This document shows, in pieces, positions 1-64,000 of a stretch of 64,000 nt of DNA. Below the pieces are notes generated by a model. That model saw only the letters and a program-made list of their open reading frames with translations. It was not told where the DNA came from and did no database searches. A program made the translations under genes and the position numbers. Numbering within the stretch: the first letter of the stretch is position 1; every line of letters begins with the position of its first letter. This DNA comes from an uncultured Gammaproteobacteria bacterium (lineage in GTDB: Bacteria > Patescibacteriota > Patescibacteriia > Magasanikbacterales > GWA2-37-8). Location of the stretch: NCBI GenBank assembly GCA_964511375.1, contig CAZEEW010000001.1:70512-134511 (forward strand), given 5' to 3'.

Positions 1-1
1 A

Positions 2-1912
2 CCAGATTTGAAGATAGATTTAAAAGATTCAGAAATTAAAGAATTTGATCGAGAAAAAGTTGTAAAACTTTTTCAAGAATTTGAATTTACTTCTCTTTTA
101 AAACGTCTCCCAGGTTTTGGTTCCGAATCTGCGGAAGAGAAAAAAACCAGTAAGGGAAAGAAAATTAAAAAGACAGCGGCTAATTGTGAAAATATTACAG
201 ATAAAAAAGGCCTTAAAGACTTAGCAGAGCTGATCAAGAAAGAAAATCAATTTGTCGCTAAAGTTATTTTAAACAATCCAGATGTTTTTGCGCTCGACTG
301 CGGTGGAATAGTTTTTTGGGCGGGGGGTAAAGGATTTTTTGTGCCAAAAAACCTAATGGCAGACACCAAGGATATTTTTGAAGATTCCAAAACCGAACTG
401 ATTGGTTATGATTTAAAACAACTGGTTAAAGTAATGTGTCAGTTGGGTATTAAAATTAAAAACCAACTCTTTGATATCCTGATCGCCTCGTATCTGTTAT
501 CTCCGGGTAGCCGTAATAATAGTTTAGAAAGTATTATTTTAAAAGAATTGGGCGAAGAGATTAAAAATGGTAATCAAGGTGGGTTATTTGGTGTTGAGCC
601 TTTAACTGAAGTTGAGACTTTAGAGAAGATTGGTCGCGCGGCGGAGAAGTTGCGACCAGAATTAAAGTCCATTGATGATTATGGTCTGTTTCAAAAAGTA
701 GAAATGCCACTTGTTATTGTTTTAGCTGAGATTGAGCTAAATGGTATTGCTTTAGATTTTGATCTACTAAAAAAATTATCTAAAGAAGTTGCTGAGGAAA
801 TTCTAAAACTTCAAGAGACGATTTATAAACTAGCCGGACAGGAATTTAATGTTTCTTCACCACTACAACTTCGGGAAATCTTGTTTGATAAACTATCCCT
901 ACCAACCGATGGGGTAAAAAAGGGTAAAACTGGTTTGTCTACTTCAGCCGAAGAGTTAGAAAAACTTCGCCCCCTCCACCCAATTATTTCTGAAATTGAA
1001 AACTACCGGGAAACGAGCAAGTTACAGAATACCTACATCGATGTTTTACCTGCCCTGGTTAATCCAAAAACTAATCGCTTGCACACTTCCTTTAACCAAG
1101 CCGTAACTGCCACCGGTCGTCTTTCTAGTTCTGATCCAAATTTGCAAAATATTCCTATCCGTACTGCGGCAGGTAGAAAAATTCGTGCCGCCTTTGTGGC
1201 AGAAAAGGGTAATGTCTTGGTAAGTGCCGACTATTCACAGATTGAACTAAGGATCGCGGCGTCTTTGGCCGAAGATCAGAAGATGTTAGAAATCTTTTCC
1301 AAAGACGAAGACATCCATCGGGCTACCGCAGCGGCCATTAACAATGTTCCTTTAGACAAAGTAACCAAAGACATGCGCCGGGCCGCCAAAGAGGTAAACT
1401 TCGGTGTCTTGTATGGTATGGGTGCCTATGGTTTAAGTTGGCGGGCCGACATCCCCCAGTGGCAAGCCAAGGAGTTCATAGACAAATACTTCTCAGAATT
1501 TAGTGGTGTAAAAAAATATTTAGAAAGAACCCTAGAATTCACACGGAAAGAGGGATACTGCGAGACTCTCTTTGGTCGAAGAAGATATATACCCGAACTT
1601 AATTCCCACAACTTTCAATTGCGTAATGCCGCAGAACGCATGGCAATTAACCACCCCATCCAAGGCACGGCAGCTGACTTAATGAAGATGGCCATGGTTG
1701 CGGTTCAGGAAGAGTTAAAAGAAGATAAAGAAATAAAAATGTTATTGCAGGTTCACGATGAATTGGTCTTTGAAGTTAAAAAAGGTGAGGAAGTTAAGCT
1801 CGCGAAGCGACTAAAAGAAGTTATGGAAAATGTTGCTAAACTTCGAGTACCAATTAAAGTTGAGGTTAAGTTCGGCACCAATTGGGAAGAAATGGAAGGA
1901 ATTAAAATTTAA
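2..1912 (+). CDS. polA: DNA polymerase I. This is the 5'-partial part containing the 3'-5' exonuclease-like and polymerase domains; the gene continues upstream of the window.
   Basis: The ORF is open from the window edge, and the annotated TTG at position 8 is probably not the true start. The N-terminus matches the end of the 5'-nuclease/HhH region (EFEFTSLLKRL). The polymerase motifs are present: motif A (LVSADYSQIELRIAA), NFGVLYGM, and motif C (QVHDELVFEV). Confidence 0.9.
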   Translation, partial: PDLKIDLKDSEIKEFDREKVVKLFQEFEFTSLLKRLPGFGSESAEEKKTSKGKKIKKTAANCENITDKKGLKDLAELIKKENQFVAKVILNNPDVFALDCGGIVFWAGGKGFFVPKNLMADTKDIFEDSKTELIGYDLKQLVKVMCQLGIKIKNQLFDILIASYLLSPGSRNNSLESIILKELGEEIKNGNQGGLFGVEPLTEVETLEKIGRAAEKLRPELKSIDDYGLFQKVEMPLVIVLAEIELNGIALDFDLLKKLSKEVAEEILKLQETIYKLAGQEFNVSSPLQLREILFDKLSLPTDGVKKGKTGLSTSAEELEKLRPLHPIISEIENYRETSKLQNTYIDVLPALVNPKTNRLHTSFNQAVTATGRLSSSDPNLQNIPIRTAAGRKIRAAFVAEKGNVLVSADYSQIELRIAASLAEDQKMLEIFSKDEDIHRATAAAINNVPLDKVTKDMRRAAKEVNFGVLYGMGAYGLSWRADIPQWQAKEFIDKYFSEFSGVKKYLERTLEFTRKEGYCETLFGRRRYIPELNSHNFQLRNAAERMAINHPIQGTAADLMKMAMVAVQEELKEDKEIKMLLQVHDELVFEVKKGEEVKLAKRLKEVMENVAKLRVPIKVEVKFGTNWEEMEGIKI

Positions 1913-1920
1913 ATTTTTAT

Positions 1921-2661
1921 ATGAAAAAAATATTTGCATTAACTTTGTTAATGTTATTAATCTCCGGCTGTTCCTGGAATTACGGAAACGAAAATGGCAG
2001 CATTAAGAAAAGCAATTGGCAGCTAAAGAAAGAAGCATTAGAGTACCGGGATGTGGGTACCCGGACCGATACCGCGCTATACTATCCAGTAATGACTAAT
2101 TACGAAAAGGCTGAAACAAGCTTTAATAACGATGTAAAGAATTTAGTAGTGCAAGAACGTGATGCATTTTTGGTTGAGTTGGACGGAATAGAATTGCCAC
2201 GCGTAACTGATCCGGGTAGTTATTTTAGAGCGGATTACGAAATATTGAATAGCCAAGATTTCTTAAGTATTAAATTCGTTTTTGATACCTATGTCTCTGG
2301 TGCCGCCCACCCTAATAGTTTTACTAAAGCCTATAATTTTGATTTAATTACTGGACGACCTATAAGTTGGACAGAAATATTTAAACCCGGTTCAAATTAC
2401 TTACAAGTAGTTAGCGACAAGTCTGGCCAAAAACTTCTGGCAAAAAACAACGAAGAAGAATTCACAGACATTGTTTCAATACGAGAAGGAACAAAACCAA
2501 ACCCAGAGAATTTTAAAACTGTAAACATTGCAGATAAACGGTTGATCATAACCTTCGATGCCTACCAAGTGGCTTCATATGCAGCGGGACCACAGGTAAT
2601 TGAAATACCTTTTTCTGATTTGTATGAAATTTTGAAGGATGAATATGCGACTAAAATATAG
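1921..2661 (+). CDS. Lipoprotein with DUF3298/DUF4163-like (RsiV-type) domains.
   Basis: It has a signal peptide with a lipobox (LLISGCSW). The body is similar to DUF4163/DUF3298 proteins, for example YEILNSQDFLSIKFVFDTYVSGAAHPNS. Confidence 0.55.
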   Translation: MKKIFALTLLMLLISGCSWNYGNENGSIKKSNWQLKKEALEYRDVGTRTDTALYYPVMTNYEKAETSFNNDVKNLVVQERDAFLVELDGIELPRVTDPGSYFRADYEILNSQDFLSIKFVFDTYVSGAAHPNSFTKAYNFDLITGRPISWTEIFKPGSNYLQVVSDKSGQKLLAKNNEEEFTDIVSIREGTKPNPENFKTVNIADKRLIITFDAYQVASYAAGPQVIEIPFSDLYEILKDEYATKI

Positions 2662-2691
2662 TCGTAAACAAAAAATTTGTTGTGACTGATT

Positions 2692-3660
2692 ATGATAATT
2701 TTTATCAACGGCGAAGACACCTTTAGAAGTCGGCAGTATCTGCAGGAACAGGTATATAAATTTAAACAGGCACGTGACCCGGCAGGGTACAACGTTGTTT
2801 TTGTTGATGCTCTAAAAAGTGAGCCGGGGAAAATTTTAGGCGAAATTTTGTCAGCCCCTTTTCTGGCGGAAAAGAGACTTGTTGTTGTGGAAAACCTGTT
2901 GTCTCTTAGCGACAAAGATTTCCTCGCTGCGATCATTGAGCGAGTTGAAAAAAATGATTTTCCAGAAAGCAATGTCATTATTTTTTGGCAAGGTCAAAGT
3001 AAAAGCAAGGTAAAGGAAGCCGAAATCTTGGAAAAAACTTTAGCTAAAATAAAATATAGTAAAGAATTTGTTCCACTTACCGGTCAACAATTAATAACGT
3101 GGATAAAAAGCGAACTCGCTAGCCGAGGTGGAAGCATGAGCTCACCTGCCTTGTCTTACATAACAGCAAATTTCAGTGGAGACATGTGGACATTGAATTC
3201 TTTAATTGACCAACTGATCGCTTACAAATCTGGTAAAGAAATTGAAACAAAAGACGTCAGTGAGTTTTTAGATGAAAAAGTTGATGACAATGTATTCAAC
3301 ATGGTTAATGCCATAGTGACCGGCAACAAGAAATTAGCCCTTAAGCTTCTGCAAGAACAGCGCCGTTTGGGCGAGGATGATTTTAAGTTGTTTGGACTTC
3401 TAATTTGGCAGTTTCGGGCGTTATTATCTTTACGGGATCTTTACGAAACTGATGACAGAATAACGAGCGACAATGCCGCAAAAAAAACCGGACTCAACCT
3501 CTTTGTTGTGAAGAAAAATTGGCCACTTATTAAAAATTTTAGTAGCCAAAAATTAAAAGAATTATATGACGGCTTAATCCAGATGGACTTAAAAGCAAAA
3601 ACAGGTCAAGCTGACCTGTCTCTAGCGTTGGACTTATTTGTCGGAACATTAAAAGATTAA
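2692..3660 (+). CDS. holA: DNA polymerase III delta subunit-like protein.
   Basis: Its length is about 320 aa and its N-terminal architecture is typical of HolA. It sits downstream of polA. Similarity is weak and the call rests on pattern recognition. Confidence 0.55.
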   Translation: MIIFINGEDTFRSRQYLQEQVYKFKQARDPAGYNVVFVDALKSEPGKILGEILSAPFLAEKRLVVVENLLSLSDKDFLAAIIERVEKNDFPESNVIIFWQGQSKSKVKEAEILEKTLAKIKYSKEFVPLTGQQLITWIKSELASRGGSMSSPALSYITANFSGDMWTLNSLIDQLIAYKSGKEIETKDVSEFLDEKVDDNVFNMVNAIVTGNKKLALKLLQEQRRLGEDDFKLFGLLIWQFRALLSLRDLYETDDRITSDNAAKKTGLNLFVVKKNWPLIKNFSSQKLKELYDGLIQMDLKAKTGQADLSLALDLFVGTLKD

Positions 3661-4751
3661 CGGGATGTACTTTGGAAAATAAGTTTTGCTAACTCATCAA
3701 TTTTCTCGCTAATTTCTGATGGAACTGTACCGTTGTTACTTCTGGCTACATCGTCTAGCGTCCTCGCTAAAGCGCTGTTGACTATACTTTTGGCAACGTC
3801 TAAACTCTCAGCTACACTAGGCTCTTCTTTTTTAATGCCCACTAGTTTACCTGGATCTTCACTTGCGAACCGACCGTCTCTGCCTAACTTGAAAAAAAGG
3901 CCGCTGTCTTCGTTGACAAGCAGAGTTAAACCGCCTCGTCCTTGGTGTTTTGTTGTATATAAAGCTTGGTCAGCCTCTGTTTTCGTCGCTTGGAGAGTGG
4001 GCCTCCCAGCACCCTCGGGCTCAATTAGTTTTATTCCAGCACTTAAACTAATAGTAGCCTCAATTTTACCATACTGCTCTTCATTATAGCTGCTGCGTTC
4101 CACAACCTCTCTCTTGCCAGTGGTTTTATTCTTTGTGACAACATAAGAACAAGCAGCCTCTAAAATTCTTTGTGCTACAACAATAGCCTCTTCTTTGGGC
4201 AAATCATTTAACATGATCATAAATTCATCGCCGCCGAATTTACCCGCCACATCAGTTGCTCGAATAGATTGCCCTATTTTTTTACCGATGGCTGTCAGGA
4301 CATCGTCGGTTGTTGGGTGTCCAAAACGATCATTTAACTCCTTGGTTTTATCTATGTCTAAAAAAATTAAAGCTGAAACTCTATTTTTTTCGTCCCCGTT
4401 TCGTTCCTCGAGTCTTCTTATACTAGCTTCATACTTAAGGGCAAAAGCATCACGTTGAAGTAAGCCAGTGGTGGAGTCGGTGTCGGCTTTTTCTTGTAAG
4501 CGGCGATTAATTTCGGCGTTATCTCCAACCATCTCCATGACTAAGGCAAATCTCGCCTGTATTTCTGGTGATAAAGTGTGTAGAGGTTGTCCCATAGCTT
4601 CTCTTTGCAAGAAACGCGGCAAAACACGATCTAGCAGGTCTTCTACAAATGGACGATAAGCCTCTCTCTCGTTTTTTTCCCAACGAGGTAAAATATTGTC
4701 CAAAGCCTCTTTTCGGTATGCATTGATTGGATCTAGGTGTTCTGTACCCAT
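3657..4751 (-). CDS. GGDEF-domain diguanylate cyclase with N- and C-terminal extensions.
   Basis: The active-site motif GGDEF (KFGGDEFMIMLNDL) is present, preceded by RFGHPTTDDVL, which is typical of the GGDEF fold. Confidence 0.75.
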   Translation of the reverse strand: MGTEHLDPINAYRKEALDNILPRWEKNEREAYRPFVEDLLDRVLPRFLQREAMGQPLHTLSPEIQARFALVMEMVGDNAEINRRLQEKADTDSTTGLLQRDAFALKYEASIRRLEERNGDEKNRVSALIFLDIDKTKELNDRFGHPTTDDVLTAIGKKIGQSIRATDVAGKFGGDEFMIMLNDLPKEEAIVVAQRILEAACSYVVTKNKTTGKREVVERSSYNEEQYGKIEATISLSAGIKLIEPEGAGRPTLQATKTEADQALYTTKHQGRGGLTLLVNEDSGLFFKLGRDGRFASEDPGKLVGIKKEEPSVAESLDVAKSIVNSALARTLDDVARSNNGTVPSEISEKIDELAKLIFQSTSR

Positions 4752-4765
4752 AATTATAAAAAATT

Positions 4766-4793
4766 AAAAACCTCGGGTAATTCCCGAGGTTTA
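4766..4793 (-). terminator. Rho-independent terminator downstream of rpsT.
   Basis: The hairpin is AAACCTCGGG-taatt-CCCGAGGTTT, followed by a T-tract on the minus strand. Confidence 0.6.
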
Positions 4794-4807
4794 TTATACT
4801 TTTTAAC

Positions 4808-5068
4808 TTACTTTTTCGCAAGGCTGTTTACAGACTTCATAAGGCGAGACAACTTGCGAGCAGCGGTGTTTTTCTTAATAACACCACGCTTTGCCGCCTT
4901 GTCTAAAGCTTTTTGGGCAGTCTGAGCAAGCTTTTTAGCATCTTCTAAACTGGTGGCCTTTTTAGTGCTTTTTATAGCATCTTTAAAAGCGTCTTTTCGA
5001 ACTTTATTCCAAGCAGTACGTTTTATCGCTTGACGTAGAGCCTTTTTAGCATTTGCTTTATTTGGCAT
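4808..5068 (-). CDS. rpsT: 30S ribosomal protein S20.
   Basis: The N-terminus is MPNKANAKKALRQAIKRTAWNKVRK. The protein is 86 aa and basic. Confidence 0.9.
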   Translation of the reverse strand: MPNKANAKKALRQAIKRTAWNKVRKDAFKDAIKSTKKATSLEDAKKLAQTAQKALDKAAKRGVIKKNTAARKLSRLMKSVNSLAKK

Positions 5069-5168
5069 AGTATATTATTTTTTGTAAATTGAGAGCAATT
5101 TTTGGACTAAGTGAGTCAAGTATACTTTAAATCTCAACAAAAGTCAATAGAATAGGCTCTTTTGGTTG

Positions 5169-7271
5169 TTAGTTTGGATTATAGACTCGGGCGCCATTGT
5201 AAGCGTTAAGATATATCGCTGACATGGCGCTGACACCCTTCTTTACTTTAATGACTGCACCGTTGTATTTGCTGGCTATTAAGGGTCCAGAATAATTGGA
5301 GTAAGCAGTCCAGTCATATGTGGTGTGGTCACTGTACATCACTCTGACCTTGCCATTATTTAGTGCTGTCACACTTAAAAAGTATCTGTTAGCCAAGCTT
5401 TTATTTTTTGGATTAAGGCTCTTAAGAACCGGGTGTAGGCCGTTTTCAGCACGTGAGTTAACCTCATCAATGATGTTATCTCCATCGTTATCTATTGTGT
5501 CGCCACTTACCTCCAATCCAACCGAGGACAAGAAGTCATCAAAGTCAAAGTTATTAGTGGTGTAGTTAGTAGTATTTGGGTTCACACAAGCATTAATAAA
5601 GACGGTTTTACTCCCCAAACCATCTCGGTCATTGTCTTGGTAAAAATTTTGTGGGCCCAGTACCAAAACATTGTTGTCATCACAGTCATTAGCGGTTGTA
5701 ACACCGTCGTTATCATAGTCGTGGTCATTAAGGTCCAGACTATTTGTAACAAGACCTGGTTGGGCAGTACACATTAGAATCGGGGCACCAAATCCGAACC
5801 CGTCGCCATCAGCATCGTTATAGAAGCTTTGTTTGCCCAGGACCGCGCTATTGCGATCATCACAGTCATCAGTTAGGCTGATGCCGTCATTATCAAAGTC
5901 ATTATCATTGTGGTCAGAGTTGTTACTAACGTAGTTGTTGGGCGAGGAACAAGTTAGTACGCCGGTGCCATAACCAAGCCCGTCACCATCGTTGTCCTGG
6001 TAATATGTTTGTTTACCACGGATGTTAGTGTTGTGGTCATCACAATCGTTTGCAGTTGTTATACCGTCATTGTCAAAATCTTGGTCGTTTAAATCAGAGT
6101 TATTAGTCACATAGTTTGCCTGGGCAGAACACATTTGTGAAGCAGCTCCGGCGCCCAAACCATCACCGTCCCCATCGTAATAGAAATTTTGTGGACCTAA
6201 AATACTGGCATTGCGGTCGTCGCAATCAAGGCTAGCAATTAAATGGTCATTGTCGTAGTCGTTGTCGGCCTCTGGCCACGCGCTGTCTAAATAGTTGGAA
6301 ACGTATCCGGGTGGAGGAGTAAGAGAGGCAGAGGTAGTGGTTAAAAGAGAACCACGACCGTCTCCGTCATTATCTCGAAAATAGGTTTGTGTAAAACCGG
6401 TGTGCCAAGTTACGGTTGGTGTGTTGTCATGAGCAACGTAAGCATTTTTTCGGTTGTTGACAGTATCGGTGATTAGGGTAAAGCCTTCTCTAGCTGAACC
6501 CGGAACATTAGAATAGGTGTTAAGTAGAGTTCCGTCTGGTTTTACCTCTGCTAATAAGTTAACACTATCATCAAACAGAATAAAAAGCGTTCCAGTATCA
6601 CGATTAAAATATAAATCAGACACATCCTTCTTGGGTAGGCTTGGGTCCATCCTCATAGTACCAAGGTGGGTAACTTGTCCGGAAGTGGTTAGATTAACAT
6701 CAAAAATGTCAATCAAGTTATCGTTGGTGGTAATTCCGTCGGTTAAGTTATATTCTCTTTGAATGCCGGTGTAAAACACACCGCCAGAAGCTGAATTTGC
6801 ATACGGGTGGAAGCCGTTTGGCACAAAAGCCAGTCCTTCTAAACCAGAATTACCAAGTCCAGAGAGCCAGGTTCCAAGGCTCCAGTTTTTAGTAATACGA
6901 GGTGAACTGGAGGGAGAAGTCCAATCAAATTCTAAAATCGCTGGAGTGTTTTCAACCCCAATATAAATATAATTGCTAGCCGGATCAACAATAGTTAAGG
7001 CCTCATAGTCTCCAGTAATCTTCCACTCCACCTTATTATCCCCATTCTTGTCCATCATGGTAACGCGGTTTTTACCGTCGCTAGTTGGGTCGCTAACGGA
7101 AAACAACCTATTGGTATGCGCATTCCAAGCTAAACCACTTGGTTCATAAGGTGCGTTTAGAGAAATAGTGTTATTACCACTAGCTGGCCAGGAAAGACTG
7201 GCACTAAAAACAAAGGACGGAAACAGCAAAACGGCTAAAGTTAAGCTAAACCAAGCAGTGATTTTTTGCAT
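5169..7271 (-). CDS. Secreted protein with an N-terminal beta-propeller-like domain (phytase/SdiA-regulated-like) and four to five C-terminal tandem Asp/Cys-rich repeats that look calcium- or metal-binding (MopE-like).
   Basis: It has a signal peptide (MQKITAWFSLTLAVLLFPSFVFSA). A unit of about 48 aa, of the form YYQDNDGDGLG...C...NYV.NNSD.ND.DFDNDG...DCDD.N, is repeated. Confidence 0.65.
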   Translation of the reverse strand: MQKITAWFSLTLAVLLFPSFVFSASLSWPASGNNTISLNAPYEPSGLAWNAHTNRLFSVSDPTSDGKNRVTMMDKNGDNKVEWKITGDYEALTIVDPASNYIYIGVENTPAILEFDWTSPSSSPRITKNWSLGTWLSGLGNSGLEGLAFVPNGFHPYANSASGGVFYTGIQREYNLTDGITTNDNLIDIFDVNLTTSGQVTHLGTMRMDPSLPKKDVSDLYFNRDTGTLFILFDDSVNLLAEVKPDGTLLNTYSNVPGSAREGFTLITDTVNNRKNAYVAHDNTPTVTWHTGFTQTYFRDNDGDGRGSLLTTTSASLTPPPGYVSNYLDSAWPEADNDYDNDHLIASLDCDDRNASILGPQNFYYDGDGDGLGAGAASQMCSAQANYVTNNSDLNDQDFDNDGITTANDCDDHNTNIRGKQTYYQDNDGDGLGYGTGVLTCSSPNNYVSNNSDHNDNDFDNDGISLTDDCDDRNSAVLGKQSFYNDADGDGFGFGAPILMCTAQPGLVTNSLDLNDHDYDNDGVTTANDCDDNNVLVLGPQNFYQDNDRDGLGSKTVFINACVNPNTTNYTTNNFDFDDFLSSVGLEVSGDTIDNDGDNIIDEVNSRAENGLHPVLKSLNPKNKSLANRYFLSVTALNNGKVRVMYSDHTTYDWTAYSNYSGPLIASKYNGAVIKVKKGVSAMSAIYLNAYNGARVYNPN

Positions 7272-7295
7272 AAAAAATAGTTAATAAAACGAAAT

Positions 7296-7324
7296 ACTAT
7301 ACCACAAATATACGGTTTTGTCAA
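7296..7324 (-). promoter_or_regulatory. Sigma70-like promoter for the secreted repeat-protein gene.
   Basis: On the minus strand the elements are TTGACA, a 17-nt spacer and TATAGT, with an extended TGTGGTATAGT. Confidence 0.45.
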
Positions 7325-7346
7325 GCATTTCGTTACAGTAAAAAGT

Positions 7347-8429
7347 CTACACCTCTTCCATTTGTGGTTTTTCTAAAGAGAGTGGTTCAATATTTTTTTC
7401 GCCATCCGTAATGCGCATGACGTCCTTGTCTATCTTATTGAATTCTTTGTAAGCAGAGTTATAAGTATTTACTGCTGTACCGAGATTGTTTCCGAGTTTT
7501 TTTAAATACTCGTCATAGGCCAGAAGGTGTTTCCCCAGCTCCTCGACCCGTTTCCGAATTTCTTTCGCCGACTCCTCTATCTGTAAGGCGCGTAAACCCT
7601 GCAAAACAGTTTGCAAATAGGCCAAGAAAGAAGTCGGAGAAACAATAATGACATGTTTTTCTCGGAACGCGTATTCAATTAAATCATGGGTGTTGATTTT
7701 TAAAGTTCCAACTTTATTGATTAATAAGTCGTAGTAAATTCCTTCGGCCGGAATAAACATGAAAGCAAAATCCATTGTTCTTTCCTTTGGTTTAATATAT
7801 TTGCTGGTTTCATCGATGCGGTTCTTCAAATCCTGGACAAAACTTTTTTCCAAATCTTTCTTCCGATCCGGATCTTTTTCTTCGTTTAGGCGATTATAAT
7901 TCTCTAGACTAAATTTGGAGTCGATTGGTATGACTTTGTCTTTTACAAAAACTGCGGCATCAACAATGTCTCCGTCAGTAAATTTATATTGCATGGAATA
8001 ACTTCCGGGCGGCAAAACATTTTTTAAAACATTTTCTAAATAGTATTCCCCTAAGATGCCACGATGCTTTGGGTTTTGTAAAATGTTTTCTAGATTTTCT
8101 AACTGTTCAGCAAAACCAATCACTTGTTTGTTGGTTTCGTCTAATTTAGTCAGTTTTTCGGTGACGTCGGTAATAATTTTAGTGCTATTTTGGAATTGAG
8201 ACTGGATTGTCCGGTTTAAATTAGTTTGCGTATCATTTACAACGCGATGCGTTTCAGAAATTTTTTGGTCAATTTGTCGGTTTAGCTCCTGGATCTGGTT
8301 CTGTAACATCACAAACAGGTTGTTGTCAGATTCGGATTGGGGTTTTTTAAGAGAGAGTAGTAAGAAGACAATTGCGGCGAGTCCAACGCCCAAAAGAATG
8401 ATGAGCGCAATTAGTAGTGTCTCTTGCAT
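7347..8429 (-). CDS. rmuC: DNA recombination protein RmuC.
   Basis: It has an N-terminal transmembrane segment, a long coiled-coil and the RmuC C-terminal nuclease-like region (FMFIPAEGIYYDLL, VIIVSPTSFLAYLQTV). Confidence 0.8.
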   Translation of the reverse strand: MQETLLIALIILLGVGLAAIVFLLLSLKKPQSESDNNLFVMLQNQIQELNRQIDQKISETHRVVNDTQTNLNRTIQSQFQNSTKIITDVTEKLTKLDETNKQVIGFAEQLENLENILQNPKHRGILGEYYLENVLKNVLPPGSYSMQYKFTDGDIVDAAVFVKDKVIPIDSKFSLENYNRLNEEKDPDRKKDLEKSFVQDLKNRIDETSKYIKPKERTMDFAFMFIPAEGIYYDLLINKVGTLKINTHDLIEYAFREKHVIIVSPTSFLAYLQTVLQGLRALQIEESAKEIRKRVEELGKHLLAYDEYLKKLGNNLGTAVNTYNSAYKEFNKIDKDVMRITDGEKNIEPLSLEKPQMEEV

Positions 8430-8487
8430 AAAGAGTAAAAAAATTGATAATATAACCTGGCTTTAGTTTAGCATTATTTTACTATAT

Positions 8488-9846
8488 TTGAAAGTTGCTA
8501 TGGCGGATAAATTTAAACCTGTTCCGGAGGAAATGGCCGGCATGGAACAGGAATTAACTGAACAAGAATTTCAAAAATTAGAGAGACGTCACCAGAGAGT
8601 AGCGCTCACTGCTCTGTTTGAGCGACTAGCTCTGTCTTCGCGCCACTCTGAACTAACAGGCAATTTAAAGGCTGATTTCAATGTTTTGCTCGGGTCGATG
8701 TCAAAAATTTATGGAGAAAAGATCGGTGTCCTCCGACATAAAATCTTTGCAGACAGGGAATTTTTGACGAGGATGTATCATGTATATTTGGCTCTATTAA
8801 AAGAAAAAGAGTCAATTGACAAGGTCGCCTCTGATGTTTTCCACGATCATTTTAGGGAAATTCGTCATCCACCTACGCCACATGAATGGGGTAAAAAGGT
8901 CTTCGATTTATGTACTGGCAGTGAAAACAAAGGTGGGGCCACCTTAGAATTTAAGGAGGGTTTTGCTGTGTTTGCTTTATCTGATCGTGAAGACTACGAA
9001 TATTTTTTAGAAAGCATGCGCACAAGTACAGACATAGTTGAAAGAAGTTACGGCGTTTTTATTTCTAACTTTACAATTCCCGGTTATAATGAAATGAATC
9101 TTATTGTCGTAAATGGCGGCGTTTCTAGCCTTCTAAACGACACTTCTTCATTGGTATCACATGAAAAGCAGCATTTTATTAATAGGCGGCTAGTGAGCGA
9201 TGCAAACCGCCCGATGTTTGATCGGGTTGAATCGGACTATCTTAAGGCCCGCGGCGTGTCTGGTGAGACGCTTCGCAAAAGACTGTCTGAATCGGCTCTG
9301 ATGCAGCACATTAAGAATGAGGTGTTGGCTTTTTTGCGCGATGGAACTGGTGGTAGAGAGGAGGTTCGCTGGAACGAGGAGTCTGTGCCGGTGGGGATTT
9401 ACAATTATCTTCAGGGCTCTTGCTACGCACCCTTATTCGGAATGCTACCAAAAGCGCTACGTGTTAAAACAGACGAAGCTTTGCGGGAAATTGCCGTTGA
9501 AATGAATCTGCTAAAAGGATTTACTACACTGCCTGAACGCGCAGTTTTAGCAAATCATTTAATTTCCGTGCCGCTAGTTGACATGGCCGAAGAGATTAGT
9601 AGGTTTGCTAAGTTCTATACCAAGCGACTGCGAAGGTGCAATGTTATAAGGAGTTCCGTTAGAGAATACGGTCCAAAATTTAAGGACCCTGACCTTGAAA
9701 AAGAAGCCTTTAAGACCGCTAGAGCATTTGAAAGTCACATCGTTGACCCAAGAAACGTTGAGGACATTAGAGATCAGGTTGAAGGTGTGTTTAAGAAGTA
9801 CGGTGTTGCCTTCAAAGTAAGGCAACCCCTTGATTTTTCCACGTAA
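8488..9846 (+). CDS. Hypothetical protein of 452 aa.
   Basis: It is a long ORF with host-like composition. I recognised no domain. Confidence 0.5.
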   Translation: MKVAMADKFKPVPEEMAGMEQELTEQEFQKLERRHQRVALTALFERLALSSRHSELTGNLKADFNVLLGSMSKIYGEKIGVLRHKIFADREFLTRMYHVYLALLKEKESIDKVASDVFHDHFREIRHPPTPHEWGKKVFDLCTGSENKGGATLEFKEGFAVFALSDREDYEYFLESMRTSTDIVERSYGVFISNFTIPGYNEMNLIVVNGGVSSLLNDTSSLVSHEKQHFINRRLVSDANRPMFDRVESDYLKARGVSGETLRKRLSESALMQHIKNEVLAFLRDGTGGREEVRWNEESVPVGIYNYLQGSCYAPLFGMLPKALRVKTDEALREIAVEMNLLKGFTTLPERAVLANHLISVPLVDMAEEISRFAKFYTKRLRRCNVIRSSVREYGPKFKDPDLEKEAFKTARAFESHIVDPRNVEDIRDQVEGVFKKYGVAFKVRQPLDFST

Positions 9847-9872
9847 ATATAATAAAATTTGTTGGTTCAGTC

Positions 9873-9944
9873 GCCCCCATAGTTCAATGGATAGAACAGG
9901 TCCGTCCTAAGGACAAAATGTGCGTTCGATTCGTGCTGGGGGCA
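9873..9944 (+). tRNA. tRNA-Arg (anticodon CCT).
   Basis: I folded the cloverleaf manually. The acceptor stem is GCCCCCA/TGGGGGC. The anticodon loop is GTCCTAA and the T-loop is TTCGATT. No CCA is encoded. Confidence 0.7.
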
Positions 9945-9950
9945 CTATAT

Positions 9951-10021
9951 GGGCCTATGGTTCAGTGGTAGAACGCGGCATTCGCATTGCTGAGACGGCA
10001 GTTCGATTCTGCCTAGGTCCA
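9951..10021 (+). tRNA. tRNA-Ala (anticodon CGC).
   Basis: The acceptor stem is GGGCCTA/TAGGTCC with a G3:U70 pair, which is the alanine identity element. The anticodon loop is TTCGCAT. The T-arm is GGCAG-TTCGATT-CTGCC. Confidence 0.8.
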
Positions 10022-10043
10022 CAAGAAAAATGTGATAAATATC

Positions 10044-10073
10044 AAATTTGTATAGACTAGTCTATACAAATTT
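10044..10073. repeat. Perfect 30-bp palindrome, AAATTTGTATAGACTAGTCTATACAAATTT (copy 1 of 2).
   Basis: I verified it base by base around the central CTAG. A second near-identical copy lies at 10828-10851. Confidence 0.8.
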
Positions 10074-10091
10074 TGGATTATAGGCTGGATT

Positions 10092-10742
10092 ATGTTTAAT
10101 TTAAGCACGAAAGAGTTCAAGAAAGTCATAATTGCTCTAACAATATACCTCACTTCTCTTTTTGCAGCAAACACCCTTGGTTTGAAAGTAATGCCTTTTT
10201 TGTTTGGTACGCATTTATCTGTCGCCGTGTTTTACTTTCCTTTCGTTTTCTTAATGACTGACATAATTGGTGAGATTTATGGCAAGAAGATGGCAAGGTT
10301 ATTTGTTTTGGCCGGTTTTTTAAGTACAGCCATGTTTGTAATTTACTCGTTCTTGTCCTTGGCAATGCCTTGGTCGGCGGATGGACTTTGGGCCAAAGAA
10401 GGGTATAATTTAATGTTTGGTATTTCTATAAGGATGGCTATTGCCTCCCTTCTGGCCTTTGTCATAGCGGAATATCAGGATGTTTTTTCATTCTTCTTCT
10501 TTAAAGATAAGTGGGGGCAGAGGTTTTTTTGGCTAAGATCAATGCTAAGTAATCTCTGGTCTCAGCTTTTAGATACTGTAATATTTATGCTGGTGGCCTT
10601 TGCTGGCGTATATCCACCCAGGGTTTTGGTAAGCATAATAATTACGTGGTGGTTATATAAAGTAGCAATGGGCGCCCTGTATTCTCCCTTGTTGTACATT
10701 GGTTTAATGTTGTTTCGGACAAAAGAGGCCGGAACCGATTAG
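10092..10742 (+). CDS. yhhQ: Queuosine precursor transporter, YhhQ/DUF165 (VUT) family.
   Basis: It is a polytopic membrane protein. The conserved N-terminal region YFPFVFLMTDIIGEIYGKKMA is typical of YhhQ. Confidence 0.7.
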   Translation: MFNLSTKEFKKVIIALTIYLTSLFAANTLGLKVMPFLFGTHLSVAVFYFPFVFLMTDIIGEIYGKKMARLFVLAGFLSTAMFVIYSFLSLAMPWSADGLWAKEGYNLMFGISIRMAIASLLAFVIAEYQDVFSFFFFKDKWGQRFFWLRSMLSNLWSQLLDTVIFMLVAFAGVYPPRVLVSIIITWWLYKVAMGALYSPLLYIGLMLFRTKEAGTD

Positions 10743-10763
10743 ATGTTTCACCTGAAACAATAA

Positions 10764-10790
10764 ATACCCCAGATCTGGGGGTATTCTTGT
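10764..10790 (+). terminator. Putative terminator hairpin after yhhQ.
   Basis: The hairpin is ATACCCC-agatctg-GGGGTAT, followed by a weak T-run (TCTTGT). Confidence 0.35.
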
Positions 10791-10827
10791 GGATAAGTGT
10801 GTGTATAAGGCAGCCTAACTGTGGATG

Positions 10828-10851
10828 TTTGTATAGACTAGTGTATACAAA
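10828..10851. repeat. Copy 2 of the 24-bp palindrome, TTTGTATAGACTAGTGTATACAAA, with one mismatch.
   Basis: It matches 23 of the 24 bases at 10047-10070. It lies between the convergent yhhQ and TrmB-like genes. Confidence 0.8.
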
Positions 10852-10938
10852 TGATCAATTTTCAGACCCAGAACCTTCCGGTTCTAACCTTTCGGAAGGT
10901 GGTTTAGTCGTATACAGATAGTGTTCAACGTGAAACAA

Positions 10939-11676
10939 CTACAGTGTTTTCCACAATACACTATGGATTAGCTTAAACGATCTAGACAGAAGCTGACTAG
11001 TAATCACTGTGGCAAATACCGGCTCTTCTAAGGTAATAAGCGCTACATTGTCCCCCCAGATCAGTATGTCAGTAGGTTGATCGTTCCCATCGCTATCTGA
11101 ATCTGGTAGAAACTTCGCATCGTATAGACTGCCCAATTGTTGCTTGTTTTCTGAATAATTTGTTTCACGTGAAATAGGGGTCAGTATGTCCCTAATAACA
11201 ACATGATTCTTCTTAAACTGACTAATCAGATAATCATATGTATCCGGCATTACCTCAGACAACCGGTGCGTAGATCCAATTGCCCAAAAGCCTTCGGCTT
11301 TAGCGCATTCGTAGTAAATATTTTTTACTTCCTCAACTCCATTGTAGAACCTAATCTTTGGCTTATTTTTGTTTGCGCCAAATAAAACTCGTAGTTCTGG
11401 CACTATCTCATTTAATGAGGCTCTTCGTTTGTCGAGAGAAAGAAGTAGTGAGTTAGGGTCATTAGCATAGTAAATCCACCTACCTCCGGTGCGCTGTTTT
11501 CTAATTAGACCACTGGCCCACAAACTCTTTAGCACGTTGTATGAATTGGTTCTTGTAATCTTGGTGCCTAAGGCCACCTCGGGTGGAGTGGCTTGACCAT
11601 GTTCCACGAGAAACAAATACACCTTAATTTCTGATTTACTCAGTCCGAATTGTAATAAATTAGCCTCGAGATTCAT
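10939..11676 (-). CDS. TrmB-family transcriptional regulator.
   Basis: It has an N-terminal winged-HTH (LSKSEIKVYLFLVEHGQATPPEVALGTKITRTNSYNVLKSLWASGLI) and a C-terminal TrmB-like domain. Confidence 0.6.
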   Translation of the reverse strand: MNLEANLLQFGLSKSEIKVYLFLVEHGQATPPEVALGTKITRTNSYNVLKSLWASGLIRKQRTGGRWIYYANDPNSLLLSLDKRRASLNEIVPELRVLFGANKNKPKIRFYNGVEEVKNIYYECAKAEGFWAIGSTHRLSEVMPDTYDYLISQFKKNHVVIRDILTPISRETNYSENKQQLGSLYDAKFLPDSDSDGNDQPTDILIWGDNVALITLEEPVFATVITSQLLSRSFKLIHSVLWKTL

Positions 11677-11985
11677 ATAATATTGTCAAAAAAAATTATA
11701 CCATTTTTATAACTATATGTAAAGAAAAATATGAAAAATATATAAAAATGATATAAATATAATTGACAATAATCACATCTTCCACCAGAATACATAGTTC
11801 TGTGTGGGTTATCCAGACAGCACAAAGAGAGAGCAAGGTAGAGAAACAAATCGGCATACTCGATCGATCATTAAGATCGAGAAGTGCGGAAAGATAGATA
11901 AAACCCAGTGCTTAAATGCGCTGGTTTTTTGTTTTTAAAAAGTAAAAAATATGGTATAATGTTCAGGAAGAAACAACCAATCTAT

Positions 11986-14274
11986 ATGCACAATGACAAG
12001 ATAAAAAAAGTTATCAATTTTCTTTCGTTCTCATTGCTTTCTCTGGCTGTATTAGTAATGCCTTTTGTCGTGGATACCAGAGTGTTTAACGCTTTTAATA
12101 TTCCTAAACAAAATTTCTTTTTAGGAATGGTCTTGCTTTTGACTTTGTTGTTTCTCGTTAAATTTGCTCTAACCAAGACCATTTCTCTCCGGTTAACATT
12201 TTTAGATAAGATACTAGGAGTGTATGTTGTTCTTCTGTTGTTATCTGGAGCCTTTTCGGTCCAAAGACTAGATAGTTTTTGGGGCAGAAATGAGTATTTC
12301 ATTACCAACATCATTTTTCTGATCGGTTTGCTGTTGTATTACTATCTGTTTGTCAACACTGTTACAACCACAAAAAAATGGCATTTAATTTACGATGCAG
12401 TGGTCGTTTCTGGTGCCTTGGTCCAAATCCCTTATCTTTTTAAGGTCATATTTAAATGGTCTTTCTTACCCTTTCTAACTGAGGGAATGTGGAATTTGGT
12501 AGCAGAAAGTAATGCCGGGTTCGGTATTTTTGTAACTATAATCTTGGTTTTATCTTTAGGACAGTTGATCAAAAAGAAAACATCATACAATCGTAATCTT
12601 TTTTACATCATCGCTACTGTCTTAAGTTTGGCTACCTTGTCTACTATTAGCTTCTCGTTAATTTGGTGGTTGGTAGTAGCTGCAGTTGGATTGCTACTTT
12701 TACTCGGAATTAATTTTTTACAAGAAGCGAGGTTGGTAACCTTGACTGGCATGTTTCTGATTTTAGTTGCCGGCATCGCCACTTTAATTTTTGGTTCACC
12801 AAAGTTTCTGAAAGCCCCGTTGCCCCAAGAAGCGTTTTTAAGTCCGAGTGCCTCTTGGCAGGTGGCAGAAAACACAATGTTTAAGAATGTTAAAAACTTT
12901 GTGTTTGGTAGTGGACCAGGTACGTTTAGTGTGGATTTCTCTGAATTCCGTGAAGCAGGGTTTAATAACGATGCTCTGGCCTGGTCAGCTCGTTTCAGTA
13001 ATCCATTTAATACCATCTTTGCTTTTGTTGCCGAGAACGGTTTGGCTTTTTCCGCGCTATTTATAATTTTGACTCTTGTAATTTTAGGGTATGTTTCCGT
13101 TTACTGGATAAAGTTGCGAGGTGGGGCGTGGCATCAGAGCTTCGGAGAAGTGGTCGGCTACCGCACGGATTTACGGCTTGAACTTTTAGTTTCATCAATC
13201 GCCTGGGTTATGTTAACCACCACACTTTTCCTACATTTTTTCAAACCAGTTCTTTGGTTCTTGTGGTGGACACTTACGGCCTTGATTATAACTGGTTTAA
13301 GCTTTTATCGTGAAAATATTGTCCGCGAGAAGAAATGGGAAATTGAAAATCGTCCTGAGCACAGCTTGTCGTTTTCTTTCGCGGTCATAATCGTTGTTGC
13401 CCTAATAATTGTGACAAGTGTTTTTGGTGCCCGAATGTATAAAGGAGAACTGGTATATGCCGCTGCTTTACGCGAATCTAAAGTCAGTGAAGCTATCCAG
13501 CAATTAAATACCGCCATTAGGTTACGCCCGAGCACTGACGTGTATTATGCAGCGTTGGCACAGGCTTATTTATCCGAAGCAGTGGAAAAAGCCAAAGAAA
13601 AAGAACCACATCGTGAGGAAGTAGCGGCATCCCTCGGAAGTGCGGTCAATTCGGCGCGCGTCGCTACTGATCTTTCTCCGAAAATGGTTGGACTTTGGGA
13701 AAATTTAGGAACCATGTATGAGAACGCTGCTGTTATGGTGCCTGAGGCCTATACTTGGAGTCTAAAAGCCTGGACCTCAGCCAAGGTTCTAGAACCGACT
13801 AATCCAGTAATTGCCTGGCGACTTGGTCGGATTAATCTCGCTCTCGGTAATAACGAAGAGGCAGCCAAAAATTTTCAAGAAGCCATCAATTTAAAAGCTG
13901 ACCTGCTTGGTGCTTATCTGGGTTTAGCAATCGCCGAAGAGCGGTTAGAAAAAACTTCTGAAGCTTTGAAGACCTATGAAACTCTCCTGACCCTGAACCC
14001 ACAAAATCCCGAGGCCCTGTTTAATTATGGTCGAGTACTGTATAACCGCAACGCCAAAGGAGATCGAAAGGCGGCTGAACAAGCTTGGCTTTTAGCGATC
14101 AAGTTACAACCTAATTATTCTAATGCACTGTACAGTCTTGCTAATTACTATGAAACAAAAGGAGACAAGTCAATGGCTTTGAAATATTATTATGAGGTGC
14201 GCGATTTGAACCCAGATAATAAAGATATTCTGAAAAAGATTAAGTCATTAGCTCCTGCGCCTGAAAAAAAATAG
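11986..14274 (+). CDS. Polytopic membrane protein with an O-antigen-ligase-like (Wzy_C) core and C-terminal TPR repeats.
   Basis: It has at least ten transmembrane helices followed by TPR-like repeats (AYLGLAIAEERLEKTSEALKTYETLL...). The annotated start at 11908 overlaps an upstream hairpin, T-tract and -10 box, so I prefer an internal Met (11986 or 11959). Confidence 0.6.
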   Translation: MHNDKIKKVINFLSFSLLSLAVLVMPFVVDTRVFNAFNIPKQNFFLGMVLLLTLLFLVKFALTKTISLRLTFLDKILGVYVVLLLLSGAFSVQRLDSFWGRNEYFITNIIFLIGLLLYYYLFVNTVTTTKKWHLIYDAVVVSGALVQIPYLFKVIFKWSFLPFLTEGMWNLVAESNAGFGIFVTIILVLSLGQLIKKKTSYNRNLFYIIATVLSLATLSTISFSLIWWLVVAAVGLLLLLGINFLQEARLVTLTGMFLILVAGIATLIFGSPKFLKAPLPQEAFLSPSASWQVAENTMFKNVKNFVFGSGPGTFSVDFSEFREAGFNNDALAWSARFSNPFNTIFAFVAENGLAFSALFIILTLVILGYVSVYWIKLRGGAWHQSFGEVVGYRTDLRLELLVSSIAWVMLTTTLFLHFFKPVLWFLWWTLTALIITGLSFYRENIVREKKWEIENRPEHSLSFSFAVIIVVALIIVTSVFGARMYKGELVYAAALRESKVSEAIQQLNTAIRLRPSTDVYYAALAQAYLSEAVEKAKEKEPHREEVAASLGSAVNSARVATDLSPKMVGLWENLGTMYENAAVMVPEAYTWSLKAWTSAKVLEPTNPVIAWRLGRINLALGNNEEAAKNFQEAINLKADLLGAYLGLAIAEERLEKTSEALKTYETLLTLNPQNPEALFNYGRVLYNRNAKGDRKAAEQAWLLAIKLQPNYSNALYSLANYYETKGDKSMALKYYYEVRDLNPDNKDILKKIKSLAPAPEKK

Positions 14275-14275
14275 T

Positions 14276-14926
14276 ATGGTTCTAAAGAAATTTTTATTAA
14301 TATTTTTCTTAAGCACAACAACTATTTTTTGTTTTCCGGCCATTGGCAACACCACAATGACCTCGACTAATTATACAATTGAGTCAGATGTGGTTGGTTT
14401 CGGCGGTGATATTTCTAGTAGTACTGGAGATACGTATTCATTGTATGATACCGCCGGAGACAATGCTCCAGGCACTTCGACCAGCACAACTTACACTATT
14501 AATGCTGGTTTTCGGGCGATGGATGGTGGAAGTTCTATTAGTCTCACCATTGGTAACTCCTCGCTTTCTTTTGGAACTCTTTCCGCCGCCTCTGTCTCTT
14601 CAGTTTCTACAGACGTCGATGTTACTGTTACTTCAGATACTGGCTATTCTTTATCTGTTAGTAGCCAATCGGGAAGCCTTTGGACGACATTAACTGGCTC
14701 AGTTGATGCTGGGAGTCAGGAGTTCGGTGTTTTGGTAAGTGGGACTGATCAGGCGTTTGCTGGTACTGCCGCATTAAGCAATGGTTTAGTATTAGCGAGT
14801 AACAACTCGGCTATTACGAGTGAAACACGCACTACTGCTTTAAGTTTCCAGGTAGCCATGTCTAGCGCGACCGCATCAGGGTCATACACTAAAAGCATAA
14901 CTTTAACCGCCTCGGCTAATCCATAA
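14276..14926 (+). CDS. Secreted Ser/Thr-rich protein, the first gene of the surface-protein cluster.
   Basis: It has a signal peptide and low-complexity S/T-rich beta-like composition. Confidence 0.5.
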   Translation: MVLKKFLLIFFLSTTTIFCFPAIGNTTMTSTNYTIESDVVGFGGDISSSTGDTYSLYDTAGDNAPGTSTSTTYTINAGFRAMDGGSSISLTIGNSSLSFGTLSAASVSSVSTDVDVTVTSDTGYSLSVSSQSGSLWTTLTGSVDAGSQEFGVLVSGTDQAFAGTAALSNGLVLASNNSAITSETRTTALSFQVAMSSATASGSYTKSITLTASANP

Positions 14927-14928
14927 AT

Positions 14929-15795
14929 ATGAAAAGGATTGGGTTAATAATTTTATTTTGCCTTTTTTTCATACCAGCCAATACTCAGGCTGTCAGTGTG
15001 AGTCCGGTTAGAACTGTTATTACAGTTGACCCCGGAGAAAGTAATACAGTGTCGATAAAGGTGGCCAATAATACTGATGCTGAGAGGAATTATGAACTCC
15101 GCACCCTGTCTTTTTCCGAGAGCGAGCAAGGGCAAGTGATTTATGGGTATGGAGTTCAGGAAGCAGAAAAATGGCTTAAACCAAGACAAGAAAAAATTGT
15201 TTTAAAAGTCAACGAGAGTAAAACGATAGACTTTTTAGTTAAGATCCCGAGCGGTGTACCCGCCGGTTCGTACTATTTAGCTTTGGCCGCTAAAGAATTG
15301 GGAAAGGAATCAGGTAATTTAGGGGTGGGGGCAGAAGTAGCGAGTCTGCTGATCCTGCAGGTTGCCGGAGAGGTTAAAGAGGAGCTGGTTGTCAAAGAAA
15401 TTAATTCTGAACGATCTATATATTTTTCTAAGCCCTGGAAATTAGAATTAAGCTTAAAAAATTTAACCCCAGTAGAAGTACCAGTTAAGGGCCGTGTGTA
15501 TTTAAAAGATCCAATGGGTGAACTGGTTGCGGCTAAAGACCTGGCCCTCGGCCGAGATATTTTGGCTAGATCGGAGCGGAGAATTCAGACTGTACTTTGG
15601 GAAAATGCTAGTCTGGTTTTACCAGGCAAATACCGTGTTAGTATTATTATTGACTACGGAAAAACCAATGGACAAATCGCTCAAGAAGTATTTGTTTGGT
15701 ATTTTCCAATATGGTTTGTCGTTGCCGGGCCAATAGTTATAATTTTACTGGTTAGTCTTACAATTTTAAAAAAGCGAAATAAAAAGAATGCGTAA
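14929..15795 (+). CDS. Secreted protein with a C-terminal transmembrane anchor, with a DUF916/DUF3324-like architecture.
   Basis: It has an N-terminal signal peptide and a C-terminal hydrophobic helix followed by KKRNKKNA. Confidence 0.45.
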   Translation: MKRIGLIILFCLFFIPANTQAVSVSPVRTVITVDPGESNTVSIKVANNTDAERNYELRTLSFSESEQGQVIYGYGVQEAEKWLKPRQEKIVLKVNESKTIDFLVKIPSGVPAGSYYLALAAKELGKESGNLGVGAEVASLLILQVAGEVKEELVVKEINSERSIYFSKPWKLELSLKNLTPVEVPVKGRVYLKDPMGELVAAKDLALGRDILARSERRIQTVLWENASLVLPGKYRVSIIIDYGKTNGQIAQEVFVWYFPIWFVVAGPIVIILLVSLTILKKRNKKNA

Positions 15796-18700
15796 GTTTT
15801 GGTTAAAACTGTTTTTAGTTTTTTTAGTTGGGAGTGGAATTCTCACCGGCCTTTTATTTTTCGCCAGTACTTCTTTAAGCCAAAGTAGTGGCATTACTTT
15901 AGATGCTACTGTTCCGTCAACCGGTGGAGGAGGTGACCCGCCCAATCCAGGCGATACCACCCCGCCGACCATCTCGAACGTTGGGTCGAGTAGTATTTCT
16001 CAAACGGGCGCTGTTGTTACTTGGACAGCGACGGATAATACTTTGTTGACTGGTTGTTCGTTTGCTTATGGAGAAAGCTATGGCAGTTCGGTGACGCCAT
16101 CTAATAACGGCAGTAATTTTACGGCGTCATTATCTGGTTTGGTAGCCAATACATTATATAATTTTCGAATCACTTGCACTGATTCAAGTAGTAACTCAGC
16201 TCAACAAACTGGTAGTTTCCAAACTTTGCCGCTCCAAGACACCACCCCGCCGGTTATTTCTAACATTCTCGCCACACCAAGCGTGCGCAGCAGTGTTATA
16301 ACCTGGGACACCAACGAGGCGGCAGATAACCAGGTAGATTTTGGGCTAACCACTAGCTATGGGCAGAGCGTTAATGACGTTAATCTTCTTTTAAGCCATA
16401 GTCTAACTTTAAACGGACTCCTACCTGGTACATTGTATAATTACCGAGTGATTAGTGCTGACGCTAGTGGTAATCGGGCTACATCAGTGAACCAAACCTT
16501 CACTACTTTGAATGATACCGTCCCACCAGCTGAGGCGAGTAATTATACTTTAACCACGACCACCAACTCGATTGTATTAAATTGGACTAATCCTGTAGAT
16601 ACGGATTTTTCAAAAGTCATTTTAGTCCGGAAGATCGGCAGTCGCTCGAATACACCAACCGACGGCACAGTAATTTACGAGGGAGCGAATAGTACGAAAA
16701 CCGATACCAATATTCAAGTAAATGTAACTTATTTTTATACACTTTTCTCTTTTGACACCTCTAATAATCGTAGCAATGGTATTTTCTTGTCAGGCAAAAT
16801 TAACCCTCCGCAGAATGTTGAAGTGTGTACTAATGGCGTTGATGACGATGGTGACAACAAGATTGACTGTGCTGATTCAGATTGTTCACTTGCCGAGAAC
16901 TGTGTGCATCGGGATGAGATTTGTAATAACGGTGTAGATGATGATCGAGACACAAAAATTGATTGCGCTGACAGTGATTGCGCGAATAACATTGCCTGTC
17001 GTGTCCCTACTCCGGAAATATGTAATAACAGTGTAGACGACGATGAAGATGGAAAAGTCGATTGTGCAGATAATGATTGTTCTCAGTCTAGTTATTGCCA
17101 ACCAGCTGCAACAGAGATTTGTAATAATGGGCAAGACGACGACAATGACGGAATGATAGATTGTGCCGATAGTAATTGCAGCGCTTTTCCAGGTTGCGCT
17201 GAATCCCCGGGCGGAAGCAGTGCATGTAATAATGGAAGAGATGATGATGGGGATGCTAAAGTGGATTACCCGAATGATCCTGGCTGCACTTCAATAGATG
17301 ATAATGATGAATATAACCCGCCAGACGAAAATGTGCCATCGTCTTTAAGACTCGAGCTGTCTTCGTTGGAATTTTTTGCCGGTTTAAGAAATATTAGTAT
17401 ACCCTGGCGCAACAAAAGTATAGCTAGCCTTGCCAACTCCCGTGCTTACTTGCGTATTAACACTAATGCCTTCACAACTCGGCCAGAAAAAGTAACTTTT
17501 TATACGGCTTCGAATAAGTATGAATTGGCCCTAAGTAATAATTATTACTTGGTTGATTTTACTTTCCCCAAAGCCGGTGTCCATGACTCCTATTTAGAGT
17601 TAAATTACGGTGCTGGCCAAAACGATTCATTATCTTTTGTTTTAAACAGTTTGCCTGCTGGTCTTGTAACCGGTGATGAGAACAAACCTTTAGCTGGCGC
17701 ACGAGTTACAATAAGTCCGCGCGGTAGTGGAAGTTCATCAGCCGAAAATTATGGCCAAAACAGTCAATTAGTAACCGACGTCAATGGTCTTTATGGTTGG
17801 GTCATGCCGGTTGGTTTTTATGAACTAAAAATTACTAAAGAAGGATATTACGAAGAAACTAAAGTACTAAAAGTAGATAATAACATTGTTAATGAAAACA
17901 TTTCCTTAGTGTTGAAACCAAAAAAACTGGAAGATGTAATCGACCCCAAAGCTGGTTTAACTGAAAACATTTCAAACGTCGCAAAAAATATTGGTCAAAA
18001 AAGTAGTGCTACTCTTAAGAGAGGTATTAAATCGGCGGAAAATGTCGTTAAAGACATTGATCGAGCAAAAGAAAATCCGGAAGTGCAGAAGGTGACTAGA
18101 GAAGTGGTTGCTCCTGGTACGACGGCTGTAGTAGCAGTTGGTGCCGTACCGTTAATTTCTTGGGGAAGCATTTGGCCGTTGCTTCGCTTTATCTTTTTGC
18201 AGCCAACCCTTCTTTTGGGAAGAAAAAAACGTCAAGCTTGGGGCGTAGTTTACAATGCGTTAAACAAATTACCACTTGATCTGGTTATCGTGCGTCTTTT
18301 AGACGCACAAACTAAAAAAGTTTTGCAAACCAAAGTTACGGATAAACAAGGTCGCTTTATTTTTTGGGCTGAGCCAGGCGAATATCTGATTGAAGCGCAG
18401 AAAGGGTCGATGAAGTTTCCTTCCGCCCTTCTTAGTGGTTATGAACAAGATGGCCGGAAAGGAGATATTTACCATGGTGAGAAAATTGTGGTATCTCAAG
18501 AAGAGGCTAATATATCACCAAATATACCGCTTGATCCGGGCGGAGTGTTAAAAACCCCAACTCGTTTAAGGTGGGAAAAATTTGGTCGCGCCGTGCAAAA
18601 TATTTTGGCCTGGTTAGGTTTAATTGTAACAGCCGCATCACTATATATCACACTGGTGTGGTATATGTGGTTCCTCCTTGTTGTGCATGTGGTATTGTTC

Positions 18701-19036
18701 CTGCTCTTTAAACGTTTGGCAGTACCACCAAAACCAAGAAATTGGGGCATGGTTGCTGACGCCGACACCAAGTCACCGCTTCGGCAGGTAGTGGCGAGGC
18801 TCTTTAGCGCTCAATTTAACAAATTAGTAGCGACTGAAGTTACTGATCGTAGAGGTCGTTACAATTTCCTGGTCGGTGATGGGGAATATTATGTTACCTA
18901 TGATAAAGCTGAATACTTGCCACACAAAACTAATGTGATAGATACAAGCAGGGAAGAAGAAAAGATATTAGCTAAAAATATTGTTTTGAAAAAGAAAGAA
19001 AATACATTATCCACAATAGAAAAAACCAGCGAATAG
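15788..19036 (+). CDS. Giant surface protein of 1082 aa.
   Basis: Starting from a signal peptide, it carries about three FN3-like modules (TWTATDNT..., ITWDTNEAADN...). These are followed by five tandem C.NG.DDD.DG.(I/V)DC.D.DC repeats of the putative metal-binding MopE type, CarboxypepD_reg-like segments (TDVNGLYGW..FYELKITKEGYYE), and internal transmembrane helices. Confidence 0.7.
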   Translation: MRKFWLKLFLVFLVGSGILTGLLFFASTSLSQSSGITLDATVPSTGGGGDPPNPGDTTPPTISNVGSSSISQTGAVVTWTATDNTLLTGCSFAYGESYGSSVTPSNNGSNFTASLSGLVANTLYNFRITCTDSSSNSAQQTGSFQTLPLQDTTPPVISNILATPSVRSSVITWDTNEAADNQVDFGLTTSYGQSVNDVNLLLSHSLTLNGLLPGTLYNYRVISADASGNRATSVNQTFTTLNDTVPPAEASNYTLTTTTNSIVLNWTNPVDTDFSKVILVRKIGSRSNTPTDGTVIYEGANSTKTDTNIQVNVTYFYTLFSFDTSNNRSNGIFLSGKINPPQNVEVCTNGVDDDGDNKIDCADSDCSLAENCVHRDEICNNGVDDDRDTKIDCADSDCANNIACRVPTPEICNNSVDDDEDGKVDCADNDCSQSSYCQPAATEICNNGQDDDNDGMIDCADSNCSAFPGCAESPGGSSACNNGRDDDGDAKVDYPNDPGCTSIDDNDEYNPPDENVPSSLRLELSSLEFFAGLRNISIPWRNKSIASLANSRAYLRINTNAFTTRPEKVTFYTASNKYELALSNNYYLVDFTFPKAGVHDSYLELNYGAGQNDSLSFVLNSLPAGLVTGDENKPLAGARVTISPRGSGSSSAENYGQNSQLVTDVNGLYGWVMPVGFYELKITKEGYYEETKVLKVDNNIVNENISLVLKPKKLEDVIDPKAGLTENISNVAKNIGQKSSATLKRGIKSAENVVKDIDRAKENPEVQKVTREVVAPGTTAVVAVGAVPLISWGSIWPLLRFIFLQPTLLLGRKKRQAWGVVYNALNKLPLDLVIVRLLDAQTKKVLQTKVTDKQGRFIFWAEPGEYLIEAQKGSMKFPSALLSGYEQDGRKGDIYHGEKIVVSQEEANISPNIPLDPGGVLKTPTRLRWEKFGRAVQNILAWLGLIVTAASLYITLVWYMWFLLVVHVVLFLLFKRLAVPPKPRNWGMVADADTKSPLRQVVARLFSAQFNKLVATEVTDRRGRYNFLVGDGEYYVTYDKAEYLPHKTNVIDTSREEEKILAKNIVLKKKENTLSTIEKTSE

Positions 19037-19065
19037 TAGTATAATAATATAGAATAGAAGAGATT

Positions 19066-22000
19066 ATGGAAGAGTTTGCGGAAAAGTTAAAAAAACAGGG
19101 AAGAACCCTATTTTTTAGCGTACTAGGGATATTTTTTGTTATGCTAACTTTTAGCATTATTTTGCAACAAGATTCAGCTGTCGAAGCAGCGACGCCCCCT
19201 ACTATTGTTTCTTACCAAGGCAAGCTCTTGGTAGGTGGGAGTTTGGCATCGAGCACTGTTAGCATGACTTTCCGTTTATATGATGATCCAACCGCTGGGA
19301 GTGAAAAATATAATTCTGGAGCGGTAAGTGTCACTCCGCAATCCGGTTTATTTTCGGTCGAACTAGGTGGTAATGATGGTGCGGTAATTGACCCAACGAT
19401 TTTTAAGGATAATGCTGCTTTGTATTTGCAGGTTACAATTGGTGCCGAAAACCTGTCGCCTAGAAAGAGGATTACCACTGCACCTTACGCTCTAAACGCT
19501 CTTTACTTGGATGGTCGAATTGCTACAAGTACACCAACCAGCACTAGTTATGTTCCGTTGGCAGATAATTCTGGAAATTTTAATTTCAACAAAGTAACCT
19601 CCACGGAGGTATATGTGAGTGCTACGAGTTCATTTAACAATGGGACAGCCTTCTTTGTTCCATTTGATGGCACCAGTATTTTGAGCCTTGGCAATATAAC
19701 ATCAAATTCAGGGCTGCTGAGTATTTTGGGTACGACTGGAGATGCTCCCACAATTTTAATGGGAACAGGTGATGTGTACGGGGATGAATTTAATGTTTCA
19801 ATCGGTGGAGGAAATAGTCCAAGTATTGCTTTAAACTATAATTCGGTCTCGAATAATGGTTTGGAAATCGGGGCTAATGCCAGCGGCGGCTACATTGAGA
19901 GTACCCCAAGTAGTACAACTCTGAAGTTTGTTTCCAATATTGCTGCAGGGCTAGATTCATACTCTGCCTTTGAATTCAGAACAAATAATACCTTGACGGG
20001 CGGTGTAAACAAATATTTAGCCGCCTGGTACAATAATACGACAAACGTTATGGTTTTAAGTCCAGAGGGTACCCTGCTTGTTAACGCCCTTGGTGTTGCG
20101 GGTGTAGGCATTGAAACCACTGCGCTTACATCTTTCGGTACTGTCTCAGTCGGGACTGATCTTACAATAGGTGGTATAAATTATACACCCTACTTTATTG
20201 ATTCAGTTGGTACAAATGGTTATTTGTGGAAGTCAGACGGTGATGGACGTGGAACTTGGGTTTCAACTTCGAGCCTTGGTATAATAGGCGACCTTCCTCC
20301 TGGATCGACTGGCCAAGTTTTTCGTTATGGCTCTTCCTCGTGGGAAGCAACTAGTAGTTTGTTTATCGCTGATTCAGGTTTTGTTGGTATAGGAACCACA
20401 ACACCTAATTTAAAATTGACCATCGCAAATGATGGTGGTATGCAAGCAATGGGAACCTATGGTAGTGGTACGCTTCTTGCGACCAGTACAGGTTCGCAAT
20501 TTATTTGGTATCCAAGAAAGAGTTCTTTAATGGCTGGTCACATGGAAAGTTCGTACGAATATTGGTCAGATGGAATGGTGGGTAGTTACACTGCTTCGTT
20601 CGGAAGAGATAACCGTACCGGTGCTGATTATGCTTTCGCAGCAGGCAGCGGCAACAACGCTAACGGAACAGCTGCGGTTGCCATTGGATACGGTAATCAG
20701 GCAAGCGCAGAGTATAGTTCTGCCTTTGGGTCAGGGAATTTAAGCTTAGGTAATTATGGTGCAACTATAGGCCGCAGTAATCGAACTGATGGTGAATATT
20801 CCATTGCTATGGGATACACTGTGCGTGCTAGTTCAACCAGCGCTTTTGCCTGGGGATACAACTATACATTAACGACAGACTACTCACTTTCTATCGGTCG
20901 TGACGATGCAGATTTTATCTTTACGCCAGGAGAAAGCACAGCAACAAATACTGTAGCATTTTCTACTGTCACTCAATTTAATAACAACGTCGCAAGTACT
21001 ACTGGTGCCCTTGCATATATTTTGAATGCACCGAATTTTGCTTCTACGAGTCCCGATCAATACATTTTGTCCTTGCGCTCCAATAACACCCCGGTCTTTT
21101 CAGTAGCTTCCAACGGCAATGTTCATGCCTTAGGTACGTTAAGTGCATCGAGCGCAACGGTTGGTACTCCAGGAACACCCGGTGACTTGGCCGAGCGCGT
21201 GGATATTGCCATAGATGATACAGCTGAAGCTGGAGACGTATTAACTGTAGATGAAATCAGTCCAGATACTTATCGTCGCACGTCTGGCTCCTATGATGCT
21301 TCCGTTTCTGGTGTTGTGTCCACAAACCCGACGATTGTTGTTGGTAATGGTAAAACAGATTACACGGCGGTAATGGCCATGGTTGGTCGTGTACCCGTTA
21401 AAGCAAGTGCTGAAAACGGGCCAATTAATCGAGGTGATTTATTAGTTAGTGCTTCCTTACCCGGTCATGCTATGCGCTATGACCCGACCAAGGATGATAC
21501 CCGTGTAGTCGGTGTGATTGGTGTGGCTCTTGATTCGCTACCTTCCGGCAGTGGTAAAATTATGGCCCTGATCCGCACGGGCTGGGTGTATAACCGCAAT
21601 CAAAGCATCCAAGAGATTAAATCTAATTTAGAAACTTTAGCTGCGGTACAAGGCTTGAGCTTGGGTAGTAACCCGAACAATTTAGAAGTGCAGAATACTG
21701 GAGGTGCTTTAAATTACACTAGTGGAAACCTAAATCTTCAAGGGTTTGCCATTTTAAATGTGGGTCGAGTTATAGGAGTAAATGGTCGGTGGATTATTGA
21801 TGGTAATGGTCGATTAATTTCTAAAGTACAAACTTCTGAAGGTGAAAAAACTCTGTATTCTGTAAATTCATATAGCGATGAATTAATTATCTCAGGTAGT
21901 GATAAATTAACTTCCGGTGAGGCGCGAATTAATTTTGACCAAGCAACCAGAGAGATAATAAATAGTGACGAAACTTTGAAAGTAAATGTTACTTTAACTT

Positions 22001-22479
22001 CCGGTGAGGCCACGGGTATATACGTAAAAGAAAAAAATGAGCAGGGCTTTGTGGTAAAAGAAACTGGTGCTGGACAGAGTAATGCCACTTTTGATTGGGT
22101 AGTAATTGCTAAGCGTAAGCCAGTACCAACTCCCGAACCTCCAGCTGAAGTGACTAACCCGCCTCCGTCTAGCGGTAATAACACAGAAACGCCAGCGAGT
22201 TCGAATGAAAGTTCTGGTGGTAACCAAGTCAACCCACCTACCACTGATCAAGGTGCTGGTGAGACTAGTGAAGCCCCACCAAGTACTGATGCCAACGCAA
22301 GTCCAGACACAAACGACAATACTTCAGACACTGCTAGCCCTACTACAGAAACAAGTTCAACTCCGCCGCCAGCGGACCCTGTTGAAACTACCCCAGCACT
22401 AACCCAAACCACAGAAGCGCCTGTCGAGACAGGTGAAACTACTCCAGGCAATGGAGGAGAAGCATTAGCCAGCCCTTGA
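19066..22479 (+). CDS. Giant adhesin-like protein of 1137 aa.
   Basis: It has an N-terminal transmembrane segment and S/T/G-rich beta-like repeats. It carries Hep_Hag-like heptad repeats (AAGSGNNANGTAAVAIGYGNQASAEYSSAFGSGN...). The C-terminus is a low-complexity Pro/Thr-rich tail. Confidence 0.7.
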   Translation: MEEFAEKLKKQGRTLFFSVLGIFFVMLTFSIILQQDSAVEAATPPTIVSYQGKLLVGGSLASSTVSMTFRLYDDPTAGSEKYNSGAVSVTPQSGLFSVELGGNDGAVIDPTIFKDNAALYLQVTIGAENLSPRKRITTAPYALNALYLDGRIATSTPTSTSYVPLADNSGNFNFNKVTSTEVYVSATSSFNNGTAFFVPFDGTSILSLGNITSNSGLLSILGTTGDAPTILMGTGDVYGDEFNVSIGGGNSPSIALNYNSVSNNGLEIGANASGGYIESTPSSTTLKFVSNIAAGLDSYSAFEFRTNNTLTGGVNKYLAAWYNNTTNVMVLSPEGTLLVNALGVAGVGIETTALTSFGTVSVGTDLTIGGINYTPYFIDSVGTNGYLWKSDGDGRGTWVSTSSLGIIGDLPPGSTGQVFRYGSSSWEATSSLFIADSGFVGIGTTTPNLKLTIANDGGMQAMGTYGSGTLLATSTGSQFIWYPRKSSLMAGHMESSYEYWSDGMVGSYTASFGRDNRTGADYAFAAGSGNNANGTAAVAIGYGNQASAEYSSAFGSGNLSLGNYGATIGRSNRTDGEYSIAMGYTVRASSTSAFAWGYNYTLTTDYSLSIGRDDADFIFTPGESTATNTVAFSTVTQFNNNVASTTGALAYILNAPNFASTSPDQYILSLRSNNTPVFSVASNGNVHALGTLSASSATVGTPGTPGDLAERVDIAIDDTAEAGDVLTVDEISPDTYRRTSGSYDASVSGVVSTNPTIVVGNGKTDYTAVMAMVGRVPVKASAENGPINRGDLLVSASLPGHAMRYDPTKDDTRVVGVIGVALDSLPSGSGKIMALIRTGWVYNRNQSIQEIKSNLETLAAVQGLSLGSNPNNLEVQNTGGALNYTSGNLNLQGFAILNVGRVIGVNGRWIIDGNGRLISKVQTSEGEKTLYSVNSYSDELIISGSDKLTSGEARINFDQATREIINSDETLKVNVTLTSGEATGIYVKEKNEQGFVVKETGAGQSNATFDWVVIAKRKPVPTPEPPAEVTNPPPSSGNNTETPASSNESSGGNQVNPPTTDQGAGETSEAPPSTDANASPDTNDNTSDTASPTTETSSTPPPADPVETTPALTQTTEAPVETGETTPGNGGEALASP

Positions 22480-22516
22480 TTTTCTTCATACTCTAGGCTA
22501 TACTATCCTGACTTAG

Positions 22517-22590
22517 GGGCCCTTAGCGTAGCTGGCTAGCGCGCTTCCATGGCATGGAAGAGGTCACGAGTTCGAATCTCGTAGGGTCCA
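22517..22590 (+). tRNA. tRNA-Ala (anticodon GGC).
   Basis: The acceptor stem is GGGCCCT/AGGGTCC with a G3:U70 pair. The anticodon loop is ATGGCAT and the T-arm is ACGAG-TTCGAAT-CTCGT. Confidence 0.8.
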
Positions 22591-22597
22591 CAAAAAT

Positions 22598-22619
22598 CCG
22601 GCACTTTGCCGGTTTTTTT
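22598..22619 (+). terminator. Rho-independent terminator after tRNA-Ala.
   Basis: The hairpin is CCGGC-acttt-GCCGG, followed by TTTTTTT. Confidence 0.75.
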
Positions 22620-22658
22620 CTGGACTTTTTTTAAAATTAGTCGTAGAATACTGGCACT

Positions 22659-23183
22659 ATGACAGATTTTTATCTTATTTTACAAATAATTCTACTTATA
22701 TTAGCCTTTTCAATGGTTGTTGCTACTTTGTCACTGGCGCCTTGGGTACCGACGAGAAATAGGGATTTACAAAGGGTGTTCAGATTAAGTAATCTGTCTC
22801 CGGGAGAAGTATTTTATGATCTAGGTAGCGGGACCGGGACTACGGTTTTTGCTGCGGCCAAAATCAAAGATGTAAAAGCAAGGGGTATTGAATTGGCTCT
22901 GCCGTTGTATGTATTTTCGGTAATTAAAAAGGTACTTTTAGGTAGTAAACAAGCAAGTTTCAAATGGAAATCCTTGTTTAAGGAAGATTTATCAGAAGCC
23001 GACGTTATTTACATTTTTGGTTTACCAAACAAATTAAAAGATAAATTAGTTAATAAATTTCAAAAAGAACTGAAATCTGGTAGTCGGGTGGTAAGTTACG
23101 TTTTTCCGATCAAAGGCCTCGAGCCAGTGATCGTCGATCACCCGACCGACCAAGATCTTTCTGTTTACGTATATAAATTTTAA
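22659..23183 (+). CDS. Small membrane-anchored class I SAM-methyltransferase-like protein.
   Basis: It has an N-terminal transmembrane helix and motif I (VFYDLGSGTGTT). Confidence 0.45.
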   Translation: MTDFYLILQIILLILAFSMVVATLSLAPWVPTRNRDLQRVFRLSNLSPGEVFYDLGSGTGTTVFAAAKIKDVKARGIELALPLYVFSVIKKVLLGSKQASFKWKSLFKEDLSEADVIYIFGLPNKLKDKLVNKFQKELKSGSRVVSYVFPIKGLEPVIVDHPTDQDLSVYVYKF

Positions 23184-23187
23184 TTAT

Positions 23188-24264
23188 ATGTCATTTTCTA
23201 TTGGTATTGTTGGTCTGCCAAATGTCGGTAAATCCACCTTATTTAACGCCTTAACTAGAAGTAAACAAGCTGACGCGCAAAATTACCCCTTTTGTACTAT
23301 TGATCCCAATGTAGGAGTGGTGGAGGTTCCAGATGAACGCCTGCAAAAATTATCTGATGTCTCCAAATCATTGAAAATAGTACCAACAGTAATCGAGTTT
23401 GTAGACATTGCTGGTTTGGTTAAGGGCGCATCCGAAGGAGAAGGCTTGGGCAACAAATTTCTATCCCACATCCGTGAAGTAGACGCGATCGCTCAAGTGG
23501 TTCGTAGTTTTAGTGACTCAAATGTTATTCATGTACATAACCGCGTTGACCCGAAAGATGATGCAGATATAATTAATTTAGAATTAACTTTAGCCGACCT
23601 CCAGACTGTTTCTAAAAGATTAGAAAATACAAAGAAAGCTGCGAAGGGTACTGCGGCCAAGGAAAAAGAAAAGGAATTGGAGTTTTTGGAAAAACTCAAC
23701 TCCCATTTAGAAAAAGGTCTACCCGCCCGCCTATTAGAGATTGAAGAGGATGAAAAGCCCTTACTTAAGGAACTCCAACTTATTACCTCTAAGCCCATGC
23801 TCTATGTAGTTAACTCTGACGAAGGTAAGAGTGCACCAATTGCAGAATTGTCTGGCAGCTTAACTGAGCAGATTGCATTAAGCGCAAAGTTGGAGGCAGA
23901 GTTAGCAGATCTTTCCCCAGAAGAGGGTAGAGAATATTTAAAAAGCCTGGGTTTAGAAGAGACTGGTTTGGAAAAATTGATTAGGGCGAGTTACAAGCTC
24001 TTAAATTTAGTGACATATTTTACTTCTGGTGAACCAGAAACCCGAGCTTGGACAGTAACCGAAGGCACTAAAGCTCCACAGGCAGCTGGTGTCATCCACA
24101 CGGATTTTATTAAAGGTTTCATTAAGGCCGATGTTTCCAATTGGAAAGATTTTGTTGAGTGCGGAGGTTGGGGAAAAATAAAAGAAACCGGAAAGCTCCG
24201 GTTAGAAGGAAAAGATTATGTTGTCAAAGACGGCGATGTCTGTTATTTCCATGTTAATACTTAA
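23188..24264 (+). CDS. ychF: Ribosome-binding ATPase YchF (Obg family).
   Basis: It has a P-loop ([18 protein letters not shown]), the G-domain motifs and a C-terminal TGS domain. Confidence 0.9.
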
Positions 24265-25508
24265 GCAGTTTTTCGAGAGTATCTGAAACGCCAGATTTCT
24301 CTACCTACTTGCTGTCCTGGTCTATGATAAAGAAGAAAATCTTGGTTGTTAAACATTTGTTTCACCTCAAAACCCATTTTCATAATGGGTTTTTTAATAT
24401 CTATCGTTACCCATTGGCCTTTAACCCAAAACCGTGGGATAAGAAAAACTACCGAAGCGTTTAATTCTAGCACCCTGCTAAATGAACGAAAGGCCGCCAA
24501 GTACAATTCCTTCAGTTCGTTTAATTGTAAGTCTAATTTTTGGCGATCAATTTTGCCTCGCCAGGCAATACCCAGGTAGGGCTCAGTAACGATTCCGCCA
24601 ATTGAGTTTTTGTTTATTTTTTTTTCCAAATCATGGACGTCGGCCTGAAATACGCGTGCGGAAAATTTTTGACTAATTTCACTATTATCTTTTAACCACG
24701 CAATATTCTTTTCAGAATCAGTAACGGCCTTATCATAAAGATCAGAACCAATAACACTTTGGTAGCCTAATAATAGCGCTTCGGACAAAACTGTGCCTGA
24801 GCCACAGAAAGGATCAAGTAAGGTTTTGTCCTTTGGAGTTTGGGAAAGGTTGATCATCATCATGGCTAATTTCGGCGGCAACATTCCGCTGAAGTCGTCG
24901 CGACCAGGACGATTAAAGTCTCGCTCAGAAAATTTTTCAAAGGGCTGTACGGAAAGAGTCTTGGCTACTGAATAATCGTGACCAGACTTTTCTAAAATAA
25001 GAAATTCGATTCCTTTATCTAAAAGATCATTTTTTACAACTGACACGCTAGAGAGCTCGGTTTCCGCATCAAAAATGTAGCGAGAAGACAAATTTTTATC
25101 TGCCAACCTTTTTTTGATTTTCTTCCCCAAATCATTCAGCCAGTCTGGCGTTCCGGCCCCCTCTATTGAAGAGGGGCGGTAAAGACTTAGTCCAAAATCT
25201 TTTTTTCGTGTTTTGTCGTCACTTAAGTAATCACTAATTAACCCTATAATGTCTTCTTTGGAAGAAATTTGTTTCCCAGAAAATAATCTTTCACCAATTT
25301 TGACTGTGCCACCCAACTCATTAATTATATCTGGGCTCACATTGTCCGAAACAAGGCGTAGAATCTTGTTTTCGACCTCTAAGTTTTTTGGCTCTAAGTT
25401 TAAAGAAGCCGCGATTTCAGCGGCAGAAATATTTGGTTCACGACCTAAAACAAACCAGATCTCGCTAGGTTTTTTTTGCTGTGGAAGTTGTGCTGGTTGT
25501 TTGTTCAT
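24261..25508 (-). CDS. Putative RNA (guanine-N2)-type methyltransferase, UPF0020/Trm11-like.
   Basis: Motif I is DPFCGSGTVLSEALLLGY. The N-terminal region could be THUMP-like. The annotated start overlaps the upstream gene, so the true start may be an internal Met. Confidence 0.55.
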   Translation of the reverse strand: MNKQPAQLPQQKKPSEIWFVLGREPNISAAEIAASLNLEPKNLEVENKILRLVSDNVSPDIINELGGTVKIGERLFSGKQISSKEDIIGLISDYLSDDKTRKKDFGLSLYRPSSIEGAGTPDWLNDLGKKIKKRLADKNLSSRYIFDAETELSSVSVVKNDLLDKGIEFLILEKSGHDYSVAKTLSVQPFEKFSERDFNRPGRDDFSGMLPPKLAMMMINLSQTPKDKTLLDPFCGSGTVLSEALLLGYQSVIGSDLYDKAVTDSEKNIAWLKDNSEISQKFSARVFQADVHDLEKKINKNSIGGIVTEPYLGIAWRGKIDRQKLDLQLNELKELYLAAFRSFSRVLELNASVVFLIPRFWVKGQWVTIDIKKPIMKMGFEVKQMFNNQDFLLYHRPGQQVGREIWRFRYSRKTA

Positions 25509-25821
25509 ACATGAGAATATCCTTGTTCTGGAAAAAGTCTCTGGTAGAGGTTGGAATGTTAAATTCGCTTGTTTTAGTTAACTGGAGAGCGTTTGCCTCC
25601 TCATAAGCTGCCTGGTCGATCGCTTCACCGCCAATCTGTGAGTTCAAGGCAACGACGGCATTGGCATCGGCTAAAGTCGTATAGATATTATTGTATATAA
25701 AGTAATATGTAAAGAGGGAGGCAGTAAGAAGAACCCCCATAAGGAAGATGCTTAGTAAGCGCCAACCGGCGTACTTGCCGACTGATTTAAATTCAAGTTT
25801 TATTGGTTTATTTAGAAACAT
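25465..25821 (-). CDS. Small membrane protein at the distal end of the pilus operon.
   Basis: It has a single transmembrane helix. It is not a pilin, because there is no G-FTLIE prepilin motif. Confidence 0.35.
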   Translation of the reverse strand: MFLNKPIKLEFKSVGKYAGWRLLSIFLMGVLLTASLFTYYFIYNNIYTTLADANAVVALNSQIGGEAIDQAAYEEANALQLTKTSEFNIPTSTRDFFQNKDILMYEQTTSTTSTAKKT

Positions 25822-26344
25822 ACAAGGAGATATCTAGAACCAGACGAACGTTGCTTTCTTTATGAGAATTGATCCCTGTCGGCATCAGGCTAAGGTTTTC
25901 TAAACGTAGAAAATATGGTAAATTTTCTAATTCATTCATGTAGAATAAGACATTTTTGTAGCTGCCATTAACAATCAAATTAAATTTTAGCGACTGTTTG
26001 TTTGGGTCATCTAAGTTGCTACTATTTATTTTTTGGTCCAACTTATGTTTTAACGCGAGGTTCTCAAGCAGCGTAATAAATTTTAGTTCCTGTCCTGTTT
26101 GATATAAATGCTGGTCTAAGTTAGCAATTTGTTCACGGACGGTTTCCACCTGGTGGACAGAGCTTTTAGATTGTAATGTCCTTTGGTAGCGTTTCTCTAA
26201 GAAATTTTTGAGAGCAGCTGTCTCTTCCTTTAAATTATTAATGTCCTGGCTGGTAGGGTAAATCACCCCAAAAATTATACCCAAAGTCAGGACCATGATG
26301 GCCACAAGTAGTAAATAAACTTTCTTTTCTTGCGTTGTACGCAT
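25808..26344 (-). CDS. pilO: Type IV pilus assembly protein PilO-like.
   Basis: It has a single N-terminal transmembrane segment and a coiled-coil plus periplasmic domain. It sits after pilN. Confidence 0.55.
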   Translation of the reverse strand: MRTTQEKKVYLLLVAIMVLTLGIIFGVIYPTSQDINNLKEETAALKNFLEKRYQRTLQSKSSVHQVETVREQIANLDQHLYQTGQELKFITLLENLALKHKLDQKINSSNLDDPNKQSLKFNLIVNGSYKNVLFYMNELENLPYFLRLENLSLMPTGINSHKESNVRLVLDISLYVSK

Positions 26345-26352
26345 AGGCGTTA

Positions 26353-26895
26353 TTAAAGACTGGGCCAGCCCTGGATTTTAATTTTAAACTCAAATGGTAT
26401 ATTCTCTTTTTGCAGCAGACGAGAAATTGGGGAGGAGACATTTTCTAACCAGCTAATTTCTTTAAGCTTGTCTTGGTAATCCAACAAAGCTTGACGGGTG
26501 GTGGCTGTCCCACTTAAGGACAAAGTAGAATCAGAACGGTTAACAGCAAGACTGTTTAGGGTAATATTCTGGGGCAAGTTACTGGACAGAACTAATAATT
26601 CTGGCACAATTCTTTTAAAACCTTTTCCAGCCTCATTGAATCTTTCTAGTTTACGATTTGTCTCTCTTACCTCTTGGTTATGTGCTGTAAATTCTTGGTT
26701 AACAACGATTGCGCTTTCCGACAAAGAATTAAAATCCTCTTGAAGTGTTAGCCAGCTCCAAACTAAACTAATTCCTAAGACAGCGGCAGTAATGAGCACA
26801 ATCTCCAGCATGTTTTTGACAAAGATAAAGCGCACCAGGTGTTCTAACTTAGCTTTTTTTGGGGGAGGTAATAGATTAACGGCTTGTCGAAACAT
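26353..26895 (-). CDS. pilN: Type IV pilus assembly protein PilN-like.
   Basis: The N-terminus carries the conserved NLLP motif (AVNLLPPPKK) followed by a transmembrane helix. Confidence 0.6.
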   Translation of the reverse strand: MFRQAVNLLPPPKKAKLEHLVRFIFVKNMLEIVLITAAVLGISLVWSWLTLQEDFNSLSESAIVVNQEFTAHNQEVRETNRKLERFNEAGKGFKRIVPELLVLSSNLPQNITLNSLAVNRSDSTLSLSGTATTRQALLDYQDKLKEISWLENVSSPISRLLQKENIPFEFKIKIQGWPSL

Positions 26896-26896
26896 A

Positions 26897-27985
26897 TTAT
26901 TCTTTACTCAAGAAAGGATTTTGTGCTGCTCGTAGCGCCAAACCAACTACCGAAGCCAAGGAAGAATCAGTGGTGTGGTTAGCAAATTCATCCGAAAATT
27001 TAAGTGTGGGCAGGAATGGTAAAATGCTTGTTTTTACCTTTAATTTTCTACCAATCGTCTCTGGCAAATTTTTTAAAGAAGCTGAACCACCACACAGGTT
27101 AACTTCTTTTATTGGATCAGTTTCAGAAAAGTGTTCTTGGTAAAAATTAACTGCCCGGCTAACCTCGGTAATTAAATTGTCAGTTAATTTTGTGACTACC
27201 TTAAGATATTTCGGATCTAGTTTAGAGTAAGTAACCCCTCGCTCAATTTTTAAATCCTCGGCTTTTTCGTAGTCAATCTTCATTTCTTGTGCAATTGCGG
27301 TTGTAAGTAATTCACCTGAGAAGTTCAGATGAGTACTAAACTTAACGCCCTCATGATCAAAAAAGATAAGGTTAGAGCGGGTGGCGCCTAAGTCTAAAAT
27401 CGCGCTCGCTTTTTGCTCGACTTGGTTATCTGGCAACAGGGCGCGGGCGATAGACAAAACCTCGATTTCTAAAGCCAGAGGGGTTAGCCCAACACTTTCT
27501 AAGAGATAAGTATATGAGTCGGCAATAATTTTAGGTACAGCACCTACCAATACTCGCGAATGGTTGTTGTTGCTGCCTCCTAACACCTTCCAATCAATAT
27601 AAGTTTCTTCGGCTTCAAATGGTAAATGCTTTTTCGCCTGGTACAAAACATCTTCTTCAGTTACCTGATCTGGGCTAGCTTCCAACGGAATGATTTTTAA
27701 AAAAGTTTTTGGTTCTGGCAGGTCAGCTACTACCCAGGGAGATTTGATTGCTTTATAACGTCCTTCCCGTCCTAGAAGGTAGAGAATTTTTTTCCGAACC
27801 ATTTCTGGCTGTTGGATCTCTCCGTTCACTATACAACCTGGGGAGAGAGGGGCGGTGCGTAGTTCTTTAACGTAATAATAATCATGGCCCCGTAAGGATT
27901 TACGTCGTTCTAATTGCATTAATTTTATTGACAGGTCACCAATGTTTAAGCCAAAGGCGCCGCAAAAAGGATTTTGCAAAAACAT
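26897..27985 (-). CDS. pilM: Type IV pilus assembly protein PilM (actin-like ATPase fold).
   Basis: It has the PilM_2-like N-terminus (FGLNIGDLSIKLMQLER) and is 362 aa long. Confidence 0.75.
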   Translation of the reverse strand: MFLQNPFCGAFGLNIGDLSIKLMQLERRKSLRGHDYYYVKELRTAPLSPGCIVNGEIQQPEMVRKKILYLLGREGRYKAIKSPWVVADLPEPKTFLKIIPLEASPDQVTEEDVLYQAKKHLPFEAEETYIDWKVLGGSNNNHSRVLVGAVPKIIADSYTYLLESVGLTPLALEIEVLSIARALLPDNQVEQKASAILDLGATRSNLIFFDHEGVKFSTHLNFSGELLTTAIAQEMKIDYEKAEDLKIERGVTYSKLDPKYLKVVTKLTDNLITEVSRAVNFYQEHFSETDPIKEVNLCGGSASLKNLPETIGRKLKVKTSILPFLPTLKFSDEFANHTTDSSLASVVGLALRAAQNPFLSKE

Positions 27986-27987
27986 AA

Positions 27988-29136
27988 CTAGAAACTCTGA
28001 GCTAAAGAGTACATCGGCATGATAACTGCCACCGCTATGCCAGCAACTGCCAAGCCAAGTATTAAAATAATAACTGGCTCAATAATTGTAGAAAAGTTTT
28101 TCATCGTGTTATCTACTTCATTTGAATAGTAATCAGACAATTCTTTCAACATATGTTCTACCTCACCGGACTGTTCTCCAACCATGATCATTTCCGTTAC
28201 CATTGGTGGAAACGCTTTTGGGAAGGTTGCTAAGATTTCTGACAAAGCCTCACCTTTTTTAAGTTTTTCCGAAACTTCTAACAAGTTGTTTTTGTAAACT
28301 AAATTACTTTGTACTTCTGAAGTGATGCGGACAGCATCAATAATTGGAATGGAGCTCTGCATTAGAGAAGAAAGAGTCAAAGTAAAACGAGCTAAGTTAA
28401 TTTTTTTAATGATTGGTCCGGCTAAAGGTAGGTGCAAGTTCAAAACATGCAATTTTTTTCTTAAGCTTGGCACTTTAAATAACTGAATTAGGCCAATAAT
28501 TAAAGCTACCAAGCCAATTCCAATAAAGATGCCATACTTTTGTGTGCCCTCGGTAATCGCAATTAGGATTCTTGTTGGTAAAGGCAATTCCGCATCAAAG
28601 TCATTAAACATGACCATAACTTTTGGTAAAACAAATACCACTACTTCGATCGCAATCCCTACCATGGCCACCAACACTACTGCCGGGTAAACCATGGCGC
28701 CCCGCACCCGGCTTGTAAGTTCGTGGCTTTTTTTCATTTGAGTATGGATTTGGTCTAAAGCCTCCTCCATTTTGCCGGCGGCCTCACCCGCAGCGACCAT
28801 ACTTACGTAGATAGGCGGGAAGACTTTTGGGTACAAGGCCAAGACTTCGCTTAACTGCTTGCCTTTTTCAACCCCTTCTTTAATCTCACCAATTATTTTT
28901 TTAAGTCTTTTATTCTCGATTTCTTGCCCTAAGACTTGTAAAGCGTTCACAATCGGCAAACCAGCCTTAATCATGGTCTTAAGGTGGTAAATGAACAGCA
29001 TTTTGTGCACCAAAGGAATCCGAGTCAAATGATCAGTGACCCAGGCATTTAGCTTGGATTCAAAAGAAGATAGTTGCTTTTCACTCCCTTTGTCAGTTAC
29101 TTCTTCCAAGTTGGGTGCTTTGCGTGTCGCAAACAT
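27988..29136 (-). CDS. pilC: Type IV pilus platform protein PilC (GspF family).
   Basis: It has two T2SSF repeats and three transmembrane segments. Confidence 0.85.
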   Translation of the reverse strand: MFATRKAPNLEEVTDKGSEKQLSSFESKLNAWVTDHLTRIPLVHKMLFIYHLKTMIKAGLPIVNALQVLGQEIENKRLKKIIGEIKEGVEKGKQLSEVLALYPKVFPPIYVSMVAAGEAAGKMEEALDQIHTQMKKSHELTSRVRGAMVYPAVVLVAMVGIAIEVVVFVLPKVMVMFNDFDAELPLPTRILIAITEGTQKYGIFIGIGLVALIIGLIQLFKVPSLRKKLHVLNLHLPLAGPIIKKINLARFTLTLSSLMQSSIPIIDAVRITSEVQSNLVYKNNLLEVSEKLKKGEALSEILATFPKAFPPMVTEMIMVGEQSGEVEHMLKELSDYYSNEVDNTMKNFSTIIEPVIILILGLAVAGIAVAVIMPMYSLAQSF

Positions 29137-29138
29137 AA

Positions 29139-30860
29139 CTATTCTTTAGTTACACGTAGTATTTCACTAATTGTGGTAATGCCAATTTTGGCTTTAATCA
29201 AGCCATCTTCTAACATTGTCAACATGCCGTGTTCGCGGGCATAATTTTTAATTTCCTCAGCGGTGCCACGATTGTTAATGATTTGGGTTAGTTTATCGTC
29301 GATTTCCAAAACTTCGTAAATACCTTGTCGTCCCTTATACCCAGTGTCGCCGCATCTTCGGCAGCCCGTGCCTTGGTAAAAAATCATACTGGCCAGGTTT
29401 TTTTCTTTTATCTTAATATCTCCGTATTTTGTAAATAGTTCTCCCATCTTTTTAACATCGAATATCTTCAAGAGGTCAGCAATCGCGGCTTTATCTAACT
29501 TGTATTCTTTTTTACAGTGTGGACAGATTTTTCTGACTAAACGTTGAGCAATAATAATGTTAGCGGTAAAGGCGACCAAGAAAGGCGGAACACCCATGTC
29601 TGTTAGGCGAGGTAGGGCGGTCGGTGCGTCATTTGTATGCAGTGTCGACAATACCAAGTGTCCAGTCATGGCCGAATGAATAGCGATCTCAGCAGTTTCT
29701 TCATCGCGGATTTCTCCGACCATGATAACATTCGGGTCCTGACGTAATAAGGAGCGCAAGCCTGAAGCAAAGGTAAATCCTACTTTGGGATTAATTTGGC
29801 TTTGGTTTACCCCAGCAACGCGGTACTCGATCGGGTCTTCGATGGTTGAAATGTTTACACCCGGTTGGTTTAAAATACCAAGAACAGAATACAAGGTTGT
29901 GGTTTTACCAGAACCAGTCGGACCGGTAACCAAGATCATGCCGTGCGGTTTCTTAATAGCGGATTCAACAATTTCTTTAATTTTTGGTAAAAACCCAAGC
30001 TGATCCAAAGTTAATGGTTTTGTTCCTTCATGTAGCAGGCGCATAACAATCTTTTCACCATCATATACTGGTAGAATAGACACACGAAAAGCCAACTTCT
30101 CATCCTGCACTTGTATTTTAAAGCGCCCGTCCTGTGGCACCATGTGCTCATCTAGCTTTAGATTAGCCAAAATCTTGATTCTTGCAATAATACCATTTTG
30201 AATCGCTTTTGGTAGGGTCATGACAGGTTTTAAGACGCCATCAATGCGGTAACGAATAGTCACCTCTTTTTCGCCAGGCTCCATGTGAATATCTGAAGCA
30301 TTTTCGTAAACTGCGTGCTCTAAAATACTATTCACGATATTTACTACTGGCAATTCTTCCGCTGCCTTTTTTAGGTCCTTGGCGTTTATCGTCCCAGTTG
30401 GGTCAGTAACAATTTTCAAATCATCTTCCAGCTCCGCATGATAACGGCGTAGAGCATCTTTGAGATCAGACGGTGTGGTAATAAACACGTTCGGTTCTAA
30501 TCCAGTTTTACGACGCAGGAATTCGATTGTTTGAATATCGGTCGGATCAGTCATGGCCAGTTTTAGTTCAGTCGCGTCTTTGTCAAAAGCAACAACCTGG
30601 TGAGTGCCAGCCAGAGGACCAGGAATAAGATTCAAAATTTCTTTTTTAATTTCTTTTCCTTTTAAACCAATAAATGGGAAATCCAAATACTTTCCAGCCT
30701 TTTCATAAAGCTCTTCTTCAGAAATTTCTCCTTCTGCAACCAGGGCGTCTTCCAACTCCTTATTTTGTTTTTCAGCTTTAGTAGATACCGAGCGTAAAGC
30801 CGAAGTAGAAATAAGTTTATACTTTTTAATAACTTCTTTTAGTGTGTCTGTAGGTAACAT
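29139..30860 (-). CDS. pilB: Type IV pilus assembly ATPase PilB (GspE family).
   Basis: It has Walker A (GPTGSGKTTT), the Asp/His boxes and a tetracysteine motif (CPHC...CRRC). Confidence 0.9.
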   Translation of the reverse strand: MLPTDTLKEVIKKYKLISTSALRSVSTKAEKQNKELEDALVAEGEISEEELYEKAGKYLDFPFIGLKGKEIKKEILNLIPGPLAGTHQVVAFDKDATELKLAMTDPTDIQTIEFLRRKTGLEPNVFITTPSDLKDALRRYHAELEDDLKIVTDPTGTINAKDLKKAAEELPVVNIVNSILEHAVYENASDIHMEPGEKEVTIRYRIDGVLKPVMTLPKAIQNGIIARIKILANLKLDEHMVPQDGRFKIQVQDEKLAFRVSILPVYDGEKIVMRLLHEGTKPLTLDQLGFLPKIKEIVESAIKKPHGMILVTGPTGSGKTTTLYSVLGILNQPGVNISTIEDPIEYRVAGVNQSQINPKVGFTFASGLRSLLRQDPNVIMVGEIRDEETAEIAIHSAMTGHLVLSTLHTNDAPTALPRLTDMGVPPFLVAFTANIIIAQRLVRKICPHCKKEYKLDKAAIADLLKIFDVKKMGELFTKYGDIKIKEKNLASMIFYQGTGCRRCGDTGYKGRQGIYEVLEIDDKLTQIINNRGTAEEIKNYAREHGMLTMLEDGLIKAKIGITTISEILRVTKE

Positions 30861-30930
30861 AAAAATCGCAAAATTTTTGCAATTTAATTATATCACATTA
30901 TAGAGTTATGATGAAGTAAGAAAAATATAT

Positions 30931-30942
30931 TTGTGGTATACT
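30931..30942 (+). promoter_or_regulatory. Extended -10 promoter element (TGTGGTATACT) upstream of GC-rich island A.
   Basis: It is nearly identical to the extended -10 element at 7296 (TGTGGTATAGT). It sits about 10 nt before the GC-rich segment. Confidence 0.4.
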
Positions 30943-30977
30943 CTAAGTGAGATGCTGGCTCGGAGAGGAGGTGAGCG

Positions 30978-31208
30978 ATGAGCCAGTTCAAGCGAGGTCT
31001 ACCACCCGACCTCAAAGCAATGGGTGGCCAGGTTTTCTGCCGGGAGCGGTTTGGTACAATCGTCGGTTACTCAACCGACGCCGCTCGAGGCAGACGGACT
31101 CTTCTTGTTCTCCAGGTCGTTCCTGGGTTCGGGGCGCAGGTGCTCCGGATTTCGGAGAATGACCACGATCTCTCGCGTGTGAGACTGGCGACGGCTTCGC
31201 CATGCTAG
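30978..31208 (+). CDS. GC-rich small hypothetical protein of 76 aa (island A).
   Basis: A strong SD (GGAGAGGAGG) lies 6 nt before the ATG. Third-position GC is elevated. It is preceded by a nine-codon upstream ORF (MLARRGGER) whose stop overlaps the start as ATGA. It could alternatively be a structured RNA. Confidence 0.35.
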   Translation: MSQFKRGLPPDLKAMGGQVFCRERFGTIVGYSTDAARGRRTLLVLQVVPGFGAQVLRISENDHDLSRVRLATASPC

Positions 31209-31313
31209 CCCCACGCGATAAGAAGGAGGCCTCGTGGCCTGCCTGATTCTCTTTGGCGCCGTTAAACACCTCGCGGCGCCCCTTCATTAAAAAAAATAAT
31301 TAGCCGCCCTGAT

Positions 31314-31736
31314 TTAAGAGCGGCTATTGTTAAATATTTGTTCAATCAGAACGGGTAAATTGTCTGGCGTGGCGTAAGTGAAAATCTCTACTTCCGTATT
31401 GCCCTTAATCATAGCGGATAATTTGTAGGTGTCCTTGCCTTGGTAAAGACAGACAACTCGTTTTTTTTCGTTCAAAGCCTGAGCTATTTCATATCCTACA
31501 CCCAAGCTTGGTGTGGTTACTTCAGCAATTACAACATTACTATTTAAAATGTTTTTCATTTCTCTGTCATGAATTTCCTCTTTACTTAGGTCGGTTTCCC
31601 CGTATACAGTAATATTTTCGTCAGCGACCTGAGCAGATAAAACTCGGCCGTATTTTTGTAGTTCCCCAACTATTGTTGCATATATTGGCAACATGGCCCG
31701 TCCGCCCCGTATCGAACCAGTAAAGAAGATGTTCAT
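31314..31736 (-). CDS. Nucleoside 2-deoxyribosyltransferase-like (PF05014/Rcl-like) protein.
   Basis: It is 140 aa with the N-terminus MNIFFTGSIRGG, which is typical of the NDT/DNPH1 fold. A putative terminator hairpin (TAGCCGC...GCGGCTA) overlaps the stop codon. Confidence 0.45.
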   Translation of the reverse strand: MNIFFTGSIRGGRAMLPIYATIVGELQKYGRVLSAQVADENITVYGETDLSKEEIHDREMKNILNSNVVIAEVTTPSLGVGYEIAQALNEKKRVVCLYQGKDTYKLSAMIKGNTEVEIFTYATPDNLPVLIEQIFNNSRS

Positions 31737-31747
31737 AAAACTTAATG

Positions 31748-32539
31748 TTAATATCTTGGCGTATTGCTTAATTCCCAGATAAATTGAAATAAATTAGATT
31801 GCATTGTAATCAGGTTTTGATCTTCCAGTAAGAGTATGATGGGTTCGCGTCCATCGTGAGTAACGTAAAGCATTTTGGAATTATAAAGGTAAATGTCTTG
31901 GGTGGCAATCTTAAGGTTGTTTGGCCCGAGACGATGCCAAGTATAGTCATTAAGCGGTTGCTTTCTTATCCATTCCAAACTAGCAGTGCTATTTTCCACT
32001 AAAATATTGAGCGGCAGACGCTTATTAAGCCTTCTGACTTCAAAATCTTCTTGCACTTCTAAGCCGGGAATTTTTGGCGTACCAATATGTTTGTAATAAT
32101 AAATTATCTTAGGGTTAGAGCGCAAGATGTCTTCTAAGGCTGATTGGTAACCATGAATACCTTGAAAGATCGATGTGTCCGGTCGTTTAGACGAAAGACG
32201 GTAAGCAGCTTTTAGTTCAGGAATAATCTCCTGGATAGTTAGAGTGGTGTTTTTGAATTCCTGCCCGCGTTTGTCTAGCAATTCATATAACCGGTCGGGG
32301 TTTTCCACAATATATTCTGTTCGCCAACCCGCCTTTTCTCGTGTAACAAGGCCGGCTTCTTGTAAATTGTTTAGAACATAATACAATATGGTACGCGGGA
32401 AAGGTGTGCGTACTTGTAGTTCTTGTACTGTGCTTTTGGGATGCGTCAATAATAAAGAGTAAAGCAGGGACTCATTCTCCCCCAGCCCTAAATTCCGCAG
32501 GGCCTCTACCACCCGACTTTTTGTTTGTTTTTTAGCCAT
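31748..32539 (-). CDS. TrmB-family transcriptional regulator, a paralog of the gene at 10939-11676.
   Basis: It has an N-terminal wHTH (ESLLYSLLLTHPKSTVQELQVRTPFPRTILYYVLNNLQEAGLV) and a TrmB-like C-terminus. Confidence 0.55.
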   Translation of the reverse strand: MAKKQTKSRVVEALRNLGLGENESLLYSLLLTHPKSTVQELQVRTPFPRTILYYVLNNLQEAGLVTREKAGWRTEYIVENPDRLYELLDKRGQEFKNTTLTIQEIIPELKAAYRLSSKRPDTSIFQGIHGYQSALEDILRSNPKIIYYYKHIGTPKIPGLEVQEDFEVRRLNKRLPLNILVENSTASLEWIRKQPLNDYTWHRLGPNNLKIATQDIYLYNSKMLYVTHDGREPIILLLEDQNLITMQSNLFQFIWELSNTPRY

Positions 32540-32822
32540 ATGCGCTAGAATAACAGCTTTTTAATTATTTGTCAAATACATATTTACAATCTCATGCCTG
32601 GACTATTGCTAGGTATCCAAAAGTCTGCTATTATAAACGATCATCTTCAAAAAAAGAAGATGTTCAAATAATATTTACAAGCTCCTTAAAATTCGCAAAA
32701 AAGGCAAATTCAATCTGGCGAACCAACATTTTCTTTTAATTTTAGAAAAAAATGCTGGCTCGCCAGAAGGTCGTTCCTCACGGTGGGGGATGACTGGAAG
32801 GTAAGTTGGAAAGGAAAAAGAG

Positions 32823-33986
32823 ATGGAGTCGGTCCGTCTCTTGTCCTGGAGCTTCGTTCACGTGCTCCAGATGATTCTCAACCTCGCCCGGCGCGGCGGG
32901 GTCGACTTCTCCAACCCCGGTCTCCTCCGTGAGGCCCTGAACATCCGGGCCTGGGAGGCCCTCGACGAGTTGGGGCGCGACCCCAAACACTTGTGGCGGC
33001 TTACGCCGCCCCTGCACCAGGTTTACTCTCGGGCCCTGGCTTACGGAGCTGGGGACAGGTGTAGCCATAATCAGGTCTACATGGCAGCCGAACAAGCCAC
33101 CAGTCTCGCCGAGGTAGCACTCGGTGAGGTGGGGTACAGTTGGCTGTCGCGGCGTCAGGTTGCTGCTCAGCTGATCTACGCACTGGCGAATGAGATCCAG
33201 GGCGATCCGCACGCCCTGGACGCAGCCGAGCGTCAGTCCCGCTCCGAGGCCTTCCTCCGGGAGTTCTACGGGTGCGGGTGGGACGACCCCGACCCCGAGC
33301 TCCAGAAGGAAGTTGAGTACTACGAGCGCCAGCTCGGGGTGCTCTACTGCCTCAGGGCGATCGCGGTGCTCACCGAGCATCCCGAGCTCGACCTCGTCGA
33401 GCTGACCCGCCAGGGCCTCATGAAGTACGGGGTCGTGGACACCCGGGGCCGCCGGGTGTGCTACTGGTGCTCCGGTGCCCCCTGCGTCTGCGGTGGGCGG
33501 AAGGGCGGGATGAAGGCCCGCCGGCCGGAGATCACCTCCGACCTCGTCTGGGCCCGGGGACTGCCGGAGATGGACCAGCACATGGTCGTCTACGGCGTGT
33601 CTCGGAACTCGGCCATCAACGCCCTCGCGGGTGTGGTTCGCTCCCTGTCGGAGGACGGTGGGGAGTACGGATGGATCAACCTCATGTCCCGCTGTGGCGG
33701 GACGAACCGGGGAATCCAAGAGAGGCTCGGCTGCCTCTACCTCGGCAGCAGCCGGCACCCCCGCATGGCGGCCAAGAAGTTCGACGCCGAGGGCGTGCCT
33801 CTCATCGAGGGGCTCTACTCGGAGGCGGCGGACGCCGTCGTCTCCTGGCCCTGCCTCGTGACACAGGCCTTCGGTCTGCAGTTCACAAGGTCGGTCTTAC
33901 TCGGTCTCCAGCACATGGCCGATGGCGCCGGGGTCACGCTCGAGACCCCAGACGATCTGACCCGGACCATCCCGGTCCGCGAGTAG
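32823..33986 (+). CDS. GC-rich hypothetical protein of 387 aa (island B, gene 1).
   Basis: It has a strong GC3 codon bias in this frame. The SD-like AGGAAAAAGAG precedes the ATG. It has a Cys cluster (CYWCSGAPCVCGG). I recognised no domain. The overlapping antisense ORFs are composition artifacts. Confidence 0.55.
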   Translation: MESVRLLSWSFVHVLQMILNLARRGGVDFSNPGLLREALNIRAWEALDELGRDPKHLWRLTPPLHQVYSRALAYGAGDRCSHNQVYMAAEQATSLAEVALGEVGYSWLSRRQVAAQLIYALANEIQGDPHALDAAERQSRSEAFLREFYGCGWDDPDPELQKEVEYYERQLGVLYCLRAIAVLTEHPELDLVELTRQGLMKYGVVDTRGRRVCYWCSGAPCVCGGRKGGMKARRPEITSDLVWARGLPEMDQHMVVYGVSRNSAINALAGVVRSLSEDGGEYGWINLMSRCGGTNRGIQERLGCLYLGSSRHPRMAAKKFDAEGVPLIEGLYSEAADAVVSWPCLVTQAFGLQFTRSVLLGLQHMADGAGVTLETPDDLTRTIPVRE

Positions 33987-34187
33987 TCGCCTCGCCGGCT
34001 GTCCTTCGGGGCGGTCGGTGGGCATGGTTTAGAGGTGGGGCGTTTCTCTTAGGGGAGACGCTTGCGCCTCCCCTATCCCAGTATTTCTTAATTCAAGGAA
34101 TGTTGAGATAGGAGGCTCGTAGACCGACGTGTTTTCGTTGGGCGCTCGGTTGAGCGCACGGCGAAACACCAAACAGAGGGAGGACAA

Positions 34188-34547
34188 ATGGTCCACAAGG
34201 ATCTCAGAATCGAGCTGGTGCTCGGCGGCGTCACTTTTATCATCGTTGGCTTCCTCGAGGCAGGCGAGGAAGTGATCACCGGTGATGAAATGAAGCGTCG
34301 GCTGGCGGCCCGCTCCTTGCGGCTCATCCACGGGGCGGATTTCGAGCACTTCTCTCGCTACCGCGAGGATTTGCCGAAAGAACTCCGACCTCACCTACTG
34401 GCCACAGACCAGTGTGCTCCAGAGTGCCAGAAAGAGACGACCGTCTTCGAGTTCTTCGAAGATGTGGAAGTGTGGCACTCGTTCTGGCACAACCTTTGCG
34501 GCCCGACATGGGGCCACAACGTCTTGGCGGTGTGCTGTTGTGTGTAG
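34188..34547 (+). CDS. GC-rich hypothetical protein of 119 aa (island B, gene 2).
   Basis: The SD is GAGGGAGG, 5 nt before the ATG. It has GC3 bias. It is followed by a 14-bp GC hairpin. Confidence 0.45.
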   Translation: MVHKDLRIELVLGGVTFIIVGFLEAGEEVITGDEMKRRLAARSLRLIHGADFEHFSRYREDLPKELRPHLLATDQCAPECQKETTVFEFFEDVEVWHSFWHNLCGPTWGHNVLAVCCCV

Positions 34548-34555
34548 GAGGGAGC

Positions 34556-34600
34556 GGTGCCGGCGGGGGACCCCCCGCCGGCACCCGTAGTCCCTTTTAA
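34556..34600 (+). terminator. Strong GC hairpin terminator closing island B.
   Basis: The stem is GGTGCCGGCGGGGG-a-CCCCCGCCGGCACC (14 bp), followed by a T-rich tract. Confidence 0.6.
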
Positions 34601-34691
34601 TTTAAATCACTAGCGTTGTTTTATTATAACTTACCTCTTGATGTACTAAATAATTATTTGTGATATACTTCATTTATTCTAATTCTTAATT

Positions 34692-35315
34692 ATGACCCCC
34701 AACAAAATACAGGAGATCATCACGTTTTTAAATCGTGCTAATGAGCTAAAAGCTGTACCACGGTTCAGTGCTTCTTTAAAAGAAGGTGGAGATACAGTTG
34801 CCGAGCATTCTTGGCGACTAGCTCTCATGACATTTATCATCGCCCAAGAATGTAATTTAGATATCAATCTTGAGAAGGCTTTAGTTTTTTCGCTTTTGCA
34901 CGACTTGGCTGAAGCCAAAACCGGAGATATCGACGGGTATTTGGTCGCCACTCAAAAAGTATCTCTGAAAGATAAAGAAGCGGCTGAAGAAAATGCCATG
35001 CATGAAATGACCGATGATCTTTCCTTTGGTGAATGGATTTACCATATTTGGGAGGAATATGAAAAACAAGAGATAATTGAAGCTAAATTGGTTAAAGCTC
35101 TCGATAAAATTGAAGCCTACTTGCATATTATGGATACAGGCGTAGAGGCTTATATACCAACAGAGTTTCATGCCGACTATGCAGATAAAGCTGTGGCTGC
35201 TTTCGACGCCGCTACTTCTCATTTCCCCGAGCTTAAGGACTTATTAGAAGCTGTAAAAATCGCTTTAAGGGAAAAACTTGAGGCCCGAGGAGTTAGTTGG
35301 GAGAGCAAAGTCTAA
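34692..35315 (+). CDS. HD-domain phosphohydrolase, YfbR-like 5'-deoxynucleotidase.
   Basis: The HD motif is HSWRLALMTF...LLHDLAEAKTGDID. Confidence 0.7.
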   Translation: MTPNKIQEIITFLNRANELKAVPRFSASLKEGGDTVAEHSWRLALMTFIIAQECNLDINLEKALVFSLLHDLAEAKTGDIDGYLVATQKVSLKDKEAAEENAMHEMTDDLSFGEWIYHIWEEYEKQEIIEAKLVKALDKIEAYLHIMDTGVEAYIPTEFHADYADKAVAAFDAATSHFPELKDLLEAVKIALREKLEARGVSWESKV

Positions 35316-35325
35316 ATATAATTTT

Positions 35326-35901
35326 ATGGCAAATTCGGAAATAGAAATCAAAGTTAATATTGAAAACATGGATAATTTAACAAAGTTTTTAGAAGAAAAT
35401 GCCATGTTTAAATTGTCCACCCGTCAGATTGATGAATACTTTAATGCCCCAGATAGAGATTTTTTGGCTATCCGTCCGGTTACTGAATGGTTGCGTCTTC
35501 GGCAGACCAGAGAGGCGGTTCTGATAACTTACAAAAAGGCGCACTATACTACGGAGGGGAAGCTGAATTTCCGTGACGAGTTTGAAACTATAGTTGGTGA
35601 CATCGATCAAGCCAGAAAAATTCTTTTGTCTCTTGGTTATACTCCATTGGTTACAGTTAACAAAGTTCGCAAAATCTGGCGTTACCAGGAGTATGAAGTA
35701 GCCCTAGATGAAGTACAGGGATTAGGGATATTTGTAGAAATTGAGTATAAAGGTGAAGACCCAAGCAACCCAAAGTTAATCACTGACCAAATGATTGAGT
35801 TTTTACGGAAAGTTGATTGTGGAGAGATCAAACGGCACCACTCTGGTTACCCTTACATTATGCTTCTTCCTAGTGAGGCGCGTTACGATGTTATAACATA
35901 A
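35326..35901 (+). CDS. CYTH-domain protein (class IV adenylate cyclase / triphosphatase-like).
   Basis: The EIEIKV N-terminal signature (SEIEIKVNI) is present and the protein is about 190 aa. I chose the internal Met as the start to avoid a 38-nt overlap; the ORF track start is 35278. Confidence 0.6.
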   Translation: MANSEIEIKVNIENMDNLTKFLEENAMFKLSTRQIDEYFNAPDRDFLAIRPVTEWLRLRQTREAVLITYKKAHYTTEGKLNFRDEFETIVGDIDQARKILLSLGYTPLVTVNKVRKIWRYQEYEVALDEVQGLGIFVEIEYKGEDPSNPKLITDQMIEFLRKVDCGEIKRHHSGYPYIMLLPSEARYDVIT

Positions 35902-35914
35902 GTTTAGTAAACAA

Positions 35915-35937
35915 AATCCCGGCTATTAGCCGGGATT
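35915..35937. terminator. Bidirectional terminator between the CYTH gene and sodA.
   Basis: The hairpin is AATCCCGGC-tatta-GCCGGGATT, with T-tracts on both strands. Confidence 0.6.
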
Positions 35938-35942
35938 TAAGT

Positions 35943-36524
35943 TTAAAATAACTTTAGTACTTTCCACCAGTTTTCTATATAATCTTGCCTTCGGTTTTGG
36001 TATTTTAGGTAATAGGCATGTTCCCAGAGGTCGAGTCCTATAATGGGTGTGTGGCCAAGGGAAAGAGGTGAATCCTGATTAGGCAAAGAATACATTTTTA
36101 ATTTGTCATTTTCGTCACGCACCAACCAACTCCAACCGCTGCCGAAATGAGCAAGAGAAAGTTTGTTAAACTCTTCCTTAAAATTGTCCAAAGAACCCCA
36201 AGTCTCTTCAATTTTTTTAACTAACATTTCGTCAGTTTGCTTTTCTGGCCCCATGATGAGCCAATACAGGTTGTGATTAACAAACCCACCGCCATTATTT
36301 CTTATCTTCACTCGATCTCCCTCATCGACAGAAACATTTTTAATATCTGTGAGTATTTCTTCCGCCGTTTTTTCTGTTAGTTCTGAATATTTATTAACAA
36401 GTTCTTGGAAATTATCTAAATACTTTTGATGGTGCTTGGTATAATGTACCTCCATAGTTTTAGCATCAATGTACGGCTCAAGCGCATTATAACTATATGG
36501 TAATAGTACTAAAGAGTGTTGCAT
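35943..36524 (-). CDS. sodA: Fe/Mn superoxide dismutase.
   Basis: The N-terminus is LPYSYNALEPYIDAKTMEVHYTKHHQ, and the C-terminal motif is DLWEHAYY. Confidence 0.9.
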   Translation of the reverse strand: MQHSLVLLPYSYNALEPYIDAKTMEVHYTKHHQKYLDNFQELVNKYSELTEKTAEEILTDIKNVSVDEGDRVKIRNNGGGFVNHNLYWLIMGPEKQTDEMLVKKIEETWGSLDNFKEEFNKLSLAHFGSGWSWLVRDENDKLKMYSLPNQDSPLSLGHTPIIGLDLWEHAYYLKYQNRRQDYIENWWKVLKLF

Positions 36525-36619
36525 AAATGTATTCTTAGTAAATTTTAAATAGTATACATATTTAGTATGAATCTATCATAATGCAAAAGTGAAGCGAAGT
36601 CAAATATGTTTGTCATAAA

Positions 36620-36646
36620 GAAAACCCACGCTCTTAGCGTGGGTTA
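36620..36646 (-). terminator. Terminator downstream of recA.
   Basis: The hairpin is AACCCACGC-tctta-GCGTGGGTT, followed by a T-tract on the minus strand. Confidence 0.6.
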
Positions 36647-36650
36647 AAGT

Positions 36651-37739
36651 CTATTCTTCAGGAGGTAAGGGTACTTCTTCGTCGGTTGGTTCACCTGGGT
36701 TTCCTTCCTCTTCCTCTGGCGCCTCACCTCGTTCAACCACTTCCCATACCTTATCTCTGATTTCGTTTAATAGTTTTGGGTTATCCTTTAAATATTTTTT
36801 AGCAGTCTCGCGGCCAACACCTAATTTTTCTTCGCGGTAGTTATATGAATTTCCTTTTTTGTCTATTACTTTGTAAGTAACAGCGGTGTCTAATAAATCG
36901 CCCGACAATGAAATACCTTCATTGTACATGATATCAAATTCTGTTGTGCGGAATGGGGGCGCTACTTTGTTCTTTACTACTTTAATTTTTACGCGATTAC
37001 CAATTACTTTGTCACCCTGTTTAATCTGAGCAGCCCGGCGGATTTCAATGCGGATAGACGAATAGAATTTTAAAGCTACACCACCAGTTGTAGTTTCTGG
37101 GTTGCCAAAATATACGCCGATCTTCATACGAGTCTGGTTAATGAAGATCAAGACGGTTTTGGACTTACTAATAATCGCAGTCAGTTTACGGAGAGCCTGA
37201 CTCATGAGGCGAGCCTGTAAACCCATCTGCGCCTCGCCCATTTCTCCTTCAATTTCCGCCTTTGGCACCAGGGCCGCAACGGAGTCCACAACTACAACGT
37301 CAACAGCATTAGAGCGCACCAAAGTTTCTACGATTTCTAATGCCTGTTCACCGGTATCTGGCTGAGAAATTAAAAGTTCGTCAACCTTAATACCAATTTT
37401 ACGTGCATAATCTGGGTCAAAAGCGTGTTCGGCATCGACAAAAGCCGCAATGCCACCACGTTTTTGCACTTCCGCTACAACGTGCTGTGCTAAAGTTGTT
37501 TTACCACTAGCTTCTGGTCCATACACTTCAATAATACGACCACGTGGTACGCCTTTAACGCCAAGTGCTATGTCCAGGGACATGCAGCCAGTAGGTATTG
37601 ATTCTACCTGCATTGAAGCCTTGGCTTCGCCAAAAGTCATAATTGCCCCATCACCAAAGCGGCTCTTGATCTGCTCGATCGCGCTTTCGGCTGCTTTCAG
37701 CTTGTTCTTTACCTCCTCGTTAACTGATCCTTTAGCCAT
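36651..37739 (-). CDS. recA: Recombinase RecA.
   Basis: It has Walker A ([10 protein letters not shown]) and the RecA L1/L2 regions. Confidence 0.95.
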
Positions 37740-37764
37740 ACTAGAATAAAATTAAATACTTTTA

Positions 37765-38469
37765 TTAATTTGGTAATACGCTTATCTTTTCACCAGCGAC
37801 TGCTCCTGGCCTCGCAACGACGTGACGGGTCACAGTAGTGGTTTTGCCGTGCTTCTTTTTTACGGAAACAATAATTGTGTTAACACCGTTTTGTAAATCT
37901 AAATGTGTTTCAAATCTCCCCGCATCATTTACCCGAACCTCCTGTCCGTTAATTGTTAAAGCTGTTTCCTTTTCTGTCTCCCCTTGGATGAACGCAGAAA
38001 GCGTATTCGCGATCATACCTTCTTCTGGCGAGTAAAGAACCAGCTCGGGTGGCTCAATTACCCCTTTAACTTGCCAAGCTAGGTAGCCAAGGAAGATAAA
38101 AATAAAAACCCCAGCGACAACATAACGGAGTGTTAAAGAGAAGAAGTTAAAGCGAGAATTACGAATAGTTTGGTGTGGATGGATAGTTCGGATGTCTTTT
38201 AGACCACCTTCATTCTTAAAATCTCTGGTCAAAGATTTCGGATCAAGCCCAACCGCTTTAGCATAACCTTTAATATATGCTAGTCGGTAGGCAACGGCCT
38301 GAGGTAGACGATGGTACTCACAATCCTCAATCATCAGCAAGTGATTCTTGGCGATTAAAGAATTGCGTGAGATATTATCCAAATCCAAACCAATGCGAAT
38401 TCGAGCTTCTTTTAACTCTTCGCCAACGCGCTTTGTTTTCGCTATCTTTTTGTAGCAAAACATTGTCAT
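37765..38469 (-). CDS. HTH-domain membrane protein, RodZ-like.
   Basis: It has an N-terminal XRE-like HTH, a single transmembrane helix and a C-terminal beta domain. Confidence 0.5.
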   Translation of the reverse strand: MTMFCYKKIAKTKRVGEELKEARIRIGLDLDNISRNSLIAKNHLLMIEDCEYHRLPQAVAYRLAYIKGYAKAVGLDPKSLTRDFKNEGGLKDIRTIHPHQTIRNSRFNFFSLTLRYVVAGVFIFIFLGYLAWQVKGVIEPPELVLYSPEEGMIANTLSAFIQGETEKETALTINGQEVRVNDAGRFETHLDLQNGVNTIIVSVKKKHGKTTTVTRHVVARPGAVAGEKISVLPN

Positions 38470-38472
38470 AAT

Positions 38473-40785
38473 CTACTCTTTAAACACTGTTCCGCCAGCG
38501 TCCATAGTTTGTTCATCCTCGCTCAGCTCTCCTTCTGGTTCTGGCATTAGGTGTTCACTGAAAACTTCTCTAGGTTTAGCGCCATCAGCAGGTCCTACTA
38601 TACCAGCTTCCTCTAATTCGTCAAGCAGTCTGGCCGCCCGGGCATAGCCCACTTTCATGCGGCGTTGTAATAACGAAGCACTGGCTTTGCCAGACTCCAT
38701 AACCACTCGCTTTGCTTCGTCAAAAAGCGGATCTTGGTCGTCACTTCCACCGCCAAACATATTCATCGTTCCGCCAGAAACCCCGCCGCCCTTACTAACA
38801 ATTGATTCGTTGTAATTTGGTTCAGCGTTCCCCTTCAGGAATTCAACAATCCGCTTCATTTCCTCTTCAGAAACATAGGCACCCTGGATACGTTTTGGTT
38901 TGGAGAGTTCAGCTGTTAAGAACAACATGTCGCCTCGTCCTAAAAGTTTCTCTGCACCAGGACAATCTAAGATGGTACGGGAATCGATAAGCGAAGCAAC
39001 CGAGAAAGCAATGCGAGCTGGGATGTTTGCTTTCATAAGACCGGTAATAACTTCCACACTTGGGCGTTGGGTAGCGACAATTAAGTGAATACCAACTGCC
39101 CGGGCCATCTGGGCAATGCGGATGATGCCAGCTTCCACTTCACTGGCAGCCATGGCCATAAGATCAGCGAGCTCATCAATAACGAAAACAATGTAAGGCA
39201 TTTTTTCAGTGGCTGTCTTGTTGTAAGATTGGATGTCGCGTTTTCCTGCTTGAGCGAGAACATCAAAACGGCGTTCCATTTCACCAATTGTCCATTTCAA
39301 AGCATTTACAGTTTTACTTGGGTCAGTGATAACTGGAGTCAAAAGGTGCGGAATGCCGTTATACAAAGTTAATTCGACTCTTTTTGGATCAACCATAATA
39401 AGCCGTAAGGTTTCTGGTGTGTTTTGGTATAGCAAGCTTAACAAAATGGTATTAATACAAACTGTTTTACCAGAACCAGTTGTACCAGCAATGAGTAGAT
39501 GTGGCATTTTAGCTAATTTTCCAAACCAGACTTTGCCAGCTACATCCTTACCTAACGCGATTTGCAAGCTGTCGTCACGTTCTTTAAATTCCGGGGCTTC
39601 TAACAACTCACGCAAAGTAACCATGGCCACTTTTTGGTTGGGGACCTCAATACCAACCAAAGATTGACCAGGAATTGGCGCCTCAATACGAATAGGGTGA
39701 GCAGCCATAGCCAAAGCCAGATCGTTACTTAAAGCTAAGATGCGAGTCAGTTTAATACCTTTGGCTGGCTTTAGTGAATATTGTGTAACAGTCGGACCAA
39801 CACGGACTTCGCCCATGTCTACCTCAATACCAAAGTTTTGCAAGGTATCTTTAATCACCTCGGCATTGCTTTTAATATCACCTGATGATGGTTTGCTTTT
39901 CGAAGTAAAGAGCAGGTTTGTGTCAGGTAAGGCAAAAGAACTGTAATCTGGTAGTGGTAGTTCTTCAATTTCTTCCTTATTAGTTGTTTCCTCGGTTTCT
40001 TCATCTGCTTCAGCCGAATTGCGTTCTAAGGATTTGCGTTCAAAAGCGCGTTTTTCTTCCTCTTCTTCTAGATTAACAGTTTCCCACTCTTCTTCGTTTT
40101 CTTCGCTCGGTGTTTCTTGGTAATCCCCCTTAATTTTGAATTCAACCTTCTTCTCTTTTTTGAATGAACCGAAGAAGTTTAGTAATTGTTGACCAATAAA
40201 ACCCATCATTAAGAAAAATTTCTTGTTTAAAAGCACTAACTGAGCTAAGGAAGTGTTGAAAAGGAAAATGACAGAAACAAGTAAAAGAGCGATAAAAATT
40301 ACTAGACTACCCCAATAACCGAGATAGGTACCAAGCGGCCAAGCCAACGCCAGGCCAAACAAACCACCGCCATAGCCTTGCATGGCTAGGCTAACCATTT
40401 CCTCAACTGGTTTTTGGATATGGACAAGACCATTAAAGCTTAAAAAGAAAAGTAAAGAGCCAAAAAAGTGGGTTGGCCGGTATTCGTAGCTTAAGTCTTT
40501 AATAATTAAACCAGCCACAATGGCTAGAATGATCGGGAAAACGTACCTAACTTGACCAAAGACAATAGCCAGCAAGGAGTCAATAAAGTGGCCAGCAATA
40601 CCAGCCAGATTAAAGAAACTAAGAATGGACAGGCCGGCTATGACGAAGAGGAAAATAGATAAAAGACCCCTGCCAATTTCAGGGTTCAGATTAATTCGCT
40701 CATGCAAAGGTGGCCGTCCGCGACGTGGTCGTGACATAATTATTTTTGTTACGAATATTATACCACAGAGGAGAAAAGCGAACAA
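38473..40785 (-). CDS. ftsK: DNA translocase FtsK/SpoIIIE.
   Basis: It has N-terminal transmembrane helices, an acidic linker, the motor with Walker A (GTTGSGKT) and a C-terminal gamma (wHTH) domain. Confidence 0.9.
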   Translation of the reverse strand: MFAFLLCGIIFVTKIIMSRPRRGRPPLHERINLNPEIGRGLLSIFLFVIAGLSILSFFNLAGIAGHFIDSLLAIVFGQVRYVFPIILAIVAGLIIKDLSYEYRPTHFFGSLLFFLSFNGLVHIQKPVEEMVSLAMQGYGGGLFGLALAWPLGTYLGYWGSLVIFIALLLVSVIFLFNTSLAQLVLLNKKFFLMMGFIGQQLLNFFGSFKKEKKVEFKIKGDYQETPSEENEEEWETVNLEEEEEKRAFERKSLERNSAEADEETEETTNKEEIEELPLPDYSSFALPDTNLLFTSKSKPSSGDIKSNAEVIKDTLQNFGIEVDMGEVRVGPTVTQYSLKPAKGIKLTRILALSNDLALAMAAHPIRIEAPIPGQSLVGIEVPNQKVAMVTLRELLEAPEFKERDDSLQIALGKDVAGKVWFGKLAKMPHLLIAGTTGSGKTVCINTILLSLLYQNTPETLRLIMVDPKRVELTLYNGIPHLLTPVITDPSKTVNALKWTIGEMERRFDVLAQAGKRDIQSYNKTATEKMPYIVFVIDELADLMAMAASEVEAGIIRIAQMARAVGIHLIVATQRPSVEVITGLMKANIPARIAFSVASLIDSRTILDCPGAEKLLGRGDMLFLTAELSKPKRIQGAYVSEEEMKRIVEFLKGNAEPNYNESIVSKGGGVSGGTMNMFGGGSDDQDPLFDEAKRVVMESGKASASLLQRRMKVGYARAARLLDELEEAGIVGPADGAKPREVFSEHLMPEPEGELSEDEQTMDAGGTVFKE

Positions 40786-40853
40786 ATAACGTGGGGCTTG
40801 GTCTTGCTAAAACAAGCGAACTCAGGTATACTGACTGGTCAGGAATATGGAAT

Positions 40854-41318
40854 ATGACACTGCCTTATTACAAACAAGAGACAAATTATACCTGTGGACC
40901 AGCTAGTTTGCGAATGGTCATGGCTTATTTGGGTTATAGCTATGAAGAGTCGGAACTTCGAAAAATGCTAAAGACTACCAAGGTTTGGGGTACTTTGCAC
41001 AAAAATATAGTTAAGGCTGCTGAAAAACATAAACTCAGTTACGTTGTTAAGCGAAATACCAGTATCGAGGAATTAAAAAAGTCGTTGAAAAAGAAAAAGG
41101 TCGCCATTGTCTGTTATATGATTCCGCAAGGTAATATTTATCACTATGCAGTGGTTCGGAAAATCGGTTCTAAATACATTTATCTTCATGACCCTTATCT
41201 CGGGCCAGACTGCAAATATCTAATTGAGGATTTTATAGAAGTTTGGAAAAGTGACCCTAAGCACGAGGGGGATGAAAGATGGTTTTTCGCCATTGAAACA
41301 AAAGGTCATATAAATTAA
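40854..41318 (+). CDS. Standalone papain-like peptidase C39-like domain protein.
   Basis: It has the catalytic Cys motif NYTCGPASLRM and a His/Asp region (YHYAVV...LHDPY). I took the start as the internal Met because the ORF at 40746 overlaps ftsK. Confidence 0.5.
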   Translation: MTLPYYKQETNYTCGPASLRMVMAYLGYSYEESELRKMLKTTKVWGTLHKNIVKAAEKHKLSYVVKRNTSIEELKKSLKKKKVAIVCYMIPQGNIYHYAVVRKIGSKYIYLHDPYLGPDCKYLIEDFIEVWKSDPKHEGDERWFFAIETKGHIN

Positions 41319-41351
41319 AACCGCTCTGTAAGCTACACAGGCGGTTTTTTA
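41319..41351 (+). terminator. Terminator after the C39-like gene.
   Basis: The hairpin is AAACCGC...GCGGTTT, followed by TTTTT. Confidence 0.55.
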
Positions 41352-41413
41352 GTTGTCTTGACCAGTATACATGTTGAGGCTATTATTAATTAATAAAATA
41401 ATTAAATAAGATT

Positions 41414-41833
41414 ATGCGTATAGGTATAATTGGGTCAATGCAGTTTACGGAAAAGATGTTAGAAGTAAGGGAGGCTTTAGTTGATTTAGGACACGATGCT
41501 TACGTGACAAGTTATGCCGTGGGTTTTGTTGGTAAAACAGACGAAGAAAAAGAAGTTTTAAAAATTGAACAGAAGATGGACAAAAACGAAGATGTAATCA
41601 AGGAATATTGGGACCTGATGCAAGGTGGCGATGTGGTTTTGGTTTTAAATTTGGATAAACACGGTATAAAAAATTACGTGGGAGGAAACACGCTTATGGA
41701 AATAGGGTTTGCGCACGTGCTCGGACAAAAAATATTTATGTGGAATCCTATTCCTGAACAGCCGTACTGTAAACACGAGATCGAGTCGGCTCATCCGACA
41801 ATTATTAATGGCGATTTATCTTTAATAAAATAA
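41414..41833 (+). CDS. Nucleoside 2-deoxyribosyltransferase-like protein, the second paralog.
   Basis: It is 139 aa with the N-terminus MRIGIIGSMQF, typical of the NDT/Rcl fold. Confidence 0.45.
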   Translation: MRIGIIGSMQFTEKMLEVREALVDLGHDAYVTSYAVGFVGKTDEEKEVLKIEQKMDKNEDVIKEYWDLMQGGDVVLVLNLDKHGIKNYVGGNTLMEIGFAHVLGQKIFMWNPIPEQPYCKHEIESAHPTIINGDLSLIK

Positions 41834-41834
41834 T

Positions 41835-42320
41835 ATGGAGATAATGGATATTGTAGACGGTAAAGACGAAGTCGTGGGTCAAGTAGATAAGGAAGACGTT
41901 TACAAAAAATTATTATGCCATCGTATAGTTCATGTACTAATTTTTAATGATGAGGGAAAAATGGCGCTGCAACTTCGCCACCCTAATCTTTCTTTTGCCC
42001 CAAATCATTGGTCGACCACAGTCGGTGGTCATGTCCAAAGTGGTGAAAGCTATGAAGAAGCGGCGAAACGTGAAATGATGGAAGAGATCGGGATTGAATT
42101 ACCGTTAGAATATTTTTCTAAAGATTTTTACCAAGTACCAGGGAGACCAGATAAATTTTTTGTTAGTTATAAAGCAAAATATGAGGGGCCTTTCCAACTG
42201 GAGGAAGGAGCAGTAGTAAAAGTTGACTATTTCACCATCGATCAAATTAAGAGCATGATTGATCAAGGTGAAAAATTTCATCCTGAACTTTTGTATCTTC
42301 TCAAGAAATACTTTTTGTAA
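41835..42320 (+). CDS. NUDIX hydrolase.
   Basis: The Nudix box is GGHVQSGESYEEAAKREMMEEIGIEL. Confidence 0.75.
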   Translation: MEIMDIVDGKDEVVGQVDKEDVYKKLLCHRIVHVLIFNDEGKMALQLRHPNLSFAPNHWSTTVGGHVQSGESYEEAAKREMMEEIGIELPLEYFSKDFYQVPGRPDKFFVSYKAKYEGPFQLEEGAVVKVDYFTIDQIKSMIDQGEKFHPELLYLLKKYFL

Positions 42321-42325
42321 AAATA

Positions 42326-42352
42326 AACCCTCGACATAATCGAGGGTTTTTC
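42326..42352 (+). terminator. Rho-independent terminator.
   Basis: The hairpin is ACCCTCGA-cataa-TCGAGGGT, followed by TTTTT. Confidence 0.7.
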
Positions 42353-42630
42353 TTTCCACTAAGCTGCGTAAAGAGTTGCATGTTTTAATCACGAGTCGAA
42401 TCTAAAAAACTTCGACTATAAACAAAATAATGTTTACAGAGGAGAGAGAATTGCTTTTTATAATCCGATCCGGTTGAGACATCAACTCCACCGCAGCTCA
42501 TTGGAAAGAAAGTGAGAATATTGTAAAGTCAAATACACCTAGTGTCAAGTGTGGATAGGTATATAGGTAGGTTGTTGTTGAAAACAGATTAAGGTATACT
42601 ATATTTTGTCTATTATTTAAATTTCGGAAT

Positions 42631-43908
42631 ATGGCTGAAAGAAGTCGGGAAGTAAAAAAATATGACCGTTCGTTTTTTGATGAGCAAATCCTCAAAGCTA
42701 ATGAGGTGAGTCTTTTAGAATTATTAAGACGCGGCAACCCTGAACAAGGAGTTTTCGGTGCAGACATAGAAATGATAGAGAGAGCTATTTATGATAAGGA
42801 ATTTCGTAAAAAATTGGTGGGGCTAAACATAAAAGTAGGTTCTGATTTTGTGCCCTTATCAACCGCCAGTCGAGAGCAATTAAAAGAAGCAAAGCTTGCT
42901 CGAGTGGGGCTTTTACTAAATAAATTAGTAGAAATTGATTTAGAGAATTTGGTTTTTTTACCACCAGAAGAGCAACAGTTTTTGATCGGCTTAAAACAGA
43001 GAGCGATAAAAGGAGAAAAAATTTTGGTGAGAGAAATTATGGATTTTTTTCAAATGCACCAGCTTAATCACGAAAAAATGTCTGAAACCCAGCAACAAAG
43101 AATAGAAAAACATGCCGAGGTATTTAGTTCGCTAAGCCAAAAATTTTTGGAGCACATTGGAATGGATAGTGAAAGAGCTGCAGAAATTGTTAGTAGACTG
43201 AAAAGAGTAAGGCTGCAAGTTAAAGATCGATTAAGCTTGTTGGCTTATACACCACCAGGGAGAAAATTAGAAGAGGCCATGAATGTGGGCGGAAATTTCG
43301 ATCCTGTCCTACAAATAATATCTATTTTTCCACCCAAGTACTCGGGTTCGAGAGAGGATGCTTACGTTGGGATGGCTGTGCCTCATGAATTTTTTCACAG
43401 CGCTTCTGGTATAGCTATTAAAGAAGGACCGCTCACTTCTAGCGAAGATGGCATTAGAATCATGAAAGCTGGGATGGGTTTTGCGCTTGGCAACGGCAGA
43501 ATGTTATCGGGGCTTAATGAAGGATATACACAAATTTTAACCAAAAAATATCTGGAGTTTTTGCAAATTGAAAGACCGGAAAGCTTGACGGCAGAAGACG
43601 TTCAAGCTTCTGCCCGGATCGCTGATGATGTTTATCCAGAGGAAGCTAAATTGGTAAGAAAAATTATTGAGGCTTTAGATTTAAGAGACCCTAGTTGTGG
43701 CGCTTTTGAATTGTTTCGCAACGCTTATTTTGAAGATCTACAGACTTCTGCATCTAAGTCTGGATTTCCTGCTACTCAAGAATTAAATCGTACTTTGTAT
43801 AAGTTTTTTGGGAGGGGCTTCTTGCTCGCGATTGAAAAAATGCTCCGGAAAGGGGATATTTCCCGAGCATTGGATTTTATAGAAAGCAAATCTTCTGGAG
43901 CTGTCTAG
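42631..43908 (+). CDS. Hypothetical protein with an HExxH motif (putative metallopeptidase-like).
   Basis: It is 425 aa. It carries HEFFH in the context AVPHEFFHSASG. It has no signal peptide. Confidence 0.45.
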   Translation: MAERSREVKKYDRSFFDEQILKANEVSLLELLRRGNPEQGVFGADIEMIERAIYDKEFRKKLVGLNIKVGSDFVPLSTASREQLKEAKLARVGLLLNKLVEIDLENLVFLPPEEQQFLIGLKQRAIKGEKILVREIMDFFQMHQLNHEKMSETQQQRIEKHAEVFSSLSQKFLEHIGMDSERAAEIVSRLKRVRLQVKDRLSLLAYTPPGRKLEEAMNVGGNFDPVLQIISIFPPKYSGSREDAYVGMAVPHEFFHSASGIAIKEGPLTSSEDGIRIMKAGMGFALGNGRMLSGLNEGYTQILTKKYLEFLQIERPESLTAEDVQASARIADDVYPEEAKLVRKIIEALDLRDPSCGAFELFRNAYFEDLQTSASKSGFPATQELNRTLYKFFGRGFLLAIEKMLRKGDISRALDFIESKSSGAV

Positions 43909-43958
43909 TTTGATTAAATGAGAATTTTTGTTCCAGTCACTTATCCACTGTTTTCAGG

Positions 43959-43987
43959 TTGACAAATCACTTGACTTTTTGTATTAT
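43959..43987 (+). promoter_or_regulatory. Sigma70-like promoter upstream of rpoB.
   Basis: The elements are TTGACA, a 17-nt spacer and TATTAT. Confidence 0.5.
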
Positions 43988-44252
43988 TCTAGTACTTTGA
44001 AAACCATAGGCGTAAACAACCATTTTTTGGCTAAATATAGCTAAAAGTTCGGTTGCGTCCAACCTCGCTTAGCGCAAGGTTTTACAAACATCGAGAATAA
44101 ATAGATGCGTACCTTGCTTTTTTTGGCTCAACTGTAAGAAAAATTGATTAAGCCCAATGCACCAGCGGCCTTTTTTGGTTTGTGGCTTTTGCCTGCTTTT
44201 TTAACAAAAAATAACCTTTTTTAAACTAAAATAACTTTAAAACGCTAAGCTT

Positions 44253-47200
44253 ATGTCCATCTACAAGCACAAGCCAGTTTCTTCTGCCCCTCGTCGTTTC
44301 TTCAACGGCCGAGAGGGTGTTATGCCGTTACCAGACCTAATTGAGCTCCAAAAGGACTCCTATGGTTGGTTTTTAAAGTTCGGTGTTAAAGAGCTTTTTG
44401 AAGAGGTTTCCCCAATCACAGACTTTACCGGTCGGGACCTTGAGTTATATCTCGAAGATTATTATTTAGATGAGCCTCGTTTTGATGAGGTGGTCTGTCG
44501 TACTCGTAACATCACTTTCGAAGCCCCGCTTCGTATTACTGCTCGCTTGGTAAACAAAAGGACTGGTCAGTCTAAGTCACAAGAAATTTATTTGGGTGAA
44601 ATCCCGGTCATGACTAACCGTGGTACTTTCATTGTTAATGGTATTGAACGTGTCGTAGTTTCTCAGCTGATTCGTAGCGCCGGTGCTTTCTTTACGGCGG
44701 AAAATGTTCGTGGTCGTCGATTCTATGGCGCGAAGATCATCCCAAACCGCGGTGCTTGGATCGAAGTGGAAACTGACATGAACAATGTGCTTTGGGTAAA
44801 AGTAGATCGCAAACGTAAAGTTGCCGCCACTTCTATTCTCCGGGCTTTTGGCTATGAGAACGATGACGAGATTAAGAAATTGTTCGAGGATGTTAATACT
44901 AACCCACACATCGATTACGTCGATGCCACGATTAAGAAAGATTTAGCCAAGAACCGCGATGAAGGTTTAATTGAAGTTTACAAAAGAATTCGTCCTGGTG
45001 ATTTAGCCACTGCTGACAACGCTAAGAGTTTAATCGAAGCCATGTTCTTTAACTTCGAGCGCTATGATCTTGGTCGCGTTGGTGTTTACAAATTCAATAC
45101 CAAGTTTGATCTCGGTTATACCGAAGGAGATTTTGATCAAAAAGATAATCGTGTTTTAAGTCCAGAAAAATTATTACTAGTTTTAAAAGAAGTTGTTCGC
45201 TTAAACGTTACTCAAGAAGAACCAGATGATGTTGATCACTTAGGTAACCGCCGTGTTCGATCAGTTGGTGAATTAGTACAAAACAGATTTCGTATCGGTT
45301 TAGCTAGAATGGAACGTATCATCAAAGATCGCATGAGTACTTATGATGTTGAGCAACTAAGTCCAAATAAACTTATCAACGCTCGTCCAGTGACTTCAGC
45401 CATCCGTGAATTTTTCATGAGTTCACAGTTGTCTCAGTTCATGGACCAAACCAATCCATTGTCTGAACTTGAGCATAAACGTCGTTTGTCCGCTCTTGGT
45501 CCAGGTGGTTTGTCTCGTGATCGCGCTGGCTTCGAAGTTCGTGACGTGCACACTACTCATTATGGTCGTATCTGTCCGATTGCTACTCCGGAAGGTCCAA
45601 ACATTGGTTTGGTTAACCATCTTTCAAGTTACGCTCGTATTAACGAATTTGGTTTTATTGAAACACCATACCGCAAAGTTTTACGTGAAGTAGAAAACGA
45701 TCCGAAACTTCTAGTGGGAGAAATTTTACGTGGTGATATTGAGGGTCTCAAAGATGGTACCAAGATTACTGAAGACGTTGCTAAAAAATTAGCAAAATCC
45801 AGTTTAAAACGTATTCCAGTAAAACCACGTTTAACAAATGAAATTGTTTATTTAAATTCCTTTAAGGAGGAGAAGGTCGTAACTGCCGCCGCCTCGACAA
45901 AAGTTGATGCTGACGGTTATTTTGTTGACGAAATGATTGCGGCTCGTGTTAACGGTAAGGCTGGTGTTGGCAGAAGTGAAGATGTTGAATATATTGACGT
46001 TGCCCCACACCAGATTGTGAGTATCGCAACAGCTTGTATTCCTTTCCTTGAACATGATGATGCGACTCGTGCTCTCATGGGTACAAACATGCAACGTCAG
46101 GCTGTTCCCTGTATTAATCCAGAACCACCATTGGTTGGTACTGGTGTTGAACGTGAAGCGGCTTTGTATACTGGCCACATTGTTGTCGCAGATGCTGATG
46201 GCGATATCACAGAAATGGATGGTAGTAAGATTGTCTTGACTACCAAGAAAGGTGAAAAGTTTACTTACAATTTAAATAAATTCGTTCGCTCTAACTCTTC
46301 AACCTGTATCAACCAACATCCTTGTGTGAATGTAGGTGACAAGGTGAAGAAGGGCGATGTTTTATCCGATGGTCCATCTGTCCGCGATGGTGAAATGGCT
46401 CTCGGAAGAAATGTTTTGGTTGGTTACATGGTCTGGGATGGTTTTAACTACGAAGACGCGGTTATCATTTCTGAACGCGTTGTGCAAAAAGATGCTTACA
46501 CTTCAATCCACATTGAAGACTACACCATTGATGTTCGTGAAACCAAACTTGGTCCAGAAGTTGTGACTTCTGACATTCCAAATGTTAGTGAAGAAAAATT
46601 AAAGAACCTAGATAGTGAAGGTATTGTACGTATTGGTGCAGAAGTAAAATCTGGCGATATCTTAGTTGGTAAGATTACACCAAAGGGTGAAACTGAACTA
46701 AGCGCGGAAGAAAGATTGCTTCGTGCCATCTTCGGTGAGAAAGCTCGTGACGTTCGTGACTCTTCTTTGTATCTTGAACATGGTGAGCATGGTAAAGTGA
46801 TTGGTATCCAAATCTTCTCTGCTGAAGCTGGTGACAAACTTGAACCAGGTGTTATTAAACAAGTTCAGGTTACAGTGGCTGACATGAGAAAAGTACAGGT
46901 TGGTGATAAAATGTCTGGTCGCCATGGTAACAAAGGTGTGATCTCCAAAGTCGTTCCGGTCGCTGACATGCCATTTATGGAAGATGGTACTCCATTAGAT
47001 ATTATTTTGTCCCCGCTTGGTGTTATCTCACGTATGAACTTGGGTCAGTTACTTGAAAACCACCTAGGTTTGGCGGCTAATGCTTTAGGCTACAAGGTTG
47101 CTACTCCAGTATTAGACGGCATGACCGAAGAACAAATTAAAGCCGAATTAAAGAAAGCTGGCTTGCCAGAAGGTGGCCAGGTTACTTTGTGTGATGGCCG

Positions 47201-47678
47201 TACTGGTGAACCTTTTGATAACCCCGTTACTATCGGTTACAACTACATGTTGAAGTTGAACCACATGGTTGAAGACAAGATCCACCAACGTTCTATTGGC
47301 CCTTACAGTTTGATCACTCAACAGCCATTGGGCGGTAAAGCACAATTCGGTGGTCAGAGATTTGGTGAAATGGAAGTTTGGGCTTTGGAAGCATATGGTG
47401 CTGCCCATACTTTACAAGAAATGTTAACCATTAAGTCCGATGATGTTCCCGGTCGCTCTAAAGCTTATGAAGCGATCATTAAGGGTGAGCAAGTATCTCG
47501 TGTTAACATCCCTGAATCATTTAACGTTTTGGTCCGCGAACTTAAAGGTCTGGGCCTGGACGTCGAGTTATTAAGCCGTAGTGAATCTGGTCAGTATTTG
47601 CCTACTGAAGAAGTAAAGCGTGAAAAGGCAGAGACTGAAGAAGCGGCTCCGGTCGAAGCGCCGGTTCAAGCCGAGTAA
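44253..47678 (+). CDS. rpoB: DNA-directed RNA polymerase beta subunit.
   Basis: It is 1141 aa with conserved RpoB blocks throughout. Confidence 0.97.
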   Translation: MSIYKHKPVSSAPRRFFNGREGVMPLPDLIELQKDSYGWFLKFGVKELFEEVSPITDFTGRDLELYLEDYYLDEPRFDEVVCRTRNITFEAPLRITARLVNKRTGQSKSQEIYLGEIPVMTNRGTFIVNGIERVVVSQLIRSAGAFFTAENVRGRRFYGAKIIPNRGAWIEVETDMNNVLWVKVDRKRKVAATSILRAFGYENDDEIKKLFEDVNTNPHIDYVDATIKKDLAKNRDEGLIEVYKRIRPGDLATADNAKSLIEAMFFNFERYDLGRVGVYKFNTKFDLGYTEGDFDQKDNRVLSPEKLLLVLKEVVRLNVTQEEPDDVDHLGNRRVRSVGELVQNRFRIGLARMERIIKDRMSTYDVEQLSPNKLINARPVTSAIREFFMSSQLSQFMDQTNPLSELEHKRRLSALGPGGLSRDRAGFEVRDVHTTHYGRICPIATPEGPNIGLVNHLSSYARINEFGFIETPYRKVLREVENDPKLLVGEILRGDIEGLKDGTKITEDVAKKLAKSSLKRIPVKPRLTNEIVYLNSFKEEKVVTAAASTKVDADGYFVDEMIAARVNGKAGVGRSEDVEYIDVAPHQIVSIATACIPFLEHDDATRALMGTNMQRQAVPCINPEPPLVGTGVEREAALYTGHIVVADADGDITEMDGSKIVLTTKKGEKFTYNLNKFVRSNSSTCINQHPCVNVGDKVKKGDVLSDGPSVRDGEMALGRNVLVGYMVWDGFNYEDAVIISERVVQKDAYTSIHIEDYTIDVRETKLGPEVVTSDIPNVSEEKLKNLDSEGIVRIGAEVKSGDILVGKITPKGETELSAEERLLRAIFGEKARDVRDSSLYLEHGEHGKVIGIQIFSAEAGDKLEPGVIKQVQVTVADMRKVQVGDKMSGRHGNKGVISKVVPVADMPFMEDGTPLDIILSPLGVISRMNLGQLLENHLGLAANALGYKVATPVLDGMTEEQIKAELKKAGLPEGGQVTLCDGRTGEPFDNPVTIGYNYMLKLNHMVEDKIHQRSIGPYSLITQQPLGGKAQFGGQRFGEMEVWALEAYGAAHTLQEMLTIKSDDVPGRSKAYEAIIKGEQVSRVNIPESFNVLVRELKGLGLDVELLSRSESGQYLPTEEVKREKAETEEAAPVEAPVQAE

Positions 47679-47703
47679 CGGCCTTAATTCACCTTAAATA
47701 GTC

Positions 47704-50700
47704 ATGAAAAATATGTCACGCGATTCACTCCATTCAATTGACTTCGATGCCATTCGTCTTAGGCTGGCCTCTCCTGACATTATCCGCAATTGGTCATACG
47801 GTGAAGTAAACAAACCAGAAACCATTAACTACCGCACCCAGAAACCTGAGAAGGGTGGTTTGTTTGCCGAAGAAATTTTTGGTCCGACCAAAGACTGGGA
47901 ATGTTATTGTGGAAAGTATAAAAAGATTAGATATAAAGGTATTGTCTGCGACAAGTGTGGTGTAGAAGTTACTCACTCCTTAGTTCGCCGAGAACGCATG
48001 GGTCACATCGAACTGGCTGCTCCAGTCTCCCACATTTGGTTCTTACGTTCAGTCCCATCCAAAGTTGGTTTGGTTTTAGACCTTTCGGCTCAGGCTTTGG
48101 AAAAAGTTATTTACTTCGCTTCATTTGTAATAACTCAAGTCGATGAAGAAGGTAAGAAATTAGCTTCTGATCAATTACGTCAAGAATATAAGTCCAAACG
48201 CAAACAGATCGAACGTGAATTAGAACAAGCCATTCAAAAGTTGAATGATGAAAAAGCTGGGAAATCTGCTTTGGACAACGCCCAACAAGAAGCTGAGCGC
48301 AAATTAAAATCTCTAGAAAATGATTTCCAACAAGCTGACAAGGAACTAAAGGAAATCCAAGTGATGAAGATTGTTTCCGAAAATCGTTACCAGGAACTTT
48401 CTTTGCGCTATGGTCATTTATTTGAAGCTTCAATTGGTGCCGAAGCCGTCCGCAACTTACTCGAGCGCATTGATCTTGAAGAAACTATTAAACGTCTAAC
48501 TGAGGAACAACAAACTGCAAAAGGTGCAAAACGTGAAAGAATCATCCGCCGTAAGAAACTACTTAAGAGTTTGTTCATGACTGGTATCCGCCCAGAATGG
48601 ATGATCATGTTAAATATCCCGGTTATCCCACCAGACTTACGTCCAATGGTTGCTCTTGATGGTGGTCGTTTTGCAACCAGTGACTTAAATGATTTGTATC
48701 GTCGTGTTATTAACCGCAACAATCGTTTACGTCGTTTGAATGAATTGGATGCTCCGGAAGTTATCTGTCGCAACGAGAAAAGAATGCTGCAAGAAGCGGT
48801 TGATGCTTTGATCGACAATAGTGCTCGCCACTCAAAGACCGTCACTGCTTCCACTGGTCAAAAGAGACAATTGCGTTCTTTGGCCGACATCTTAAAAGGT
48901 AAACAAGGTCGTTTCCGCCAGAATCTTTTAGGTAAACGTGTTGATTATTCTGGTCGTTCGGTAATCGTCGTTGGCCCAACCCTAAATATTGATGAATGTG
49001 GTTTGCCAAAACGCATGGCTCTCGAATTATTCAAGCCATTCATTATTAGTGAGATTATTAAACGTGAATTAGCTCACAACGTTCGTAGTGCTAGCCGCTT
49101 TATTGAATCGGAGCGTGATGAGGTTTGGGATATTTTGGAAGAATTAACCAAAACCACTCGCGTGCTTTTGAACCGTGCGCCAACCCTACACCGCTTAGGT
49201 ATCCAGGCTTTCCACCCTCGTTTAATCGAAGGTAAAGCTATCCAATTACATCCCTTGGTTTGTACGGCTTTCAACGCTGACTTCGACGGTGACCAGATGG
49301 CTGTACATTTGCCTTTGACTTTAGAAGCCCGCGCTGAAGCCGATAATCTTATGGCTGCAGAAAAGAATCTTTTGAAGCCAGCGACTGGCCAACCAGTTAT
49401 TACTCCTAAGCAAGACATTGCACTTGGTTGTTTCTACCTGACTCACCACAAGACCGATGATACGGCTGAAGTTAAGAAGTTCTTCTATTCACCAAAGGAA
49501 GCCTTGCTTGCTTACAAGAGCCGCGTTGTTACTTTGCACGAACGCATTAAAGTTCGTATTTCTGAAGGTTTAGAACGACACGGCAAGAGCGAACCATTCT
49601 TGCTTGAGACTTCCATGGGTCGTCTTATCTTCAACGAAGTTGTTCCCGAAGGCTTACCATATTACAACGAAACAATTAACGTTAAAAAATTAGCCATGAT
49701 CATCCGGCTTTCTCTTGAAATGAATGGCCAAGAACGTACCGCTCATTTCTTGGATGATTTAAAGAACATGGGCTATAAGTATGTCACCAAGTCTGGTTAC
49801 TCACTTGGTATGAACAACTTCCCACGTATTGATGAAAAGCCAGCGATCTTAAAAGAAAGCGATGCTCGTGTACAAGAAGTAGAAGAACAATTCCAAGAAG
49901 GTTTGTTAACTCAAGCTGAACGTCGTGCCAAGATTTTAGAAATCTGGACTGAAGCTAAAGAAAAGATTTTGGCCAATAACCAAGCAACCTTGGATAAAAA
50001 CGGTCCAGTATTCGCCATGATTGATTCTGGTGCTCGTGGTACTTGGGGTCAGCTTGGTCAGGTTATTGGTATGAAAGGTTTGGTGGTGTCTCCTTCCGGC
50101 GATATTATCGAGCTTCCGGTTAAAGGTAACTTTAAAGAAGGTTTCGATGTACTTGAATTCTTCATCTCCTCCCACGGTACTCGTAAGGGTTTGTCCGATA
50201 CCGCTTTACGTACTGCTAACGCTGGTTACTTAACCCGTCGTTTAGTAGATGTTTCTCAAGATGTCGTAGTCTTAGAAGACGATTGTGGTGATGATATCGG
50301 TGAAACCTTTACTGAAGCTCAGTCTAAAGAAATGGGTGAGAAATTGGCTGACCGTGTCTGGGGTCGTTATGTCTTAGCGGATGTTAAGACAAACGATGGT
50401 AAGGTCATTGTTAAGGCCGGTGAAGCCATTGATGACAAAGCGGCTCGCGAAATTGAAAAGAGCGGTGTTACCTCAGTGCATGTTCGTAGCGTCTTACAAT
50501 GTCATTTGCCAAAAGGTGTTTGCCGCAAGTGTTATGGCTTTGATCTCGCCCACAACGCTCCAGCTAACATTGGTGTGGCCGTTGGTGTAATCGCTGCTCA
50601 GTCTATCGGTGAACCGGGTACTCAGCTTACACTTCGCACCTTCCACACTGGTGGTGTCATGGGTGGAGATATTACCCAAGGTTTGCCCCGCGTAGAAGAA

Positions 50701-51591
50701 CTATTTGAATGTCGTGCACCAAAGCACCAAGCTGTCTTGGCTGAAGTTGAAGGAACTGTCGAAATTGATGATGCTGACGGTAAGGTTATTACTTCCGCCT
50801 CTGGCAAGAAGATCTTTGAAGGCCGCCGTGGTCAAAAAATCATCCGCATTAAGTTTGAGGGTATGGAAGAAATGAAACTCAAATTTACTGAGGAAGACGA
50901 AGTGGAAGTAAAAGATGGTGATACAGTAAATAAAGATCAGGTTCTCATGGTTCGTGGTGGATCTGGTGAAGAAATTAAAGCTAAATACGGTGGTACTGTT
51001 AAAGTTAACAAGAACACTATTATTTTAACCTACGAAGGTCCAAAGGTTCGTGAATACATCGTCCCATTGGGTTACAAAGTCACTGTTCAAGACGGACAAA
51101 AGGTAGAAAAAGGTGACCGCCTAACTGATGGTAGTATTAACCTCCAAGACCTCTTTGATCTTAAGGGTCGCCCAGCGGTGCAAAGATACGTTTTGGAAGA
51201 AGTACAAAACATCTACTCTTCTCAAGGCCAGAAGGTTAATGATAAGCACGTAGAAATCATTATCCGCCAGATGTTTAGCCGTGTCTATGTTGAAGATGCT
51301 GGTGACACAGATTTATTACCAGGTGAAGTAGTAGAGAAAGCCCAGTTAGAGATTTCTAACCGTATGGCTAAGAAAGACGGCGGTAAGACTGCTACCTGCC
51401 GCGAACTCTTACTCGGTGTTTCTCGTGTTGCTCTTTCCACCCAGAGTTTCTTGTCTTCTGCTTCCTTCCAGGAAACAGCGAAAGTTCTTATTAACACCGC
51501 TATCACTGGTAAGATTGACTATCTTGAAGGTCTTAAAGAAAATGTTATTATCGGTCGTCTTATCCCAGCTGGTACTGGTTTCAAAGGTTAA
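47704..51591 (+). CDS. rpoC: DNA-directed RNA polymerase beta' subunit.
   Basis: It is 1295 aa. It carries NADFDGD and a zinc-binding Cys cluster. Confidence 0.97.
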   Translation: MKNMSRDSLHSIDFDAIRLRLASPDIIRNWSYGEVNKPETINYRTQKPEKGGLFAEEIFGPTKDWECYCGKYKKIRYKGIVCDKCGVEVTHSLVRRERMGHIELAAPVSHIWFLRSVPSKVGLVLDLSAQALEKVIYFASFVITQVDEEGKKLASDQLRQEYKSKRKQIERELEQAIQKLNDEKAGKSALDNAQQEAERKLKSLENDFQQADKELKEIQVMKIVSENRYQELSLRYGHLFEASIGAEAVRNLLERIDLEETIKRLTEEQQTAKGAKRERIIRRKKLLKSLFMTGIRPEWMIMLNIPVIPPDLRPMVALDGGRFATSDLNDLYRRVINRNNRLRRLNELDAPEVICRNEKRMLQEAVDALIDNSARHSKTVTASTGQKRQLRSLADILKGKQGRFRQNLLGKRVDYSGRSVIVVGPTLNIDECGLPKRMALELFKPFIISEIIKRELAHNVRSASRFIESERDEVWDILEELTKTTRVLLNRAPTLHRLGIQAFHPRLIEGKAIQLHPLVCTAFNADFDGDQMAVHLPLTLEARAEADNLMAAEKNLLKPATGQPVITPKQDIALGCFYLTHHKTDDTAEVKKFFYSPKEALLAYKSRVVTLHERIKVRISEGLERHGKSEPFLLETSMGRLIFNEVVPEGLPYYNETINVKKLAMIIRLSLEMNGQERTAHFLDDLKNMGYKYVTKSGYSLGMNNFPRIDEKPAILKESDARVQEVEEQFQEGLLTQAERRAKILEIWTEAKEKILANNQATLDKNGPVFAMIDSGARGTWGQLGQVIGMKGLVVSPSGDIIELPVKGNFKEGFDVLEFFISSHGTRKGLSDTALRTANAGYLTRRLVDVSQDVVVLEDDCGDDIGETFTEAQSKEMGEKLADRVWGRYVLADVKTNDGKVIVKAGEAIDDKAAREIEKSGVTSVHVRSVLQCHLPKGVCRKCYGFDLAHNAPANIGVAVGVIAAQSIGEPGTQLTLRTFHTGGVMGGDITQGLPRVEELFECRAPKHQAVLAEVEGTVEIDDADGKVITSASGKKIFEGRRGQKIIRIKFEGMEEMKLKFTEEDEVEVKDGDTVNKDQVLMVRGGSGEEIKAKYGGTVKVNKNTIILTYEGPKVREYIVPLGYKVTVQDGQKVEKGDRLTDGSINLQDLFDLKGRPAVQRYVLEEVQNIYSSQGQKVNDKHVEIIIRQMFSRVYVEDAGDTDLLPGEVVEKAQLEISNRMAKKDGGKTATCRELLLGVSRVALSTQSFLSSASFQETAKVLINTAITGKIDYLEGLKENVIIGRLIPAGTGFKG

Positions 51592-51602
51592 TAAAATATT
51601 TA

Positions 51603-51632
51603 AAGAGCCCCATAACTGGGGCTCTTGTTTTT
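51603..51632 (+). terminator. Terminator after rpoC.
   Basis: The hairpin is AGAGCCCC-ataact-GGGGCTCT, followed by TGTTTTT. Confidence 0.75.
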
Positions 51633-51815
51633 GGCTAAAATTTGAGATAGAATAACAATATAAAACAAAAATCCTACACTTTAAAGTATAGGATCTTATG
51701 TATTCCATTTAGCTTCTCTGTAGTCTTTAGCTAACAAGTGTTTGCTAGTTAAGGGCCGGGACAGAGAAGCTGTCCGCGGGTTAAAGAGTATGGGAACAGC
51801 TAGGTGGTTCGTCGA

Positions 51816-52037
51816 TCACCGCCTTCGCTGTAGAACAGCGAGGGTAGCGATTGAGAAGAACACACCTCCCACAACCGTCACGCGCTTAGGTTCGCGCGCA
51901 AGATCGTGGAACAAGCCGTCCCCGGTAAGGTCACCGCTCGCGCAGGCCAGGAGTCCGCAGATGATGCTTGCGAACACGGCTCCAGCCACGAGAGCGAGGA
52001 CTAGCCGAACGATCGCTTGATCACACTGCTGGGTCAT
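51816..52037 (-). CDS. GC-rich small membrane protein of 73 aa (island C).
   Basis: The SD is GGAGGGG, 6 nt before the ATG on the minus strand. It has one or two transmembrane helices (VRLVLALVAGAVFASIICGLLACA). The longer ORF to 52091 starts in the AT-rich flank without an SD. Confidence 0.4.
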   Translation of the reverse strand: MTQQCDQAIVRLVLALVAGAVFASIICGLLACASGDLTGDGLFHDLAREPKRVTVVGGVFFSIATLAVLQRRR

Positions 52038-52120
52038 TTGACCCCTCCATGCCCCCGCAGGGGCAAGTTGGAATAGACAAGATTTAATCACGAAAATGAG
52101 TTATAGTCAATCACATTTTT

Positions 52121-53986
52121 ATGTATAACCGCACCAAAATTATAGTCGTAACTTCCCTAATTTTAGCTATATTTGCAGGAATTCTAGGATATTTTTATGG
52201 GCCAAAAATATCCACAGATGGCAGCGTTTTTAACAGTACTGTTGAGGCTCAAAATGATAATCCCAACACCTCAACACCGGTCGTAGGTAAAAACCATAAT
52301 CCCTATGTAAACGATTCTCGTTTGTATGATGAATTTTTTGACTACGCCAAAAAGCCTAATGCCATTAGTGATAAAATTGTCTCTGGTGTTATCCCACATC
52401 ATCTTGTCGCTGGTCACTATGTAGCTGGATTTTTCGATTCTGTACAGAACACCGATCCTGAAGTAGTAGTATTGGTTGGGCCTAATCATGGGCAGCGTGG
52501 CAATGACAATTTTGTATCCAGCTACTTAAATTGGAACACACCATATGGTGAATTAAAGACAGATGCTAAATTGGTTGGTAAATTGGAAAAAGAAGGACTG
52601 GTTAAGATTAAGCCGGAAATAATGGAGGGAGAACATAGTATTAGTTCGCTCGTACCGTTTATCAGAAAAAACTGGAAAAACACTAAAATAGTGCCAGTCA
52701 TTGTTAAAAACAACGCCACAACTTCAGAATTAGATCGATTGGTGGAGTGGATTAAAAATGAAGTAGGAGATAAGGGATTGCTTTTAACTAGTGTAGACTT
52801 TTCACACTACCTGCAAAAAGATTCGGCAGATTTTCATGATGAGTTGTCCTTAGCAGTTTTAAGATCAGGCGACTTATCTCGGGTTCGTAAGTTGGAAGTA
52901 GATAGCCCTAATAGTTTGTACTTATTACTGAAGTACAATGAACAAATGGGTGCGAAAAAGTTTGAATTTTTTTCTCATACTAATAGTGCGGACATTTTAG
53001 AAAATCCGTCCTTGCTGGAAACCACTTCTCACGTCATTGCCGGATTTAATAGAGGTGAAGCGGCAGATAAGGCTATTACAATGCAATTTTTTGGCGACAT
53101 GATGCTAGAACGCAATGTTGCTAAGGTCATGGGCGTAAAAGGACTAGATTATCTTTTTGACAAATTAAAGGCCCAAGAAAACCGCTTCTTCTATGGCATG
53201 GACTTATTAGTTGCCAACCTCGAAGGTCCGTTTGCGCCAAGTAGAGTCCCCACCACTAAGTCCATCGCTTTTCGTTTTGATCCAAAACTCGCTTCGCAAT
53301 TGTCTAAGTATGGTTTCAGCGGATTCAATATCGCCAACAACCATACCGTGGATATGGGCTGGGCGAATGTGGATTACACCAAAAAGATTTTAAAACAAAA
53401 TAATTTAAAATATTTTGGTGATCAATTACGTGAAGGGAAAGAGTATTCTTGGATTGCGGGAGAAGAAATGGGCTTACCAGAAAAAGTTGCTTTTATCGGT
53501 GTTAATAACACCGACCACGCCTTGAAGATGGCAAAGGTTAGAGAAGCGATTGAGGAAGCAAAAAAGCAGGCTAGATACATAGTTGTTAACGTCCATTGGG
53601 GAGTAGAATACCAGCGAAACTCCAGAAAGGCTGAACAAGATTTAGCGCATTGGTTTGTGGACCAAGGAGTCGATGCGGTGATTGGTCATCATCCCCATGT
53701 GATTCAAGAAATGGAAGTGTATAAAGGTGCACCAATTTTTTATTCACTTGGCAATTTCATCTTTGACCAATATTTTTCAACGGAAACACAAGAAGGTATA
53801 AGCGTTGGATTAACTTTTAGCGACGGTAAGGTGAACGACGTGTATGTCTTCCCTTTCTACGGCACGAAATCCCAGGTTCAGTTAATGACCGGTAGTCGTA
53901 AAACAAAGTTTTTTGACTGGTGGAATAAAAATAGTCGGTTGGGAGGAGAGAAATTTGAAAATGGTAAAATAACTTTAAGTGAATAA
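52121..53986 (+). CDS. Fusion protein with an N-terminal AmmeMemoRadiSam-B/Memo-like domain and a C-terminal CapA (PGA_cap metallophosphatase) domain.
   Basis: The N-terminus has a transmembrane segment plus the Memo-like region (IPHHLVAGHYVAGFF...VVVLVGPNHG). The C-terminus carries the CapA motifs (NLEGPF, NIANNHTVDMG, HWGVEY, GHHPHV, SLGNFIFDQ). Confidence 0.6.
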   Translation: MYNRTKIIVVTSLILAIFAGILGYFYGPKISTDGSVFNSTVEAQNDNPNTSTPVVGKNHNPYVNDSRLYDEFFDYAKKPNAISDKIVSGVIPHHLVAGHYVAGFFDSVQNTDPEVVVLVGPNHGQRGNDNFVSSYLNWNTPYGELKTDAKLVGKLEKEGLVKIKPEIMEGEHSISSLVPFIRKNWKNTKIVPVIVKNNATTSELDRLVEWIKNEVGDKGLLLTSVDFSHYLQKDSADFHDELSLAVLRSGDLSRVRKLEVDSPNSLYLLLKYNEQMGAKKFEFFSHTNSADILENPSLLETTSHVIAGFNRGEAADKAITMQFFGDMMLERNVAKVMGVKGLDYLFDKLKAQENRFFYGMDLLVANLEGPFAPSRVPTTKSIAFRFDPKLASQLSKYGFSGFNIANNHTVDMGWANVDYTKKILKQNNLKYFGDQLREGKEYSWIAGEEMGLPEKVAFIGVNNTDHALKMAKVREAIEEAKKQARYIVVNVHWGVEYQRNSRKAEQDLAHWFVDQGVDAVIGHHPHVIQEMEVYKGAPIFYSLGNFIFDQYFSTETQEGISVGLTFSDGKVNDVYVFPFYGTKSQVQLMTGSRKTKFFDWWNKNSRLGGEKFENGKITLSE

Positions 53987-54000
53987 CTATTAAGTTTTGT

Positions 54001-54729
54001 ATGTCAGGACATTCCAAATGGCACAATATTCAAGGACGGAAAGGTAAACAAGATGCGAAGCGTAGCAACCTATTTACTAAATTTGCTAAAGGCATTACGG
54101 TCGCGGCCCAATCTGGTGGAGGAGACCCTGAAATGAATTTCTCTTTACGCATTGCAATTGAAAAGGCTAAGGCTGTCGGTATGCCCAAAGATAATATCGA
54201 GCGGGCTATCAAACGCGGCACTGGTGAATTAAATGATGGCGTAAAAGTAGAAACAGTAATATATGAGGGATATGGACCGGGCGGTGTGGCCATACTTCTA
54301 AAAGCTTTAACTGACAATAAGAATCGAACTGTTTCAGATGTTAAACATTTGCTTTCTGAACATGGTGGCTCAATGGCTGGGCCGGGAAGCGTACTTTGGA
54401 TGTTTGAGCAGTGGGGATTAATTACTATCAGCAGATCCAGCATTACCAAAAGTCGTGATGAATTTGAATTAGAGTTAATCGAAGCTGGGGCTGAGGATAT
54501 TGCCGACGTGGAGGAAGATAAAGTTGAAATTAAAACCAAAGTAGAAAATTTACAAAAAGTTTTAGCTGCTCTTAAGACCTCTGGTATTGAACCAGAACAA
54601 TCCGGATTAGTGTGGTTGGCTAAAGACGAAGTAGATGTGACACCAGAGAATGCCGAGAAGCTGGCCGATCTCTTCGCCGAACTAGAAGACAATGATGATA
54701 TCGAAGATTATTACACCAACGCTAAATAG
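54001..54729 (+). CDS. yebC: YebC/PmpR-family transcriptional regulator.
   Basis: The N-terminus is MSGHSKWHNIQGRKGKQDAKR. Confidence 0.9.
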   Translation: MSGHSKWHNIQGRKGKQDAKRSNLFTKFAKGITVAAQSGGGDPEMNFSLRIAIEKAKAVGMPKDNIERAIKRGTGELNDGVKVETVIYEGYGPGGVAILLKALTDNKNRTVSDVKHLLSEHGGSMAGPGSVLWMFEQWGLITISRSSITKSRDEFELELIEAGAEDIADVEEDKVEIKTKVENLQKVLAALKTSGIEPEQSGLVWLAKDEVDVTPENAEKLADLFAELEDNDDIEDYYTNAK

Positions 54730-54730
54730 C

Positions 54731-55255
54731 ATGAAAGCACTACTCGAAAAAAAGACAAGAATAATTGGTATTGACCCCGGTTTTGGTCGGGTTGGTTATG
54801 GCGTAATAGAGAAGGTAGGGAGGAGAGATTGGCAAGTAGTGGATTATGGTTGCATTGAAACCGCTAAGGGGAAAAAGTTTGTCGATCGCTTAACAGAAAT
54901 ATTTGACGAGCTAAATGTTTTAGTTAAAAAATACAAACCAGAAAGAATGGCGGTTGAAAAGCTATTCTTTTTTCGTAATGTAACAACCGCAATTGAAGTC
55001 GGGCAGGCCCGAGGGGTAATATTACTTACCGCTGTTCAGAATGGACTGGAGGTAGACGAATTTACGCCGCTTCAGGTAAAGCAAGCCATTACTGGCTACG
55101 GTAAAGCAGAGAAGCCGCAGATGCAGAAAATGGTAGCTATGATATTAGGTATCAAGGAAAAAATAAAATCCGATGATGCGGCCGACGCCCTGGCGATTGC
55201 TTTGTGTGCCGGACAGAGTCTGTGGATGAATAAACTAAAAGGAGTAAAACCGTGA
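54731..55255 (+). CDS. ruvC: Holliday junction resolvase RuvC.
   Basis: The N-terminus is IIGIDPGFGRVGYGVIE. I chose an internal start because the ORF track start at 54692 overlaps yebC. Confidence 0.85.
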   Translation: MKALLEKKTRIIGIDPGFGRVGYGVIEKVGRRDWQVVDYGCIETAKGKKFVDRLTEIFDELNVLVKKYKPERMAVEKLFFFRNVTTAIEVGQARGVILLTAVQNGLEVDEFTPLQVKQAITGYGKAEKPQMQKMVAMILGIKEKIKSDDAADALAIALCAGQSLWMNKLKGVKP

Positions 55256-55262
55256 AGCACGG

Positions 55263-55291
55263 TTGACAATTTGTCTAATTTTAGCTAAAAT
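55263..55291 (+). promoter_or_regulatory. Sigma70-like promoter upstream of the island D lipoprotein gene.
   Basis: The elements are TTGACA, a 17-nt spacer and TAAAAT. Confidence 0.45.
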
Positions 55292-55398
55292 CACATTCAT
55301 ACATTGGACGTGATTTGTTTTTTAATAGCGAAAATTGCTGTTAAAAAACATGTCTCGTCCAGGGCGGACGGGAGTAAACCCGCAACGGGAGAGTTCAG

Positions 55399-55932
55399 AT
55401 GAAGAGCCTGGTGTCGTGTTTCGTGCTGGTCGCCCTGTTCCTCAACCTGTTCGGCTGCATCGAAGCGGCCGAGTTCAACCACTCCGACGCGACGACCGTG
55501 TCGGAGGACGTGGCTAGCGTCCAAGACGTCTCCTTGCCAGAGGAGAACGACATCGCCATCAAGATTCCCCGGGCGGAGTGCCCGGAGGCAACAGCCGGAC
55601 CATACACGGTCCGAGTTGTGATCGACGCCACGACCTGGGTCAGGATCTCGTCCGAGGTAGAGCGTGTCTTCCTCAGCCGGGAGCTCGATGCAGATCGGAT
55701 GGACACGGCCGAAATTCGCGTCGAGTCCGCCGGGTGCGATTTCCAGTTCGCCATCAGCAACAACTCCACGGAGGTCGCGCACGTCTCTGTGGAAGCCCCG
55801 ACAGGGGTTTCCATCACCATCCGGTACGCCCGTGGCGGATCCGAGACCGTTCCCGCGAACGGTTTCAAGCAGGCGATCGTCTACACGGTCGGTAATGTGA
55901 AGTACTACTTCCATTACCAGCCGCCGGGCTGA
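55399..55932 (+). CDS. GC-rich putative lipoprotein of 177 aa (island D).
   Basis: The SD is GGGAGAG, 6 nt before the ATG. It has a signal peptide with a lipobox (LFGC). It has GC3 bias. The antisense ORFs are composition artifacts. Confidence 0.55.
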   Translation: MKSLVSCFVLVALFLNLFGCIEAAEFNHSDATTVSEDVASVQDVSLPEENDIAIKIPRAECPEATAGPYTVRVVIDATTWVRISSEVERVFLSRELDADRMDTAEIRVESAGCDFQFAISNNSTEVAHVSVEAPTGVSITIRYARGGSETVPANGFKQAIVYTVGNVKYYFHYQPPG

Positions 55933-56056
55933 GCACCAAGGGCGGCAAGTCGCCGCCCGCGAGGCTGCCGCATCGTACTGGCCCTCGTATTCATTATTAA
56001 TCCTTTGGGGTTGGTAATGAGTACTTACTTCCAGTACGCTTGCGAATAAAAATAAA

Positions 56057-56089
56057 GGACTTCCCAATCGGGGAGTCCTTTTGACTTTT
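56057..56089 (+). terminator. Rho-independent terminator after the island D gene.
   Basis: The hairpin is GGACTTCCC-aatc-GGGGAGTCC (9 bp, with one G-U pair), followed by TTTTGACTTTT. Confidence 0.7.
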
Positions 56090-56110
56090 CACACATAATT
56101 ATGCTAAAAT

Positions 56111-56587
56111 TTGCTAAATATTATGAAAAAAACCGATAGAAAATTTGTAATAGTGTTACCGAATATTCGCAGCTGCCATAATGTAGGTGCTGTTTTTCGT
56201 ACTGCCGATGGCGCCGGGGTAGATAAAATCTATCTCACTGGCTATACGCCAGACCCATCTCACCCTAAAATGGCGAAAGTGTCGCTTGGTGCAGAAAAGT
56301 CTGTGCCCTGGGAAAAACACTATCAAACAGCCAGGGTTTTAAAGCAATTAAAGGCCGAAGGATACAAAATAGTTGCCTTGGAGAAAACTAGTAAAAGTGT
56401 TAATATGTATTCATGGAAACCAGACTTCCCCCTTGCTTTGATCGTTGGAAATGAAGTAACTGGTGTCACACCAAATATCTTGAAATACTGTGATGAAATC
56501 ATTCATTTACCAATGAATGGCATTAAAGAGAGTCTGAATGTCAGTATCGCAAGCGGTATCGCCATCTATTACATTGCTAATAACTAA
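56111..56587 (+). CDS. SpoU/TrmH-class RNA 2'-O-methyltransferase.
   Basis: It has a SPOUT fold and is 158 aa, with C-terminal IHLPMNG...ESLNVSIASGIAIY. Confidence 0.75.
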   Translation: MLNIMKKTDRKFVIVLPNIRSCHNVGAVFRTADGAGVDKIYLTGYTPDPSHPKMAKVSLGAEKSVPWEKHYQTARVLKQLKAEGYKIVALEKTSKSVNMYSWKPDFPLALIVGNEVTGVTPNILKYCDEIIHLPMNGIKESLNVSIASGIAIYYIANN

Positions 56588-56590
56588 ATT

Positions 56591-57316
56591 ATGCAATCCA
56601 CTATCTCACTTTTTCGTCACCTTTACGAAAAACTTCCTCCCTTATTTCCGGAAGAAACAAAGACCAAGATTAAACACGCCCTGGATCATTTAGAAAATGA
56701 TCCGACCGTTAGTTTAAGTGAAATTGAGGACACGATGGTGATGTTTGGTTATGAGGTGTGGCCTTGGAATCAGGCTTATCGTGAATTCTTGGCTTTAGCC
56801 GAAGGCGAAGTTGGCGAACATTTTTTACTACCCAGACTGAGCCAGGAGCTACAAACAAAATACGAAGATTATAAAGGATATGGAATGTCGCTTCGGGATT
56901 TGCATTCAGGGAATCCAGCTGAGTATTTCACGTCCGAAGAGCGAGTTGAACTCGCTACTGCCCTCGTAGATTTGCAGAATGATTTAAGAAAATATTTAGA
57001 GCACAAGATAATTAGCGAATACCAGACTAAATATTTATCTCGCGTTCAGGAATTTACTAGATTATTAGATGAGATGAGAGCCAGGATTCAAGACTTACGT
57101 AGTTTGGCAGATTCAGAACAAGATCACCCAACACTAGCTGACGAAATTCGACAGCAAATCAAAGCCTTTGAGCATGGACTATGCTTGCTCGGCCCAGAAC
57201 TACGTTATGACGCTGTTCTTGGTTCACCGGAATATTTTCATGGTCGCAAGTCCGAGCTAAACCGCATGCGAGGTATTCATGAAAGTCTGGAAATAGATTT
57301 TTATAACGAAGATTAA
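56591..57316 (+). CDS. Hypothetical protein of 241 aa.
   Basis: I recognised no domain. It is in an operon position with the SpoU gene. Confidence 0.45.
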   Translation: MQSTISLFRHLYEKLPPLFPEETKTKIKHALDHLENDPTVSLSEIEDTMVMFGYEVWPWNQAYREFLALAEGEVGEHFLLPRLSQELQTKYEDYKGYGMSLRDLHSGNPAEYFTSEERVELATALVDLQNDLRKYLEHKIISEYQTKYLSRVQEFTRLLDEMRARIQDLRSLADSEQDHPTLADEIRQQIKAFEHGLCLLGPELRYDAVLGSPEYFHGRKSELNRMRGIHESLEIDFYNED

Positions 57317-57324
57317 TAAATTTT

Positions 57325-57762
57325 ATGGAAGAGAAGAGAGTTGGGGTGGGATTTGGTGTAATGTTATTAAAAGGAAACAAGATATTATTAGGCAAACGAC
57401 ACGAAGATCCGGTAAAGGCCAGTAGCTTATTGAATGGTGCCGGGACTTGGACCATGCCAGGGGGTAAATTGAAGTTTGGGGAAACATTTGAACAAGGATC
57501 AAAAAGAGAAGTATTAGAGGAAACCGGTATTGAATTAAACAGCGCCAAAGTAATCGCCGTTAATAATGATATTGTTGATTCCGCCCACTTTGTTACTGTC
57601 GGAGTTATGTCCAATGACTTTGTTGGTGAGCCCCAAGTTTTAGAGCCAGAACAAATTACTGAGTGGGATTGGTTTGAATTAGATAATCTACCTTCACCGT
57701 TATATTTTCCGAGTGCCAAGATTTTAGAAAATTATAAAGAAAACAAGTTCTATATCCCTTAG
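57325..57762 (+). CDS. NUDIX hydrolase.
   Basis: The Nudix box is GGKLKFGETFEQGSKREVLEETGIEL. Confidence 0.7.
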   Translation: MEEKRVGVGFGVMLLKGNKILLGKRHEDPVKASSLLNGAGTWTMPGGKLKFGETFEQGSKREVLEETGIELNSAKVIAVNNDIVDSAHFVTVGVMSNDFVGEPQVLEPEQITEWDWFELDNLPSPLYFPSAKILENYKENKFYIP

Positions 57763-57772
57763 ATATTAAAAT

Positions 57773-58189
57773 ATGGAAAGCCAACGACCAAAAGTAGGAG
57801 TAGGAGTCTTTGTTTTTAAAGATGGAAAAATTCTCTTTGGCCAGAGAAAAAATACCGGGCATGGAGTCGGAACATGGAGTTTGCCCGGTGGTCACCTGGA
57901 GTTTAATGAGGAAGTAGAAAAATGCGCAGAGAGAGAGGTGATGGAGGAGGCGGGTATTAAGATAAAAAATGTGCGTCTGGGTCCCTATACTAATGATATT
58001 TTTACAAATGACAACAAGCATTACATAACATTATTTGTAATGTCGGACTACGATTCGGGCGAGGTAACTAACATGGAGCCAGAGAAACTCGAAGAATGGC
58101 GGTGGGTAGAGTGGAACGACCTGCCAGAACCTCTGTTTTCACCAATAGTTAGCTTTATGAATTCTGGTTATAGCCCGTTCATGAACTAA
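57773..58189 (+). CDS. NUDIX hydrolase, a tandem paralog of the previous gene.
   Basis: The Nudix box is GGHLEFNEEVEKCAEREVMEEAGIKI. Confidence 0.7.
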   Translation: MESQRPKVGVGVFVFKDGKILFGQRKNTGHGVGTWSLPGGHLEFNEEVEKCAEREVMEEAGIKIKNVRLGPYTNDIFTNDNKHYITLFVMSDYDSGEVTNMEPEKLEEWRWVEWNDLPEPLFSPIVSFMNSGYSPFMN

Positions 58190-58195
58190 AAAGCT

Positions 58196-58227
58196 TAAAA
58201 AACTGACCATTAAGGTCAGTTTTTTGT
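58196..58227. terminator. Bidirectional terminator between the Nudix and PfkB genes.
   Basis: The hairpin is ACTGACC-attaa-GGTCAGT, flanked by an A-tract and a T-tract. Confidence 0.7.
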
Positions 58228-58232
58228 TTCTA

Positions 58233-59216
58233 TTAAATTCTTTTTGGTCTTACGTGGTTATATCTCTTCAACATTCTTTTAATTCCGTTTTCGTCCAAAA
58301 GACCAAAATGCGGACCGTGTTTTTGAATTACCCCCGAGCTATTAGCGATACCCCACATTAAGGCGGTATACATATTCTCGCCTTTAATTCTGGCCGCCAG
58401 ATAACCAGCAGAAAAAGCATCTCCGGCACCAGTTTTGGCTATAACCTTCACCGGCAGGCTTTCCATGTGCCAACCCTCATCTTCCTCTAGTGCAAAGACA
58501 CCATTAGCACCATCGGTAATCACAACTTCTTTGGCACCAAACATCATAAGTTGGTGCATAATTGAAGTAAGATTTTTTTCTTTCTCAAGAGTAGTATTTA
58601 GGAGCATTTCCGCCTCCTCGAGGTTGAGTATAAGAATATCTGCTCTCGCCAGTGCCTCTAGTAATTTTTTGGGAGCATATTTTAATTGGAAAGAGCCAGG
58701 GTTGATCGCGAGACGAACTGTTGGGTGTTTGCTTAAGTATTTCAGTAAACCATCCTGGATTTTTTCATAGCCATCAGATAACCCAGTGTAATAAATCCAG
58801 TTACTTGGTGGGATCTCTTTTGGCCAGACATATTTTCTCTTTTGGTGGTAAGAAAGGATCGTGCGTTCACCCTGGAAGTTAATAACCGTCGAGTATCTGG
58901 TCAAGGCTTTGTCATCGATGGTAACAAGAGTTGTATCAACTCCGGCCGCGTTTAATTCTTGAGTTACAAATTCACCATTAGGGTCGTTCCCGATGCTGGC
59001 AATAATGGCAGTGTTTAAGGCTAATTCAATTGCGCCTCGAGCGACGTTGGCCGCATTACCTCCGAGCGACTGGAAACTACCTTTAATTGGCACTTTACCA
59101 GCATAGTTAAAGCAAAGTTTTTTATGATCATGAAGTATGGCACATTCAGCGCTGGATTCATCAACGATGAGGTGGGTGTCAACTAAGACGTCACCAATGG
59201 TTATTAGCTTAAACAT
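58233..59216 (-). CDS. PfkB-family carbohydrate/nucleoside kinase.
   Basis: It has the C-terminal TGAGDAFSAGYL motif, and a GG dipeptide in the N-terminal part. Confidence 0.8.
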   Translation of the reverse strand: MFKLITIGDVLVDTHLIVDESSAECAILHDHKKLCFNYAGKVPIKGSFQSLGGNAANVARGAIELALNTAIIASIGNDPNGEFVTQELNAAGVDTTLVTIDDKALTRYSTVINFQGERTILSYHQKRKYVWPKEIPPSNWIYYTGLSDGYEKIQDGLLKYLSKHPTVRLAINPGSFQLKYAPKKLLEALARADILILNLEEAEMLLNTTLEKEKNLTSIMHQLMMFGAKEVVITDGANGVFALEEDEGWHMESLPVKVIAKTGAGDAFSAGYLAARIKGENMYTALMWGIANSSGVIQKHGPHFGLLDENGIKRMLKRYNHVRPKRI

Positions 59217-59222
59217 ATCTGT

Positions 59223-59546
59223 CTAGTTAGATTTACCACTAGGATTTTTGTAGCTCTCCACGTCCTTCAGGTTGTGTCCGTGTTTGCCTAAAATAATTTC
59301 CACCATTTCAATGAAACTACCGAGAGTAAAACCAGCCATGGCAATCGAAAATACCTTGTTACCCACCCAGAGGGCGTATATAAATAAACAGGCGCCCGCC
59401 ACAACAAATACAGCGTCTTGGCGACGCTCTGTTTCCAAAAACACCCCATAAGTTAATAAAATAGCCCCAAGACCAGCAACTACGTTCATAAGGATTGTAG
59501 TTAGCGGCCAAGGTAGGGTAGAGAAAATCTCTGGTAGTGGCGGCAT
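59223..59546 (-). CDS. Small integral membrane protein (tandem paralog 1).
   Basis: It has three predicted transmembrane helices and is similar to the downstream 77-aa ORF. Confidence 0.4.
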   Translation of the reverse strand: MPPLPEIFSTLPWPLTTILMNVVAGLGAILLTYGVFLETERRQDAVFVVAGACLFIYALWVGNKVFSIAMAGFTLGSFIEMVEIILGKHGHNLKDVESYKNPSGKSN

Positions 59547-59556
59547 ATGTTTTAAG

Positions 59557-59790
59557 TTAAGAAGTAACTTTTTTATTTCGTAATTTAAATATTTCGTAGA
59601 GACTAGCGAGAGTAAAAATTATTTGCAAAGGTATGAAGATTGGATCGCGCAAGTACGAGCTGTATGCTAAGAGAAATATCCCGCCTAAAGCAAAAACAAT
59701 ATCTTGTCGTATCTCTTTTTTAACAAAAATACCGTAAGTAATGAGCAAAACTCCAATTACTCCAGAAGTTTTCGCTAAGATTTCTAGCAT
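59557..59790 (-). CDS. Small integral membrane protein (tandem paralog 2).
   Basis: It has two transmembrane helices and shares the pattern (G)VIGVLLITYGIF...RQDIVF with its neighbour. Confidence 0.4.
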   Translation of the reverse strand: MLEILAKTSGVIGVLLITYGIFVKKEIRQDIVFALGGIFLLAYSSYLRDPIFIPLQIIFTLASLYEIFKLRNKKVTS

Positions 59791-59791
59791 A

Positions 59792-60754
59792 TTAATTTTC
59801 TGTCCAACGGTTTATGTATTCAATGGCAGCAAGAGCAGCCGTAATACCTTGTCCAGCAGAAATGCCGATCTGTTTGTAAGGGATGTTGGTGACGTCACCA
59901 GCCGCAAATATTCCAGGGCAACTGGTTCGGCATTTTTGATCAACTATGATTTGGCCGTTTGCATCTTTCTCAACACAATCGGCGATGTCTGAATTCGGTG
60001 TTTGACCAATGTGGATCATAACCCCATCAAGGTTTAAGGTATTTTCCTTGCCTTGTTCATCTAAATATTTCAACCCCGTTACTTTATCTGGCCCAATTAT
60101 TTCAGCTGTTTTTACTGAGTAAAGAATCTCAATTTTTGGATTAGCTTTAATTTTATCCACTAAAATAGTTTCACCCTTAGGGAAGCCACCATTAAATTCC
60201 TTTTGGTTCGGATATTTACTTAGTACATATACCTTGCTCGCGAGTTCGCCCATCATAAGGGCAGATTCGAGAGCGGCATTACCTGAACCAATCGTTGCCG
60301 TTACCTTATTTCGGAAAAGAGGACCATCACAGACTGTACAGTAGGTAAGACCTTTGTGAAGTAATTCCTGCTCACCTGGCACCTTTAGGTGACGAGGTTT
60401 AATGCCGGTGGCAATAATTACTCCCTTAGCTTGGTAAACATCTTCCTTGCCATCAGCTTTTTTGACGTGAACGTTGTGGTGATTCATTTCTGGAACAATT
60501 TTGTAGACCCAGGTGCCTTCTTCTAAATCTACTTCTGGATAGCTCTTGGCATGTTCAATAAATTTATTAGCCAATTCATAACCCTGAATTTCAATAATAC
60601 CTGGCCAGTTGTTAACAATGCCAGATAAGGCAACTTCTCCGCCCAAACGGTCAGAGATTAGTTTAATTTTTAGTCTGCGTCTTGCCGCATACACTGCGGC
60701 AGCTGGTCCAGCCGCTGCCCCTCCGATGATAATAAGATCAAACATAACAAACAA
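59792..60754 (-). CDS. trxB: Thioredoxin-disulfide reductase.
   Basis: It has FAD motifs (GGAAAGPAAAVYAARR), the redox CTVCDG motif and an NADPH GxGxxA motif. Confidence 0.85.
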   Translation of the reverse strand: MFVMFDLIIIGGAAAGPAAAVYAARRRLKIKLISDRLGGEVALSGIVNNWPGIIEIQGYELANKFIEHAKSYPEVDLEEGTWVYKIVPEMNHHNVHVKKADGKEDVYQAKGVIIATGIKPRHLKVPGEQELLHKGLTYCTVCDGPLFRNKVTATIGSGNAALESALMMGELASKVYVLSKYPNQKEFNGGFPKGETILVDKIKANPKIEILYSVKTAEIIGPDKVTGLKYLDEQGKENTLNLDGVMIHIGQTPNSDIADCVEKDANGQIIVDQKCRTSCPGIFAAGDVTNIPYKQIGISAGQGITAALAAIEYINRWTEN

Positions 60755-60756
60755 GT

Positions 60757-61410
60757 TTACAAATTGGTTAATTGTGAATAAGCTGCTTGAATATTTTCCG
60801 CCCCCATTAAGGCACTACCAACATAGGCAATATCTACACTCCAAGAACGGATCAGATCGATATTTTCTGGCTTTACCCCACCATCAATAGCTAGAACAGG
60901 GGAGTCGGTACCAAGACTGCTTTTTAAGTCTTTAATCTTGTTGCCAACAAAATCTAAAAAGTCTCCACCTTGTTTTCCGGGGTAAACGGTCATGAATAAA
61001 ATTAAGTCAATTATACCACAGAACGGTTGGATTTTCGACCAAGCCGTGTCTGGGTTAATTGCTATTCCGACTTCATGTCCCAGTTCCCTAATTTTAGCTA
61101 TCACTTCCGCTGGGTCGTCGAGAGATTCAATGTGAAAGATTATTCTTTTTAAACCGTGGACATTTGACCAAGATTTAATCTCTTCTAGTGGGTTATTAAC
61201 CATGAGATGCAATTCTAAGCCAAAAGGTAAGTTAAGGTGGTTAACTTCCTCTCTCTCAGGAAACGACTGGTTATTTACAAAAACTCCGTCCATAATGTCT
61301 AGTTGAACATAGGACGGATTCAGTAGTTTAACTTTCTCAGTCTGTATTTTGAATTTTGAAAAACTGTCTACCAAAATGGCCGGAACAATTTGCATAGTTT
61401 TAAGCTTCAA
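60757..61410 (-). CDS. rpe: Ribulose-phosphate 3-epimerase.
   Basis: The conserved region is VQLDIMDGVFVNN. It has a TIM-barrel-like length of 217 aa. Confidence 0.75.
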   Translation of the reverse strand: MKLKTMQIVPAILVDSFSKFKIQTEKVKLLNPSYVQLDIMDGVFVNNQSFPEREEVNHLNLPFGLELHLMVNNPLEEIKSWSNVHGLKRIIFHIESLDDPAEVIAKIRELGHEVGIAINPDTAWSKIQPFCGIIDLILFMTVYPGKQGGDFLDFVGNKIKDLKSSLGTDSPVLAIDGGVKPENIDLIRSWSVDIAYVGSALMGAENIQAAYSQLTNL

Positions 61411-61846
61411 TTTGGCTAATCTTATCTAATCTTCTCTGGTATTTCGGGTCATCAGTTCTAAATTCTGTTTCTAGGAATTTTTTAGTGATTGCTGCAGCAT
61501 GATCATTAGAAATTATCCTGGCTGCTAAACATAATACATTCAAGTCATCGTCGCGTCGCCCTAGCTCAACCCCTTCAATGCTGTAACCAATACTAGCGCG
61601 GACTCCTTTAAACTTATTAGCTGCAACACACACACCGTGTCCGCTACCGCAAAGTAAAAGGCCCAGTGATCCCTTATCTTTTTGTACTGCCTCAGCAACT
61701 TTTTTAGCGTAATCTACATAATCATCATTCTCATCGTACTTATCTCCACCGAGATCAGTCACGTCTTTTTTGAGTTGGGTCTTAAGATAGGTGGTGAGAT
61801 ATTTCTTCATGTCGAAACCTCGGTGATCTGAGGCAATGTATATCAT
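61400..61846 (-). CDS. rpiB: Ribose-5-phosphate isomerase B.
   Basis: It has IYIASDHRGFDMK and CGSGHGVCVAANKFKGVRAS. Confidence 0.85.
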   Translation of the reverse strand: MIYIASDHRGFDMKKYLTTYLKTQLKKDVTDLGGDKYDENDDYVDYAKKVAEAVQKDKGSLGLLLCGSGHGVCVAANKFKGVRASIGYSIEGVELGRRDDDLNVLCLAARIISNDHAAAITKKFLETEFRTDDPKYQRRLDKISQIEA

Positions 61847-61925
61847 AGAATATGGCTTAAATACCTCTGTATTATATAGTTTTGTAAATGGTTTGGCAAA
61901 TAGAAAAGCCCTGTTTTTCAGGGCT

Positions 61926-62669
61926 CTAAATTTTTCCTATAAACACTTTCTCCAGTACGCCCGACGATATAATTTTTTGAGGTGCTCCTTCTGTCACCAC
62001 CGTGCCTTTGTCCAATACATAAGCTCGATCAACGATCTGCAGAAGGGACTTAATGTTGTGTTCAACGACCAAGATAGCAGTTTTATGCCTTAAATTTATC
62101 TCCTTTATAGTGTGAAACACCTCTTTAACTAGTTTGGGGGAAAGTCCAAGTGATGGTTCATCTAGCAACAATACCTTGGGAGCGATCATAAGACCTCTCG
62201 CCAGAGCTAACATCTGTTGTTGTCCGCCAGAAAGGGTCCCAGATTTAGATTTTAACTTTGGCTTAAGGCTAGGAAAAATTTCTATTGCTTCTTGCAGCCG
62301 GCGTTTTAGTTCCTCTTTGTTCTTTACAGCAAATCCACCCATCTCGAGATTTTCCCTTACAGTCAGGTGGGTGAAAACCCGTCGTCCCTGAGGAACAAAA
62401 GCAATACCCAGATCAGCCATTTCATAGGAAACAGGTGTGACTGATTTATCGTGCCAGAGAATTTTACCAGACTCAATCGGTGCTAGGCCGAAAATTGCTT
62501 TGAGGATCGTCGATTTGCCTGCCCCGTTAGGTCCCATCAGGGCGACAATTTCTCCTTCGTCAATTTCAATAGTGGCACCATCAAGTGCCTTTACACCTCC
62601 ATAGTGAACATGAATATCTTTAGCTTGTAAAAGCAGGTCTTTCATATTACTCACCAAGATAGGCTTCAA
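61926..62669 (-). CDS. Branched-chain amino acid ABC transporter ATP-binding protein, LivF-like.
   Basis: It has Walker A (GPNGAGKST), the signature LSGGQQQ and Walker B (LLLDEP). Confidence 0.8.
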   Translation of the reverse strand: MKPILVSNMKDLLLQAKDIHVHYGGVKALDGATIEIDEGEIVALMGPNGAGKSTILKAIFGLAPIESGKILWHDKSVTPVSYEMADLGIAFVPQGRRVFTHLTVRENLEMGGFAVKNKEELKRRLQEAIEIFPSLKPKLKSKSGTLSGGQQQMLALARGLMIAPKVLLLDEPSLGLSPKLVKEVFHTIKEINLRHKTAILVVEHNIKSLLQIVDRAYVLDKGTVVTEGAPQKIISSGVLEKVFIGKI

Positions 62670-63396
62670 TTACTTTTTTATCTTCCAAAACTTTATCTGG
62701 CTTTCCAAACGCGAGTAATGCTCCACTATCTAAAACTACTACTTCATCACAAAGTTCGCGGATAAGGTCCATACTGTGCTCAATTAGAATAATGGTTTTA
62801 CCGCTTTGTCTAAGTTCTTGCAGAATTTTGATGACAATCTTACGCATCTCGGGAAAAAGACCAGCAAAAGGTTCGTCGAATAGATATATTTCCGAATTCA
62901 TGGCTAAAGCACGTCCAATTTCTAATAGTTTCCTCTGACCATAAGAGAGGTTAACTGCAAGTTCGTGGCATTTTTCTTTAAGACTAAGTTTTTCTAAAAT
63001 TTCATGAGTTTTATCTAAGTGATACTTACTGTGTCGTTCAAATAAGGCACTAAAGATATTCCTTTCGGTTAGGACAACAAGCAAATTATCTTCCACTGTC
63101 ATTTGATTAAACAATCTTACTTCTTGGAAAGTGCGGGTAATTGAATATATCTGATTATCTATGGGGTTAATGTTCTTTTTACTAATACCGTTAATCACTA
63201 TTAACCCTGAATCGGGGTGAAATAAGCCGCTTAAAATGTTTACGAGAGTAGATTTACCTGATCCGTTTGGTCCAATTAGGCCTGTAATTTGTCCTTTTTT
63301 AAATGCTAAATCCAGGTTGTCGATGGCTCGAACACCATTAAATTTTTTAACTAAACTTTTTGTCGAGACCACTACCATACTACAATTTATATTCAC
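62647..63396 (-). CDS. Branched-chain amino acid ABC transporter ATP-binding protein, LivG-like.
   Basis: It has Walker A (GPNGSGKST), the signature LSYGQRK and Walker B (YLFDEP). Confidence 0.8.
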   Translation of the reverse strand: MNINCSMVVVSTKSLVKKFNGVRAIDNLDLAFKKGQITGLIGPNGSGKSTLVNILSGLFHPDSGLIVINGISKKNINPIDNQIYSITRTFQEVRLFNQMTVEDNLLVVLTERNIFSALFERHSKYHLDKTHEILEKLSLKEKCHELAVNLSYGQRKLLEIGRALAMNSEIYLFDEPFAGLFPEMRKIVIKILQELRQSGKTIILIEHSMDLIRELCDEVVVLDSGALLAFGKPDKVLEDKKVIEAYLGE

Positions 63397-64000
63397 CCAT
63401 TATACCTTGAGGACGGAAGAGCATGAGTAAAATTAAGATTACCCCATAAATTACCTGTCGCATTTGTGCCGCGATATCATTCGGTAGACCAAGGAAACGT
63501 AGTGCTTCAGGCAACAGCACTAAAATTAAAGCACCAACAATCGAGCCTCTTAGGTTGGCAAGCCCGCCAAGGATTATAATGGCAAGGATAAAAATAGATT
63601 CATCGATTGTAAAGGTAGAAGGGTCAATGAAAGTAATGTAGCTTGCGATTAATGAGCCTGCAATCGAGGCGAACATTGCTCCGATTACAAAGATTGCCAG
63701 CTTATAAACACTAACGTTATACCCAAATATTTTGATCGCCCCCTCATCTTCTCGAATGGCCTTTAGGACTCTTCCAAAAGAAGAATGAATCAAAGAACGA
63801 GATAAATAATACACGATAATAAGAAGGACTAATGCTAAGATAAGAAACATCCAGTTTTCAGTAAAATTTAAACCCAATATATTTGGTCGGTAAATGCCTG
63901 GAATACCAAGTGGCCCGCGGGTTAATTCTTGCCAGTTTAACATAATACTGTAGACGATGATGTTAAAACCCAAGGAGGCGAGTGCGTAGTAGTCTTCTTT
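63380..64000 (-). CDS. ABC transporter permease, LivM-like. This is 3' in window coordinates; the N-terminus lies beyond the window end.
   Basis: It is a polytopic membrane protein that overlaps the downstream ATPase. The ORF is open to the window edge. Confidence 0.6.
   Translation of the reverse strand, partial: KEDYYALASLGFNIIVYSIMLNWQELTRGPLGIPGIYRPNILGLNFTENWMFLILALVLLIIVYYLSRSLIHSSFGRVLKAIREDEGAIKIFGYNVSVYKLAIFVIGAMFASIAGSLIASYITFIDPSTFTIDESIFILAIIILGGLANLRGSIVGALILVLLPEALRFLGLPNDIAAQMRQVIYGVILILLMLFRPQGIMGEYKL

Follow-up and report, generated by a model that had tools for sequence, protein, structure and literature searches.

RacA of Bacillus subtilis is a MerR-like winged-helix protein that recognizes ram, a GC-rich palindrome of 14 bp whose copies cluster near oriC, and dimers of the RacA and MerR types bind palindromes. 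In Streptomyces, BldC is a small MerR/Xis-like developmental regulator and BldN is an ECF sigma factor; domains of the Xis and BldC types as a rule recognize direct repeats rather than palindromes of 24 bp. The operators of TrmB and TrmBL1 are the TGM (TATCAC-N5-GTGATA) and TACT-N3-AGTA. The ultra-small Patescibacteria (CPR) are uncultured and have very few transcription factors, and to our knowledge hardly any information is available on how they regulate genes or control the cell cycle.

Here we analysed two copies of a 24-bp palindrome (PAL1 and PAL2) in a 64-kb stretch of CPR DNA, referred to in its entirety as the window. An earlier note on this DNA had suggested, among other readings, that the two copies delimit a single-gene cassette containing yhhQ. 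Comparison with related loci suggests that PAL1 and PAL2 are two members of a clade-wide set of putative 24-bp binding sites, for which an excisionase-type helix-turn-helix protein (HTH_17) is the likeliest binder, that yhhQ is a passenger and that PAL2 belongs to a composite with DnaA-box-like sequences; we assign this reading a probability of roughly 0.6. The original cassette idea is thereby deflated, as yhhQ seems neither specially regulated nor mobile. What emerges is a near-invariant 24-bp site associated with a small set of loci: an operon for a conserved Xis-like HTH protein, adjoining an ECF sigma gene, a structured RNA with a dksA-like gene, and a region of tRNA genes, parS-like sites and DnaA-like boxes.

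The palindromes and their surroundings

The flanks of the two palindromes were as previously described, tRNA-Ala, yhhQ and the convergent TrmB-like gene all being confirmed by tRNA prediction or Pfam (Table 1). An inverted-repeat search resolved PAL1 into 15-nt arms (10044-10058 and 10059-10073) that were 100% complementary with a spacer of 0, and both this search and the sequence itself bore out the claimed perfect 30-bp palindrome at 10044-10073, AAATTTGTATAGACTAGTCTATACAAATTT. The claimed 24-bp second copy with a single mismatch was also present at 10828-10851, the sole departure being G10843, which lies opposite G10836 (a G/G clash). The spacing had to be corrected from 20 and 19 bp: 21 nt separate the end of the tRNA from the 30-mer, and 18 nt separate the 30-mer from the yhhQ ATG. 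The 18-mer core matched the window at two places with up to three mismatches (10050-10067 with 0 and 10831-10848 with 1), and no match was obtained in 100 dinucleotide-preserving shuffles. A position-weight matrix built from 177 related sites scored PAL1 and PAL2 at 43.4 and 42.4 bits, the next best score over the 64 kb being -11.7, and detected no weaker copies in the 64-kb window. The absence of further copies, originally judged by eye, therefore held over the 64 kb in both scans.

Table 1. Features around PAL1 and PAL2, in window coordinates
Feature	Position	Strand	Basis or remark
tRNA-Arg(CCT)	9873..9945	+	ARAGORN, Rfam; first of the conserved tRNA pair marking the type C locus
tRNA-Ala(CGC)	9951..10022	+	ARAGORN, Rfam; conserved neighbour in relatives
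PAL1, 24-bp core TTTGTATAGACTAGTCTATACAAA, perfect	10047..10070	no strand	symmetry reaches 30 bp (10044-10073)
yhhQ (Vut_1, queuosine-precursor transporter)	10092..10742	+	Pfam 1e-38; NCBIfam TIGR00697
parS-like site TGTTTCACCTGAAACA	10744..10759	no strand	consensus match
GC-rich hairpin, likely yhhQ intrinsic terminator, bidirectional	10762..10786	+	kept in L001, L034
DnaA-box-like trio: TGTGGATAA (10788), TGTGTATAA (10800), TGTGGATGT (10820)	10788..10828	-	sequence match
PAL2 TTTGTATAGACTAGTGTATACAAA	10828..10851	no strand	one dyad-symmetry departure, G10843
parS-like site TGTTCAACGTGAAACA, directly past TrmB stop codon	10922..10937	no strand	same place in L102, L038
TrmB-family winged-HTH gene, convergent with yhhQ	10939..11676	-	Pfam; homologues
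31-nt inverted repeat across divergent TrmB/TPR-protein promoters	11681..11771	no strand	kept in L001, L102

The yhhQ product scored 124.6 bits against TIGR00697 (cutoff 51), and the gene's own likely terminator lies between its stop codon and PAL2. Two further parS-like sites, at 11161-11176 and 11600-11615, fall inside the TrmB gene. The inverted repeat in the TrmB promoter region is unrelated to PAL in sequence and is a candidate operator of TrmB itself. In the order tRNA-Arg, tRNA-Ala, PAL1, [yhhQ], three boxes, PAL2, parS sites, TrmB, the window represents the locus type designated C below; in about 30 related loci, too, tRNA-Arg(CCT) has PAL as a neighbour (loci are denoted by L-numbers).

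A clade-wide motif and its proposed binder

The PAL consensus is TTTGTATA[C/G]ACTAGT[G/C]TATACAAA, a dyad-symmetric 24-mer. Across 177 sites, 22 of the 24 positions showed over 90% invariance, and only positions 9 and 16 varied. The pairs at these two positions were 73 C/G, 11 G/C, 39 C/C and 36 G/G, so that 73, 11 and 75 (C/C and G/G together) were observed where 77, 15 and 67 are expected for independent half-sites. Since positions 9 and 16 vary independently, PAL resembles a duplex site rather than a hairpin. The pattern was found in at least 117 genome stretches; the contigs with the motif that belong to Magasanikbacteria-like CPR genomes number over 100, and about 105 of the matches listed were from Magasanikbacteria, Falkowbacteria, Kuenenbacteria or Patescibacteria MAGs. 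Among the matches listed, 136 of 163 sites were intergenic by a crude ORF call. The dyad sequence was kept at orthologous non-coding positions while the flanks diverged, as for an operator.

The motif did not occur dozens of times genome-wide, an outcome that the earlier note had considered; the matches listed, which come as 8-kb stretches, point to at least roughly 5-8 copies per genome. With 2 copies in 64 kb and about three orthologous loci in each of six MAGs, a REP/BIME-type palindrome was rejected, and no transposase was seen next to PAL sites. A LexA/SOS or NrdR box was also considered and rejected, the neighbours (ECF sigma, dksA-like, EF-G, tRNAs and RmuC) not being SOS or nrd genes. 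Each PAL half fits GT-N-TA-N-AC, which we take to be the GntR/HutC-type core and regard as a lead; no GntR gene was found among the recurrent PAL neighbours. Literature searches for the PAL motif string or for CPR origins returned nothing relevant.

The genes next to PAL formed three recurrent sets, and one locus of each type was present in 6 MAGs, those from which several loci were fetched. In type A, a small HTH gene of the excisionase type adjoins an ECF sigma gene and has PALs at its promoter. Type B consists of a PAL, three DnaA-box-like repeats and another PAL, followed downstream by an unannotated RNA and by a dksA-like gene; this RNA had no Rfam match even at E <= 10 and was not found in the window. 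Type C contains RmuC, tRNA-Arg and tRNA-Ala, then DnaA-like boxes with PAL, followed by a parS cluster.

Type A loci carried 2-4 PALs, about 70-135 bp apart (mostly 80-100), upstream of the conserved HTH_17 gene. We assessed the position of these sites in 76 loci ascertained by the HTH_17 protein alone, independently of the motif. At least one PAL was located within 450 bp upstream in 72 of the 76 loci, 66 of which had 2-4 PALs, and none was found elsewhere in those loci. The HTH_17 promoter had the form TTGAC-N17-19-TAnnnT, and in 64 of 72 loci the proximal PAL began within the last 1-3 nt of TAnnnT, overlapping the core promoter; at yhhQ, PAL1 precedes the ATG by 21 nt and there is no clear promoter. 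Divergent HTH_17 homologues had variant palindromes at the same place. Judged by its location in the -10 hexamer, the proximal type A PAL is in the classic position of a repressor operator.

The HTH_17 protein is 117 aa long and showed a median identity of 70% across PAL-bearing MAGs, against 26% for the adjacent TrmBs. It scored 25.1 bits against Pfam HTH_17, just below the cutoff of 27, its match to TIGR01764 was also below cutoff, and an HMM search of PDB sequences with its profile gave no match. In the structural model, the winged-HTH core had a pLDDT of 73-85 and the C-terminal half was of low confidence. The best fold matches were Xis, the RacA-DNA complex, the BldC-DNA complex and MerR N-terminal domains, at weak E-values (0.008-0.04, and 0.035-0.1 for the RacA comparison). 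The adjacent sigma factor had the BldN-family ECF model as its best NCBIfam match, below cutoff. The PAL binder is probably the HTH_17 protein, with an Xis/BldC/RacA-like winged-helix fold. Such a protein would repress its own operon and, in addition, bind PAL at loci of types B and C. Autoregulation is read from the position of the sites, and HTH_17 may be the target rather than the binder; a 24-bp palindrome would also be unusual for an Xis- or BldC-type domain. Since the HTH_17 gene is absent from the 64-kb window, we infer its presence in this genome from relatives.

Readings of the yhhQ region

Both window PALs were kept in L001 (TrmB 70% identical) and L034, where the flanking non-coding DNA had diverged; PAL2 was identical in these two loci, and PAL1 lay 21 nt upstream of the yhhQ ATG in three lineages. 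L125 and L126 represent the window's own population. Among the matches listed for 117 PAL-ascertained loci, yhhQ was situated between PALs only in the lineages of the window, L001-L004 and L034. The PAL/DnaA-like box/PAL module occurred without yhhQ in L102, L027, L083, L030 and L038, and some relatives had a GNAT gene in its place. More specifically, a tRNA-following PAL equivalent to PAL1 was present in L102 and L027, the composite of boxes and PAL2 was kept in L083, L030 and L102, and L102 had both PALs with the boxes between them. Absence of the motif from the yhhQ loci of relatives, named in the earlier note as counting against a local regulatory role, was observed for the distant ones (L207-L210) but not for the close ones (L001, L034); in L207, yhhQ directly follows tRNA-Ala. 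The view of yhhQ as a regulated cassette was not upheld, as the motif is not local and the module exists without yhhQ in relatives. We propose that the two PAL sites were there first and that yhhQ, a passenger, either arrived or was kept between them.

PAL1 may nevertheless affect the gene. No preQ1-I, -II or -III riboswitch was detected by Rfam in the yhhQ 5' leader even at E <= 1, nor were other Rfam elements found upstream of yhhQ, and the start codon has no usable Shine-Dalgarno sequence. A sigma-70 promoter was not called, since there were only weak candidates (TAGACT-17-GATTAT in the window and TACACT-17-GATATT in L001) and their conservation was too low. In L001 and L034, a GC-rich intrinsic terminator, missing in the window, lies between tRNA-Ala and PAL1, so that a yhhQ promoter is needed within about 75 bp that include PAL1. 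Because PAL1 is 21 nt from a start codon devoid of a Shine-Dalgarno sequence, a protein bound there would cover the yhhQ promoter or leader and would probably repress the gene as a side effect.

The earlier note had offered paired operators of a dimeric regulator, with the adjacent TrmB-like protein as the candidate and yhhQ as a regulated cassette; such a protein would bind both palindromes, possibly by looping. Sites for a dimeric DNA-binding protein remain our interpretation; TrmB as that protein we consider improbable. TrmB-family dimers do bind palindromes, about 17 type C or related loci have a TrmB-family gene no more than about 1 kb from PAL, and the constant distance of PAL1 to yhhQ in three lineages would suit such a regulator. 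However, PAL is found where the TrmB gene ends and not at its promoter, which contains the other conserved inverted repeat, and many type C loci have PAL with no adjacent TrmB. Conversely, PAL was missing from the homologue loci L005-L007 and from a second TrmB paralogue in the window (31748-32539), and most PAL sites are unconnected with yhhQ. The PAL-adjacent TrmBs share a median identity of 26% (36% between the window and L102) although PAL is almost invariant; neighbours this divergent are probably not the binder of such a site, and the TrmB-like gene is probably a bystander of PAL in the sequences compared.

Bidirectional terminator or insulator hairpins had been suggested as well. We regard it as very unlikely that the PALs act as RNA or DNA hairpins of this kind, or as RNase processing sites, delimiting the yhhQ transcript. 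In the window, PAL1 can fold into a stem of 13 bp (-11.8 kcal/mol, z = -5.3) with UUUU directly after it, and the GC-rich terminator located behind tRNA-Ala in L001 and L034 is missing there. The stem is AU-rich, however, with only two G-C pairs, no U-tract follows PAL2, or PAL1 in L001 and L034, and a terminator scan called neither PAL1 nor PAL2. There was no compensatory change at the variable pair, C/C and G/G occurring at chance frequency, and it is the sequence, beyond the structure, that is kept across more than 100 genomes. Moreover, yhhQ is already served by a canonical terminator, and PAL overlaps the -10 hexamer at HTH_17 genes. This last overlap with a promoter argues also against the proposal that the PALs are recombination or transposition sites (attC-, dif- or REP/RAYT-like) flanking a mobile single-gene cassette beside a tRNA. 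A tRNA-adjacent position is a typical integration hot spot, and the gene content after the tRNA pair varies by lineage (yhhQ alone, yhhQ accompanied by an F420-ligase-like gene, a GNAT gene or no gene at all); cassette-like gene turnover may occur near the tRNA genes. Yet the sites are few and occupy orthologous positions across genomes, no integrase, Xer or Y1-transposase was among the annotated ORFs adjoining them, L102 retains both PALs and the intervening boxes without yhhQ, and L207 has yhhQ immediately after tRNA-Ala with no PAL. We therefore consider recombination sites as remote an explanation as hairpins.

The composites of PAL and boxes in types B and C raise a further possibility, which we rate as doubtful, though less so than the TrmB explanation: they could be part of oriC, a DnaA-titrating or -reactivating locus, or a RacA/ram-like anchor beside parS, where the PAL protein modulates DnaA or ParB and PAL1 and PAL2 have nothing to do with yhhQ expression. 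In the window, the boxes have offsets of 0, +12 and +32, the last abutting PAL2, and this fixed geometry recurs in type B and C loci. Up to 120 bp from PAL, perfect TTATCCACA boxes had a density of 2.64 per kb, against 0.03 per kb elsewhere; this enrichment of about 80-fold applied to loci of types B and C and was not seen in type A. The window has four parS-like sites (1 mismatch each to the 16-bp consensus TGTTNCACGTGAAACA), and all of them cluster in about 870 bp, 10744-11615, with 0.14 expected; a parS cluster by PAL is also kept in relatives, and PAL itself has no parS match. Types B and C are 8-40 kb apart on shared contigs, in L084 and L092 the distance between the module and dnaA-dnaN is 3-4 kb, L085 has seven PALs within 360 bp, and the HTH_17 fold resembles that of RacA, a binder of palindromes near oriC. 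Against this, the GC skew around 10.8 kb was positive on both sides with no inversion, none of dnaA, dnaN, parA and parB was found in the window, and no AT-rich unwinding element or DnaA-trio was evident beside the boxes when the sequence was read directly. The boxes number only three, one of them perfect, and the type A sites are plainly promoter operators. Neither GC skew nor a nearby dnaA lends support to an oriC at the window site.

Under the favoured reading, of clade-wide binding sites with yhhQ as passenger, PAL2 would be part of a DnaA-box composite and would more likely act with DnaA than on yhhQ, whether to control replication or the chromosome or to co-regulate transcription. As PAL2 has no adjacent promoter, a purely transcriptional role fails to explain it. 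More speculatively, and with odds well short of even, PAL, the box trio and parS might constitute an undescribed origin-proximal control module of ABY1/Magasanikbacteria-type CPR, whose Xis/RacA-like protein would autoregulate, occupy box clusters by the centromere and gate initiation or anchor the origin region. If so, the module could link growth or attachment to a host with the cell cycle, a suggestion prompted by the neighbouring ECF sigma factor, DksA-like factor and structured RNA. PAL could also be used as a marker of the origin-proximal region in fragmented MAGs.

Comparison with described systems

The type A arrangement resembles that of small autorepressed HTH regulators (Xre/Cro-type, MerR-like): the dyad site begins in the -10 hexamer (64/72 loci), protein and site are both highly conserved and, by analogy, the additional upstream PAL copies might allow cooperative binding. 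Unlike those repressors, HTH_17 has an excisionase-type domain, matched below cutoff, and no recognizable dimerization or effector domain, and PAL, at 24-26 bp, is of unusual length, with conservation that extends over the whole site and takes in the central ACTAGT. TrmB and TrmBL1 operators share with PAL a palindromic form and a TrmB-family gene nearby. PAL differs from them in sequence and spacing, and neither TrmB promoters nor other TrmB loci contain it.

BldC offers a closer likeness at the level of the protein, since HTH_17 is also a small excisionase-like winged helix with no effector domain and its model matches the fold of 6amk/6ama, in the absence of HMM-detectable sequence homology to PDB sequences. 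The setting is similar too, the neighbouring sigma factor best matching the BldN-family ECF model, below cutoff. BldC, however, binds AT-rich direct repeats head-to-tail, whereas PAL is a palindrome. With RacA, the HTH_17 core model matches the DNA-binding domain in complex with DNA (5i44; TM 0.63-0.65 on target); PAL, like ram, is palindromic, and the PALs of types B and C lie by parS and DnaA-like boxes, near dnaA in some genomes. Conversely, PAL is an AT-rich 24-mer unrelated to ram (TGACGCCGGCGTCA), it has few sites per genome compared with about 25 for ram, some of its sites are at a promoter, and HTH_17 has neither a coiled-coil nor a DivIVA-binding tail.

Finally, datA and DARS of E. 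coli (IHF/Fis) and Cori of Caulobacter (CtrA) resemble the type B and C loci in having, as judged here from sequence, a fixed DnaA-box cluster flanked by candidate sites of a second protein in an origin-proximal location. The window differs in having no evident unwinding element and no skew switch and in boxes that are DnaA-like by sequence only, and its accessory site, PAL, doubles elsewhere as a promoter operator.

Conservation and sequence features of the palindromes

The two copies of the palindrome (PAL) that the earlier note had described on either side of yhhQ, the queuosine-precursor transporter gene, were confirmed in the sequence and by an inverted-repeat search, as were the flanking tRNA genes, yhhQ and the convergent TrmB-family gene. 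Its remark that no other copy was seen by eye also held: an 18-mer core matched just these two places in the window at up to three mismatches (0 matches in shuffled window sequence), and scoring the 64 kb with a weight matrix derived from 177 sites of the family brought up no weaker copies.

Features of the window around and beyond the two palindromes
Feature	Position	Remark
452-aa ORF	8488-9846 (+)	between RmuC and tRNA pair; no Pfam match
tRNA-Arg(CCT) and tRNA-Ala(CGC)	9873-10022	
PAL1	10044-10073	perfect over 30 bp
yhhQ (Vut_1/YhhQ queuosine-precursor transporter gene)	10092-10742	
parS-like sites	10744-10759, 10922-10937, 11161-11176, 11600-11615	each one mismatch from TGTTNCACGTGAAACA
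GC-rich terminator hairpin of yhhQ	10762-10786	
DnaA-box-like repeats	10788 (TGTGGATAA), 10800 (TGTGTATAA), 10820 (TGTGGATGT); through 10828	left of PAL2
PAL2	10828-10851	24 bp, one mismatch
TrmB-family gene	10939-11676	convergent
31-nt inverted repeat	11681-11711, 11741-11771	84% complementary
Second TrmB-family gene	31748-32539 (-)	
High-G+C segment	32000-34100	55.7% G+C
Overlapping opposite-strand ORFs	32778-33758 (-), 32823-33986 (+)	long; no Pfam match

The closest relatives of the window TrmB-like protein were found in Patescibacteria metagenome-assembled genomes (MAGs). Since both palindromes were kept at the same positions amid diverged non-coding DNA in the syntenic stretch L001 (TrmB 70% identical; L002-L004 are near-identical copies), and were also kept in place in a second relative, L034, the sites are under selection. 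The 452-aa ORF was common only to L001-L004 among the loci examined. Scanning species-representative genomes with TGTATANACTAGTNTATACA returned at least 117 stretches; about 105 of those listed came from Magasanikbacteria, Falkowbacteria, Kuenenbacteria or unclassified Patescibacteria MAGs, a count that takes in many "uncultured Gammaproteobacteria" records with Magasanikbacteria-like gene content, and about 10 were scattered in other phyla with different flanks, approximately the chance expectation. TPA MAGs titled "uncultured Gammaproteobacteria bacterium" (L008, L010, L011, L013 and many more) have the gene sets of Magasanikbacteria MAGs, with RmuC-tRNA-TPR, ECF sigma-HTH_17 and dksA-lspA in common, and the organism label on such records looks wrong.

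The consensus over 177 sites was TTTGTATA[C/G]ACTAGT[G/C]TATACAAA; invariance exceeded 90% at 22 of the 24 positions, and 136 of 163 sites were intergenic by the crude ORF calls made for the related loci. Positions 9 and 16, which had been left free in the scan pattern, were the sole variable ones and would pair with each other in a hairpin. Their observed combinations (C/G 73, G/C 11, C/C plus G/G 75) were close to those predicted for independent half-sites (77, 15 and 67, respectively), so pairing is not under selection, and what is conserved is the sequence, not a structure. The lack of pairing selection, an AT-rich stem with two G-C pairs only and without a general U-tract, and the conserved sequence together argue that a symmetric protein recognizes PAL as duplex DNA. 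The behavior of positions 9 and 16, the two G-C pairs and a U-tract found only after PAL1, and in this window only, speak against a terminator or processing hairpin. The terminator or insulator hairpins of the earlier note are unlikely on the same grounds, PAL failing the tests for intrinsic terminators and yhhQ having a terminator of its own; the recombination sites that it also suggested are likewise unlikely, as PAL fails the defining tests for attC-like sites. PAL also fails those for REP elements, the outcome by which the note would have dropped a local regulatory role, and is present in two copies in 64 kb.

Three types of PAL locus

Clustering of neighbor genes and mapping of tRNAs revealed three recurrent types of PAL locus. 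In type A, an ECF-type sigma gene and a DUF5667 gene diverge from a gene for a small helix-turn-helix protein, HTH_17 (100-135 aa, "excisionase family"), and a DUF11 surface-protein gene, with 2-4 PALs between. Type B, preceded by an EF-G, PNPase or LTD-domain gene, consists of PAL, three DnaA-box-like repeats, PAL, a sigma-70-type promoter, a conserved unannotated ~370-nt RNA and its terminator, a dksA/traR-type gene and lspA. Type C, to which the window locus belongs, comprises RmuC, tRNA-Arg(CCT), tRNA-Ala(CGC), DnaA-box-like repeats with PAL, a parS-like cluster, sometimes a TrmB-like gene, and a large TPR/O-antigen-ligase-like membrane protein. Among the fetched stretches, six MAGs carried one locus of each type, PAL copies per genome being lower bounds, and types B and C lay 8-40 kb apart on one contig in five cases. 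L085 carries seven PALs (1-3 mismatches each) at 5998-6357 after tRNA-Arg, far denser than any other locus.

The type B RNA unit upstream of the dksA-like gene (L053 2545-2940, L115 6768-7170, L010 5600-6030 (-) and ~20 other loci) has its own TTGACA/TATAcT promoter and intrinsic terminator, and its helices show compensatory changes, such as GTAG..CTAC versus GTTG..CAAC and GTCCAC..GTGGAC versus GTTCAC..GTGAAC. It had no match in Rfam even at E <= 10, was not found in the window, and probably represents a structured RNA of the clade that has yet to be described. At type A ECF sigma genes, a conserved TGTAACA-N16-CGTCTAC ending a few nt before the ATG (L112 2845-2900 (-), L108, L048, L033) looks like an autoregulated ECF promoter with a leaderless mRNA.

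Candidate binding protein and the place of yhhQ

In type A, the HTH_17 gene is driven by a TTGACA-N17-TAnnnT promoter, and the PAL nearest to this promoter begins where its -10 hexamer ends. Ascertainment bias was removed by searching metagenome contigs with an HTH_17 protein alignment; 76 of the resulting loci had 200 bp or more of upstream sequence. PAL (up to four mismatches) lay within 450 bp upstream of HTH_17 in 72 of the 76, two to four copies being present in 66, and in 64 of these 72 loci the proximal copy overlapped the last 1-3 nt of the -10 hexamer; none occurred elsewhere in the ~5 kb fetched per locus. Divergent HTH_17 homologues had variant palindromes in the same place, e.g. 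AGTATACACTAGTCTATACT and GTGTACACTAGTGTACAC. This is standard repressor-operator geometry, most simply autoregulatory.

HTH_17 is our candidate for the PAL binder. Its median identity across PAL-bearing MAGs was 70% and 46 columns were invariant among 40 aligned sequences, a strong conservation that matches the near-invariance of the site and counts in its favor. The core of its structural model (residues 15-65, pLDDT 73-85) is a winged helix whose best structural matches, at weak E-values of 0.008-0.04, were Xis, the DNA-bound RacA DNA-binding domain, DNA-bound BldC and MerR-family N-terminal domains; a sequence-profile search of the PDB gave no match. The gene was not found in the 64-kb window, and the common sample origin of L175, an HTH_17 locus with PALs, and L003, a contig of a close relative, is suggestive of HTH_17 in that relative's genome. 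The earlier note had instead named, in one of its three readings, the TrmB-like neighbor as the obvious candidate. The evidence speaks against it: TrmB-like neighbors of PAL have a median identity of 26% (36% between the window and L102), many type C loci have no such gene, PAL lies at the 3' end of the gene and is absent from its promoter, which has an unrelated conserved inverted repeat of 31 nt, and no PAL was present at two other TrmB homologue loci or at the second TrmB paralogue of the window. The 31-nt repeat, which extends across the divergent TrmB and TPR-protein promoters and is kept in L001 and L102, is a candidate operator of TrmB itself. Adjoining the second TrmB-family gene, the high-G+C segment, set against a G+C of 0.38-0.48 for most of the window, could represent foreign DNA or else an unusual gene.

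The same module recurs without yhhQ in relatives: L102 has tRNA-Arg, a terminator, PAL, ~80 nt, boxes, PAL, parS and TrmB; L027 has PAL, a box and PAL after tRNA-Ala; and the boxes-PAL composites of L083 and L030 align with that of the window. In L038, a GNAT acetyltransferase gene stands in place of yhhQ. Among the PAL-ascertained loci listed, the window lineage and its two closest relatives alone had PALs on both sides of yhhQ. No PAL was found at the yhhQ homologues (69-78% identical) of the two other CPR genomes checked (L209, L210), and in the Magasanikbacteria contig L207 (duplicated in L208) yhhQ directly follows tRNA-Ala and is not preceded by PAL; 2 kb beyond, next to ychF, that contig has DnaA boxes and a degenerate PAL. 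The motif is therefore kept at yhhQ in L001 and L034 and absent there in L207, L209 and L210, so that its expected presence at relatives' yhhQ loci was borne out in part, and the bracketing reflects the gene's position, not the yhhQ-specific regulated cassette proposed earlier. In those other lineages, yhhQ is immediately followed by an F420_ligase-family (PF01996) gene (L207 3001-4349, L209, L210), probably in one operon; this partner is missing in the window.

The 24-bp core of PAL1 ends 21 nt before the yhhQ ATG in the window, and PAL1 is similarly close to it in L001 and L034; yhhQ lacks a usable Shine-Dalgarno sequence, and no preQ1 riboswitch was found there. Since L001 and L034 have an intrinsic terminator between tRNA-Ala and PAL1, the yhhQ promoter must lie within ~75 bp including PAL1; a promoter search gave weak candidates only. 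Once bound, a protein on PAL1 would be very likely to interfere with transcription of yhhQ; we put such an effect at somewhat short of even odds and take it as a by-product, not as the purpose of the site, because the equivalent site in L102 has no downstream gene. Both the binder's identity and the effect on yhhQ are predictions. PAL2 lies beyond the yhhQ transcript end, as placed by the terminator, has no adjoining promoter and is part of the DnaA-box composite.

DnaA boxes, parS-like sites and the standing of the motif

The box trio of the window has the 0/+12/+32 spacing of type B and C loci elsewhere, its last box abutting PAL2. Perfect TTATCCACA boxes had a density of 2.64 per kb in types B and C up to 120 bp from PAL, versus 0.03 per kb elsewhere (~80-fold), and no enrichment was seen near PAL in type A. 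The 64 kb contain four parS-like sites, all within 870 bp (10744-11615; 0.14 expected by chance), two of them inside the TrmB-like coding sequence. As many relatives have kept a similar cluster at their type C loci, it probably represents a ParB loading (centromere) region.

The main rival explanation accordingly places PAL in origin-proximal DNA, as accessory sites at DnaA-box clusters or for RacA-like anchoring. The box enrichment and the seven PALs within 360 bp in L085 speak for it, as does dnaA-dnaN 3-4 kb from the module in two MAGs (L084, L092), an identification made with B. subtilis queries that is sound given E = 5e-122. In the window, however, the GC skew has no switch at 10.8 kb, dnaA, dnaN, parA and parB are absent, and no unwinding element was seen at the boxes; we consider this explanation unlikely. 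Since PAL fails the terminator, REP, attC-like and TrmB-operator tests, no paper containing the motif was found, and HTH_17-family proteins are annotated merely as "excisionase family / helix-turn-helix", we place PAL as a predicted new family of transcription-factor operators whose regulon is small. Its coupling to DnaA boxes and parS may prove more novel than the operator role. The closest working analogue of PAL is provided by small HTH regulators that repress themselves through an operator lying over the -10 hexamer, and for the PALs of types B and C, by RacA/ram sites and by DnaA-box clusters with accessory-factor sites.

Follow-up and report, generated by a model that had tools for sequence, protein, structure and literature searches.

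The closest described systems to the locus analyzed here are a pilus of CPR bacteria and a family of surface complexes in Firmicutes. The first one, the Pam pilus system, was reported for Ca. Mycosynbacter amalyticus (Saccharimonadia) by Troman et al., 2026 (bioRxiv 10.64898/2026.03.03.709456). According to this preprint, PamC and PamD are PapD/FimC-like chaperones with a C-terminal transmembrane (TM) helix, and PamR (32.8 kDa) combines an N-terminal strand, two FnIII domains and a C-terminal TM segment. PamT, a low-abundance protein in M. amalyticus, was modelled by the Pam authors as a tip subunit without a donor strand, and, reportedly, a "tail fibre-like protein" co-localises with the pam operons. 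In the WxL (Csc) clusters of Firmicutes, one TM-anchored WxLIP is accompanied by small and large secreted partners (PMC10599100). WxLIP consists of DUF916, DUF3324 and a TM helix (PMC10599100; PDB 9i25, 9i1y) and its published role is docking at the surface, not that of a pilus chaperone.

Here, we analyzed a window of 64,000 nucleotides whose source, in agreement with the initial annotation, is a CPR bacterium (Patescibacteria). We favor, with moderate confidence, the interpretation that the locus encodes a reduced, lineage-specific CPR "Pam" surface-fibre system in which a chaperone operates without an usher. It looks like a stripped-down, previously undescribed Pam relative and probably builds a cell-surface fibre. 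The initial annotation had proposed a surface apparatus made of giant modular proteins, which is reasonable because the genes represent a conserved, co-transcribed module. Absent from that reading was the organising principle, namely a pilin-like subunit together with a membrane-anchored chaperone of the PapD/WxLIP type, with the giant proteins as accessory tether and fibre.

Four co-directional ORFs, all on the + strand, were called exactly where they had been annotated: g1 (14276-14926, 216 aa), g2 (14929-15795, 288 aa), g3 (15788-19036, 1082 aa) and g4 (19066-22479, 1137 aa). The start/stop overlap between g3 and g2 was also recovered and measures 8 nt (15788-15795), with intergenic gaps of 1 nt (g0/g1), 2 nt (g1/g2) and 29 nt (g3/g4). 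However, the unit comprises five genes and not four, because g0 (11908-14274, + strand), encoding a polytopic membrane protein of 788 aa with TPR, abuts g1 and stays upstream in relatives. A promoter-like site (TTGACA-17-CAGAAT; 11763..11791, + strand) was located 5' of g0 by consensus scan only; from this site to g4 on the + strand, the scan gave nothing better, just weak internal matches. Directly 3' of g4 lies a tRNA-Ala(GGC) gene (22517..22591, + strand), followed by a terminator-like hairpin with a T-run (22598..22620, + strand), which likely marks the end of the transcription unit. Altogether, g0-g4 (11908-22479) form one five-gene operon.

Related loci (n=82) were found, all of them in CPR genomes. 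As a general trend, g1 is followed by g2 (80/82 loci, across several CPR classes), and g3 comes next after g2 in 53 of the 67 loci with room; in two genomes (L035 and L046) g2 and g3 are fused into one gene. Immediately 5' of g1, g0 is present in 38/72 loci with room. A g4N-type gene lies 3' of g2 in 37 loci, in 12 of these directly after g2 without g3, and g4 is missing from some loci, such as L003. The cluster is thus beyond chance, since its gene order is kept across about 80 species-level genomes. Related loci contain two to four pilin paralogues and a single chaperone, which is the pattern of a pilus operon. The first pilin gene of L072 matches PamT over the full model, and the second gene of such loci (340-367 aa) matches full-length Pam_pilin_C with its C-terminus. 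Two-domain Pam-type shaft pilins are present in relatives from Uhrbacteria, Falkowbacteria, Woykebacteria and WWE3.

The protein encoded by g1 is secreted and Ser/Thr-rich, as originally described (35% Ser+Thr, hydrophobic N-terminal signal). In a scan of the g1 family against 18,950 models, one specific family was matched: NCBIfam CPR_pilus_PamT was the only or best family for g1 and all 20 aligned homologues (21/21), with E=2e-11 and 43.7 bits for g1 and a best E of 1e-17, all far under the cut-off of 240. The PamT alignment runs partly over the signal peptide and the Ser/Thr-rich stretch of g1, where compositional inflation is possible. CPR_Pam_pilin_C was matched by 7/21 family members, and the NCBIfam scan gave no Pam_pilin_C match for g1 itself. 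The AF2 model shows a beta-sandwich pilin-like domain at aa 83-216 (14522..14923, + strand; pLDDT >90), ending in the last conserved strand ...YTKSITLTASANP, and this C-terminal signature is common to all pilin-like genes in related loci. The best named folds in a Foldseek search of the PDB were FimA, PapA, FimG, PapE and CfaB along with archaeal donor-strand filaments (probability 0.9-0.99; TM-scores 0.35-0.5; weak E-values of about 1e-2). Hence, g1 is a divergent PamT-type single-domain secreted pilin.

The mature N-terminal segment of g1 (aa 28-82, MTSTNYTIESDVVGFGG...; 14357..14521, + strand) has a pLDDT <50 in the AF2 monomer model. Nevertheless, its first 18 residues show the highest conservation in the protein (0.72 versus 0.56 in the folded domain), and the signal-peptide cleavage site directly precedes an invariant M(T/S)S.NY. 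In view of the model, this conserved yet unfolded state is as expected for a segment that would fold only against a partner. Such a segment, together with the position of the cleavage site and the status of g1 as sole pilin gene of the cluster, could also point to a thin homopolymeric pilus, with g1 as major subunit donating its N-terminus to the next g1 and g3 only terminating and anchoring the filament. We consider this unlikely, as g1 is orthologous to PamT, the low-abundance protein proposed as strand-less tip subunit, and in multi-pilin loci the g1-type N-terminal motif is confined to the first gene, with the presumed shaft pilins starting differently.

For g2, the annotated features (secretion, C-terminal anchor and DUF916-like architecture) were all recovered: the protein has a signal sequence and a TM segment at aa 261-287 (hydropathy, AF2), and it matches Pfam WxLIP_PGBD (formerly DUF916) with 28.0 bits at a gathering score of 27.3; 36/59 members of its family also match this model. 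None of the NCBIfam Pam models matched g2 or g3. The AF2 model (pLDDT 95) contains two beta-sandwiches (aa 22-145 and 153-258). Its best Foldseek match in the PDB is E. faecium WxLIP (9i25_C, 3.7e-13), followed by CfaA, CsuC, DraB, EcpB, PapD, Caf1M, FimC and SafB at 1e-10 to 1e-8, and these matches cover whole two-domain chaperones, not lone Ig domains. At the sequence level, E. faecium WxLIP is the sole PDB relative (family profile versus EfmWxLIP1, E=5e-7). We conclude that g2 is a membrane-anchored chaperone-like protein of the WxLIP/PapD fold type, in keeping with what the preprint states for PamC/PamD. Domain 1 is closed by a long beta-hairpin (aa 113-145, …AEVASLLILQVAG; 15265..15363, + strand) with strands at 113-124 and 136-145, a loop of lower confidence (AF2) and the conserved residues L140, V145 and G147. 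This hairpin is a candidate donor (G1-like) strand and is placed like the WxL-inserting hairpin of WxLIP (PMC10599100). Its placement also resembles that of the F1-G1 hairpin of PapD-type chaperones.

With WxLIP as closest solved fold and only sequence-level PDB relative, plus the Pfam WxLIP_PGBD match, g2 might instead act as a wall-binding WxLIP which docks g1, g3 and g4 non-covalently in a WxL/Csc-type complex, with neither polymerisation nor strand exchange. In WxL clusters, too, the one WxLIP has secreted partners both small and large (PMC10599100), and the window holds a single pilin-like gene. However, neither a Pfam scan nor the sequence itself revealed a WxL domain or motif in g1, g3 and g4, g2 gave no DUF3324 match in the Pfam scan, the models matched by g1 are those of Pam pilins rather than WxL, and related loci combine several pilin paralogues with one chaperone. 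On balance, we regard a docking complex of this kind as improbable. The prediction for WxLIP likewise involves a hairpin strand inserted into WxL, so that the two readings differ mainly over polymerisation.

A more general objection is that Ig-like sandwiches are common and the fold E-values of g1 are weak, so that the pilin and chaperone likeness could reflect generic Ig-fold similarity among independent secreted or membrane adhesins which merely adjoin; the absence of g4 from loci such as L003 would be in line with this. The near-constant g1-g2 pairing, the g2-g3 fusions, the overlapping or abutting genes, the coverage of full two-domain chaperones by g2 and the single family matched by g1 all argue against such a coincidence, which appears highly improbable.

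The g3 product has a candidate N-terminal donor strand, proposed from motif conservation (aa 33-43, SGITLDATVPS; 15884..15916, + strand), and a Gly/Pro linker after it. Among g3 orthologues, x(I/V)x(V/L)x(A/F/L)(T/S)VP plus poly-Gly is a motif kept at the N-terminus of the mature protein, and a like element starts the two-domain pilins of related loci (SGVSVTVTPT in L005, GGVSVTVSTP in L078); in other loci, a DTMSRxK...NHxIxFT start is common to pilin and g3. The annotated FN3-like modules are three in number (aa 56-340; 15953..16807, + strand; Pfam fn3 and Pur_ac_phosph_N, repeats visible in the sequence). Of the five tandem repeats previously assigned to MopE, four are complete and one is degenerate (aa 347-500; 16826..17287, + strand). 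Pfam gives no MopE match for them; they are acidic double-disulfide repeats matching NCBIfam acid_disulf_rpt (NF033662) with 110 bits in 4 stretches and agreeing four-Cys positions. The CarboxypepD_reg-like sandwiches and internal membrane passes were likewise found, with one CarboxypepD_reg domain in the ectodomain (aa 625-699; 17660..17884, + strand; Pfam PF13620, 63.8 bits), two more domains of this type at about 826-870 and 995-1041 (Pfam) and hydrophobic passes at about 773-808 and 936-974 (hydropathy). The best-conserved part of g3 in an alignment of 46 orthologues is the membrane module (aa 773-1082; 18104..19033, + strand; alignment, hydropathy, Pfam SdrD_B, bMG3 and DUF1416). Its repeating unit, [hydrophobic pass(es) - K/R-rich junction - WG.VY(N/D)...TD..GRY beta-sandwich], occurs twice, and the module carries DIYHGE and NIPLDP motifs; by the positive-inside rule, both C-terminal sandwiches would be cytoplasmic. 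While the domain combination of g3 had been called unusual, it recurs in >50 genomes of the lineage, though it is undescribed. We propose g3 as a candidate giant membrane-anchored stalk or tether with a role like that of PamR.

The product of g4 has an N-terminal TM/signal segment (aa 15-33, hydropathy) and a conserved N-terminal module (aa 42-500; 19189..20565, + strand) starting with A.PP(S/T)I(I/V)(T/S)YQGKLL, which is common to proteins of 900 to >2300 aa in 38 related loci. The Hep_Hag-like heptads of the initial annotation (aa 508-650; 20587..21015, + strand; Pfam PF05658, PDB) score 19.4 bits against YadA_head (PF05658, formerly Hep_Hag), under the gathering score of 25, but aa 518-589 match the CbpF head in the PDB at sequence level (E=1.3e-5), along with other trimeric autotransporter heads. 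Conserved C-terminal modules (aa 691-1010; 21136..22095, + strand) are common to the C-terminal parts of the giants in related loci, and their profile found no sequence relative in the PDB. By composition, the protein ends in a Pro/Thr/Ser-rich acidic tail (aa 1011-1137; 22096..22476, + strand), and the reported Pro/Thr bias amounts to 36% Pro+Thr in the final 132 aa. Overall, g4 resembles a fibre or adhesin-like protein whose ends are conserved and whose middle part, with the YadA-head-like repeats, varies.

This fibre-like character would also suit a prophage or phage-derived tail-fibre module, as would the related locus L005, where one giant neighbour matches Peptidase_G2 faintly. We attach very little weight to such an origin: g1, g2 and g4 had no PHROG matches and g3 only a weak one to tape-measure (E=0.0058), a BFVD fold search of g1 returned nothing convincing, the GC content is in line with that of the genome, and on either side lie housekeeping genes (PolA, HolA, RmuC, YchF) in an order identical to that in L003.

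Upstream, g0 displays about 12 hydrophobic segments and C-terminal TPR repeats (hydropathy; TPR families). Pfam Wzy_C was matched by 4/23 g0 orthologues, among them L072, which exceeds the gathering score with 37.6 bits, and L021 (E=1e-3, full model); the window copy had no Wzy_C match in Pfam. From these sequence matches, we place g0 in the O-antigen-ligase (Wzy_C) family as a divergent member and regard it as a candidate factor for glycosylation or assembly.

Taken together, signal and TM segments were observed throughout, and all products are Sec-exported or membrane-inserted, neither ordinary enzymes nor cytoplasmic proteins. In the proposed reduced Pam-type fibre, g2, held in the cytoplasmic membrane by its C-terminal helix, would keep the exported Ig-like C-terminal domain of g1, an interaction suggested by gene pairing and by analogy to the published PamC/D and WxLIP. 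The N-terminal beta-strand of a partner, for which the strand-plus-Gly-linker of g3 is the best candidate, might then replace the chaperone strand on g1. On its conserved membrane module, g3 would form a 750-aa modular stalk, and the outcome could be a membrane-tethered fibre with a g1 cap. A PamA/B-type shaft pilin with two domains is missing from the window; therefore, the shaft is either absent, with g3 itself as stalk, or made of g1. The likely target-binding element would be g4, and a more speculative role of g0 would be to glycosylate g1, which is rich in Ser/Thr, or g4 at its Pro/Thr tail. Filament formation and adhesion, including adhesion to a host, are predicted from the genes.

Compared with known systems, g4 shares short head-type repeats (aa 508-650) with trimeric autotransporter adhesin heads (YadA, UspA1, CbpF), but it has no C-terminal beta-barrel anchor and differs by its N-terminal TM/signal segment and conserved N- and C-modules. 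The chaperone fold of g2, the pilin-like fold of g1 and the expected donor-strand complementation and exchange are reminiscent of chaperone-usher pili; here, however, there is neither an outer membrane nor an usher, the chaperone is membrane-anchored and sequence similarity is not detectable. WxLIP shares the three-part architecture of g2 and is its closest match in structure and sequence, and WxL clusters likewise combine a TM-anchored Ig-pair protein with small and large secreted partners. In contrast to those clusters, the locus has no WxL-domain protein, DUF3324 Pfam match or LPXTG protein, and the partner is Pam-type pilin-like. From Pam, the window differs by having no two-domain shaft pilins (PamA/B/E) and no ATP synthase genes nearby, by one chaperone in place of two, by a Wzy_C-like/TPR gene added 5' and by its Magasanikbacteria-like (ABY1) host, a lineage absent from the preprint; the g3 tether (about 119 kDa versus 32.8 kDa for PamR) additionally carries acidic disulfide repeats, CarboxypepD_reg and a multi-pass membrane module. 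The locus shares with Pam the restriction to CPR and the absence of an usher, a small PamT-like pilin (NCBIfam matches, all under cut-offs), a giant fibre-like protein near the locus and, compared by published description, a PapD-like chaperone anchored by a TM helix at its C-terminus (g2) and a PamR-like protein with N-terminal strand, FnIII modules and TM segment (g3).

Five co-directional genes occupy positions 11908–22479 of the + strand, the last four of which had been named in the initial annotation. The open reading frames of these four, namely g1 (14276–14926, 216 aa), g2 (14929–15795, 288 aa), g3 (15788–19036, 1082 aa) and g4 (19066–22479, 1137 aa), lie exactly at the coordinates assigned there, and they are preceded by g0 (11908–14274, 788 aa). 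The genes are separated by 1 nt (g0/g1), 2 nt (g1/g2) and 29 nt (g3/g4), and g2 and g3 share 8 nt. A promoter-like site is located 5′ of g0, a tRNA-Ala followed by a strong terminator-like hairpin is found 3′ of g4, and the base composition matches that of the rest of the window. Based on this arrangement, g0 to g4 most likely form a single transcription unit.

Upstream of the cluster, the minus strand encodes a GGDEF diguanylate cyclase (3657–4751) and a 700-aa SdiA-regulated/phytase-like protein (5169–7271). Type IV pilus genes follow 3.4 kb downstream, also on the minus strand (PilN, 26353–26895; PilM, 26897–27985; PilC, 27988–29136; PilB, 29139–30860), and this neighbourhood is retained in the related CPR locus L003. 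With g0–g4 adjoining these genes, two distinct filament systems would lie side by side. The region also contains a GC island of ~1.8 kb (32800–34600; 56–69% GC versus ~41% for the genome) in which long ORFs overlap on opposite strands (32823–33986, +, 387 aa; 32778–33758, −, 326 aa). The island had no match in Pfam, NCBIfam or Rfam; foreign origin, chimeric assembly or an unknown gene, for RNA or protein, could each explain it.

The Pam pilus was first described in 2026, in the saccharibacterium Ca. Mycosynbacter amalyticus (bioRxiv 10.64898/2026.03.03.709456); we found no other paper on this system. Its two-domain pilins PamA, PamB and PamE are joined via donor-strand exchange, and PamT is a single-domain tip pilin. 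The chaperones PamC and PamD are PapD/FimC-like and unusual in having a C-terminal TM helix. In the tether PamR, two FnIII domains lie between an N-terminal strand and a C-terminal TM helix, and the authors predict it to be the terminal subunit, using the same acceptor site (bioRxiv 10.64898/2026.03.03.709456). In Table S1 of the preprint, 'pamC' is given as QHN42421.1, a protein of 119 kDa whose numbering adjoins that of pilM (QHN42422.1), which does not fit the ~35 kDa chaperone of the pam operon in the text. We set this entry aside; it is an error in the table or else a large protein encoded beside the type IV pilus genes.

As initially proposed, g1 is a Ser/Thr-rich secreted protein (35% Ser+Thr, with a signal peptide). 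Among 18,950 NCBIfam models it matched one family, the CPR-type pilus protein PamT (NF058579; E = 2e-11, 43.7 bits, cut-off 240), and it did not match Pam_pilin_C (NF058581). The other 20 members of the g1 alignment likewise match PamT (21/21 in all; best E = 1e-17), and 7/21 match Pam_pilin_C ('Pam pilus system pilin subunit'). All these scores are far below the NCBI naming cut-offs, and the g1 family therefore comprises relatives of the Pam pilins rather than equivalogs; the PamT matches could be partly compositional. A profile search returned 136 relatives of the family, each of which, where a source name is given, is called 'hypothetical protein'. In the PDB, the g1-family profile found no sequence relative.

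The AlphaFold2 model of g1, based on the 21-sequence alignment, shows a beta-sandwich at aa 83–216 (pLDDT > 90) and an unfolded segment at aa 25–82. Conservation within the family is highest over the first 18 residues of the mature protein, MTSTNYTIESDVVGFGG. Being conserved yet unfolded, the g1 N-terminus behaves like a segment that folds solely against a partner. The nearest named PDB folds identified by Foldseek are FimA, PapA, FimG, PapE and CfaB together with archaeal donor-strand filaments. These matches have high probabilities with weak E-values (~1e-2), and the resemblance to chaperone-usher pilins is weak.

For g2, the proposed DUF916-like architecture with a C-terminal TM anchor was borne out by a Pfam match to WxLIP_PGBD (formerly DUF916; 28.0 bits, barely over the gathering score of 27.3) and a TM helix at the C-terminus; 36/59 members of the g2 family match the same Pfam model. 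In the AlphaFold2 model (pLDDT 95), two Ig-like sandwiches lie between a signal peptide and the TM helix. The best PDB fold for g2 (Foldseek) is WxLIP of E. faecium (9i25_C, 3.7e-13), followed by the pilus chaperones CfaA, CsuC, DraB, EcpB, PapD, Caf1M, FimC and SafB (1e-10 to 1e-8). The homology to WxLIP is also found at the sequence level, with the g2-family profile matching EfmWxLIP1 (E = 5e-7). The second domain of g2 had no Pfam DUF3324 match, and an NCBIfam scan of the g2 family matched no Pam chaperone model. The last hairpin of g2 domain 1 (aa 113–145, ...VASLLILQVAG) occupies the site that in PapD holds the F1-G1 hairpin and in WxLIP the hairpin that inserts into WxL (PMC10599100). 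The g2 family is large, with 15,517 cluster representatives at E ≤ 1e-3 and 1,602 at E ≤ 1e-30, mostly of ~290 aa. Four members (P0027, P0028, P0029 and P0036) are 640–800 aa long and carry two or three chaperone-like modules in tandem.

The relationship of g2 to WxLIP raises the alternative of a non-filamentous docking complex similar to WxL (Csc) clusters, which would differ from a fibre mainly in whether polymerisation occurs. No WxL domain was matched by Pfam in the cluster, and neither g1 nor g4 contains a WxL motif; we consider a docking complex of this kind unlikely. A WxL-domain, LPXTG or sortase pilus was likewise rejected, as WxL motifs are missing and none of the proteins ends in an LPXTG signal; the sole hit, 'VPSTG' in the N-terminal strand and linker of g3, is not a sorting signal.

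The giant protein g3 contains three FN3-type modules, one clear and two weaker CarboxypepD_reg domains (Pfam) and internal hydrophobic segments at ~773–808 and 936–974, in line with the initial annotation. Of the five tandem 'MopE' repeats described there, four are complete Cys-rich acidic repeats and one is degenerate; the MopE label itself did not hold (no Pfam match at E ≤ 0.1), and the repeats correspond to the NCBIfam family acid_disulf_rpt ('acidic double-disulfide repeat', 110 bits). Conservation peaks in the C-terminal membrane module (aa 773–1082, 18104–19033), above that of the ectodomain. This module is an internal duplication, and in each repeat hydrophobic pass(es) are followed by a K/R-rich junction and then by a beta-sandwich that opens with WG.VY(N/D) and includes TD..GRY; its near-invariant motifs are LFLQPLLLLGRRKR, DIYHGE, NIPLDP and TD..GRY. 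By the positive-inside rule, the K/R-rich junctions suggest that both C-terminal sandwiches are cytoplasmic, which, if true, would be unusual for CarboxypepD_reg-type domains.

Mature g3 orthologues begin with a short alternating strand that leads into a poly-Gly/Pro linker; the sequence is SSGITLDATVPSTGGGGD in the window and DVNVTLTVPSSGGGGGG, AIDITITMPSSAGG and NFTIDFTVPIGGGGG in other orthologues. The shaft pilins of related loci open with a similar element (e.g. L005, SGVSVTVTPT; L078, GGVSVTVSTP), and in another group of loci the opening DTMSRxK...NHxIxFT is common to the shaft pilin and g3. A terminal subunit entering the same acceptor site would be expected to show such a likeness.

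The last gene product, g4, has a TM/signal segment at its N-terminus and, as first described, a Pro/Thr-rich C-terminus. Its supposed Hep_Hag-like repeats fared less clearly: the Pfam model YadA_head (formerly Hep_Hag) scored 19.4 bits, below the threshold of 25, whereas similarity in sequence to the CbpF head in the PDB (E = 1.3e-5) speaks for them. A YadA-type C-terminal membrane anchor had no Pfam match in g4, the Pro/Thr-rich tail forming the C-terminus instead. Proteins of the g4 type share the mature N-terminus A.PPSIITYQGKLL and the following ~450 aa, and several have conserved C-terminal modules, the profile of which found no sequence relative in the PDB. Their middles are variable, with total lengths from 900 to > 2300 aa. 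Fixed ends around a variable middle are the pattern of a fibre whose attachment regions stay constant while its binding region can change. The g4-type protein may correspond to the 'tail fibre-like protein' found beside pam operons (bioRxiv 10.64898/2026.03.03.709456).

At the other end of the cluster, g0 is a polytopic membrane protein with TPR repeats. Pfam Wzy_C (O-antigen ligase) was matched by 4/23 g0 orthologues, one of which exceeds the threshold and another of which aligns along the full model, and the membrane-domain profile had no PDB sequence relative. Judged from these matches, g0 appears to be a divergent O-antigen-ligase (Wzy_C)-like family member kept beside g1. Since PamA bears a sugar-like modification (bioRxiv 10.64898/2026.03.03.709456), it is plausible, if speculative, that g0 glycosylates the Ser/Thr-rich g1 or the g4 tail.

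To place the cluster in a wider context, one genome per GTDB species was scanned with a g1 alignment of 9 sequences as query, and the ORFs of related loci were labelled with HMMs built from our own alignments. The scan yielded 80 loci, and every one belongs to a CPR lineage (Magasanikbacteria, Uhrbacteria, Falkowbacteria, Woykebacteria, WWE3, Parcubacteria and unclassified Patescibacteria). Many representative MAGs carrying the cluster (L006–L085) are titled 'uncultured Gammaproteobacteria bacterium' and one 'Candidatus Udaeobacter sp.', which are probably wrong taxonomy labels. According to the HMM labels, g1 is followed by a g2 homologue in 80/82 loci (73 within 300 nt). Where the contig left room, the next gene is of the g3 type in 53/67 loci and a g4N-type giant, with g3 missing, in a further 12/67, and g0 is located directly upstream in 38/72. 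A g4N-type gene lies downstream in 37 loci. In two loci, g2 and g3 are fused in a single ORF (L035, 3046–7029; L046, 615–3089), with both hydrophobic segments kept at the junction. That these are unrelated genes that merely happen to be neighbours is very improbable given this tight, conserved linkage.

The near-complete relative L003 has the same flanks as the window: PolA, HolA and RmuC lie on the upstream side, YchF and the genes of the type IV pilus on the downstream side. Because these housekeeping flanks are shared, g0–g4 is a stable chromosomal locus and not a mobile or phage element. Viral databases gave a weak tape-measure match for g3 (PHROG, E = 0.0058), none for g1, g2 or g4, and a single unnamed fold match in BFVD (E = 4e-4), none of which was convincing. 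A phage module can hardly account for the cluster.

Nine loci carry at least two pilin genes on the + strand together with one chaperone gene. Their first pilin gene retains a g1-type N-terminus and has a PamT match, which in L072 spans the full model. The second (340–367 aa) matches Pam_pilin_C over its full length at the C-terminus, behind a ~200-aa N-terminal domain, which is the two-domain architecture of PamA/B/E. All pilin-like proteins of these loci end exactly with the strand signature G.Y(S/T)(Q/H).(I/V).(Y/L).(T).(A/G).(F/P). No second pilin-like gene was found in the cluster or among 10 unannotated ORFs scanned in the window. In the window and most Magasanikbacteria-type loci, the two-domain shaft pilin was lost or never present, and the PamT-like gene alone was kept. 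The remaining pilin might itself polymerise; such a homopolymeric g1 pilus, a sub-variant of the fibre described below, appears improbable, PamT being a tip pilin.

Altogether, the cluster probably encodes a reduced Pam-type surface fibre, a reading in which we place moderate confidence; the fibre would be assembled by strand exchange and without an usher. In this fibre, g2 would hold freshly exported g1 through strand complementation via the aa 113–145 hairpin, and the N-terminal strand of g3 would then displace the chaperone strand. The outcome would be a g1-capped stalk tethered to the membrane, with g4 binding the target. Specific insertion of the g3 strand into g1 is close to an even call, if slightly short of it. 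More tentatively, and with considerable doubt, Magasanikbacteria-type CPR might have replaced the polymeric Pam shaft by a single giant polypeptide, the strand of a ~750-aa g3 stalk completing one PamT-like g1 cap delivered by membrane-bound g2, in effect a 'one-subunit pilus'. If true, one ancient usher-less strand-complementation toolkit of single-membrane bacteria would have branched into the g2 family, Firmicute WxLIP, PamC/D and the Gram-negative PapD chaperones.

The prevailing view of CPR bacteria is that they live attached to other microbes; to our knowledge, next to nothing is known of how they attach, except in Saccharibacteria. Our results suggest that the Pam-type system extends, reduced and re-engineered, into Magasanikbacteria, Uhrbacteria and related groups, where no annotation pipeline currently labels its relatives. 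They would also connect the Pam chaperones with the WxLIP proteins found in Gram-positive gut bacteria and with a family of > 15,000 clusters, and they offer concrete pairs, g1 with g2 and g1 with the g3 N-terminus, that bear on usher-less fibre building without an outer membrane. Pam homologues were reported mainly in Saccharimonadia and Microgenomatia, and the preprint does not mention WxL/DUF916, Magasanikbacteria or ABY1 (bioRxiv 10.64898/2026.03.03.709456).

Compared with known systems, the cluster is not a member of the WxL (Csc) type, where at least two WxL-domain proteins are expected and it has none. It is not a chaperone-usher system either, since scans of the cluster and its neighbours found no usher family, but it would work like Pam and like a chaperone-usher pilus minus the usher. 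Its membership in Pam is partial. The two-domain major pilins PamA/PamB are absent from the window and present in related loci of other CPR classes, and g1 appears related to the Pam pilins at scores far under the model cut-off. From its predicted fold and architecture, g2 resembles the Pam chaperones, being PapD/FimC-like with a C-terminal TM helix. The architecture of g3 includes all elements of a PamR-type tether (N-terminal strand, FnIII, TM anchor) in a protein 3.5 times larger with extra modules, and the restriction of Pam to CPR likewise holds for g1-type loci.

Follow-up and report, generated by a model that had tools for sequence, protein, structure and literature searches.

A GC-rich island in a Patescibacteria genome contains a new small-protein gene whose mRNA appears to be selected for structure

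What is a short GC-rich island doing in the genome of a CPR bacterium? The genomes of the CPR/Patescibacteria are tiny and rich in unannotated genes, and where a genome is AT-rich, an intergenic island of high GC content is often a noncoding RNA. The island that we studied (island A) lies within a window of 64,000 nt, by which we mean the whole stretch of DNA that was analysed. With an 80-nt sliding window (a 100-nt profile was also run), the island extends from 30931 to 31295, or 365 bp, and its GC content is 0.578, while the mean across the window is 0.417. An earlier reading of this DNA, made from the sequence alone, had already pointed to an unusual high-GC unit of about 340 bp and had left two options for it, a small-protein gene or an unclassified structured RNA. 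The unit is borne out, and it now appears that both options are true of one transcript. Island A forms one self-contained transcription unit, about 380 nt long and with a single gene (Table 1). Because the same sequence was found in two independent SRA assemblies and in one NCBI genome, the locus is not an assembly artefact.

Table 1. Features of island A, with positions in the 64,000-nt window
Feature	Position	Strand	Basis or description
Extended -10 promoter TGGTATACT	30934..30942	+	Motif enrichment and conservation
Leader hairpin	30955..30986	+	Arms CTGGCTCG (30955-30962) and TGAGCCAG (30979-30986), 16-nt loop
CDS, 76-aa basic protein (pI 10.3)	30978..31208	+	ATG start; predicted SH3-like small beta-barrel
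RNA domain I, within CDS	30994..31103	+	RNAalifold and pair counts
Domain I closing helix	30994-30999/31097-31103	+	RNAalifold
Domain I hairpin H3	31001-31008/31021-31028	+	Double-sided compensatory changes in 4/8 pairs
Domain I long interrupted stem	31032-31050/31080-31095	+	Capped by H8
Domain I hairpin H8	31062-31068/31073-31079	+	Double-sided compensatory changes in 3/7 pairs
RNA domain II, within CDS, long hairpin	31115..31164 (31115-31134/31143-31164)	+	Double-sided changes in 10/18 pairs
3'-UTR hairpin 1	31224..31244	+	A-rich run, then (AGG)A(GGCC)-loop-(GGCC)TG(CCT); core AGGCC-tcgt-GGCCT at 31227-31240
Mini-ORF	31234..31290	+	GTG to TAA, 18 codons, MACLILFGAVKHLAAPLH
3'-UTR hairpin 2	31255..31280	+	GGCGCCG-N12-CGGCGCC; loop CACCUC at 31267-31272
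Bidirectional terminator hairpin	31301..31326	.	Terminator scan (minus strand); common to the convergent 140-aa gene

Does the open reading frame (ORF) encode a protein? The sequence-only reading had noticed the 76-codon frame and a near-perfect Shine-Dalgarno (SD) sequence, and both are real: the SD, a perfect GGAGGTG, is at 30967-30973, 4 nt upstream of the ATG at 30978. We compared eight sequences from seven lineages (win, L098, L006/L099, L085/L005, L087, L091, and L100; the L005 copy is cut by the end of its contig). The ATG, the GGAGGTG, and a frame of 76-77 codons are kept in all of them. Frame +0 has no stops in any of the eight homologues, and the other five frames have stops in most members (in the window sequence, other frames contain ORFs of 71 and 91 aa). 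The homologues differ by two indels, each of exactly one codon. Substitutions by codon position are 6/6/23 between L006 and L098 (binomial P = 9e-5) and 6/10/23 and 6/6/22 in further close pairs (P ranges from 9e-5 to 9e-4). The dN/dS of the ORF is 0.16-0.45, and the ratio of its dN to the dS of pilB is about 0.1. So we find both an excess of third-position changes and dN/dS below 1, as in coding sequence. Taken together, these comparisons support the view that the ORF is a real protein-coding gene under purifying selection. For the sequence-only reading, a small-protein call would fail if a confident match to an Rfam family turned up. As described below, the scan gave none, and the call is further backed by the conservation of the ORF, its codon periodicity, dN/dS below 1, and a confident fold model.

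The protein has few relatives. When the single ORF was searched by word index against 5.8 billion proteins, it recovered itself alone. Three further relatives of 76-77 aa (E from 1e-20 to 1.5e-7) emerged from an exhaustive HMMER scan of 1.84 billion representatives, and they are 64, 51, and 44% identical to the query. A profile search extends the family to seven clusters, all of which are unnamed or "hypothetical" (members P0002, P0004, P0005, P0009, P0010, and P0011). Four other matches (P0003, P0006, P0007, and P0008) are long repetitive proteins with 4-8 "stretches"; we judged these to be spurious multi-repeat or low-complexity matches and dropped them. Among 15 billion proteins, there was no homologue outside of CPR contigs. 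Pfam, NCBIfam, PHROG, and PADLOC had nothing above the curated cut-off for any of the 7-8 members that we searched, and a sequence-profile search of the PDB gave a best E of 1.7. PADLOC did list one weak match, to DpdC, for one of seven members. The family is a new, unannotated orphan family of small proteins that is confined to a few lineages of CPR/Patescibacteria. We also considered a viral origin and rejected it, as scans of IMG/VR with a DNA pattern and with a protein pattern both gave 0 matches.

All of these proteins are basic (pI 9.6-11.9), with a GRAVY of -0.11 to -0.40 and no transmembrane (TM) segment. From an alignment of seven sequences, AlphaFold2 predicts a small beta-barrel, with one short helix next to its five to six strands (pLDDT 82.4, pTM 0.67). 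For P0004, single-sequence AlphaFold2 gives the same strand pattern at a pLDDT of 52, which is uninformative as a check. Foldseek matched the model to SH3-like barrels only, none of them significantly (best E 0.055, TM-scores of 0.49-0.63): the N-domain of HEX-1/eIF5A, the RID of Mfd, PWWP/Tudor, CAP-Gly, and uncharacterised phage proteins. Our prediction for the 76-aa protein is a small beta-barrel of the SH3-like kind. It resembles the known barrels (eIF5A/HEX-1 N-domain, Tudor/PWWP, the RNAP-interacting domain of Mfd and CarD, and CAP-Gly) in its predicted topology, with a short helix and five bent strands in about 70 residues, and the TM-scores of the model are 0.45-0.52 in the PDB and up to 0.63 with the uncharacterised phage proteins. 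It differs from them in that no match is significant, no Pfam profile matches, and their functional residues cannot be mapped onto the 76-aa protein.

Where is the unit found? The lineages fall in Candidatus Magasanikbacteria and in a lineage of Parcubacteria, along with one unplaced contig. In the window, the flanking genes are type IV pilus genes (pilB, pilC, and pilM), a gene similar to nucleoside deoxyribosyltransferases, and a TrmB regulator. By the relatives of its pilB, the window belongs to Candidatus Magasanikbacteria. Among 80 pilB loci, island-homologous DNA is present at 2 (L006 and L005), and these are from the two nearest species (pilB 90-91% identical). The remaining 78 pilB loci of Magasanikbacteria yielded no additional copy in a profile nhmmer search, and a DNA pattern scan of JGI metagenomes found no additional lineage. 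The L006 copy is 72% identical to the island over 363 nt and has an intact 76-codon ORF. Two settings are represented: pilB <-> unit in the Magasanikbacteria, with pilB and Nuc_deoxyrib_tr or SOD as the flanks, and transketolase <-> unit -> <- methyltransferase in the Parcubacteria lineage (including GCA_002869205.1). The promoter, the leader, and the 3' hairpins are conserved although the flanks differ between these settings. Conservation stops at hairpin 2, beyond which the two contexts have unrelated flanks.

The unit seems to carry its own signals for expression. The sequence-only reading had proposed a host extended -10 promoter, which has held up: TGGTATAMT occurs 7 times in the window versus 0.97 times expected (0 of 100 shuffles attain 7), so the promoter of the island is of the host's own type, and TGGTATAnT is kept in six of the seven homologues that cover this region (L098 has TGTTATACT instead). 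The longer stretch that spans the element in the window is TGTGGTATACT (30932-30942). We infer that transcription starts at about 30949. The leader that follows is predicted to fold into a hairpin whose 16-nt loop displays the SD and whose stem holds the UG of the AUG as well as codons 2-3. All 8 pairs of this stem (CUGGCUCG/UGAGCCAG) are kept in the eight sequences that cover the leader. Seven of the pairs are invariant in sequence, and the innermost pair is G-U in seven sequences and A-U in L091. This conservation takes in the synonymous sites of codons 2-3. With that one change among eight sequences, support from covariation is near nil for the leader stem. At the other end, the transcript probably finishes at the terminator hairpin at 31301-31326. 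The equivalent position in L006 is occupied by a canonical stem and a T6, on the unit's own strand.

Between the stop codon and this terminator are the two hairpins that the sequence-only reading had described as lacking a T-tract. Both are present in the homologues, with no T-run after either of them, and conservation in the 3' UTR is no lower than in the coding sequence. Hairpin 1 is kept in all seven sequences that reach it, with no informative covariation; an SD-like GGAGG is paired within it, and its loop always ends in RT, which gives RTG. In L087 and L091, hairpin 2 reads TTGACGCC/GGCGTCAA, which amounts to one compensatory change from G-C to A-U along with added outer T-A pairs. We do not regard hairpin 2 as an intrinsic terminator: it has a 12-nt loop and no T-run, and the scan lists 31301-31326 only. 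In the members from Magasanikbacteria only, a kissing pairing between the loop of hairpin 2 (CACCUC) and the SD in the leader is possible. We also rejected an antisense promoter after hairpin 2: a TTCTA is conserved there, but the opposite strand reads TAGAAT in L087 and L091 only. The possible mini-ORF that the sequence-only reading had noted is present. Homologues keep its SD-like box and its RTG start. However, 1-nt indels put its peptide into different frames in the window, in L006/L085, and in L098, and L087, L091, and L100 have unrelated peptides. As the frames differ between homologues, we do not consider it to be a second small protein. At most, the act of translation could matter, with no role for a peptide.

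Is the RNA a member of a known family? At the gathering thresholds, the 4,227 families of Rfam 15 gave no match to the island, including RNase P, tmRNA, SRP, 6S, OLE, HEARO, and raiA. (Across the whole window, Rfam 15 identified three tRNAs, all of them outside the island.) With E <= 10 on 30700-31500, there were chance-level matches only, with 14-20 bits versus thresholds of 50-96. Four homologues (L090, L098, L099, and L100) gave nothing relevant in Rfam, and ARAGORN found no tmRNA. The sequence-only reading had failed to match the island to RNase P, tmRNA, or SRP RNA and had suggested such a scan; its impression was correct.

Compensatory changes point to a conserved structure. Given nine sequences, RNAalifold predicts 60 pairs, of which 21 have a double-sided compensatory change. 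Domains I and II span the first two-thirds of the coding sequence. Across lineages, the arms of H3 are GCCGCGUG/CACGCGGC, GCCGCGCG/CGCGCGGC, GCCACGCG/CGCGUGGC, CCACCC/GGGUGG, or UCCGCGUG/CGCGCGGA; those of H8 are CGUCGGUU/AACCGACG, GUCGGCC/GGUCGAC, or UGUUGGCC/GGUCAACA; and at the base of domain II, the window has GGUCG/CGACC, L087 has GGAUC/GAUCC, and L100 has GGGCUA/UAGCCC. These cases are partly synonymous pairs of third positions and partly paired amino acid replacements. The count of double changes (21 pairs, 34 cells) compares with 2-9 pairs and 2-12 cells for slid partners, and 0 of 500 shuffles attain it. Several invariant residues of the protein overlap RNA helices, so some of what looks like conservation of the protein may be driven by the RNA.

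We calibrated these results on ordinary coding sequence by applying the same procedures to pilB, for which we took seven segments of 231 nt each from seven sequences that are about as diverged. On the codon alignment of the seven lineages, the consensus energy of the unit's coding sequence is -56.9 kcal/mol versus -2.7 to -15.1 for the pilB controls. The unit has 55 predicted pairs versus 14-42, and 24 covarying pairs (38 cells) versus 2-8, although these covariation statistics rest on seven lineages and hence on few independent events. If the structure is taken from one member, then compensatory cells in the others show a roughly 2-fold excess (68 vs. 23-41, 82 vs. 29-52, and 53 vs. 20-29), while the same test on the pilB controls gives about 1.1-fold. 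The signal is not uniform: in the pair from Parcubacteria (L087 and L091) it is weak or absent, with synonymous-shuffle z of +0.7 and -1.0, and taking L087 as the reference gives no excess of compensatory changes. Other measures were less useful. Single-sequence folds compared to dinucleotide shuffles (z of -3.2 and -3.9, similar on both strands) prove nothing alone. We discarded synonymous-codon shuffling as a test, as z is -2.4 to -6.5 in six members yet host and island controls reach -3.0 and -3.5, and also the percentage of pairs kept, which is 56-71% for pilB as well and does not discriminate. Counts of compensatory changes and consensus energy are the sole measures that separate the unit from the controls.

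Rates of substitution fit with this picture. Between win and L006, the dS of the unit is 0.80 versus 3.2 (saturated) for the adjacent pilB, and between L006 and L085, it is 0.49 versus 0.87. The dN of the unit is 5-10 times above that of pilB. Low dS together with high dN is the pattern expected if RNA structure constrains the silent sites of a fast-evolving protein. Aligned homologous copies, which the sequence-only reading had suggested folding with alifold, thus have conserved structure in the coding sequence and in the UTRs, with compensatory changes well above those of coding controls. These comparisons support selection on the mRNA itself for secondary structure.

What might the unit do? 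We think it probable that island A joins a host-type promoter, a structured mRNA, and a new family of 76-aa barrel proteins, with the leader as a putative translational operator that may be autogenous. The extended -10 promoter would drive an mRNA for the strongly basic protein, and the leader hairpin would act as the operator. Because the sequence of the leader hairpin is conserved, and not its pairing alone, some trans-acting factor probably recognises it. The encoded basic barrel protein would be the simplest candidate and might thereby repress its own synthesis, but here we are speculating. The structures in the coding sequence and the 3' hairpins would most likely protect the transcript from RNases or keep it in a defined fold for control by the leader.

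We are rather doubtful of a second reading, under which the RNA of about 340 nt is functional itself, as part of an RNA-protein module that is specific to CPR bacteria. The highly structured RNA might be a riboregulator or a decoy, or it might join its own barrel protein to make an RNP that is autoregulated. If this is true, then coding capacity and RNA fold have evolved together, with amino acid replacements driven by the compensation of base pairs.

The RNA could also be the main effector (as a riboregulator, a scaffold, or a decoy) with the ORF as a secondary or regulatory passenger, which would make it a dual-function RNA. The paired replacements fit with this. In H3, Arg-to-Pro at codon 10 of the window is paired with Arg-to-Gly at codon 16; in H8, Tyr/His changes pair with Thr/Val changes; and in domain II, VV, DL, and AR alternate with ND, DD, and NS. 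Such paired nonsynonymous changes suggest that positions in the protein yield to pairing in the RNA. Also, dS is strongly below that of pilB, the 3' UTR is as conserved as the coding sequence or better, the leader stem is nearly invariant, and GC is even over the codon positions. Nevertheless, we consider this reading to be unlikely. The ORF takes up 231 of about 345 nt, is under purifying selection, and has a domain-like fold model, and to our knowledge, the ORFs of known dual-function sRNAs are much shorter. Furthermore, the RNA has no relative in Rfam, and outside of the hairpin loops it has no conserved single-stranded seed.

To return to the preferred reading, a structured mRNA for a new protein, it would also account for the composition of the island. 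What was described as a moderate bias in GC3 is in fact an even spread of GC over all three codon positions of the ORF (GC1/2/3 of 0.67/0.50/0.62), and the values are about 0.67/0.52/0.63 in every member of the family. The homologous units each have GC of 0.59-0.63, while their genomes have 0.39-0.44. Could this be an ordinary small gene that was recently acquired from a high-GC donor, with hairpins that are incidental to its GC richness? The window does have other GC-rich islands (B and D), and these are clearly coding DNA in the style of high-GC genomes, with GC3 of 0.86 and 0.82. The family is patchy, being absent from the 78 other pilB loci in Magasanikbacteria, and the z from dinucleotide shuffles is a mere -3.2 and -3.9 and is similar on both strands. 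But the signature of transfer from a high-GC genome, with GC3 far above GC1 and GC2, is not seen in island A: in contrast to islands B and D, its GC3 (0.62) is not above its GC1 (0.67). Nor has the unit ameliorated, as its GC has stayed at 0.59-0.63 where the silent sites of pilB are saturated, and there is no homologue beyond CPR contigs among 15 billion proteins. These observations argue that the GC is maintained by structure rather than imported recently. Covariation and consensus energy are far beyond the coding controls, and the host-type promoter is conserved together with the unit. So we view a recent import as quite improbable. Our comparisons argue for structural selection as the explanation of the roughly 60% GC at all three codon positions, with no need for a foreign origin.

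It is very improbable that the unit is a selfish or toxin-type module, in which a folded mRNA with an occluded start silences a harmful small protein until the mRNA is processed or the block is relieved, like the type I toxin-antitoxin loci of the hok type or the SymE/RalR type. The unit does stand alone in unrelated neighbourhoods with a patchy distribution, its product is small and basic, and its mRNA resembles those of the hok family in having the AUG in a stem and structure that covaries through the coding region. However, toxins of this type are hydrophobic, and this protein is soluble, with a GRAVY of -0.1 to -0.4, no TM segment, and a predicted fold that is all-beta. Its SD is not sequestered but lies open in a loop, a promoter scan of the unit and our reading of the conserved alignment showed no conserved antisense promoter or partner sRNA, and PADLOC reported nothing beyond the weak DpdC match in one of seven members. 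Finally, we find it hard to believe that the RNA is purely noncoding: its structure is conserved, and chance open frames do arise in GC-rich DNA (witness the 71- and 91-aa ORFs), but the same single frame is open in 8/8 homologues while the other five have stops, substitutions have a 3-nt periodicity (P down to 9e-5), indels are of whole codons, the SD and the ATG are conserved, and the fold model is confident.

We draw several lessons from this locus. It adds to the CPR/Patescibacteria a new orphan family of small proteins with a complete and portable expression unit. It also shows that noncoding RNA and foreign DNA are not the sole explanations for an island of high GC in genomes of this kind. 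Selection for RNA structure seems to pervade the ORF: synonymous change is cut several-fold, and paired amino acid replacements have apparently been driven by it. The locus is thus a small, natural test case in which one sequence has to satisfy coding and structural constraints together, and it also offers a view of post-transcriptional control in organisms that nobody can yet grow by themselves. Annotation has a warning to take from it as well: screens for noncoding RNAs that use GC content and gene callers each catch half of this locus.

How does island A compare to known systems? In 1997, Gultyaev, Franch and Gerdes reportedly described structure that covaries through the coding region in hok-family mRNAs. 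Like type I toxin mRNAs (hok/sok, aapA/isoA, symE/symR, and ralR/ralA), island A is a short stand-alone unit with a patchy distribution and has a conserved fold of the whole mRNA, including coupled covariations in the coding region and a start region in a stem. Those mRNAs encode a hydrophobic peptide, whereas the product of island A is predicted to be a soluble, basic beta-barrel of 76 aa. Island A also differs in that its SD is displayed, no antisense RNA was found, and no 5'-3' closing interaction was detected. Dual-function sRNAs (RNAIII/delta-hemolysin, SgrS/SgrT, and SR1/SR1P) are similar in being transcripts of a few hundred nt with RNA structure and a small ORF, but in island A the ORF is two-thirds of the RNA and the structure is inside the ORF.

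The leader is more reminiscent of translational operators, such as the MS2 replicase hairpin that is bound by coat protein and the autogenous operators of ribosomal proteins and of T4 RegA and gp32. These share with island A a hairpin that is conserved in sequence and includes the initiation codon, along with a small basic protein that is encoded in cis. Island A differs in having its SD in a large loop of 16 nt and in lacking homology to those proteins and operators, and its operator role is putative. Last, the GC-IGR approach of the Breaker laboratory is said to reveal structured noncoding RNAs in AT-rich genomes from their GC-rich intergenic regions, and screens of this type reportedly recover unannotated small ORFs too. 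Island A has the signature of the loci from such screens, yet it belongs to both classes at once, the noncoding RNAs and the small ORFs.

In the nearest relatives, an additional GC-rich ORF of 138 aa sits between pilB and the homologue of Island A (the GC-rich unit with the 76-aa ORF), from which it is transcribed divergently. The copies in L006 and L085 (two of the four Magasanikbacteria contigs with this ORF) are 34.5% identical. Because the ORF is present in those contigs and missing from the window and from L098, we infer that this position repeatedly gains and loses GC-rich orphan genes.

Downstream of Island A, a hairpin lies between an A-run and a T-rich stretch, and it appears to be a bidirectional terminator, serving both the Island A unit and the convergent gene for a 140-aa Nuc_deoxyrib_tr-like protein. 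In L006 and L085, a superoxide dismutase gene lies directly downstream of the unit or one gene further, whereas in the window five genes and Island B, a GC-rich island, separate the two. Given this difference in spacing, the region downstream of the unit would be a hotspot for rearrangement or insertion.

Coordinates of the features, with base composition (GC, or GC by codon position)
Feature	Contig	Position	Strand	Size	Composition
Extra ORF	L006	2993-3409		138 aa	
Extra ORF	L085	4400-4807		138 aa	
Extra ORF	L099			138 aa	
Extra ORF	L005			138 aa	
Terminator-like hairpin	window	31301-31326			
Stretch compared for superoxide dismutase spacing	window	31314-35901			
Stretch compared for superoxide dismutase spacing	L006	1859-2440			
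Island B	window	32753-34631		1.9 kb	GC 0.63
Island B ORF	window	32823-33986	+	387 aa	GC3 0.86
Island B ORF	window	34188-34547	+	119 aa	GC3 0.74
Island	window	51742-52085		344 bp	GC 0.58
ORF in this island	window	52037-51816	minus	73 aa	GC1/2/3 0.69/0.47/0.65
Island	window	55337-56025		689 bp	GC 0.60
ORF in this island	window	55399-55932	+	177 aa	GC3 0.82
Leader arm	window	30955-30963			
Leader SD, GAGGUG	window	30968-30973			
3' hairpin 2 loop, CACCUC	window	31267-31272			

In contrast to Island A, Island B appears to be truly foreign coding DNA of high GC; a Pfam search returned no matches for its ORFs. The window has two further GC-rich islands. The 344-bp island is a possible second unit of structured RNA with a small ORF, after Island A. 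Its ORF encodes a protein with two hydrophobic segments and is preceded by a separate SD; the sequence upstream is AT-rich and resembles a promoter. As in Island A, GC3 is not raised. The 689-bp island is preceded by a near-consensus promoter (TTGACA-17-TAAAAT), and its ORF begins with a lipoprotein-like signal peptide.

Within Island A, the loop of 3' hairpin 2 carries an anti-SD-like hexamer that is complementary to the leader SD; a 5'-3' loop-loop contact between them is conceivable. The hexamer is kept in all four Magasanikbacteria lineages that reach hairpin 2 and not in L087, L091, or L100. The leader arm, CUGGCUC(G/A)G, is invariant among the homologues. Over just 7-9 nt, which could be coincidence, this arm resembles the motif regarded as universal at the 5' end of bacterial 16S rRNA, the 27F primer site (...CCTGGCTCAG).
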